This document shows, piece after piece, positions 1 through 32,000 of a stretch of DNA of 32,000 bases (within the stretch, counting starts at the first letter, position 1; each line of letters begins with the position of its first letter). The notes under the pieces were generated by a model, which ran no database searches, was not told the DNA's origin, and was given only the letters and a program-made list of their open reading frames with translations. A program made the translations under genes and the position numbers. Source of the DNA: Candidatus Kuenenia stuttgartensis (GTDB lineage Bacteria; Planctomycetota; Brocadiia; Brocadiales; Brocadiaceae). Where the stretch lies: NCBI RefSeq assembly GCF_900232105.1, contig NZ_LT934425.1:3960001-3992000 (forward strand), written 5' to 3'.

Positions 1-1
1 C

Positions 2-3000
2 GATACCTCATGCAGCCTGCTGACCATCGGCTACGACGTGAGAGAAAGACGCCGCGACCCGTCCTGCTACGACCTGCTGGCTTCGGAAGCGCGCCTAGCC
101 AGTTTTCTGCTCATCGCACAGGGACAGGTGCCGCAGAAGCACTGGTTCGCGCTCGGCCGATTGCTGACCAGTCATGGTGGCAACGTAAGTCTGATTTCTT
201 GGAGCGGATCAATGTTCGAATACCTCATGCCGCAACTAATCATGCCGAGTTACGCAAATACCCTGCTGGATCAGACCTGCAAAGCCTCTGTCTTGCGACA
301 GATTGAATATGGTCGGCAACGCGCGGTGCCCTGGGGCATTTCCGAGTCTTGCTACAATGCCACCGACCTGCACCAAGTCTACCAATATCGGGCGTTCGGC
401 GTACCAGGGCTTGGTTTCAAACGTGGGTTGGGAGAAGACCTGGTCATCGCACCCTACGCCAGTGCATTGGCGCTGACAGTGCTGCCGCGGGAAGCGTGCC
501 GCAACTTACAAGTGCTTGCTGATAGTGGATTTCTCGGCGTCTATGGATTCTACGAGGCGGTCGATTACACACTCTCACGTGTGCCGCGGGGCAAACCTCA
601 CGTTATCGTGCGGTCGTTCATGGCGCATCACCAAGGCATGAGCCTGTTGGCCTTTGCGCATGTATTGCTAAACCAGCCGATGCAGCGCAGGTTTATGTCC
701 GACCCGCTCACACGGGCAACAGAATTATTGTTGCAGGAACGTGTGCCGAAAAAAGGTGCCACCCTGCACCCTCACGCAGCCGAAGTGAGCGCCGCCTCCA
801 ACCCTTCCGGTGCAAACGTCAACTCGATCATACGTGTATTCACCGAGCCTAATATACCTATCCCCGAAGTACATCTGCTATCTAACGGCCACTACCACGT
901 TATGGCGACTCATGCCGGCGGCAGTTACAGCCGCTGGCGTGACCTCGCCATCACCCGTTGGCGCGAGGATGCCACCTCTGATGACTGGGGCACCTTCATT
1001 TACCTGCGTGACTGCGATAGTGGACGGTATTGGTCGACCGCGCATCAACCGACCCTGCGCCGTGCCGATCACTACGAGGCAATCTTCGTGCAGGCACGTG
1101 CCGAATACCGGCGGCGAGACCACGCGATCGAAGCGCACACAGAAATCATCGTTTCCCCGGAAGACGACGTCGAGATCCGTCGTGTAACACTCACTAACCA
1201 TTCGTCAAGGCTCCGTCATATCGAGGTAACGAGTTACGCGGAAGTAGTGCTGGCGCCATTGAATGCCGATCTGGCACATCGTTCATTTAGTAATTTATTC
1301 GTGCAGACTGAAATCTTGTTTGAGCGGCAGGCGATCCTCTGCACCCGACGTCCCCGCACACCTGGAGAGCATGTGCCATGGATGTTTCACCTGTTTGCCG
1401 TACATGGCGCCATTGCCGACGAGACGTCTTTCGAGACCGACCGCGCTCAATTCATTGGGCGTGGTCGCACGGTGGCCAACCCGGCGGCGCTGGATAGCAG
1501 CAACAGTCCACCTGCCCTGTCGAACACAGCGGGGTCGGTACTCGATCCCATCGTGGCAATCCGCCGTACCATTAGTCTGTTCCCCGACGAATCGGCGACC
1601 TTGCAGATTATCTCCGGAGTCGCGGACACGCGCGAGGCCGTATTGGTATTGCTGGAGAAATATTGCGACCGGTACTTTGTCGAACGTGCTTTTGAGATGG
1701 CATGGTTCCAAAGCCAGGAGGTGCTGCGCCACCTCAACGCAACCGAGGCCGATGCCCAAGACTATGGACGTCTGGCCAACTCCGTCATTTACGGCAATAC
1801 ACTGCGCCGCGCCGCACCTGGAATCATTACTCGTAACCAACTGGGACAGTCCGGGTTGTGGCGTTTTGCCATCTCGGGCGATCTGCCGATAGTTTTGCTG
1901 CACATTGGCGACCTCGACCGCATTGATCTGGTCAGGCAGGTATTGCAAGCGCATGCCTATTGGCGAATAAAGGGAATGGCCACCGACCTGGTGATAATAA
2001 ACGAGGATTTTTCTGGCTACCGGGCCGTCCTGCAAGACCAGATCATGAGATTGATCAACGCGGGGCCCGAAGCGCACATCATCGATAAACCGGGAGGAGT
2101 CTTCGTGCGACGTGTCGAAGAGATTTCGGAGGATGAGCGGGTTTTGCTGCAGACGGTCTCCCGTATTGTCTTCAACGACACCGCCACGACCTTGATTGAA
2201 CAGGTGGAACGCCGTGTGTCGTCAGGGCGTGTGCCTGACCGCATGGAGCCCTCGCGGCAAGCGGCCGCCGAACAGGTTTATCCGCTGGAGGTGCGCGATC
2301 TAATTTTCAGCAACGGTCTGGGCGGCTTCACGCATGATGGGCACGAATATGTCATCACCCTTGAACCGGGACAAAACACGCCGGCTCCATGGGTCAATGT
2401 GATTGCCAGCCCGCACATCGGTACGGTAGTTAGCGAGAGCGGCAGCGCCTATACCTGGGTGGAAAACGCGCACGAGTTCCGGTTGACCACATGGCACAAT
2501 GACCCGCTAACCGACATCAGCGGCGAGGCACTCTATATCCGCGACGAGAAAACTGGTACATTCTGGTCGCCGACGCCGTTACCCGCCCGGGGGCACTCCG
2601 GTTATGTGTGCCGGCATGGGTTCGGCTACAGCGTGTTCGAGCACCTAGAAGTAGGCATCGCCTCTGAATTATTCACCTACGTCGCCATGGACGCACCGGT
2701 GAAGTTCTTGGTGGTCAATTTGCACAATCAATCAAATCGCGTGCGCAGTCTGTCGTTGACCGGATATTGGGAACTGGTACTTGGCGAGTGGCGACATGCC
2801 AATCTGATGCATATCGTCACCCAGAAGGATCCCCAAAGCGGTGCGCTGTTTGCTAACAATGCCTACGGCCGCGAATGCGCCAATCGAGTGGTCTTTGCCC
2901 ATGTCAGCGAGCGAGATTACTCGGTAAGCGGAAGCCGTACCGAATTCATCGGCCGCAACGGCTCGCTGGTCAGCCCGGCGGCGATGCGTCAAAAACGATT

Positions 3001-4723
3001 GTCGGGCAGGACCGGGGCCGGCATGGACCCGTGCGCCTCGATACAAACCAGGATCGAACTTGCCGCAGGGCAAAAGCGCGAGATCGTGTTCATATTCGGC
3101 GCAGCCCGCAATGTCGCTGAAGCGCAGTATTTCATCCAGCAATTTGGCGGACCGGCTGGCGCCAGACAGGCGTTGGAAACAGTGTGGGAACACTGGAATC
3201 ACACCTTGGGTGCAGTACATGTGGAAACACCAGATCCCGCACTAAATATGCTGGCCAACGGCTGGCTTGTCTATCAGACACTGTCTTGCAGGTTATGGGG
3301 GCGCAGTGGTTATTATCAGTCCGGAGGCGCCTACGGGTTCCGTGATCAATTGCAGGACACCATGGCGCTGATCCATGCAACGCCATGGCTCGCCCGTGAG
3401 CACTTGCTCCGCTGCGCCGGACGCCAGTTTCTCAAAGGCGACGTGCAACACTGGTGGCACCCTCCCAACGGACAAGGCGTGCGCACCCATTTCTCCGATG
3501 ACTATCTCTGGCTGCCGTATGCAACCATTCGTTATGTGCAGGCGACCGGGGATACAGGCGTACTCGATGAGACCATCCATTTCCTGGAGGGACGCGAATT
3601 GAATTCGAAAGAGGAGGCTTACTACGACCAGCCGCAACGCTCGCCCGAAAAAGCCAGCCTCTATGAGCACTGCGTACGCGCCATTAAGCACGGTTTGCGT
3701 TTCGGCATCCATCAATTGCCACTGATGGGCTGCGGCGACTGGAACGATGGAATGAATCTTGTCGGTAGCGATGGCAAGGGTGAAAGTGTATGGCTGGCGT
3801 GGTTTCTGTACGATAACCTGCAACGATTTGCCGACATTGCGCATAGTCGCGACGACGCGGACTTTGCCGAAGTGTGCAGCGGGCAGGCCGAGCGGCTGCG
3901 CATTCACATTGAGGCAAATGCCTGGGACGGCGCCTGGTATCGGCGTGCCTGGTTCGATGATGGCACCCCCTTGGGTTCGTCTGTTAACGACGAATGCCGG
4001 ATCGATTCGATCAGCCAGAGCTGGGCGGTTATCTCAAACGGCGGCGATCAGACGCGAGCCCGCCAGGCGATGGCAGCGGTAGACCAGCACCTGGTGCAAC
4101 GCGAAGCGCAGTTGATTCAGTTGCTCGATCCACCCTTCGATAAATCAAACATGGAACCTGGCTACATCAAAGGTTACATACCAGGCGTCCGCGAAAATGG
4201 CGGACAATATACCCATGCCGCAGTTTGGGCTACAATGGCATTTGCCATGATGGGTGACATGGAACGCGCGTGGGAATTCTTCGGCATACTCAATCCCATC
4301 AATCATGGCAGCACGCCTGAGGCCATCGAACGCTACAAGGTCGAGCCTTACGTCATGTGTGCGGACATCTATGGTGCATCGCCACACATCGGTCGCGGCG
4401 GCTGGACATGGTACACCGGGGCGGCTGGCTGGATGTACCGGCTGACAGTTGAAACCTTGCTGGGCCTGCAACTTGAAGTGGACATTCTGCGTATCGTACC
4501 ATGTATTCCAGCCCATTGGGCATCGTACAAAATTCACTACCGCTATCGCGACACCGTCTACCATATCATCGTCAACCGTGTAGTTGAAAATTCACAGCAG
4601 GTGGTCCGCGTATCCTTGGACGGCACTGAGGTAAATGGTGCCGGCGAGGCGGGAGCCGGTCGAGGCTGTATCCCACTCGTGAACGACTGCCAGGCGCACC
4701 AAGTTGTTGTAGAGCTGGGATGA
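2..4723 (+). CDS. NdvB/ChvB-type cyclic beta-1,2-glucan synthase / GH94 glycoside phosphorylase family protein, C-terminal ~1570 aa (5' end outside window)
   Basis: Frame-2 ORF is open from base 2, with no stop before the first Met at 38. Stop is TGA at 4721-4723. Family-typical strings include DPSCYDLLASEARLASF, SGSMFEYLMP and GCGDWNDGMN (nt 3728-3757). I recall the last as the catalytic-Asp region of GH94 cellobiose/chitobiose phosphorylase-like domains. Codon usage is GC-rich, unlike the rest of the window. Confidence 0.85.
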   Translation, partial: DTSCSLLTIGYDVRERRRDPSCYDLLASEARLASFLLIAQGQVPQKHWFALGRLLTSHGGNVSLISWSGSMFEYLMPQLIMPSYANTLLDQTCKASVLRQIEYGRQRAVPWGISESCYNATDLHQVYQYRAFGVPGLGFKRGLGEDLVIAPYASALALTVLPREACRNLQVLADSGFLGVYGFYEAVDYTLSRVPRGKPHVIVRSFMAHHQGMSLLAFAHVLLNQPMQRRFMSDPLTRATELLLQERVPKKGATLHPHAAEVSAASNPSGANVNSIIRVFTEPNIPIPEVHLLSNGHYHVMATHAGGSYSRWRDLAITRWREDATSDDWGTFIYLRDCDSGRYWSTAHQPTLRRADHYEAIFVQARAEYRRRDHAIEAHTEIIVSPEDDVEIRRVTLTNHSSRLRHIEVTSYAEVVLAPLNADLAHRSFSNLFVQTEILFERQAILCTRRPRTPGEHVPWMFHLFAVHGAIADETSFETDRAQFIGRGRTVANPAALDSSNSPPALSNTAGSVLDPIVAIRRTISLFPDESATLQIISGVADTREAVLVLLEKYCDRYFVERAFEMAWFQSQEVLRHLNATEADAQDYGRLANSVIYGNTLRRAAPGIITRNQLGQSGLWRFAISGDLPIVLLHIGDLDRIDLVRQVLQAHAYWRIKGMATDLVIINEDFSGYRAVLQDQIMRLINAGPEAHIIDKPGGVFVRRVEEISEDERVLLQTVSRIVFNDTATTLIEQVERRVSSGRVPDRMEPSRQAAAEQVYPLEVRDLIFSNGLGGFTHDGHEYVITLEPGQNTPAPWVNVIASPHIGTVVSESGSAYTWVENAHEFRLTTWHNDPLTDISGEALYIRDEKTGTFWSPTPLPARGHSGYVCRHGFGYSVFEHLEVGIASELFTYVAMDAPVKFLVVNLHNQSNRVRSLSLTGYWELVLGEWRHANLMHIVTQKDPQSGALFANNAYGRECANRVVFAHVSERDYSVSGSRTEFIGRNGSLVSPAAMRQKRLSGRTGAGMDPCASIQTRIELAAGQKREIVFIFGAARNVAEAQYFIQQFGGPAGARQALETVWEHWNHTLGAVHVETPDPALNMLANGWLVYQTLSCRLWGRSGYYQSGGAYGFRDQLQDTMALIHATPWLAREHLLRCAGRQFLKGDVQHWWHPPNGQGVRTHFSDDYLWLPYATIRYVQATGDTGVLDETIHFLEGRELNSKEEAYYDQPQRSPEKASLYEHCVRAIKHGLRFGIHQLPLMGCGDWNDGMNLVGSDGKGESVWLAWFLYDNLQRFADIAHSRDDADFAEVCSGQAERLRIHIEANAWDGAWYRRAWFDDGTPLGSSVNDECRIDSISQSWAVISNGGDQTRARQAMAAVDQHLVQREAQLIQLLDPPFDKSNMEPGYIKGYIPGVRENGGQYTHAAVWATMAFAMMGDMERAWEFFGILNPINHGSTPEAIERYKVEPYVMCADIYGASPHIGRGGWTWYTGAAGWMYRLTVETLLGLQLEVDILRIVPCIPAHWASYKIHYRYRDTVYHIIVNRVVENSQQVVRVSLDGTEVNGAGEAGAGRGCIPLVNDCQAHQVVVELG

Positions 4724-5281
4724 TGGTAGATTGAAGGGTTGGGAAGCGTGTGCTTTCCTGGTATTTTTGTAAATGGCGTGGCTGACCACGAACAGGCGAC
4801 CAATTTTAATATTTAGATTCAAGCTTGAATCGGTGCATTCCTTTGTGCTCGTTGTGTAATTTTTATTATTTGTAATCTCTTATGGAGTATGATATTTTCT
4901 TGAAAAATATTTTGCTATAAGCTTTACTTAAAACAAAAAAACATATTACCATTGCTTTGATGACCTCAATGGAGGCTATCTATTTTACGGGGAAACGGAA
5001 TTTCTCAATCATCGGAGGCTTGGTACCTTATCAGTAATTTCTTTGCATTTTTTTAACAAAATATCTAATCGTCCAATATACAGTTGGCAATCCGCGGTTG
5101 ACCAATGACAAATGACTGGCAACTGTAGGCCGTTTTCCTGCTTGTTTGGTTCTGGCTTTGGCAGGTTAGGGGTGCGCAGTTAAAAGATAACGTTAAATAA
5201 TTAATCGAATTAAGAAGTAGGTAAGAGGTCTCCGTGTTTTTAAATGAATAATTTAAACAAATTTATCATCAGATTGTAATT

Positions 5282-6373
5282 ATGCCAGAAAAAAAAGACT
5301 ATTATGATTTATTAGGTATTGCGAAAAATGCTTCTAAGGAAGATGTAAAATCTGCATACCGAAGATTGGCTAAAAAATTTCACCCGGATCTTAATAAAGA
5401 TAATCCAAAATCATCAGAAGAAAAATTTAAAGAAATATCTGAAGCGTATGAGGTGCTGATTGACGATAACAAACGTGCAAAGTATGATAGTTATGGTTAT
5501 GCCGGAGTCGAATCTGATTTTGGGAAAGAGGGTTTTTCTTGGCAGAATTTTACCCATATAAATGATTTGGAAGATATATTTGGTCACGATATATTTTCTG
5601 ATTTTTTTGGCGCCAGGACCAGTGGATATGGAAAGCCGGAAAGAAAGATACGACGCGTACAAGTAGAAATCAGCTTAGAGCAGGCATATAGAGGGGTTAG
5701 TACTGAAGTGGCTATTCCACATATGGAAAAATGCGGTGACTGTAATGGGTCTGGAGCGGAAAAGGGCACAAGCTTAAAAATTTGTAATAGATGTGATGGA
5801 CGCGGAGAAGTGAAACAGGAACAATTGCAAGAATTTGGCAGAATAATTAAGATTGGTGTGTGTCCTGTATGTAATGGGCGTGGGAAAATTATAGAGAAAT
5901 TCTGCCAGAGTTGTCATGGCACTGGTGAAATTCAAAGACTGGACAAAATAAAAATAAAAATACCTCCTGGTGTAGATAATGGCACGACATTAAGAATAGC
6001 ACCGGACAAAAGCGGTGGACGTTTGAAAGAAAATATATATGTTTATATTTCAATACAACCGCACCCTTTTTTTCGCAGACAGGCGAATGATGTGTATATT
6101 AAAAAAGAAATTTCGTTAATTGATGCAACATTAGGTTCTAAAGTAGAAGTGCCTACTTTGGATGGAAATGCTATAATGAAGATACCGCAGGGTACTCAGA
6201 CCAACACATTATTTCGGTTGCGTAACAGTGGCATGCCATATTTAAGGGGGCACGGACACGGCGATCAGTATGTTAGAGTGATAGTTAAAACACCTAAAAA
6301 TATAACAAAAAGACAAAGGGAACTTCTTGAAGAGTTTGAGAAGCACGAGAAAGAGAAAAGTACTAAAACGTAG
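5282..6373 (+). CDS. dnaJ: Molecular chaperone DnaJ (J-domain plus zinc-finger type)
   Basis: N-terminus KDYYDLLGI...KFHPDLNKDN carries the J-domain HPD motif. Four CxxCxGxG repeats are present (CGDCNGSG, CNRCDGRG, CPVCNGRG, CQSCHGTG). The C-terminal substrate-binding region is typical. No dnaK or grpE is adjacent. Confidence 0.93.
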   Translation: MPEKKDYYDLLGIAKNASKEDVKSAYRRLAKKFHPDLNKDNPKSSEEKFKEISEAYEVLIDDNKRAKYDSYGYAGVESDFGKEGFSWQNFTHINDLEDIFGHDIFSDFFGARTSGYGKPERKIRRVQVEISLEQAYRGVSTEVAIPHMEKCGDCNGSGAEKGTSLKICNRCDGRGEVKQEQLQEFGRIIKIGVCPVCNGRGKIIEKFCQSCHGTGEIQRLDKIKIKIPPGVDNGTTLRIAPDKSGGRLKENIYVYISIQPHPFFRRQANDVYIKKEISLIDATLGSKVEVPTLDGNAIMKIPQGTQTNTLFRLRNSGMPYLRGHGHGDQYVRVIVKTPKNITKRQRELLEEFEKHEKEKSTKT

Positions 6374-6523
6374 TTACAATTTAGTTTTTTGAAAAACTCA
6401 AATAATAGCGATGTTTGCCACACGGCGTAGGGGCGAAGCATTTGTCAGTTTGGGCATAAATGTATTTATAACAATTTAAGGCAAATGCTTCGCCCCTACT
6501 TTTTCAAAAAACTAAAGTGTTAC
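6373..6523. repeat. 151-bp nested inverted-repeat (foldback / MITE-like) element starting at the dnaJ stop codon
   Basis: Outer arms are 6373-6396 (gttacaatttagttttttgaaaaa) and 6500-6523 (tttttcaaaaaactaaagtgttac), matching at 22/24. Inner arms are 6427-6444 (gtaggggcgaagcatttg) and 6482-6499 (caaatgcttcgcccctac), matching at 18/18. The left side carries a 30-nt insert between its outer and inner arm. A third copy of the arm unit lies at 12184-12226. Confidence 0.85.
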
Positions 6524-6557
6524 ATTATAGCAGAATTTATTATGAGCTAAGGGTTTC

Positions 6558-7367
6558 TTGAATATTGCGATTATAACAATAACTGAAAAAGGGGTTGAGA
6601 CGTCGAAAAGGATTGTTTCGTATATAGATACCACCCCTTCAGTGTATATCTTTAACTCCGACGATAAAAATGAGATAGTTAATGCCGGAGATAATTTGAA
6701 TAATGCTGTGTACTTTAATGAACCGCTTCACCAATTAGTCGGGAAATTATTCAATGATTATGACGGGATAATATTTGTAATGGCTACGGGGATAGTGGTT
6801 CGGGTGATTGCTCCCTGTATTAAAAACAAATATATAGATCCTGCGATAGTGGTAGTGGATGATGTGGGGCGTTATATAATCAGTTTGCTTTCAGGGCATG
6901 AAGGTGGCGCAAATATGCTGGCGTATAAAGTTGCCTGTATATTACATTCGAGTGCTGTTATTACTACCGGGACTGAAGCGCACAAAGATATTATTGTTGG
7001 AATTGGATGTAAAAAAGGGATTACTTCGCATGAAGTAAAAAAGGCAATTGAAGACGCTCTTAATAAGATTTCCCTGAGAATAGAAAACGTTAGGTTAATT
7101 TCTACGGTTGAAATTAAAGCAAAAGAACCGGGATTATTGCAAGCTTCTGATGAACTTAGGATACCGCTGAACGTTGTGTCTTTACCTGAAATTGGCACTT
7201 GTATAAAGGAATACAGTAAGTCAGCTTTTGTAAAAGAAAAGATAGGCGTCTGGGGTGTCTGTGAACCATCTGCACTTTTAGCAGGGAGGAAAACACAATT
7301 AATTTTAAAGAAACAGAAATATCCGGGAATAACAATAGCCATTGCCAGGGAAAACTTTATGTGGTAG
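6558..7367 (+). CDS. cbiG: Cobalt-precorrin-5A hydrolase CbiG
   Basis: 269 aa with a TTG start. N-terminal IAIITITEKG and C-terminal GVCEPSALLAG...ITIAIARE are typical of the CbiG N and C domains. It lies immediately upstream of, and overlaps, cbiH. Confidence 0.8.
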   Translation: MNIAIITITEKGVETSKRIVSYIDTTPSVYIFNSDDKNEIVNAGDNLNNAVYFNEPLHQLVGKLFNDYDGIIFVMATGIVVRVIAPCIKNKYIDPAIVVVDDVGRYIISLLSGHEGGANMLAYKVACILHSSAVITTGTEAHKDIIVGIGCKKGITSHEVKKAIEDALNKISLRIENVRLISTVEIKAKEPGLLQASDELRIPLNVVSLPEIGTCIKEYSKSAFVKEKIGVWGVCEPSALLAGRKTQLILKKQKYPGITIAIARENFMW

Positions 7368-8119
7368 GTATAGGCCCAGGCTCTAAAGAAGACATGAGTG
7401 TGAGGGCATTGGAGGCGGTAAAAAAATCTGATACTATTATAGGTTACCGCCTTTATGTTGATTTGTTACGTGATATTACCAGCGGGAAAGAAATTATCTC
7501 CTCGGCGATGCGCAAGGAAGTTGAACGTGTAGAATTGGCTATTCGGGAAGCGCTGAAAGGGAAAATAGTATCGCTCATTAGTAGCGGAGATTCTGGTGTT
7601 TATGGTATGGCTGGCCTTGTTATGGAAATGTTGCACAAAGAAAATATTTGCTTGCCGCTGGAAATTATTCCTGGCATTCCCGCTGCCAATGCTGCCGCGG
7701 CCCTTCTTGGCGCACCACTGATGCATGATTATGCTGTAATAAGTCTCAGTGATTTATTAACTCCATGGGAAACAATTGAAAAACGTGTGAAAAACGCTGC
7801 AGAGGCTGATTTTGTAATGGTTATTTATAATCCTAAAAGTTCTCAAAGGAATTGGCAGCTTAAAAAGACGGTCGAAATTATTTTGAAATACAAAAACGCT
7901 GCGACACCGGTAGGAGTAGTGAAAAATGCGAAAAGAGAAGGGGAGTCTATAGCCATTACTACTTTAGGCAAAATGGACCAAAATTCAATTGATATGATGA
8001 CAATCGTGATCATTGGAAATGCCTCTTCGTTCACATTTCAGAATTACATGGTTACTAAAAGAGGGTATAATTTATACTCAAGCACGAATAAATCTGAAAA
8101 GCCAAAATCCGAAGCGTGA
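7361..8119 (+). CDS. cbiH: Cobalt-factor III / precorrin-3B C17-methyltransferase CbiH
   Basis: VGIGPGS...SDTIIGYRLYVDLL...SSGDSGVYGMAGLV are tetrapyrrole methylase motifs as in CbiH/CobJ. GTG start overlaps the cbiG stop by 7 nt. Confidence 0.85.
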   Translation: MVGIGPGSKEDMSVRALEAVKKSDTIIGYRLYVDLLRDITSGKEIISSAMRKEVERVELAIREALKGKIVSLISSGDSGVYGMAGLVMEMLHKENICLPLEIIPGIPAANAAAALLGAPLMHDYAVISLSDLLTPWETIEKRVKNAAEADFVMVIYNPKSSQRNWQLKKTVEIILKYKNAATPVGVVKNAKREGESIAITTLGKMDQNSIDMMTIVIIGNASSFTFQNYMVTKRGYNLYSSTNKSEKPKSEA

Positions 8120-8164
8120 AATCCGAATCAAATTTAAATGAACAAAATTCAAAATGTTTTGGGC

Positions 8165-8180
8165 ATTCAAATATTTGAAT
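8165..8180. promoter_or_regulatory. Perfect 16-bp palindrome ATTCAAATATTTGAAT upstream of the hydrogenase operon (candidate operator)
   Basis: Read directly from the sequence, 81 bp upstream of the 8261 start. A second 10-bp palindrome, tcgaattcga, lies at 8214-8223. No known regulator consensus could be assigned. Confidence 0.25.
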
Positions 8181-8260
8181 TTAGGATTTGTTTCGAGTTT
8201 TGATATTAGATATTCGAATTCGATTGCGGCTACTCCGCACCAGGAATACTTTGGATAAAT

Positions 8261-9298
8261 ATGCCTATATTGATTAAAAAAGAAGACATAGATATTTTTT
8301 TAAAGAAACTAAAAGAAGAATATACGGTTTACGGTGTTAAGCAAAAAGAAACAGGGTTTTATATTTTTGATGAAATAGAGACATTTTCCGACCCACTTGA
8401 TAATTATATACCTACATTGCTTCCTCCCAAAAAATACCTTTTTCCCCAACGAGAAACGCTCTTAAGCTTTTCTACCGCCCCTTATCCTGATGTAAAATCC
8501 GTGATTGAATCAAAAAAACAGGTAATCTTTGGCGTCCGTCCCTGTGATATCCATGGGATTAAATTGCTCGATAAGGTGTTTACTGCCGATCGTGAAGACA
8601 AAAATTATACTCAAAAACGTGCAAATACCATCATCATTGGAATTGATTGCATGAAGCCCTGCTATAAGTATGCTTATTGTGAAAGTGTCGGATGTTTGGA
8701 CGTAGAAGAAGGATTTGATATTTTATTAACCGACATAGGTGATTGTTTTTATGCCTCCATTGGAACTGCACGCGGGGAAGTTATTATCAAAGAAAATGCT
8801 TGTTTTATACATGCGGGAAAACATGAAGATGAAAAGATTTGCCGTATGAAAGAAGAACGCAAGGGACGATTTGAGAAAAAATTTTTGACAGAGGTATCAA
8901 ATCTTCCTTCATTATTTAAAAATGCAGATAACGATCCTGTCTGGGATGAACTAAATGACAGGTGTTTAGGATGCGGAAGATGTAATATTGTTTGCCCAAC
9001 CTGTTATTGTTTTGATGTTTTTGATTGTGTGGATTTAACTATGACATCAGGAGAGAGACGCCGCCAGTGGGATGCTTGTACATTAAAAGATTTTTCTGTA
9101 GTTGCAACAGGCGAAAATTTCAGACCAACGAGAGGTCAGAGATTACGGCACAGGTTTAACCGAAAGTTTAATTACTTAATGACAAAACACAGCACATCAT
9201 TTTGCGTTGGTTGTGGAAGATGTTCCAGGTCATGTCCCGTACATATAGATGTTGCAGAAACCGTAAATGCAGTTATAAACAATAATAAGCAAAAATGA
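8261..9298 (+). CDS. hyhB: [NiFe]-hydrogenase group 3b (sulfhydrogenase) beta subunit, 4Fe-4S protein, AsrA-like
   Basis: Two ferredoxin-type motifs are present, CLGCGRCNIVCPTCYC and CVGCGRCSRSCP. It is first in an operon with the HydB-G-D-A order known from Pyrococcus sulfhydrogenase. Confidence 0.8.
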   Translation: MPILIKKEDIDIFLKKLKEEYTVYGVKQKETGFYIFDEIETFSDPLDNYIPTLLPPKKYLFPQRETLLSFSTAPYPDVKSVIESKKQVIFGVRPCDIHGIKLLDKVFTADREDKNYTQKRANTIIIGIDCMKPCYKYAYCESVGCLDVEEGFDILLTDIGDCFYASIGTARGEVIIKENACFIHAGKHEDEKICRMKEERKGRFEKKFLTEVSNLPSLFKNADNDPVWDELNDRCLGCGRCNIVCPTCYCFDVFDCVDLTMTSGERRRQWDACTLKDFSVVATGENFRPTRGQRLRHRFNRKFNYLMTKHSTSFCVGCGRCSRSCPVHIDVAETVNAVINNNKQK

Positions 9299-10122
9299 TA
9301 AGCAATAATTCAATCTATCTCCCGGAAATAGCAAAGATTGTGAGTATTAGACGTCTCACAGAGCTGGAAAAATATTTTGAAATACGTTTGGAAAATCAAA
9401 GAGAATTTTCTTTTATCCCGGGGCAATTTGTTCAACTGTCGGTTTTTGGAGTGGGCGAGGCGCCTATTTCAATATCGTCATCTCCATTTGACAAAGACAG
9501 TATTGGCGTATGCATCAGAAGAGTGGGGGACGTTACCTCAGCAATTCACAGGCTTGAAATTGGTTCATACCTGGGGATACGTGGTCCGTTAGGCAATGGT
9601 TTTCCAATAGAAGAATTAAAGAGGAAAGACATTTTATTTATTGCGGGAGGGCTCGGGTTAGCACCCTTGCGGTCGATGATTTATTATGTGCTTGAAAAAA
9701 GGCATGATTTCGGGAGAGTAATTATTCTCTATGGAACAAAAACCCCTGAAGAAATACTGTTCAGGGACGAGATGGAAACATGGAATAAAAGAGAAGATAT
9801 AGAATTGACCGTTACGATAAATCGGCCTGATAAAAACTGGTTAGGAAAAACGGGCGTCGTTACCAGACTTATTCCGTTTCTCAAACTGGATCCTCAGGAT
9901 ACATATGCATTAGTGGTGGGGCCACCCGTAATGTACAAATATGCTTTACTCGAACTTCAGGAAAAACGGATTCCGGCAACAAATATAATACTGTCACTGG
10001 AGAGGCGTATGAAATGCGGCGTTGGAAAGTGTGGCCATTGTCAGGTCAACGGTGTATATGTATGTCTCGATGGTCCTAAATTTAGCTATCAGATGTTAAA
10101 ATTTCTTCCGGAAGCGCTATGA
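9295..10122 (+). CDS. hyhG: [NiFe]-hydrogenase group 3b gamma subunit, FAD/NAD(P)-binding oxidoreductase with C-terminal 2Fe-2S, AsrB-like
   Basis: Contains FIAGGLGLAPLRSM (a GGxGxxP NAD-binding motif), a RRVGDVTS flavin-binding-like motif and a C-terminal CGVGKCGHCQV cluster motif. Start overlaps the hyhB stop by 4 nt. Confidence 0.8.
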   Translation: MISNNSIYLPEIAKIVSIRRLTELEKYFEIRLENQREFSFIPGQFVQLSVFGVGEAPISISSSPFDKDSIGVCIRRVGDVTSAIHRLEIGSYLGIRGPLGNGFPIEELKRKDILFIAGGLGLAPLRSMIYYVLEKRHDFGRVIILYGTKTPEEILFRDEMETWNKREDIELTVTINRPDKNWLGKTGVVTRLIPFLKLDPQDTYALVVGPPVMYKYALLELQEKRIPATNIILSLERRMKCGVGKCGHCQVNGVYVCLDGPKFSYQMLKFLPEAL

Positions 10123-10859
10123 ACAAAACAAGAGTTGCCTTTTTTTCATTTACCTGTTGTGAGGGGTGTCAGTTAACTGTTTTGGCATTAGAAGAACAGC
10201 TCTTCGATCTTGTTAAGTTGGTCGATATTGTAACGTTCAGAGAGGCCATGAGTGAAAAATCTGATGAATATGATTTAGCATTTGTTGAAGGCAGTATAAC
10301 CAGAAATTCAGAGATTGAGCAGGTTAAAAAGATACGTGATACGGCGAAGATTGTTGTTGCTTTAGGGGCTTGTGCAACGATCGGCGGCATTAATTGTCTA
10401 AAAAACCATTATGAAATGGATGACGTGAAAAAAATCGTTTACGGGAATATGGCAAATAATTTCGATACCATACCGGCACGCCCAATTGCAGCAGTCATAA
10501 AAATTGATTATACCATACATGGATGTCCCATAGATAAAGATGAATTTGTTGAAGTGGTAAAGGCGATTCTTCAGAAAAGAAAACCCCGTATACCAGGCTA
10601 TCCGGTATGTGTGGAATGCCAGATGAAGGAAAACGTGTGTCTCTTTGAAAAAGGTATGATTTGTTTGGGCCCTGTAACAAGAGCCGGTTGCAAGGCAATA
10701 TGTCCTACATACAATGATGGATGTGTGGGATGCCGTGGGCTGATAGATGATCCCAATATGTCTTCACATAAGAATTTATTAACGGAACATGGATTAACCA
10801 TCGATGAGGCTGTTGCAGAATATCGATTATTTGGTAGTTACAATCAGGATAAGCAATAA
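10119..10859 (+). CDS. hyhS: [NiFe]-hydrogenase group 3b small (delta) subunit
   Basis: FSFTCCEGCQL, VALGACATIGG, YPVCVECQ, CLGPVTRAGC and CVGCRG closely parallel my recollection of Pyrococcus HydD. Start overlaps the hyhG stop by 4 nt. Confidence 0.88.
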   Translation: MNKTRVAFFSFTCCEGCQLTVLALEEQLFDLVKLVDIVTFREAMSEKSDEYDLAFVEGSITRNSEIEQVKKIRDTAKIVVALGACATIGGINCLKNHYEMDDVKKIVYGNMANNFDTIPARPIAAVIKIDYTIHGCPIDKDEFVEVVKAILQKRKPRIPGYPVCVECQMKENVCLFEKGMICLGPVTRAGCKAICPTYNDGCVGCRGLIDDPNMSSHKNLLTEHGLTIDEAVAEYRLFGSYNQDKQ

Positions 10860-10878
10860 TATTCAAAGGGAACGTTGA

Positions 10879-12168
10879 ATGCATGATTTACATGTAAATA
10901 TTGAACATATAACCCGTGTCGAAGGACATGGAAATATTGTGATAGACGTTAAGAACGGGCAGGTGAAAGAATTGAGGCTTGATATAGTTGAGTCTCCAAG
11001 GTTCTTCGAAGCGATGGTGAGAGGCAGGACGTATAAAGAGGCCGCTCATATTACATCGCGAATATGCGGAATTTGTGCCGTTACCCATACAACAACGTCA
11101 ATAAAGGCTATAGAGTCAGCACTCGGCTTTACACCATCGCAACAAACAATAAAATTGCGAAAACTACTCCTTAACGCGGAATTTATTCAAAGCCATATTC
11201 TTCATACCTATTTTCTGACTGTACCTGATTTTTTTGGTGTGAAGAGTATATTTGGCATGATAAAAGATAACAAGGAAAGCATCGTAAGGGGAATGCGGCT
11301 TAAGGCCCTTGCGAATGATTTGTGTGCCATGGTCGGTGGTAGGCATGTACATCCTATTACATTGAATGTAGGCTGTTTCTCAAAAATTCCTGAGAAAAGG
11401 GATTTTGAGCAGTTTAAAAAAAGGATAGAGGATTCGAGGGGAGATATTGATGAAACGGTAAAATTCTTTAAGCATCTGAGAACCCCGGAATTTGAAAGAG
11501 AAACAGAATATATCTCGCTTACCCATCCGGATGAATACGCTTTGTATGATGGCAATATCAAATCGAGCTATAATGGAGAAGTGAAACCTTCGGAATATCT
11601 CAAAAGAGTAAAGGAATTTATTGTAAAACACTCCACCGCAAAACATGCAAAATCATTCCGGGATTCATATATGGTGGGAGCTTTGGCAAGATTCAATAAC
11701 AACTATGAACGTCTCCATCCAAAAGCAAAAGAGGCGGCGGAAGAAATGGGCTTAAAACACCCCTGTTACAATCCATATATGAATAATGTTGCTCAGGTTG
11801 TTGAAACAGTTCATTGTTTTGAGGATAGTATTGGATTGATAGATGAATTGCTTTCGGACAATTTGAAGGAAGAAACCGTGGCATTACTCCCCAAAGCAGC
11901 GAGCGGTGTTGGCGCTACCGAGGCTCCCCGTGGGACATTGTACCATGAACATACATTAGACGATAATGGCAGGATTACCTATGGAAATTTCATAATTCCA
12001 ACGGCACAAAACCTTGCAAATATAGAAAATGATTTAAAGTTATTGATTCCTAAAATAGTAAATAAACCGAGGGATGAGATAATCCTTGATGTAGAAATGC
12101 TTGTGCGTGCATATGACCCGTGTATATCGTGTGCGACACATCTGATGAAAGTTGAATTTGTAAAATGA
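10879..12168 (+). CDS. hyhL: [NiFe]-hydrogenase group 3b large (alpha) subunit
   Basis: N-terminal Ni-binding motif RICGICAVTH (RxCGxCxxxH) and C-terminal DPCISCATH (DPCxxCxxH). These are followed by an 8-aa tail (LMKVEFVK) of the kind removed by a maturation endopeptidase. Confidence 0.93.
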   Translation: MHDLHVNIEHITRVEGHGNIVIDVKNGQVKELRLDIVESPRFFEAMVRGRTYKEAAHITSRICGICAVTHTTTSIKAIESALGFTPSQQTIKLRKLLLNAEFIQSHILHTYFLTVPDFFGVKSIFGMIKDNKESIVRGMRLKALANDLCAMVGGRHVHPITLNVGCFSKIPEKRDFEQFKKRIEDSRGDIDETVKFFKHLRTPEFERETEYISLTHPDEYALYDGNIKSSYNGEVKPSEYLKRVKEFIVKHSTAKHAKSFRDSYMVGALARFNNNYERLHPKAKEAAEEMGLKHPCYNPYMNNVAQVVETVHCFEDSIGLIDELLSDNLKEETVALLPKAASGVGATEAPRGTLYHEHTLDDNGRITYGNFIIPTAQNLANIENDLKLLIPKIVNKPRDEIILDVEMLVRAYDPCISCATHLMKVEFVK

Positions 12169-12183
12169 GGAAATACAATAAAA

Positions 12184-12226
12184 GTAACAATTTAGTTTTT
12201 TGAAAAAAAAGAGGGCGAAGTATTTG
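12184..12226 (+). repeat. Solo copy of the arm unit of the 6373-6523 foldback element
   Basis: gtaacaatttagttttttgaaaaaaaagagggcgaagtatttg matches the reverse complement of the right arm 6482-6523 (gtaacactttagttttttgaaaaagtaggggcgaagcatttg) with a few substitutions. It starts 16 nt after the hyhL stop and runs directly into the integrase-like reading frame. Confidence 0.8.
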
Positions 12227-12231
12227 CCAGC

Positions 12232-12447
12232 ATGGGTATTAAGGTCATACGTACCCTCAAACCAACACGCCTGCCAGTGGTTATGACTTGCGATGAAGTG
12301 AAAGCCGTTCTTGCAAACTTGACGGGCGATAAGTGGCTCATGGCCTTGCTTATGTATGGTTCGGGGTTACGTTTGATGGAGTGCCTTGAGTTGCGCGTAC
12401 AGAACCCGGTTGAATGTCCTAAAAAAATCCATCCTGCAGCCTTATAG
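12232..12447 (+). pseudogene. Internal fragment of an integron-integrase-like (IntI/XerCD-type) tyrosine recombinase
   Basis: IRTLKPTRLPVVMTCDEVKAVLANLTGDKWLMALLMYGSGLRLMECLELRV parallels IntI1 [52 protein letters not shown] from memory. Similarity stops at about nt 12402 (QNPVEC instead of KDxDF). The N-terminal domain and the catalytic R-H-R-Y region are both absent. Confidence 0.7.
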
Positions 12448-12594
12448 CGGATGTTCACCCCTGCCAAAACGCATAAGTGCTTAATACATAGTTTGTTAAG
12501 GCTGTATTTTTAATAAATATGTAGTCACTAATATATTGTTATTATACGACAATATACTTGACGGATAATGGTTGTTATCTGTACAATGGTGGAC

Positions 12595-13962
12595 ATGCAT
12601 ATTGTAGAGAACAAGTCAAAATCCGGTAAAAAAATCTATCGATCTACCCTTCTGCGGGAATCGTACCGTGAGGATGGGAAGGTCAAGAAACGCACCATTG
12701 CGAATCTGTCGAATTGCACTCCCCTGGAGATTGAAGCGATAAGACTTGCACTCGCACATAAAGACGATCTCTGTGCATTGGGCGCATTGTCAGAATCGGT
12801 GAAACTCCATGAGGGTTTGTCTGTGGGAGCAGCGTGGAGCGTGTACCAAGTGGCAAAGGAATTAGGGATAGAAGAGGCATTGGGAAAGGACTTTGAAGGA
12901 AAGCTGGCGCTTTGGCAAGTAATGGCAAGGGTAATAGGCCGGGGGTCAAGACTGTCTGCAGTAAGGCTGGCGCAGATACATGCTGCGGGTGACGTCCTGG
13001 ATATGAAGCGTGGGTTTGACGAGAACAATCTGTACGATAATTTGTCATGGTTGTCAGAGAATCAGGCAAAGATAGAGCGAAAGCTGTTTGAGTTAAGACG
13101 AGGAGGCAATAAGCCGAAGTTGTTTTTGTATGACGTGACGAGCAGTTATTTAGAGGGGAAGTCGAATCATTTTGGTGAGTACGGGTATAATCGTGACGGC
13201 AAAAAGAGGAAAAAACAGATAGTGATCGGTATGCTTTGTGATGAATCCGGGGAGCCGGTATCAACAGAAGTATTTAGGGGCAACACCCAGGATCCGAAGA
13301 CCTTTGAATCTCAGGTAAAGAAGGTATTAGAGCGGTTTGGATGCAAAGATGTAACGATTGTAGGAGATCGTGGGATGATCAAGACGGTGCAAATCGAAAG
13401 TTTACCGGAAGGGTTTCATTACATAACGGCGATAACTAAGCCGCAGATAGAGTCGTTGATAAATAAAGGGATACTGCAATTAGGATTGTTCGAAGAAAAG
13501 CTCTGCGAGATAAAGGATGATGAGGTTCGATATATTCTGAGGCGCAATCCGGTAAGGGCGGAAGAGATGTCAAAGACCCGTGTATCAAAATTACAGAGTA
13601 TAGAGAAATACATCGTGAAGAAGAACAGTTATCTGAAGGAACATCCTAAGTCGTCAGTATCGAAGGCACTGGAAACAACAAGGGAAAGGCTAACGAGATT
13701 GAAACTTGATGGGTGGGTGCAGATAAAAGAAGAGGATAGGACGCTAAAGATAGAGAGAGCTGAGGAAGCATTAAAGGAGGCATCATACCTTGATGGTTGT
13801 TACGCAATCAAGACTGATCTTGAGGAGAACGAGGCGGATACCAATCTGGTACATGAACGATACAAGGATTTAACGGAAGTGGAGAAGGCGTTTCGGGACT
13901 GTAAGACGGTGAATTTGGAGGTTCGTCCGGTGTATGTAAGTGCTAAGCCCCACAATAAATGA
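12595..13962 (+). CDS. IS1634-family (IS4-like) DDE transposase, 3'-truncated
   Basis: The N-terminus MHIVENKSKSGKKIYRSTLLRESYREDGKVKKRTIANL is typical of IS1634 transposases, and the likely start is ATG 12595 (the ORF track starts at 12568). DDE-region strings are LFLYDVTSSYLEG, IVGDRGMI and EVEKAFRDCK. The expected RPxYH...RVxAH C-terminus is replaced after RPVY (about nt 13935) by an 8-codon foreign tail. Confidence 0.8.
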   Translation: MHIVENKSKSGKKIYRSTLLRESYREDGKVKKRTIANLSNCTPLEIEAIRLALAHKDDLCALGALSESVKLHEGLSVGAAWSVYQVAKELGIEEALGKDFEGKLALWQVMARVIGRGSRLSAVRLAQIHAAGDVLDMKRGFDENNLYDNLSWLSENQAKIERKLFELRRGGNKPKLFLYDVTSSYLEGKSNHFGEYGYNRDGKKRKKQIVIGMLCDESGEPVSTEVFRGNTQDPKTFESQVKKVLERFGCKDVTIVGDRGMIKTVQIESLPEGFHYITAITKPQIESLINKGILQLGLFEEKLCEIKDDEVRYILRRNPVRAEEMSKTRVSKLQSIEKYIVKKNSYLKEHPKSSVSKALETTRERLTRLKLDGWVQIKEEDRTLKIERAEEALKEASYLDGCYAIKTDLEENEADTNLVHERYKDLTEVEKAFRDCKTVNLEVRPVYVSAKPHNK

Positions 13963-13978
13963 ACCTGGAATTCTCAGA

Positions 13979-14281
13979 TTAAGTGGAATTAATATATTGA
14001 GGTAAAACGGATTTTAGCAGATAGACAGCATCTGGGAAAGAGGAGTTGGAATCTACCATGACGATGTCGATGGTATTAAAGTTTTTTTTACAACGGAAAC
14101 ACCTGGCGAGGTTCGTATTTGGGTTGGTGGCGGAATTAAATTCAGAACAGAGAGGGCAGAGGAAGCGGAAATAGCCTTCGGAGTATTTATGAGGTATGGA
14201 GAGGACATCAGCGATGAGTCGATCGATGGGGATATCGTTTCGTAATGAGCGCAAGAGTTGAGGGGAAAAGAGACGGGCCAT
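13979..14281 (-). CDS. Small CHC2-like zinc-finger protein (transposon accessory gene)
   Basis: 100 aa. FRFLCPLCSEFNSATNPNTNLARCFRC resembles the DnaG-type CHC2 finger pattern CPFHxExxPSFxVx(n)CFGC. SD aaggagg lies upstream of the ATG. It is last in the transposon gene string. Confidence 0.55.
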   Translation of the reverse strand: MARLFSPQLLRSLRNDIPIDRLIADVLSIPHKYSEGYFRFLCPLCSEFNSATNPNTNLARCFRCKKNFNTIDIVMVDSNSSFPDAVYLLKSVLPQYINST

Positions 14282-14292
14282 GGTAGACCTCC

Positions 14293-15084
14293 TTAAAAAG
14301 ATTGAATTTCAGCAAGAGCCTGATGGAAGATATCCTGGGTAATTTTCTGTGATTGTCTGATGGAAGCGTTAATCAGGCAGGCGGTGGAAATGGCGTTGAT
14401 TTGCCTTGGGATGCCGGCGGAGAACTCATGGATCAGGTCTTTGACGTCTGAGTCAAAGATTTTATCGGATGCGCCGGAAGATTTCAGATGGAAGTCTATG
14501 TATGCAGCGGTTTGAGTTTTAGTAAGGGGATGAATGTGGTAATGTACCGAGATGCGTTGTGCGAAGTCGGCATGGATGTCTCTTTTGAGGATATATTTGA
14601 GGTGTTCCTGTCCCGAGAGGATGATTTTGAGATGAGTGGAAGAATCAAGCGGAGAGCTGACAAGGAGTCTGAGGTCTGTGATGGCGTCGGTTTTCAGGAG
14701 ATGAGCCTCGTCGATAACGATAATGGGAGTGAGATTTGAGCGCAAGGATTTATCCATAATTTGGAGGAAGAGCCGGTCTTTGGTGTGTTTTGGTATTTCA
14801 CCGAGCTGGGAGACGATTAAGGAGAGAAGGCTGGATGATTTTAGGTGGGTAAAATGGAGGTAGATGGGGAGAAACAGGTTTTGGGGGATTTGTGAGAGGA
14901 AGAGTTTGAGGAGTGTGGATTTTCCGACTCCCGTCTGTCCGTAGAGGACGGCGATAGAGCCTGAGTGTAAGAGGTATTGGAGTCGTGCAAGCCCCTGGGT
15001 AAAGCGTTCGTCTTTCATGATAAGGCTGGTGTTGATTCTTTCAGAGAACGGCTGAGTAGTCATGGAAAAATGAGAAGTAAACAT
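14293..15084 (-). CDS. TniB/ExeA-like AAA+ ATPase (transposition helper)
   Basis: Walker A is YGQTGVGKSTLL and Walker B is IIVIDEAHLL. At 263 aa it lies directly downstream of the rve transposase, with a 2-nt gap. Confidence 0.8.
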   Translation of the reverse strand: MFTSHFSMTTQPFSERINTSLIMKDERFTQGLARLQYLLHSGSIAVLYGQTGVGKSTLLKLFLSQIPQNLFLPIYLHFTHLKSSSLLSLIVSQLGEIPKHTKDRLFLQIMDKSLRSNLTPIIVIDEAHLLKTDAITDLRLLVSSPLDSSTHLKIILSGQEHLKYILKRDIHADFAQRISVHYHIHPLTKTQTAAYIDFHLKSSGASDKIFDSDVKDLIHEFSAGIPRQINAISTACLINASIRQSQKITQDIFHQALAEIQSF

Positions 15085-15086
15085 GG

Positions 15087-16647
15087 TTAAGAGACCTCCT
15101 TTTTCGAGTAAGCGATTTGTAATTCACGAATGATATAGGGTAAGGTTTTCACGGAGGCATTTTGGAATGCCTCCGTGAGCAATGATTCGTTGAGAGCGGG
15201 GATACGGTTGTAGCATTTTTTAAGCGATTCGAGTTCATGAGAGCTGAAGGCGGAGAGAGAGCCTTTGTGTCCCATGAGGAGTGCGAGTTTCTGGACGAAT
15301 GCCATGAATGGCCAGGGTCGTTCGGAGATGATTTGGTGGTAATCAATGCCTTTGGCCTGAGCCTGGAGAATGGATTTGTGTTTCTGAGTGATAAGGTCGA
15401 GGTAATTATGTTTTGGTTTTGAAGGTGAGGCGGCTGGAGTTTCAGCGCCCTGGTCGCGCAGGTAGAGATTTCCCGAGCCGAGGTATTCACCGTTTGCGGA
15501 ATAGATCAAGACCTTTTTGAGATCGCCGTATGGGTCGTAACGGACTTCTACTTTATCGCCTCTGAGTTTGGGGTCAACACGGTAAAAGCGGTTATCAATG
15601 CGGACATCGGCAAAGGTTCTGTCAACGGTTCTGGGGATGCGTTTCATGAAGAAGGCAAGAGCGGCGTCCATATCGACGTGTCGGATGACGGTAAGCCCCT
15701 CGTCGTAGCGTTGTTTTGGAGATTGATTGGTTTCGGAGTGGATTCTTGCGTGATAGACAACGGCAAGGTAAGCGGAGAAGGCCTGGTTAATGGCATCAAG
15801 GGTGATAATGTCGCCGGAGCGGACTTCCGACTCGAACTGTGTCTGGCTGGTGCCGAAGAAACGTTCGACCAGTCCGCCGGGAGCAGGGTCGCGTGGTGGT
15901 CTGTGGATGAGTTTAATGCCGAGGTTGTAACAGGCAGAGCGCAGGGCGTCAGAGTGGTAGACCTTGGCATTGTCGAGGTAGAGTTCTTTGGGCGAGCCGT
16001 GGATAGTCCAGGCCCTGATGAGAGAATCGATAAGGATATCGAGGGTTTGTTTGAGATAATACCGTCCTTCGACCACATAACGGCTGTAGCAGTCGATAAA
16101 GAGACAGAGGTTTGTGGGAAGCGCCTCGCCGTCAACGAGCACGAAAGGGCCTTCCTGGAAGTCGCCAATCCAGAGGTCGTGGGTATGCTCACGGCTAAGA
16201 GCGTATACGCACCTTTTGCTGTGAGACGCCGAGTTTGAGCCGGGTCGCCCCTGCGAGTCTGAGATGGCGGTAGAGGGTGGATTTGGGGATCGTTTTCCCA
16301 TAGTATTTCTCAAGAAAGCGGTTGAGGCAATCGTCGCTGCGGCGTGGTTGTTCTTTTTTGAGTTCAACGGCTTTGTCGATAATTTCAGGAGAAAACCTTC
16401 TGGATGCGCCACGGTCGCTCCTCGCCTTTCTTGCAAGAGATTGAAATCCATCTTTGCGGTAGCGGTTGAGTTTTCTCCTGAGGGTAGAGATAGTGGGTCT
16501 TTTCCGCTTTCCGTTGGGGAATACGACCTCCTGAAGGCAGAGTTTTTTCAGAAAAAGGTTGGTCTGCTCCTTCTCAATCTCACCGAAGATGACAGGATGC
16601 AGAAGATTGCACCAGAATAAAGCCCATTTTTCGTCTTTCGATTTCAT
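15087..16647 (-). pseudogene. TniA/MuA-like DDE (rve) transposase split into two frames
   Basis: The N-terminal HTH part is ORF 16195-16647. The catalytic part is ORF 15087-16451, meaningful from about 16213 downward. DDE strings are HDLWIGDF, ELYLDNAKVYHS and GGLVERFF. The Mu-transposase C-terminal-like string is DRTFADVRIDNRFYRV...KVEVRYDPYGDL. The two frames meet at a run of four A (minus strand CAAAAGG, + strand 16214-16217) and differ by +1. Confidence 0.8.
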
Positions 16648-16685
16648 AATTCACCTCCTTTTTTAAGTGTGGAGGTGATTGTAAC

Positions 16686-17324
16686 TCAAGACCAGCCGCT
16701 TTTTGTTGCCAGTTCGGGGAAAAATGAATGCCCAAAAATTCGGTGATATTCCGGCTCGGCGCTGAACAATTGAATCGATTGATCGAGGGAGGTTTTTCGT
16801 TGTTTGCTTTTATACTTTCCGTGGTAAATGGGAAACATTTGGCGAAAAACCGGAGAGTTGGGGTCGGCCTGCCTGATGAGGTCAAAGGCGTTGCGGAGTG
16901 TGTATTTCAGTGAGCCAAAGAAACGCAGCCACCTCCAAACGGTTGACCAGGCAAGCATGCGGTTGTCTATTTCCTGTGTTCGGGTAGTATATCCGATGGC
17001 AGAGGAGACACTCCGGTAGGTTTCTGTATCATCTTTGACATAAGCCTGACTGAAGGAGAGACAGTGATCCTTTACGTACCGCTTGTAAGGGAGCGCATAC
17101 TCAGGATAGGAAGTAAACGTCTTCTTGCACAAGGAACATTTCCAACGTCCCAGGAAAGATTCTATCGTATGAACAAGGGAGTCGATAATAACGTGAAACA
17201 ACCGATATCTGCATTCATGAAGGGTGAAATTGACATGGGTACTCTTGCACTTTGGACAAAAGCATGGCTTCTGTTTTGTCGCAATAAGCTTTTCATGCTT
17301 GTGGATTTTTTCTATAATATTCAC
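16686..17324 (-). CDS. Zinc-ribbon protein, DUF6431-like (transposase-associated)
   Basis: 212 aa, GTG start preceded by aaggagg. Two CxxC pairs (CPKCKS...HECRY and CSLCKKTFTSYPEYALPYKRY) match a pattern I recall from DUF6431 proteins found upstream of transposases. The assignment is tentative. Confidence 0.5.
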   Translation of the reverse strand: MNIIEKIHKHEKLIATKQKPCFCPKCKSTHVNFTLHECRYRLFHVIIDSLVHTIESFLGRWKCSLCKKTFTSYPEYALPYKRYVKDHCLSFSQAYVKDDTETYRSVSSAIGYTTRTQEIDNRMLAWSTVWRWLRFFGSLKYTLRNAFDLIRQADPNSPVFRQMFPIYHGKYKSKQRKTSLDQSIQLFSAEPEYHRIFGHSFFPELATKSGWS

Positions 17325-17354
17325 GCACTGCCTCCTTTGTATAGGGGGGAAATG

Positions 17355-17405
17355 GGCAGGAGGATGAAGTTTCCCAACGTTCGGTCCTCCTGCCCTGAGT
17401 TTTTT
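17355..17405 (+). terminator. Strong hairpin followed by a T-run (intrinsic-terminator-like) inside the proposed transposon end region
   Basis: Perfect 10-bp GC-rich stem ggcaggagga (17355-17364) / tcctcctgcc (17385-17394) with a 20-nt loop. A T6 run lies at 17400-17405, beginning 5 nt after the stem. Confidence 0.4.
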
Positions 17406-17693
17406 ATGTTCCGGAAAAATCTTACAAAACTTGTCCTCGTGAAAACGGGGAACTGGGAAGTAAACCGCCGTTAGGAAGTTTGGAAGTGGTTTTAACCCCT
17501 TCCAAACTATTTAATGAGGCTTTACTCCGCCTTACGGACGTAACTTCTTTCTAACGGGGTAAACGATGTATTTTTCTTAACGTGAACAAAAAATCAAGTG
17601 AAATACTTACGCAGGATAAAAAAAATGCGGGGTAGCTGGGTAAGATTTTTCAAATCATTTGCTGGGTATTAGACTCAAATATTCTGAGACTAA

Positions 17694-18056
17694 TTGGGCA
17701 TTTTTGGAGCATTTATTCTAAGACGTAGCAGAAAGAGGGCTACCTGCGAGACTTTGATAGAAGAGAGTAAAGGACAGATGAATGCGGGGCACATACGTAC
17801 GGGTGAATTTTTGGCCAATGCTGCGCTATTTCAGTGTGCGGTGTTAGCGTATAATCTTTTGAAGTGGATGGGATTGCTCAGTGGTGGAGTGATACAACAG
17901 TGGGAAGTAAAGACGATGAGACTGTGGTTAATCCGTGTGGCAGGGAAACTGGTGGAGAGAAGCCGGCAGATGACATTAAAATTGCCGGAGAAATTTCTCC
18001 ATCAGGAGGAATGGGAAAAGTGGGAACGCATGTCACTGGATGTAGTTTTTCAGTAG
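17694..18056 (+). pseudogene. C-terminal remnant (~110 aa) of an IS1380/IS4-group DDE transposase
   Basis: RKRATCETLIEESKGQ...GEFLANAALFQCAVLAYNLLKWM...MRLWLIRVAGKLVERSRQMTLKL matches the recalled conserved C-terminal block of IS1380-type transposases. No N-terminal two-thirds is present. Confidence 0.65.
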
Positions 18057-18276
18057 AAAACCGACGTTGTATTTCGTTTTTTTAGTCTTTTGAGAGTGGT
18101 AAGTATACCGCAGATGGAGACAGTACATCCCTATCTTGATTTTCATTGCATCAGAGAGCACGTTTCCGACAATTTCCCATGTCTTTTTGTTTAAAGTAGT
18201 ACAATAGCGCTACCACAATTGCTAAAAAACGGATATCTGTTATCGCTTTTTGCCAATCTTGGTAGTGGAAAATACT

Positions 18277-18297
18277 GATTTTCGCATTGCGAAAATC
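18277..18297. promoter_or_regulatory. Perfect 10-1-10 palindrome gattttcgca-t-tgcgaaaatc, 40 bp upstream of the EcsC-like gene (candidate operator)
   Basis: Read directly from the sequence. Function is inferred from position only. Confidence 0.3.
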
Positions 18298-18336
18298 GTT
18301 TGCAGGATTTAGGTATTAGAAAATCCGGGGTTCTTT

Positions 18337-19068
18337 ATGAAGGTTTGCAATAAAATTGGCAAGCCGATAGAACTTGGTATGAGTAAATTACCAGCAAAGG
18401 CACAGAAGGTGATTGAAAAAGCAGTAAAAGCTAGTCTTGAACGAGCGCTCAAAGCTGCTGTGTTTACCCTGAATACATCGGAAAATACTAAACCATCAAA
18501 TTGGCGGCATCGTATTGCTGTAATAGTTACTGGCGCAGTGGGTGGTGCTTTCACTTGGATAGCGCTGCCATTCGAATTGCCAATATCTACAGTCATTATG
18601 CTCCGTTCCATTGCCGATCATGCGCGGTCACAGGGTTTTGATATTACAGATTATAAAACCCGCATGGAATGTTTAAGCGTCTTTGCTTTAGGATCGGACA
18701 TAAAACCTGAAAATGTAAATGAATCGTCTTATTATGCAGTAAGAGGCGCACTGGCAAAACTCCTTACCGAAGCGGCAGAATACATTGCGCAAAGGGCAGG
18801 GGTTGAGGCAATTACCGAGGAAACAGAAAGGCTGCTTGCCCCGCAAATTGTAAAATTTATTGAGAAAATAGCAACTCGTTACGGTATTGTTGTAACAGAA
18901 AAGGCGGCAAGCGTTGCGATACCGTTAATCGGCGCTGCCGGTGGAGCAATAATTAACACGCTCTTTATAAATCATTTTCAGGATGCCGCCAAGGCGCATT
19001 TTACTATAAGAAGGCTTGAACATAAATACGGAGGGGAAATTGTCCGAATGGTTTACGAAAAAATGTAA
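18337..19068 (+). CDS. EcsC-family protein
   Basis: GAVGGAFTWIALPFELPISTVIMLRSIADHARSQGFDITDYKTRMECLSVFAL parallels the B. subtilis EcsC block GAGGILLGLADFPLLLSIKMKFLFEAASVYGFDVKDYEERLFLLHVFQL, recalled from memory. No ecsA or ecsB is nearby. Confidence 0.65.
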   Translation: MKVCNKIGKPIELGMSKLPAKAQKVIEKAVKASLERALKAAVFTLNTSENTKPSNWRHRIAVIVTGAVGGAFTWIALPFELPISTVIMLRSIADHARSQGFDITDYKTRMECLSVFALGSDIKPENVNESSYYAVRGALAKLLTEAAEYIAQRAGVEAITEETERLLAPQIVKFIEKIATRYGIVVTEKAASVAIPLIGAAGGAIINTLFINHFQDAAKAHFTIRRLEHKYGGEIVRMVYEKM

Positions 19069-19279
19069 CCACCAAAAAACAGCAAAATGGTGGATGTTTT
19101 AAAGAAAGTCGAAACTATGTTTCTGGTTGTATCGCTGAATTGCAACTACCACAAGTAAAAGGCAAATGCAAGGTTAATTTAGGTAAATACGAGGAGTTAA
19201 TAAATGCTAGCGTGAGTTTATCACAAAATAAGGCATGAAGCAACGTAACATAAATACAGTCAATGCGTTAAGCACAACA

Positions 19280-21016
19280 TCAATTGTATACACTGAGTCC
19301 TTGAAGTTTCAGCCGATGTTTGTGGAAATCCATAATGCCTAACGCATTCATCAACAGAGATTCCTTGTCGGACATTTCTTCCAATTTGTAGGTAGCCTTA
19401 ACTCTCCCTCTGGCCTTTGTTTCTTCAAGCATAGCAGAAAGCCTTATATTATTAAGGGTGTCTAACAGGGTATCTAACGTTCCACTAAATTGTGCGTGCG
19501 CTTTTGCCTGATACCACACAATCGCCGCCATTAGGTATCCGAGGACGCAAATAAAAAAATGCACCCTGATTTTCTGATCCGTCCAGTGAAATTGCGGTTT
19601 TAAAGCAAGGTGATAGGGGTTCTTGAGATTTCTAAAGGCATGTTCAATTTTTGATTGCCCATAGTAGGCTTTTATAATGTCCGCGGTATCCCAATCGTGA
19701 TGGTCTGTCATAAGAATCCTGAACCCCAGTTCCCCTTCTATTTCTTCGAGCTTTTTCTGGTCGATTGAAAAATTCAATTGAAACTTGCCTTCAGATACCT
19801 CTTTTAACGACCAATCGATAACATCCTTCGCAAATTGACATTTCACTACACTTCTTATCGTATCCTCCAGACCCTCTTTGTCCCGCATCTTTCCCTTTGG
19901 ATTACACAGATGCTGCTGTAAGAGCTTTAACTGATGTTCTGCCTTTTCCAGAGACTGAGACATTCCCCTTAATTGCCCAACCTTTAATTTCTCGGAAATA
20001 AATACGACAACGGTTCTTTCCTGCCCCCAAATAACCCGTTTGTCATGGTACACCTGTATCTTACTGCCGTCAACGTCATATTCCCTGAAATTACACATGG
20101 CATCCCCTACCAACTGCTTGTGATGATACGGTGTAAGCGCTCCAACGTAATGCAATGCCAATCTCTCTACAATAGCCATATTGTCCATGGAATTGTTTCC
20201 ACGATCAAAAACAATAGTGTGCTTTTTGCTGTCGAAACCTAATCCGGTCATCCTGTCTTTTATCGTCTCAAGAACCGCGCTGAACACCTTTGCATCCGCC
20301 ATGTTCCCCTGATAGGTATGGTGAAACAACGGTATCATGTCGTTACGTGTAACGACCATCGCCAACCCGACCTGCCTGAGATCGTATCGCTTTTGTTTGT
20401 TTTTCCCCCGCCGGGCAATAGTGCATCGCAGATTAGTTGTGTCGATATACGTGAAAAAATTGGTTGTATCAAAAAACAGTGTGTCGCTTTGAAGGTTGTA
20501 TGTTTTAAATGTCTTTTCAATTAATTCGCGCTCGATTTCTGCAATGGATTCTTCAGGAAGTGCATCCATCAAATCCCAGAAATGCTGACTGTCTATTTTA
20601 CTCAAGCTGTGTCTGAGTAAGTATTCGGCAGTAGTCGTCTTTGCCCAATCCCACCATCCTCTTTTGCTGGTAGGCACACACACTCTCCCCACGGCACCCA
20701 ACAAGAGGGTACTTCCGGCGGTCAGATTATTTCGAACAGGTTTTTTAGCACAATACTGCCGTGGCGACTTTATATATTTATTAATCACGGAAGGGACGTC
20801 CAGGGCATTGGCCACACTTAGCAATGCGGCTACCGCGCCATGTGAATAAGATTTGAGCCGTAATTTTTCGGTAAGACCTTGCAGTTGTTTTAATAAATCG
20901 TCTGCCTTGCCAAGATAGGCCAGGACGATGGGCCTGGGCTTGCCGTTAACGCGCCGCGATTCGACAATATACCAATATTTATAACCTCTGGAGTTTTTAG
21001 ATTGAATGGTAGCCAT
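19280..21016 (-). CDS. IS1634-family (IS4-like) DDE transposase, full length
   Basis: N-terminus is MATIQSKNSRGYKYWYIVESRRVNGKPRPIVLAYLG. DDE-region strings are LFFDTTNFFTYI, IVFDRGNNS and YYGQSKIEHAFRNLK...IRVHFFICVLGYL. Confidence 0.88.
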   Translation of the reverse strand: MATIQSKNSRGYKYWYIVESRRVNGKPRPIVLAYLGKADDLLKQLQGLTEKLRLKSYSHGAVAALLSVANALDVPSVINKYIKSPRQYCAKKPVRNNLTAGSTLLLGAVGRVCVPTSKRGWWDWAKTTTAEYLLRHSLSKIDSQHFWDLMDALPEESIAEIERELIEKTFKTYNLQSDTLFFDTTNFFTYIDTTNLRCTIARRGKNKQKRYDLRQVGLAMVVTRNDMIPLFHHTYQGNMADAKVFSAVLETIKDRMTGLGFDSKKHTIVFDRGNNSMDNMAIVERLALHYVGALTPYHHKQLVGDAMCNFREYDVDGSKIQVYHDKRVIWGQERTVVVFISEKLKVGQLRGMSQSLEKAEHQLKLLQQHLCNPKGKMRDKEGLEDTIRSVVKCQFAKDVIDWSLKEVSEGKFQLNFSIDQKKLEEIEGELGFRILMTDHHDWDTADIIKAYYGQSKIEHAFRNLKNPYHLALKPQFHWTDQKIRVHFFICVLGYLMAAIVWYQAKAHAQFSGTLDTLLDTLNNIRLSAMLEETKARGRVKATYKLEEMSDKESLLMNALGIMDFHKHRLKLQGLSVYN

Positions 21017-21119
21017 GGCTATTAGTTGTTAGTGTATACGTAATAGATTAATACTCCGTGTATAATAGTATATACAGGCATATAATGCAATATAAATATA
21101 GTATTATTCAGTGTATACA
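19285..21119 (-). mobile_element. IS1634-family insertion sequence, apparently complete (~1.84 kb)
   Basis: Perfect 12-bp terminal inverted repeat, tgtatacactga at 19285-19296 and tcagtgtataca at 21108-21119, brackets a single 578-aa transposase gene. A related agtgtatac motif also occurs at about 21033-21041. Confidence 0.7.
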
Positions 21120-21160
21120 TAATTTTTTAGACAAAAAAAGTCGCAACCCGATACAAATCA

Positions 21161-23344
21161 TTGGATTGCAACTTGATGTCTTTGTCTTACACCTTATTTC
21201 GTGATAAACTCACGCTAGAACATTATGAGCAGAAAAAACAGGCAGTTTTAGATTTGGCAGATATTTATTTGAAAGATCGGCCGGAGACTAAAGACGTTGG
21301 TTTCCATGCAATGAAAAAAAATTTAGAAGATAGCAAATATATTTTAGCCGTTGTTGGTGAAGTAAAGGCGGGCAAATCAACGTTTATAAATGCCTTACTG
21401 AAAGAAGAAGTGTTACCAAGCGGTGTCTTGCAAAATACAAAGGCAATTATTGAAATTGAAAAACCCAAAGAAGACGAAAACGGAAGAAAGTATATTAAGG
21501 TTGTCTGGGGTAATAAAGATAATGAAGGTAAAAACGTAGAAACTATTTTTGAATCGGAAAACAAAGAAGACCTTAATAATGAGCTTAAAAAGATCGCTGC
21601 TGTGGACACAAAATACAGGGATATACCGACTACTGTTATTGATGGCTATTTACTTAATGACATAGCAGAGATACCAATAGAAGCATTAGAAAGAGAAGGG
21701 GAATATTCCTCCTTAACAGGAAAGGAAAGCCTTATAAAAAGTTATATAGAAGAATACAAAGATAAGTCAAAAATACCTGTGGAAATCCATTTTGTATATC
21801 CATTGCAGTACTCTTTCAGCGATTTGGTAGTAGTAGATAGCCCTGGGGTAAATGCAAGAGGTGGAATACAAAGAAGAACCAGGGAATCCATTTATAGAGC
21901 GAATGCAATAATATTTGTCCGGTCGCTTGAAACACCGGCAGAACACACATCTTTTCGTGAATTTTACAGAGAAGTAATTCCTGACAGACCAAAGGAAACA
22001 CTGTTTCTGGTCTTTACTAAAGCACAAGATAAAGACGAGCTTGATTTAAAAAAAGATGAAATCAGAGAAGACATATCTGAAATATCTGAAGAAAAAATCA
22101 TTGGTGTTGATAGCCTATGCAGATTATTGCAATTTGAATTAGAAAAATATAAAACTCCAGACGAATTAATTGATACTTATAAAAAACAGAAGACTGAACT
22201 ATCTGAACAGTTAAATAAAGCCAGCAATGATACAAAAAAAGAATTAAGGGAAAAAATTGTTGTAATAAATAATAAATTGAAAATCCTTGAAAGTATTCCC
22301 TTTAAAGAAAACAAAAAACAATATTCAGATGAGTTAAAAAAGATGTCAAATTTTGACAAAATGGAGGAAATCATTGAAAAGTTTTCTACCCAAGCTCCAC
22401 TCCAACAATTACAAGAGATTTTAGAAAGTATTAAAGAAGGCTACAAATCTCAAAGTGAAATATTAAAAGAAAATATAAAACTTAAAGGAATGAAAATAGA
22501 AGAGCCTCAAAAATTGGAAATAAAAATCAAAGAGCTAATGGATGCCCTTAAAGAATACGAATATGATAAAGGGGAATTTGTACGAAAATTGGGATATAAA
22601 TACGGCGGAGAACAAGCCTTATATATGGATAACATCAAAAAAATTAAAGAATCTGTAGACAATATTTTATTACAGGATTCCGAGGATAAAATTTTCAAAG
22701 AGTGTGAAAATATAGAAAACATGATACGGACAGTGACAGATAAAGTGGTAGAAGAAATATCTGATGAAGTATTAAATTACTTCAATGAGAAAAAAGTCGA
22801 ATTTAAAGAGAAATATGATATTACCATTCCAACCGTTAATGTAAATACGTTAAAAACCGCTGCAATGGAAAGTTCTTACGATGAAAGAGATGATTATAAA
22901 GATGAGAAAAAGACACAGTTAGAAAGAAAATGGTATACTTTATGGGTTTATCGACACACAAGAGAATACTTTGAGAAAGTTAAAACTGGTACTATTAAGG
23001 TATTCAATAATGCAAAATATTTGGAAAAATTAAAAAAAGAATTAAAAGATGAAAATTGGAAACGAGTAGACAATTTACAAAAGGAGCATATTAAGCCTAT
23101 TGTCAATAAATATTGCGAATCAGTTATAAGAGAGACTGACAACCTTATTGAAGAAAGAAAAAAAAGCCTAAACGAACTATTAGAAGAAAGCAAAACGAAT
23201 GATCGACATATAAAAGATATTAAGAAATTAAAAAAAAAGTTAGAAGATATAGGAAGTGATAAAGAAGGTGAAGAAAAAGGGAAACTGAAAGAAGTAAAAA
23301 ATCAAATATCTATCATATCAGGGAAAGGAGAAACCTTAAAATGA
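21161..23344 (+). CDS. Bacterial dynamin-like GTPase with a long K/E-rich coiled-coil C-terminal half
   Basis: G1 P-loop is GEVKAGKST (nt 21356-21382), G3 is VVVDSPGVNARG, and LVFTKAQDKD is G4-like. The start is TTG 21161 or, more likely, ATG 21176. The last ~430 aa are lysine/glutamate-rich heptad-like sequence. The stop overlaps the next start (ATGA). Confidence 0.85.
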   Translation: MDCNLMSLSYTLFRDKLTLEHYEQKKQAVLDLADIYLKDRPETKDVGFHAMKKNLEDSKYILAVVGEVKAGKSTFINALLKEEVLPSGVLQNTKAIIEIEKPKEDENGRKYIKVVWGNKDNEGKNVETIFESENKEDLNNELKKIAAVDTKYRDIPTTVIDGYLLNDIAEIPIEALEREGEYSSLTGKESLIKSYIEEYKDKSKIPVEIHFVYPLQYSFSDLVVVDSPGVNARGGIQRRTRESIYRANAIIFVRSLETPAEHTSFREFYREVIPDRPKETLFLVFTKAQDKDELDLKKDEIREDISEISEEKIIGVDSLCRLLQFELEKYKTPDELIDTYKKQKTELSEQLNKASNDTKKELREKIVVINNKLKILESIPFKENKKQYSDELKKMSNFDKMEEIIEKFSTQAPLQQLQEILESIKEGYKSQSEILKENIKLKGMKIEEPQKLEIKIKELMDALKEYEYDKGEFVRKLGYKYGGEQALYMDNIKKIKESVDNILLQDSEDKIFKECENIENMIRTVTDKVVEEISDEVLNYFNEKKVEFKEKYDITIPTVNVNTLKTAAMESSYDERDDYKDEKKTQLERKWYTLWVYRHTREYFEKVKTGTIKVFNNAKYLEKLKKELKDENWKRVDNLQKEHIKPIVNKYCESVIRETDNLIEERKKSLNELLEESKTNDRHIKDIKKLKKKLEDIGSDKEGEEKGKLKEVKNQISIISGKGETLK

Positions 23345-23991
23345 TTTTAAAAACGGGGACTCAAAAAATTTATTCGGTAGTTGATAATGCCTTTACGGAA
23401 CTTCAAGCAGATATTAAAAGAAGGTACAATCTTAATGGCAATTACAGCATTGACGAGGTGAAAAATCAAATCGTTGATGGTTTGTCTGGTATGATTGCAT
23501 CAAGAACGAATGCACTTCTTGATACACTACGGAATTTACTCCTGGATGATGCCGCAACCTACCTTAAAAAAGCGCCTATAGACACAAGAAATAATTTTTA
23601 TAAAAAGGGTTTTAAAGAAATGATTGAGAGATCATTTCAATTCAAGTCAGATAATTTAATTTGTTCTCATGACCCAAGGGTTCTGGGCAGTTGTATTACC
23701 GGGGGTAGTACATTATTAGCGGGTGGTTTAATTGCATTCTTTATTTTTTCGGGTCTTTGGCCAAAGGTAATTGCAGGAATTGTTGCCCTCGCACTATCTG
23801 GCACAACAGCAGGTATTGCTTACAAAAGAATGCTGCCAAAGGCACGGGAACAATTTGAAAAAGACATTGAATCATTTCTCAGTGCAACGAAGAAACAGTT
23901 GATAGAAGAATTTGATCATTTAACAAACAAATTTTTTAGTGAATTCGAGATGTTTTGCAAAAACGAAGGTTTTGGGGGGATAGATCAATGA
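23341..23991 (+). CDS. Membrane protein with a central 2-TM hairpin (operon partner of the dynamin-like GTPase)
   Basis: 216 aa. The hydrophobic stretch STLLAGGLIAFFIFSGLW-PK-VIAGIVALALSGTTAGIAY is flanked by ~125 aa and ~50 aa soluble regions. ATGA overlaps occur at both ends. No family was recognised. Confidence 0.7.
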   Translation: MILKTGTQKIYSVVDNAFTELQADIKRRYNLNGNYSIDEVKNQIVDGLSGMIASRTNALLDTLRNLLLDDAATYLKKAPIDTRNNFYKKGFKEMIERSFQFKSDNLICSHDPRVLGSCITGGSTLLAGGLIAFFIFSGLWPKVIAGIVALALSGTTAGIAYKRMLPKAREQFEKDIESFLSATKKQLIEEFDHLTNKFFSEFEMFCKNEGFGGIDQ

Positions 23992-26900
23992 CGGAAGAAA
24001 CAATCGTAAAAAATAAAGAAACGGTTAAGGAAATTGAAAGTTTGTTTGAAAATATACTTCCTTGGTCACCACTATCGATTGATAGCACAATTAATAACAA
24101 ATTGGAAGAAACACCTTTTTTGGGCGGAATCTATTTCTTTCCAATCTATGAAATTACAATAGCAAACAATAGAGAAGACATACCGGAATTAATCAGGAAA
24201 CGATTTCTCAATATTCTGGCAGCATCCTACAAATCACAAAATAGCGTCATAACAGTGTTCAAGGGAGAAAAAGACAAATTACAGGTATATATTGGTTTCC
24301 AACTCAACACCCATAGTGGAATAAATACTACAAAACCAGAAGTTTTCCAAAGTATAGTAGAAGGCGTCATTCCAGGCTCAAAAACAAAGCTAGACCGAAC
24401 AATAAACCTTCCTGATATGATTTCGGATAAAAAATATGGCGGTATCATTTCTGGAATCCCTACCATAAAAATTGAGGATGAAAAGCAACATTTCAATATC
24501 TCCTCTGTAATTCGTAGTCTCTATGGCGAAGAATTTGTTCTGGCAATTATTTCAAAGCCTATTTTACCAGATGAATTATCCCAACAGTTTTTAAATGTAT
24601 TAAAGGCAAGAGATGTTTGCCACCAATTTGCTGTTCAAACGAAAGGTTCGGAAGGTGGAGGAAGTAGAGGCGAGCAAAAGTCTGAGACGATAACAGAAAG
24701 TAAAACACTTGCTGAAGGTTTAATTGCGAAGATTGTTGAGAGCGTAAAGGTTTTGCGCAACAAGGATAGTACACATAATGAAGAAGGTTTTTGGGCAGGT
24801 TTAATTTATAGTTATAGCAAACAAAAATCAGGATGCGAACAAACTGGAAAAAGTTTTGAAGAACACTGGGGACAAACGTTGAATAAAGAAATTCAAGATG
24901 GTATGGCAAAAGAGTTAGAACAAATATCAGATAATTACCTAAAAAGGCTAAAAAAAGGTATGAATGTAGGTTTCTGGGAAACGTCAATTACATTTGCTAC
25001 TGCAACTACAGAAGGGAGAGACAAGCTGGCAGGCAGCTTTTTGGGGGAATTGGGAAAACCAACAGATGAAAATTTCCCTGCACAATCTATCTTTGCCTCT
25101 ATTGACAAAAACAAGATTCTCTTAATACCAAAGGTTGACAATATCAGTCAGATATTCCCAAAAAGTTTGTGTTCCTATATTACAAGCGAAGAACTGGCAC
25201 AAATTGCTTCTCCGCCCATTGAATCACTGCCTGGCTATGAGATAAGAAGGATTCCAAATCTTAGCATGACAGATACACAACTAGATACTGCACAACAGCA
25301 TATTGAAATTGGCAAAATATGTGACTTTGGGAAACCAATACCTGCCTCATCATTTAATATCACACAGAAAGACTTTTCCAAACACATATTTATTTGTGGA
25401 TTAACTGGTAGTGGAAAATCAAACACGGCAAGGCAATTAATTAAAAATATTGACGTGCCCTTTTTACTTCTTGAATCCGCGAAAAGAGATTACCGACAAC
25501 TCCTAAGAAATAGAAAATTTAAAAATATCCTCAGAATATATACCATCGGAGATACGACAGTTTCTCCTATTCAATTTAATCCATTTTATATAATCCCTGG
25601 TGTCTCTCCAACTACCCATATTGACTACTTGAAAGCCATTTTTAATGCAAGCTTTTCAATGTATGGTCCTATGCCTCATATTGTAGAAAAATGTTTACAC
25701 ACTATTTATCAAAAGAAGGGATGGAATTTAACGAAAGGCACTCATCCCTTTCTATTTAAAGAAGGAGAGCCTTTAAGAAACAAAGAAAACGTTTCATTAT
25801 ATAAACATGATGAGGCAAAATTTTGTTTTCCCACGTTAAATGACCTGAAAGAAGAAGTTGAGCTTTATGTGAGCGAATCAAAGTACAGAGGGGAGTTGAA
25901 AGATAATATACAAGCTGCCATTATTACGCGATTGGAGAGCCTTTGTGTAGGCGCTAAGGGTGTCATGTTTAATACATTAATGCCTCCGAATATTCAAAAC
26001 CTGCTTGCGTACCCCGCAATTTTTGAGTTAGAACCATTGTCCGATGACGATGATAAGGCATTTTTAGTTGGGCTAATGCTGGTATTTATCACTGAATACA
26101 GACAATTAACAAATCCTGCCACAAGTCCAATTGTTAAAAAAAGAGGGCTGGAACATCTGTTGATTATAGAGGAGGCGCATAGATTATTAAAGAATGTAAA
26201 CACTGAACGCCAAATGGAAATGGTTGGCAACCCAAAAGGCAAAGCTGTTGAAACATTTTGCAATGTCATAGCGGAAATGCGCGCTCTGGGCCAGGGAGTT
26301 ATTGTTGTAGAACAAATACCTACAAAAATAGCGCCTGATGTTATAAAAAACACTAACACTAAAATAGTCCACCGGTTGGTTTCAAAAGACGATCAAACAT
26401 TACTGGCAGGTTCATTGAACCAATCGGATGAAGATGCACTTTATTTAGGTTCATTAAAGACAGGACATGCCTTATGTCACAAAGAAGGAATGGACAAACC
26501 CATTGAGGTAGAAATTAATTATTCAGATGATTCATGGCAAGTAAGTAATGAAAATGTGAAAAGTTTAGCACAGAATAAACAGTTATTACCGCAAGATATT
26601 TATCTGGAATTAAATGACTTTAAGTCTTGCGTTGGTAAGGCGGGTAAAGAAATTGTTTTTAAATTTTTAAATTCTCTTCTTACTTTAAACGATGATGAAT
26701 TTAATCATCTTCTTGCGAAAGTTCAAGGTGAATTAAAAAAGCTTTGTGTGGAGAACAACTATATCAACTATTTTGGTACAGATACAATACAACATTTTAT
26801 CGTCCATCAAATCACTGAAATATTTTCACGTGGAGTTTACTGTATTGGATGGAAGTTTCCAACGGGGCTGATAAGTATTGCAAAAGAATTAATTAAAGAG

Positions 26901-27131
26901 GAAAAACATGACTCGTTAGAAAGGCTAAAAGAGTTAATAGCCAATTATTGGAATGTAAAAAATACGAAAGAAGGTATTTGTGAAATTATTACAAAATTGG
27001 TACGCAAATATCATATTGACAAAAAACTAAATCATTTTGATAGTTTCGTCTTGGAGAGGATTATAAAAGACTATTTTCTTATAGTAGATAATTCAATATG
27101 TAATGCGATTCTATATCATGTAATGCAATAA
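23988..27131 (+). CDS. Large HerA/FtsK-type (DUF87-like) P-loop ATPase with a ~470-aa unrecognised N-terminal region
   Basis: Walker A is ICGLTGSGKSNT (nt 25398-25424) and Walker B is HLLIIEEAHRLL (nt 26154-26180). Downstream GQGVIVVEQIPTKI and NTNTKIVHRL are typical of HerA/VirB4-like ATPases. The likely start is ATG 23988, overlapping the upstream stop as ATGA (the ORF track starts at 23955). Confidence 0.8.
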   Translation: MTEETIVKNKETVKEIESLFENILPWSPLSIDSTINNKLEETPFLGGIYFFPIYEITIANNREDIPELIRKRFLNILAASYKSQNSVITVFKGEKDKLQVYIGFQLNTHSGINTTKPEVFQSIVEGVIPGSKTKLDRTINLPDMISDKKYGGIISGIPTIKIEDEKQHFNISSVIRSLYGEEFVLAIISKPILPDELSQQFLNVLKARDVCHQFAVQTKGSEGGGSRGEQKSETITESKTLAEGLIAKIVESVKVLRNKDSTHNEEGFWAGLIYSYSKQKSGCEQTGKSFEEHWGQTLNKEIQDGMAKELEQISDNYLKRLKKGMNVGFWETSITFATATTEGRDKLAGSFLGELGKPTDENFPAQSIFASIDKNKILLIPKVDNISQIFPKSLCSYITSEELAQIASPPIESLPGYEIRRIPNLSMTDTQLDTAQQHIEIGKICDFGKPIPASSFNITQKDFSKHIFICGLTGSGKSNTARQLIKNIDVPFLLLESAKRDYRQLLRNRKFKNILRIYTIGDTTVSPIQFNPFYIIPGVSPTTHIDYLKAIFNASFSMYGPMPHIVEKCLHTIYQKKGWNLTKGTHPFLFKEGEPLRNKENVSLYKHDEAKFCFPTLNDLKEEVELYVSESKYRGELKDNIQAAIITRLESLCVGAKGVMFNTLMPPNIQNLLAYPAIFELEPLSDDDDKAFLVGLMLVFITEYRQLTNPATSPIVKKRGLEHLLIIEEAHRLLKNVNTERQMEMVGNPKGKAVETFCNVIAEMRALGQGVIVVEQIPTKIAPDVIKNTNTKIVHRLVSKDDQTLLAGSLNQSDEDALYLGSLKTGHALCHKEGMDKPIEVEINYSDDSWQVSNENVKSLAQNKQLLPQDIYLELNDFKSCVGKAGKEIVFKFLNSLLTLNDDEFNHLLAKVQGELKKLCVENNYINYFGTDTIQHFIVHQITEIFSRGVYCIGWKFPTGLISIAKELIKEEKHDSLERLKELIANYWNVKNTKEGICEIITKLVRKYHIDKKLNHFDSFVLERIIKDYFLIVDNSICNAILYHVMQ

Positions 27132-27151
27132 TAAAATCGGAGGACCAATTA

Positions 27152-27718
27152 ATGATGGAACCTATTTCAGCAAGTGCTATGGCACATGCTGCCAAAGAAA
27201 TGGCGGTTAGAGAAATTCCAAAGGAGGCTACAGAAACAGGTTTAAAAGAGTCTGTACTCAGCGAGCAATTGGATATTATTAAAAACAATTCTCTGGAGTC
27301 TTTAGAGGCACAAGATGAGGCATTTTCTCAAAGACTCAAAGAATACAAAACGCAAGTTGAGATTAATTACGAAATGGGAGATTTCAGAGAGAAAAATGTT
27401 TTTAGTGAATTAAAAGAAAATTATCCTGAAAAAGATGGTTACAAAATTTTCCCAGAACGCTATCTATGCGATAAAGAAGGTAAAATCGTCAGGGATACGG
27501 TTTCAAGAGAAGCAAGGAGAATTGATTTCTTGATAGGAACAGATAGAGAAATCATGAAGTCTATCGAAGTTACATCTGAAAAAGCTCCAAAGGAAATGCA
27601 ATTAGCAAAAGAAGAACGAATTCGTGAACAAGGAGGGAATTATATAAGATTGCCTGAAACAGGTGAACTAATAATATTTCCATCAAATATAAAAACCGAA
27701 ATTTGGCGGAGGGCTTAA
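27152..27718 (+). CDS. Hypothetical protein; C-terminal half has a weak restriction-endonuclease-fold-like pattern
   Basis: Strong SD GGAGG (27139-27143) lies 8 nt before the ATG, 20 nt after the ATPase stop. The C-terminal pattern FSELKE...RRIDFLIGTD...KSIEVTSEK resembles E...hD...ExK-type nuclease cores, but the canonical Lys is displaced. Function is not established. Confidence 0.6.
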   Translation: MMEPISASAMAHAAKEMAVREIPKEATETGLKESVLSEQLDIIKNNSLESLEAQDEAFSQRLKEYKTQVEINYEMGDFREKNVFSELKENYPEKDGYKIFPERYLCDKEGKIVRDTVSREARRIDFLIGTDREIMKSIEVTSEKAPKEMQLAKEERIREQGGNYIRLPETGELIIFPSNIKTEIWRRA

Positions 27719-27719
27719 A

Positions 27720-28295
27720 ATGAAAAAAATAAAAGTTTATGACAAAGTAAAATGGCATTATCCAGAGGGCAAAAATTGTACTGATCTGGACTCTGCAAAA
27801 ACTCATTTTAAAATCATTATGGAATGGTTAAACAAAAATAACCTTTTAACACCATACGGTAGAGAGATATATGAAATCGGAATAGATAGTGATTTTTCTT
27901 TGACGTCAGAAATGGTAAATGAACAAGGCAATTTGATTTTGCAAAAATGCTATAAGATCTGGCTCAAGATGATTGATTATAAGAAACGTCCTGATGTAGC
28001 AGTTTTTGAGGGATGCCTTAGAGATGTAATGGAAGATAAGAATATGGAGCTAGATATATTAATTCGAATAGTAATCAAAAAAAAAGAATTTGAAAAAAGA
28101 ATTGGCAAGAAACCTACAAGGTTGTATCTCACCTCAAGTGATGAACAGGACATAACAGCGTTGCCTGCAACAAAAATTGGAGAATTAGCCGGTTTTTTTG
28201 CTCAATATGGGGCAAAAGAAGCAATTAAGAGAACTGGAAATAAATTTAAAGAAATGGAAGTTATTTGGGATTCTCCGGAGTTTAAAGTTGAATAA
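27720..28295 (+). CDS. Hypothetical protein (possible immunity/partner of 27152-27718)
   Basis: The ATG lies 1 nt after the upstream TAA (taaaatg). At 191 aa, no motif was recognised. Confidence 0.6.
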   Translation: MKKIKVYDKVKWHYPEGKNCTDLDSAKTHFKIIMEWLNKNNLLTPYGREIYEIGIDSDFSLTSEMVNEQGNLILQKCYKIWLKMIDYKKRPDVAVFEGCLRDVMEDKNMELDILIRIVIKKKEFEKRIGKKPTRLYLTSSDEQDITALPATKIGELAGFFAQYGAKEAIKRTGNKFKEMEVIWDSPEFKVE

Positions 28296-28348
28296 TATAT
28301 CAATGACGTTATATAGCGCATATATTAATAAAATCAAAGGAGTCTAAA

Positions 28349-28858
28349 ATGACAAAATTTGAAGAACTGTGTAATTCATATCGCCTATCAAGAAAAAAAT
28401 ATTTCGATTATAAAAACGAGTGTGTTAATTTTGCTGAAAAATTAGTCAATGGGATGATTGATCATTTTGAATGTCCTAAAGAACAAATAAAGTACTTTTC
28501 TCCCAAAGACCAAGTTATACCTGATAATGATTCTTTTCAATCGCTAAGAGGTGTAATGACTTTAGAGGACGATACCTTCTGGCATTTTCGGATTGGGCTC
28601 ACCTTATATGAATCGCATGAGATAATAACACCACGCGAAATAGTAACAATTCACATCCTTCTTAAGAAAATTAATGAACGTTTTATTGTCAAAATTAATA
28701 CTTTTGAGGAAAAATTTGAGATTAATGGGAATAGTCCAGAGGATTTTGAAAAATTTTATGAATTTATATTCAACAAAATTAAAGAAGATTATGAAAAAGA
28801 CTTTGAAATTTTCTCTGAAGGAGAAAAAGATACTGTAAGAAAAATTGGTTTTAAATGA
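28349..28858 (+). CDS. Hypothetical protein
   Basis: 169-aa ORF with SD aaaggag 6 nt upstream of the ATG and AT-rich codon usage consistent with its neighbours. No motif was recognised. Confidence 0.55.
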   Translation: MTKFEELCNSYRLSRKKYFDYKNECVNFAEKLVNGMIDHFECPKEQIKYFSPKDQVIPDNDSFQSLRGVMTLEDDTFWHFRIGLTLYESHEIITPREIVTIHILLKKINERFIVKINTFEEKFEINGNSPEDFEKFYEFIFNKIKEDYEKDFEIFSEGEKDTVRKIGFK

Positions 28859-28883
28859 TAATATGAGGAAAGACTTAGGGGAG

Positions 28884-28933
28884 ACTTGGGGTCGCATCTT
28901 AAATATTAAGCCAGGTTGGATTGAGGCACAACT
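28884..28933. repeat. Partial copy of the repeat found at 30897-30955
   Basis: cttggggtcgcatctt...aggttggattgaggcacaa aligns with cctgaggggtcaaatct...aggttgggcttgaggcacaa. Both start within about 10-30 nt after the stop codon of a small + strand gene. Confidence 0.6.
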
Positions 28934-29017
28934 CGAAGAGAAAGCAAGAATCACAGGAAATTTAAAACCCGGTATTCTTGTATTTTCTGTCTTCCTCAGA
29001 TTAGGAGAATAAAATCA

Positions 29018-29272
29018 ATGCCCACAATCTTATACATAAATGGTTGGAGGATTTACTTTTTTGCAAACGAAAGCAATGAGTCTATTCATGTGCATTGCCA
29101 GAAATCAGAGAAAAGATGCAAATACTGGCTTGATAAAGAGCTTTTTGAAATCGAAGAGGCGCATAGTTATAATATGAATAATAAAGACAAACGAATCGTG
29201 CGTAAAATTATTTTTGAACATTTCGACTACATCGTTGAGCAATGGGAGAAATTTGAAGAAAGGAAATGGTAA
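29018..29272 (+). CDS. DUF4160-family small protein
   Basis: MPTILYINGWRIYFFANESNESIHVHCQKSEKRCKYWL matches the recalled DUF4160 pattern (MPTI..G.....y..eH.PPHfH..........i). It is paired with a DUF2442 gene, as is usual. Confidence 0.7.
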   Translation: MPTILYINGWRIYFFANESNESIHVHCQKSEKRCKYWLDKELFEIEEAHSYNMNNKDKRIVRKIIFEHFDYIVEQWEKFEERKW

Positions 29273-29541
29273 TGGAAAAAGCTCATATAGTGGAAAACCT
29301 TGAAATCACCGCAGATGAAATTCGTATGAAGATAGACGGAAAACAACATTCGTTTAAGATAGCCGAGATATCGCAACGGCTGAAAAAAGCAACACAGAAA
29401 GAGCGAGAATACTTCGAGATATGCCCTACCGGGTACGGCATACATTGGCCGCTTATTGACGAAGATCTGTCAATTGACGGACTCCTTGGCATAAAGCACA
29501 TACCGAAAAGGCTGAAAACAAAAGAAACTACGGTAAAATAA
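29266..29541 (+). CDS. DUF2442-family small protein
   Basis: C-terminal FEICPTGYGIHWPLIDEDLSIDGLLG matches the recalled DUF2442 signature (G.gihWp.lDeDis...Ll). It overlaps the DUF4160 gene by 7 nt; an alternative start is ATG 29272. Confidence 0.7.
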   Translation: MVMEKAHIVENLEITADEIRMKIDGKQHSFKIAEISQRLKKATQKEREYFEICPTGYGIHWPLIDEDLSIDGLLGIKHIPKRLKTKETTVK

Positions 29542-29795
29542 CAGGGTATTCCGTCAGGCAGACAGGATTTCGGACGGCGGAATTCTGATTGCAGATGGTT
29601 TTAATTCTGAAGGTGTATAAAGAAAAAGAATGCGCAAAGCAAGACAGGATGATATGCAGGGAAAAGGAAAAGACTGGAAATTCCTCTGGGAAGAACTATG
29701 CATAAAATAACGTTTTTACCCGATGCCGAGGATACTTTTAAAAAATAAGATAAACCTGCAACACAGGACTGGGGGGCAAAACTGAGGGGAATTAG

Positions 29796-29829
29796 GGTAC
29801 ACATCCCATATTTTTTAGGGATGTGTACC
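29796..29829. other. Perfect 12-bp stem hairpin (ggtacacatccc / gggatgtgtacc) with a 10-nt loop
   Basis: Read directly: stems at 29796-29807 and 29818-29829, loop atatttttta. No flanking T-run on either strand, so it is not a canonical terminator. It lies 45 bp upstream of the 29874 start. Confidence 0.5.
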
Positions 29830-29873
29830 TATAATTTACTTTTATAAGAATCTTTTGGTAAAAGGAGTCTCAA

Positions 29874-30149
29874 ATGATAGATGTAAAACAAGCCAGCAAA
29901 TTAGCTATAGAATATTTCACGACTTTATTTGAAAATAAGTATAGTAATTTAACCCTTGAAGAGGTAGAGGTCTCGGGAGATGGTAAATATTGGTATATAA
30001 CACTTGGTTACGATATAGACAAACCTTTTTCTGTCACACTTCCTCTTAGAAAGACAGGGAGAGAATATAAGCGTTTCAAGATAGATGTTGAATCAGGCAA
30101 AGTCTTATCAATGCAAATTAGAAAACCTGACCAAATTCAGAACTTCTGA
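29874..30149 (+). CDS. Hypothetical small protein
   Basis: 91-aa ORF with SD aaaggag. The translation-initiation context is nearly identical to that of 28349. No family was assigned. Confidence 0.55.
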   Translation: MIDVKQASKLAIEYFTTLFENKYSNLTLEEVEVSGDGKYWYITLGYDIDKPFSVTLPLRKTGREYKRFKIDVESGKVLSMQIRKPDQIQNF

Positions 30150-30401
30150 TCCGTGGAATTCTGTTTGATGCCAAATTGCAAGAAGTGCAGTCGCTCACAC
30201 GTATCCATGTTGCTTATTTTCCTGTATGTATGCACCACACAAGCAGATTCGGCGGACAATACTCCTTTTTTATGAAAATAGGGATCACATCATTTTCCAA
30301 TCAGCAAGGAAACGACTTCTTTCTGTCTATCACATATCTAACTATAATTGTTAGACTTGGATGTTTTTTACTGAAAAATACATTTCAGGAGTTTTGAATT
30401 T

Positions 30402-30884
30402 ATGGATTATATAAAAATTTTTAATAAATATCGTAATAAAGGCGTGCTGATAGATTCAAATCTCCTTATATTATTTTTTGTCGGCACATATAATCAATCG
30501 ACCATTCAATGTTTTAAAAGAACGCAAAAATATAACATCGAAGATTTTGAACTATTAGAGTCCTTTATTAAGTATTTTAAAAAGGTAGTTACTACCCCTA
30601 ACATTTTGACGGAGGTAAGCAATTTGTGTGGAAAGCTACCAGAGATATTTAAGTTAGAATTTGCTAAACATATTGAACTGTTAGATGAATATTATACTCC
30701 CAGTCGCCATATCAGTAAATTAGAACATTTTAAAAAGTACGGTCTTACGGATTCTGGTATTATAAATTTAGTGAAAGGGGAATACCTTGTTTTGTCAGAT
30801 GATTGGCCACTTGTTAGTTTTATGCAGGTAAAAAATATTGATACAATAAATTTCAATCATTTAAGGTATGTCAATTGGAGTTAA
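30402..30884 (+). CDS. PIN-domain nuclease-like protein
   Basis: Acidic residues at PIN-typical spacing: GVLIDSNLLI (D18), TTPNILTEVSNL (E71), GLTDSGIINL (D117) and LVLSDDWPL (D133/134). Confidence 0.6.
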   Translation: MDYIKIFNKYRNKGVLIDSNLLILFFVGTYNQSTIQCFKRTQKYNIEDFELLESFIKYFKKVVTTPNILTEVSNLCGKLPEIFKLEFAKHIELLDEYYTPSRHISKLEHFKKYGLTDSGIINLVKGEYLVLSDDWPLVSFMQVKNIDTINFNHLRYVNWS

Positions 30885-30936
30885 AGGAGAAGATGACCTG
30901 AGGGGTCAAATCTCTATTATTGGCGTACCCAGCAAG

Positions 30937-31078
30937 GTTGGGCTTGAGGCACAAAACCCAACGGTTAAATGTCGCGAACGGCAGTGAAACTGGGACTTTC
31001 TTTTTGATGTAACGAGTTTCGCAGGTTGGCCTGAATAATTTGAATCGTTGGGTTTCGCTTCGCTCAACTCAACTCAAC
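30937..31078. repeat. ~140-bp imperfect palindromic element with attC-like core sites
   Basis: Small hairpin 1 is gttgggc-ttgaggcacaaa-acccaac (30937-30962). Small hairpin 2 is gttgggt-ttcgcttcgctc-aactcaac (31047-31073), roughly the reverse complement of hairpin 1. acccaacggttaaat (30956-30970) pairs imperfectly with atttgaatcgttgggt (31038-31053). acccaac fits RYYYAAC and gttgggt fits GTTRRRY, and the two lie 98 bp apart. Confidence 0.6.
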
Positions 31079-31168
31079 ACGACTTATTTAACAAAAAATG
31101 TATATCGGATATACGTATTAAGAAAATTGCTTGTGGTAAAATGATAAAAAGATGAATCTGGGGTAGAC

Positions 31169-31380
31169 ATGACCAGTATCAAAGAGATAAAATTTATCGT
31201 AATGTTAACGTCGGAAGACAGATATCGTCATTGTCATATTAGATTCAAAAGACAAGTTATCCGTTTTGCTGTACAATACGAAACCAAATTTTAAGGCAAG
31301 TGGCTGCCTGTGGTGAGATATGATACAGAACACGGTTTCGCCCATCGCGATTTATTAGACAAAGAAGGTATAGTAAAAAG
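31169..31380 (+). pseudogene. Decayed small ORF with an in-frame stop, 3' end displaced by IS630
   Basis: ATG 31169...QYETKF, then TAA (31292-31294), then in the same frame GKWLPVVRYDTEHGFAHRDLLDKEG. The frame then runs into AT-rich sequence preceding the IS630 transposase. The family was not identified with confidence. Confidence 0.35.
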
Positions 31381-31446
31381 CATTTATTTTTATAAAAATC
31401 TGTTTTTTTCTTGCATTTGAATTGTTTCTAGAGTATTAAATTCTGC

Positions 31447-32000
31447 ATGAATCCATTTCTCAGTGAAAAAACCCGAATAGAATTTAAAAAAGCACATAAG
31501 AAAGAGCCTCATAGACGTCATGCCGACCGAATCAAAGCTATACTTCTTCTTGATTCAGGATGGAGTTATGAAGAAGTAGCAGAAGCGCTCTTGTTAGACG
31601 ATCAAACAATCAGGAATTACGAAAAACTATACAAAGATAAAGGTTTCGACGGGCTTTTATCTGACAATTATGTTGGCTGTATGCCAAAACTCACTTGCGA
31701 ACAAGAAGAACAATTAAAAGATCATATCAGGAAAAACAACTATAGCGCGGCAAAAGAAATTGTTGAATATGTAAAACAGACATTCAATAAAATCTATACA
31801 CCCGAAGGAATGGTACATACCCTCGATAGATTAGGCTTTACTTACAAGAAAACTACAATAGTTCCAGGCAAAGCAAACCCTGAAAAACAAAAAGAATTTA
31901 TCGAAAACTACAAACAACTCAAAGAAGAGAAAGCCCCTGGAGATAAGATACTTTTTATGGATGGAGTTCATCCACAGCACAATTCTACGTCTGCATATTG
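31447..32000 (+). CDS. IS630-family (Tc1/mariner-type) transposase, 5' part (runs off the window)
   Basis: It is absent from the ORF track because no stop is reached. My own translation from ATG 31447 is MNPFLSEKTRIEFKKAHKKEPHRRHADRIKAILLLDSGWSYEEVAEALLLDDQTIRNYEKLYKDKGFDGL...IVEYVKQTFNKIYTPEGMVHTLDRLGFTYKK...KILFMDGVHPQHN. This gives two HTH modules and then the first catalytic-Asp block typical of IS630 transposases. Confidence 0.8.
   Translation, partial: MNPFLSEKTRIEFKKAHKKEPHRRHADRIKAILLLDSGWSYEEVAEALLLDDQTIRNYEKLYKDKGFDGLLSDNYVGCMPKLTCEQEEQLKDHIRKNNYSAAKEIVEYVKQTFNKIYTPEGMVHTLDRLGFTYKKTTIVPGKANPEKQKEFIENYKQLKEEKAPGDKILFMDGVHPQHNSTSAY

Follow-up and report, generated by a model that had tools for sequence, protein, structure and literature searches.

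A five-gene cassette of a dynamin-like GTPase, a HerA/VirB4-clade ATPase and a tagged polymorphic toxin: a candidate anti-phage system in Candidatus Kuenenia stuttgartensis

Background

What is the function of an operon in which a dynamin-like GTPase and a giant HerA-type ATPase are joined by a small membrane protein and followed by two small genes? Such an operon lies in a stretch of 32,000 nucleotides of Candidatus Kuenenia stuttgartensis (contig NZ_LT934425.1, positions 3,960,001 to 3,992,000; hereafter the window). The original prediction considered it a candidate conflict system, with the two small genes as a possible effector and a DNA-translocation or conjugation-related module as the alternative.

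Table 1. Features of the operon and its flanks (positions within the window).
Feature	Position (nt)	Residues	Strand	Basis
DDE transposase, left of operon	19280-21016			context annotation
Gene 1, dynamin-like GTPase ORF	21161-23344		+	ORF reading
Gene 2, membrane-hairpin protein ORF	23341-23991	216 aa	+	ORF reading
Gene 3, HerA/VirB4-clade ATPase ORF	23988-27131	1047 aa	+	ORF reading
Gene 3, family-specific N-domain		1-215 plus 303-355	+	
Gene 3, disordered S/T/G-rich loop	24639-24893	218-302	+	
Gene 3, beta-barrel		~366-460	+	
Gene 3, ATPase core	25365-26537	~460-850	+	
Gene 3, all-helical C-domain, fast-evolving	26547-27128	854-1047	+	
GGAGG Shine-Dalgarno of gene 4	27139-27143		+	direct sequence reading
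Gene 4, polymorphic nuclease toxin ORF	27152-27718		+	ORF reading
Gene 4, constant N-terminal tag	27152-27346	1-65	+	motif HMM, identities, AF2 secondary structure
Gene 4, tag motif LDIIKNNSLESLEAQ	27260-27313	37-54		
Gene 4, variable toxin domain	27347-27718	~70-188	+	41-homolog alignment, AF2, Foldseek
Gene 5, immunity protein ORF	27720-28295		+	ORF reading
Gene 5, N-terminal half, putative DUF7832-type immunity	27720-28034	1-105	+	Pfam, identities
Gene 5, C-terminal half, second immunity-like domain	28044-28295	109-191	+	identity to L005 gene
DUF4160/DUF2442 pair, right of operon	29018-29541			context annotation

The operon and its distribution

The stretch 21161-28295 is a real, tightly coupled five-gene operon. 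As originally described, and as can be read from the sequence, gene 1 overlaps gene 2 and gene 2 overlaps gene 3 by ATGA (at 23341 and 23988), gene 4 follows after 20 nt with its own GGAGG, and the TAA of gene 4 and the ATG of gene 5 are 1 nt apart. No terminator-like intergenic site was found within these limits. The bracketing context that had been claimed stood in part: the left-hand transposase (DDE), the DUF4160/DUF2442 pair and an IS630-type (DDE_3) gene, which begins near the window end and is visible in a near-identical MAG contig, were recovered, whereas the supposed PIN ORF (30402-30884) has no Pfam match at E<=1e-3 and no attC-like repeat family was found across 28200-32000.

The same gene order, on one strand and with overlaps, recurs in about 90 independent loci, and a chance arrangement is therefore excluded. 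It runs from the gene for the dynamin-like protein (DLP) through those for a ~210-aa hairpin protein and a ~1050-aa ATPase to a gene of 190-330 aa and one of 100-160 aa, in Gammaproteobacteria, Bacteroidota, Deltaproteobacteria, Firmicutes, Cloacimonadota and Planctomycetota. The dynamin gene is found upstream of the ATPase gene in 63 of the 65 loci with enough upstream DNA; in these 63 the three large genes occur together. The cassette is apparently undescribed: PADLOC, NCBIfam and Pfam returned no named system matching its five genes (PADLOC 2.0.0 gave weak domain-level matches to LeoBC, HerA and mad8 on the window, and all NCBIfam matches were far below cut-off), and a full-text literature search found no description of a dynamin + DUF87/HerA + toxin cassette.

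The three large genes

Counted from the TTG at 21161 the gene 1 product has 727 aa; the true start is probably the ATG at 21176. The protein matches Dynamin_N (E 1.7e-20) and consists of a GTPase domain (approximately residues 60-290) and a long helical K/E-rich stalk, with mitofusin Fzo1 and the Nostoc BDLP (2j68) as nearest solved sequences. Of the dynamin motifs originally noted, the P-loop (G66, G71, K72, S73, T74) and D226-x-P228-G229 are conserved to 95% or more in a set of 66 homologs, while the G4 motif, TKAQD, though present, lacks strong conservation. The membrane hairpin proposed for the helical gene 2 product is seen in a hydropathy scan as a two-helix hydrophobic hairpin (residues 117-161), which is kept in all 67 family members examined in an otherwise poorly conserved sequence. 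This protein probably serves the dynamin-like protein as its membrane anchor or paddle.

The HerA-type Walker motifs ascribed to gene 3 proved invariant in 25 homologs (Walker A: G471, T473, G474, S475, G476, K477; Walker B: E728, E729, A730, H731), and the protein, which has a single P-loop domain and lacks a TM segment, matches the profiles of DUF87, of the PADLOC mad8 and HerA models and of NCBIfam CedD and HerA. Its AF2 model (pLDDT 72) resembles HerA (4d2i, Foldseek E 6e-14), VirB4 (4ag5, TM 0.71) and DndH-C (7es4, TM 0.70). The N-terminal region is confined to its own family, with 135 cluster representatives among 1.84 billion. The DLP, the small protein and the ATPase co-vary across loci (r 0.75-0.85, uncorrected for phylogeny). 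Genes 1-3 may encode a conserved, co-evolving NTPase machine at the cytoplasmic membrane, with the gene 4 product as its client DNase.

We consider it very unlikely that this machine is a conjugation or DNA-uptake translocation module (VirB4/TraC/CedD-like). There are weak matches to P-loop_TraG and TrwB, a CedD match of 66 bits against a cut-off of 600, and VirB4 and TrwK appear among the Foldseek matches, but HerA defence helicases match gene 3 equally well or better. Moreover, among the Pfam-annotated genes of nine 10-kb contexts there is no relaxase, VirB/Tra, pilus or coupling-protein gene; the ATPase does not reside in conjugative elements there, and the genes that consistently accompany it encode a toxin and an immunity protein.

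A tagged toxin and its immunity protein

A point missed in the original prediction is the identity of genes 4 and 5: they encode a polymorphic nuclease toxin whose N-terminal tag is constant, and the immunity protein cognate to it. The toxin and immunity families in related loci bear out the proposed effector role of the pair. Among 79 non-redundant loci the toxin C-terminus is LHH in 53, WHH/colicin-DNase in 9 and Endonuclease_NS_2 in 1; outside LHH, WHH and colicin-DNase these C-termini are mostly other nucleases, including HNH, REase-like and PoNe-type. The gene 5 position is occupied by SUKH in 52 of 69 loci, by DUF7832, the type of the window, in 6 and by PoNi in 1. In two of the loci, L015 and L018, the DNA is 90-95% identical up to toxin codon ~65 and unrelated beyond; this abrupt divergence is a classic toxin/immunity cassette swap.

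The tag has an acidic disordered start, followed by a helix-break-helix (AF2 secondary structure) with the conserved motif at the break. The motif HMM matches 44 of 79 toxins at 4-32 bits (99th percentile of shuffled sequences, 1.9 bits), and residues 1-58 of the gene 4 product are 47% identical to the N-terminus of an otherwise unrelated Brocadiaceae toxin. The gene 4 protein has no Pfam match. Its toxin domain, which is attached to other N-termini elsewhere, an OmpA fusion among them, is modelled at pLDDT >90 and has as invariant residues D125, E139, T141, S142, K147, Q150, E154, R156, R158 and G161-G162-N163 in an alignment of 41 homologs. The top Foldseek matches, all at non-significant E 0.05-1, are mostly PD-(D/E)xK nucleases (McrC, Bax1, R2 endonuclease, TnsA, MGME1, Cas4); together with the motif they lead us to predict a PD-(D/E)xK-like nuclease.

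Gene 5 appears to be composite. Its N-terminal half matches DUF7832 below the cut-off (E 1.5e-4) and is 48-58% identical to genes of 100-111 aa found behind toxins of the gene 4 type in six loci (L011, L012, L013, L022, L025, L034), which suggests that it is the cognate immunity protein for this type of toxin. The C-terminal half is 43% identical (E 2e-16) to a stand-alone 83-aa gene located behind a different toxin in L005, the most closely related locus (Brocadiaceae; 75% identity between the ATPases), and is probably what remains of a displaced cassette after an in-frame fusion.

Across loci, the first ~60 residues of the toxin vary together with the C-terminal domain of the ATPase (r 0.68; partial r 0.52 after controlling for the core) and not with the toxin domain (r 0.13), which in turn follows the immunity protein (r 0.80), all values being uncorrected for phylogeny. 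Part of the co-variation of tag and C-domain could stem from physical linkage of adjacent DNA. One locus (L055) contains two clients with the same tag, one of them an HExxH protein that lacks an immunity gene.

Genomic neighbours

A WYL(-WCX)/BrxR gene is located directly upstream on the same strand in L031, L032, L041/42, L050, L054, L055 and L092, and nearby in L006 and L098. Other neighbours are type III RM, type IV REase/GmrSD, ScoMcrA, DRT, JukA, dGTPase, ZorA-like and integrase genes; strong defence neighbours were seen in only 3 of the 9 loci having 10-kb flanks, which speaks against defence. These WYL regulators and defence genes, frequent at related loci, suggest an anti-phage role, and perhaps the sensing or exclusion of invading DNA.

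The cassette forms a self-contained insertion at varied chromosomal sites, adjoined by IS elements, integrases, resolvases and TA genes. This would also fit a selfish module serving mobile elements for addiction or stabilisation, a TA-like pair regulated or partitioned by the NTPase machine with no part in defence or export. We regard this as improbable: two small genes would suffice for addiction, leaving ~2000 conserved, co-evolving NTPase codons and the co-variation of the tag with the ATPase unexplained, and a search of 72,556 plasmids gave no close homolog, one of IMG/VR only a single locus.

Defence or export

The best explanation, with a probability of about 0.5, is that of a self-contained, horizontally mobile five-gene conflict cassette, acting in anti-phage/anti-MGE defence inside the producing cell. 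Gene 5 would keep the gene 4 DNase inert, while the dynamin-like protein and its hairpin partner would position the ATPase hexamer at the membrane, the site of phage DNA entry or membrane perturbation. The toxin-immunity complex may dock via the tag on the C-terminal helical domain of the ATPase; upon a trigger, ATP hydrolysis would engage the disordered N-terminus of the toxin and remove the immunity protein, or, alternatively, the ATPase would feed translocated DNA to the nuclease. The released DNase would then destroy invading DNA, host DNA or both, i.e. abortive infection. The WYL/BrxR-type regulator may govern expression in some loci.

The identity of the toxin and immunity genes changes the picture, as it opens a serious rival that had not been considered before: a novel route of toxin export, used in antagonism between bacteria. 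In this reading the ATPase would recognise the tag, strip the immunity protein and drive the DNase out through a pore or by membrane remodelling (vesicle budding or membrane fusion) by the dynamin-like and hairpin proteins, and the immunity protein would protect siblings. FtsK/HerA/VirB4-type ATPases also drive protein export, in T4SS and T7SS, and VirB4 is among the best structural matches of gene 3. The tag, with its disordered N-terminus and a motif at the break between two helices, recalls the WXG/LXG substrates of the FtsK-like T7SS ATPase, and ETEC LeoA is a dynamin-like protein promoting vesicle release. Polymorphic-toxin logic is directly shown. Combined with an N-terminus that stays constant and a C-terminus that is exchanged, the toxin and immunity families (LHH/WHH/colicin-DNase/PoNe with SUKH/PoNi) are the hallmark of toxins passed from one bacterium to another. 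The exchange of a cassette between loci that are otherwise 90-95% identical and the relic immunity domain retained in gene 5 both suggest diversifying selection between strains. The two differently armed clients on one tag in L055 likewise argue for export, and the HExxH client without immunity gene speaks against the defence reading. Finally, the M. tuberculosis dynamin-like proteins IniA and IniC promote vesicle release (PMC10240201).

Nevertheless, we hold export to be possible but on balance unlikely, and defence to be the more likely of the two. Monoderms and diderms have the same set of five genes, which includes no outer-membrane, cell-wall or surface component; the sole membrane protein is a 2-TM hairpin. 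Neither toxins nor immunity proteins have a signal-peptide-like hydrophobic segment, and toxins of 190-330 aa leave no space for receptor-binding or translocation domains. The clients are nearly all DNases, in line with the pairing of HerA-clade ATPases with nucleases and unlike the wide range of toxins handled by export systems already known. Orphan toxin/immunity arrays are essentially absent, and the WYL regulators and defence-island neighbours are atypical of secretion loci. Eleos (dynamin-only) and DynA are anti-phage by experiment.

Comparison with known systems

Eleos, SIR2-HerA, T7SS and T4SS were rejected as the identity of the cassette. Zorya and Kiwa, which are membrane-anchored defence sensors with DNA-targeting effectors, resemble it in concept only, combining an energy-consuming module at the membrane with an effector that is a nuclease or binds DNA, and share no homology with it. 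Eleos (LeoA/LeoBC; Millman et al. 2022) and ETEC LeoABC likewise have a dynamin-like GTPase with an essential P-loop and a separate or fused membrane-inserting piece, and likewise lie in defence islands; the LeoBC profile of PADLOC weakly matches gene 1 with its N-terminal part (E 5e-8) and gene 2 with its C-terminal part (E 2.6e-4). Eleos consists of two consecutive dynamin-like genes and nothing else, whereas the cassette has one such gene, alongside those for a HerA-type ATPase, a toxin and its immunity protein.

The HerA-effector systems (SIR2-HerA/Nezha, HerA-DUF4297) and archaeal HerA-NurA, which also combine a HerA-clade hexameric ATPase with a nuclease or NADase effector, give the best structural and sequence matches to the gene 3 core. 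The ATPase of the cassette, however, is twice as long, with its family-specific N-domain, S/T/G-rich loop and hypervariable helical C-domain; its effector, a small polymorphic toxin bearing a tag, comes with an immunity protein encoded separately, and the dynamin-like and membrane proteins are obligatory partners.

The T7SSb LXG/WXG systems (EssC/YueA FtsK-like ATPase) also have an FtsK-HerA superfamily ATPase beside genes for toxins with a constant helical N-terminus, a variable C-terminal nuclease and an immunity gene downstream. In contrast, the cassette has no WXG100, EsaA, EssA or EssB genes, its ATPase contains a single P-loop domain without any TM segment, it occurs in diderm phyla, and a Pfam search detected no match between the tag and LXG/WXG. 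With the classical polymorphic toxins (LHH, WHH, Colicin-DNase and PoNe with SUKH and PoNi) it shares the toxin and immunity families, the toxin-then-immunity order with overlap, and the joint replacement of C-terminus and immunity gene. The toxins of the cassette differ in being very short, without RHS, filamentous, PAAR, VgrG, signal-peptide or receptor domains, and in carrying a new N-terminal tag that is tied to the dynamin/HerA machine.

Organization of the five-gene operon

The window carries a widespread and apparently undescribed conflict cassette, in which the three conserved proteins of an NTPase module go together with an immunity protein and a tagged, exchangeable DNase (in the window, a probable nuclease). 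The five genes form a single coupled operon, as had been read from the sequence alone in the original prediction. The first three genes overlap by ATGA at 23341 and 23988, a GGAGG at 27139-27143 precedes gene 4, and the spacing between genes 4 and 5 is 1 nt. Terminator-like sites between genes 1-5 were not found in a promoter and terminator scan. The G+C content of the cassette is ~29-36%.

Gene 1 was recognized as a dynamin-family GTPase by Pfam (Dynamin_N, E 1.7e-20), in line with the motifs noticed earlier. Its nearest solved relatives by sequence are the mitofusin Fzo1 and Nostoc BDLP, and the P-loop and DxPG motifs are conserved at ≥95% among 66 homologs. Gene 2 is indeed a membrane hairpin protein, with a two-helix hydrophobic hairpin that is kept in 67 of 67 homologs and a remaining sequence that is poorly conserved. 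The dynamin-like and the hairpin protein may together resemble a split BDLP or LeoBC.

Features of the cassette and its flanks (nucleotide positions in the window, residues in the encoded protein)
Feature	Position	Strand	Residues	Basis
Gene 1, dynamin-like GTPase	21161-23344	+		ORF
Gene 2, hairpin protein	23341-23991	+		ORF
Gene 2, hydrophobic hairpin			117-161	
Gene 3, ATPase	23988-27131	+		ORF
Gene 3, alpha/beta N-domain, split by the loop				AF2 model
Gene 3, disordered S/T/G-rich loop	24639-24893		218-302	AF2 model
Gene 3, beta-barrel, after N-domain				AF2 model
Gene 3, P-loop core, after beta-barrel				AF2 model
Gene 3, all-helical C-domain			854-1047	AF2 model
Gene 4, toxin	27152-27718	+		ORF
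Gene 4, tag motif			37-54	
Gene 5, immunity protein	27720-28295	+		ORF
Gene 5, DUF7832-type domain			1-105	
Gene 5, second immunity-like domain			109-191	
Gene 6	28349-28858			
IS21-like pair, AAA_22	14293-15084			
IS21-like pair, Mu-transposase/rve	15087-16451			
Transposase fragment, DDE_Tnp_1_4	17694-18056			
EcsC-family gene	18337-19068			
DDE transposase	19280-21016			
DUF4160/DUF2442 overlapping pair	29018-29541			
Suggested PIN ORF	30402-30884			

The ATPase

The Walker A and B motifs reported for gene 3 proved to be invariant among its homologs. The protein matches DUF87/HerA and the HerA and mad8 models of PADLOC, and the CedD/HerA models of NCBIfam with scores far under their cut-offs. 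In the AF2 model (pLDDT 72), the P-loop core was matched by Foldseek to HerA (archaeal, as well as that of the SIR2-HerA and DUF4297-HerA defence complexes), to VirB4/TrwK and to the DndH C-domain, and it was therefore assigned to the HerA/VirB4 clade. Such a core would be compatible with either a DNA or a protein substrate and does not decide between the two. The N-terminal 440 residues are specific to the family: an exhaustive HMMER search of 1.84 billion cluster representatives yielded 135 proteins, nearly all of them ~1000-1180 aa long or fragments of such proteins.

The S/T/G-rich disordered loop interrupts the N-domain in all homologs and shows an alternating x-S-x-T pattern in the family consensus. 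Residues 302-813 are matched by a distant family, the NCBIfam 'ser_rich_anae_1 serine-rich protein'.

Distribution and conservation of gene order

Hundreds of full-length relatives of the ATPase (~43-50% identity) were found, in Vibrio, Halopseudomonas, Thiofilum, Tenacibaculum, Proteiniphilum, Deltaproteobacteria, Dehalobacter, Lachnospiraceae, Cloacimonadota and Brocadiaceae. About 100 related loci were collected, six of which were contributed by a single-protein search of genome contigs, and gene order was examined wherever enough sequence was present. The shared order is that of a dynamin-like gene (~680 aa), a hairpin protein (~210 aa), the ATPase (~1050 aa), a gene of 190-330 aa and one of 100-160 aa, all co-directional and with overlaps or tiny gaps. 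Co-occurrence of the large genes, on which the original prediction hinged, was borne out by a dynamin homolog upstream of the ATPase in 63 of the 65 loci having at least 2.9 kb of upstream sequence. On PLSDB plasmids tblastn found no close homologs, just paralogs at 24-35% identity, and in IMG/VR close homologs were nearly absent, with one locus found by a viral contig scan.

In two distantly related ATPases (25-27% identity), linkage to a probable dynamin-like gene persists. On the Exiguobacterium plasmid NZ_CP081879.1 (L096), one of the tblastn paralogs belongs to a very distant four-gene variant in which the order is retained: a 658-aa hypothetical protein in the dynamin position, the ATPase, an HNH and an SMI1/KNR4 gene, the small hairpin gene being missing. 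In Oribacterium (L010:7821-14549), the candidate is encoded downstream and has 513 aa, a zinc-ribbon-like N-terminus and, as read by eye, P-loop/DxPG motifs; no nuclease is encoded by the gene following the ATPase, the product of which has a hydrophobic N-terminus. Finally, on the Acinetobacter piscicola plasmid NZ_CP048660.1 (L095, 32603-42525) a WYL gene precedes a paralogous 1047-aa ATPase (24% identity) and five unannotated genes, none of them annotated as dynamin or toxin. This operon looks unrelated and may represent a different system that uses the same ATPase family.

A bipartite toxin and its immunity protein

The downstream pair, proposed earlier as a possible effector, is specifically a polymorphic toxin with its immunity protein. 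Pfam scans of the fourth gene in 79 loci identified an LHH nuclease in 53, a WHH/Colicin-DNase in 9 and Endonuclease_NS_2 in 1; the remaining ones include another HNH, two REase-like types, a PoNe-type toxin and one HExxH protein. The fifth gene, scanned in 69 loci, encodes SUKH (SMI1_KNR4) in 52, DUF7832 in 6 and PoNi in 1. The pair in the window is of the DUF7832 type and has counterparts in six other loci (45-47% identity for gene 4, 48-58% for gene 5).

The C-terminal domain of gene 4 has the invariants D125, E139, T141/S142, K147, Q150, E154, R156/R158 and a GGN motif, and also occurs behind unrelated N-termini, including an OmpA fusion. It is modelled confidently by AF2 as an alpha/beta fold, for which the best Foldseek matches are mostly PD-(D/E)xK nucleases (the criterion being an alpha/beta core with a D...(D/E)xK-type catalytic constellation). 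Since none of these matches is significant, the domain is regarded as a probable nuclease only.

Two immunity-like domains are fused in gene 5, and the first of them is cognate to the present toxin. The second is homologous to a stand-alone 83-aa immunity-like gene in the closest relative, a Brocadiaceae locus (L005), the toxin of which is a different one, and looks like a relic of cassette displacement that was retained in frame. Between that locus and the window, the ATPases are 75% and gene 4 residues 1-58 are 47% identical, whereas the toxin domains are unrelated. On this comparison the window itself appears to record a toxin/immunity swap.

The fourth genes all start with an acidic, poorly ordered stretch followed by helix-break-helix, with the short conserved motif (P)D-h-x-x-I-x-x-x-S-h-E-x-h-x-x-x-N (LDIIKNNSLESLEAQ in the window; a variant '...DDIKNMTPEQL...' in other clades). 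An HMM of this tag found the motif in 44 of 79 toxins, well over shuffled controls; a strict regular expression under-counts it. The boundary between tag and toxin domain is displayed by two related loci, L015 and L018, the DNA of which is 90-95% identical from the dynamin gene through ~codon 65 of the toxin gene and unrelated beyond it (LHH+SUKH versus WHH+SUKH). This is a direct cassette replacement.

Pairwise identities were compared over 48 loci, by correlations that ignore phylogeny. The dynamin, hairpin protein and ATPase co-vary with one another (r 0.75-0.85), as do the toxin C-terminus and the immunity protein (r 0.80), whereas the C- and N-termini of the toxin hardly do so (r 0.13). 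The N-terminal 60 residues of the toxin follow the C-terminal helical domain of the ATPase (r 0.68; partial 0.52 given the ATPase core) rather than the dynamin (partial 0.11 given the ATPase core), although the tag lies next to the ATPase C-domain, which could account for some of this co-variation. Judged by these correlations, the toxin N-terminus belongs to the machine and not to the toxin domain.

In a metagenomic locus (L055:6979-9181) two tandem clients carry near-identical tags. The first (328 aa) has an HEMGH (HExxH, metallopeptidase-like) motif and has no immunity gene next to it; the second is of the LHH toxin type and has SUKH behind it. A second client occurs only there, and orphan toxin/immunity arrays downstream are essentially absent. 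Apparent extra toxin/immunity genes downstream, sought as evidence of delivery between cells, turned out to be gene-calling misses or frameshifted toxins.

These features bear on the main rival to a defensive role, namely that the toxins are exported for inter-bacterial antagonism. Export is suggested by the polymorphic-toxin signature itself, by the swaps against near-identical backgrounds, by the relic immunity domain kept in gene 5 and by the use of one tag for several clients. Moreover, FtsK/HerA/VirB4 ATPases have known roles in T4SS and T7SS, and dynamin-like proteins are known in vesicle release (PMC10240201). No recognised trafficking domain is present in the cassette. We consider export rather unlikely. 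An addiction module is a minor reading.

Genomic context

The cassette has the character of a self-contained insertion and sits between mobile elements. Of the bracket that had been proposed, the DDE transposase on the left stands; the suggested PIN ORF has no Pfam match at E<=1e-3, and no attC-like repeat family was found right of the cassette (28200-32000). An IS21-like pair lies further to the left. A DUF4160/DUF2442 pair downstream is likely a small toxin-antitoxin-like pair, and an EcsC-family gene and a transposase fragment are found upstream. At 1-4723 the window has 57% G+C and contains a 1561-aa ORF, after which the G+C content shifts sharply to 35-43% (5000-32000); the IS21-like pair coincides with another G+C-rich patch at 14-17 kb (47-50%).

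Gene 6 (169 aa), which follows the cassette, has homologs only in Kuenenia and Jettenia. It was rejected as a sixth component or orphan immunity gene, being confined to anammox bacteria and cassette-free in Jettenia. There (L101:6215-10504), gene 6 and the genes found upstream of the cassette in L005 (HTH, ~220-aa) bracket other genes and no cassette. A variable hotspot is suggested by this arrangement. Positions 19208-32000 agree at 99.9% identity with a MAG contig (L097, GCA_027493715.1) that carries the label Ignavibacterium sp. In this contig, the dynamin and ATPase genes are broken up by five indels and by the loss of 162 bp (window 21215-21376). The label or binning of this MAG is doubtful, because further exact matches at the protein level bear the name Candidatus Kuenenia stuttgartiensis.

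In the flanks of the cassette (143 ORFs within 5 kb), WYL was the most frequent family, with 7 members. By Pfam scans, a WYL(-WCX)/BrxR-type gene lies directly upstream on the same strand in at least 7 distinct loci. Among the neighbours, PADLOC identified type III RM, type IV REase, DRT, JukA, dGTPase, Cas1 and candidate systems. Nine loci had 10-kb annotated flanks: three are MGE/TA-rich, three neutral and three clear defence islands, in Tenacibaculum (RM, GmrSD, SNF2/DUF4391), a JGI contig (ScoMcrA, GmrSD, integrase) and V. metschnikovii (ZorA-like, BrxR, integrase).

Function of the cassette

We favour, with a probability of about 0.5, a defence that acts within the producing cell. This is supported by the WYL/BrxR regulators adjoining the cassette and the frequent defence genes among its neighbours, by toxins that lack receptor or translocation domains, by clients that are nearly all DNases and by the near-absence of orphan immunity arrays. 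Furthermore, the five-gene set is the same in monoderms and diderms and therefore independent of the envelope type, which points the same way. The interpretation in the original prediction, a candidate anti-phage system, was broadly right but incomplete, as the toxin/immunity identity of the small genes had been missed.

In the proposed mechanism, the dynamin-like and hairpin proteins would hold the ATPase at the cytoplasmic membrane, and the toxin-immunity complex would dock through the tag onto the ATPase C-domain. ATP hydrolysis would next release or present the nuclease. A more speculative proposal, which we think unlikely, is that genes 1-3 are an unknown protein-delivery apparatus that reads the tag, strips the immunity protein and exports DNases by dynamin-driven membrane remodelling, either vesicle budding or cell-cell membrane fusion. 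There is a real chance that the cassette represents a new delivery route, and such an apparatus would provide one that works in both monoderm and diderm bacteria.

As a defence, the cassette would be the first system in which a dynamin-like membrane GTPase is coupled to a HerA-type motor and to a swappable DNase gated by immunity. It would offer a tractable model for how membrane events lead to nuclease activation and would reveal how ATPases free toxins from very tight immunity complexes. Export would imply both a secretion route and a bacterial role of dynamins that are new. In either case, a new N-terminal tag is defined that predicts which proteins the machine has as clients and can serve for finding new toxin and immunity domains, such as the unannotated probable nuclease of the window, DUF7832 as an immunity family and the HExxH client. 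In addition, a context is assigned to a ~1050-aa 'DUF87/ATP-binding' family in Vibrio parahaemolyticus, V. metschnikovii, gut Firmicutes, Bacteroidota and anammox bacteria.

Comparison with known systems

No description of the cassette was found in PADLOC 2.0.0, NCBIfam, Pfam or the full-text literature, in which subscription journals are thinly covered, nor in targeted reading that took in the two Aravind-lab toxin papers. As anticipated, no named system matched: Eleos, SIR2-HerA, HerA-DUF4297, T7SS and T4SS all differ from the cassette. Eleos, as defined in the Millman preprint, is made up of two consecutive dynamin-like GTPase genes and nothing more. The cassette has one, as Dynamin_N is found only in gene 1 and gene 2 has no GTPase domain. 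The LeoBC model of PADLOC matches gene 1 (E 5e-8, GTPase part only) and gene 2 (E 2.6e-4) weakly, and its LeoA profile has no match in the cassette.

The SIR2-HerA and HerA-DUF4297 systems (Gao_Her, Nezha) combine a HerA of ~550-600 aa with a SIR2 or DUF4297 effector, neither of which was detected in the cassette by Pfam or PADLOC. The HerA models of PADLOC cover gene 3 partly (P-loop stretches and, as the best stretch, residues ~720-850); the NCBIfam model HerA_antiphage, for which the cut-off is 800 bits, reaches 28. T7SSb uses an EssC-type multi-domain FtsK/SpoIIIE ATPase with TM segments, together with WXG100, EsaA, EssA and EssB, whereas gene 3 has a single P-loop domain and no TM, and the other components are absent from the cassette. 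A conjugation or type IV secretion module (VirB4, TraC, VirD4), put forward originally as the alternative, is a minor reading: the core resembles VirB4, but no Tra, VirB, relaxase or coupling-protein genes were seen in the annotated contexts, and the TrwB and P-loop_TraG matches to the ATPase are below threshold.

A parallel is found in the polymorphic toxin systems sensu Zhang et al. 2012. The cassette shares with them a conserved N-terminal region combined with highly variable C-terminal toxin domains, a cognate immunity gene directly downstream that co-varies with the toxin domain, and recombinational replacement of the toxin C-terminus and immunity gene (L015/L018; the window versus L005, with its fused relic immunity). 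A fourth feature of those systems is export of the toxin to other cells along one of the recognised trafficking routes (T2/T5/T6/T7SS, PVC and others); in gene 4, Pfam recognised no trafficking domain and a hydropathy scan no signal-peptide-like segment. The cassette has three of the four listed features of polymorphic toxin systems.
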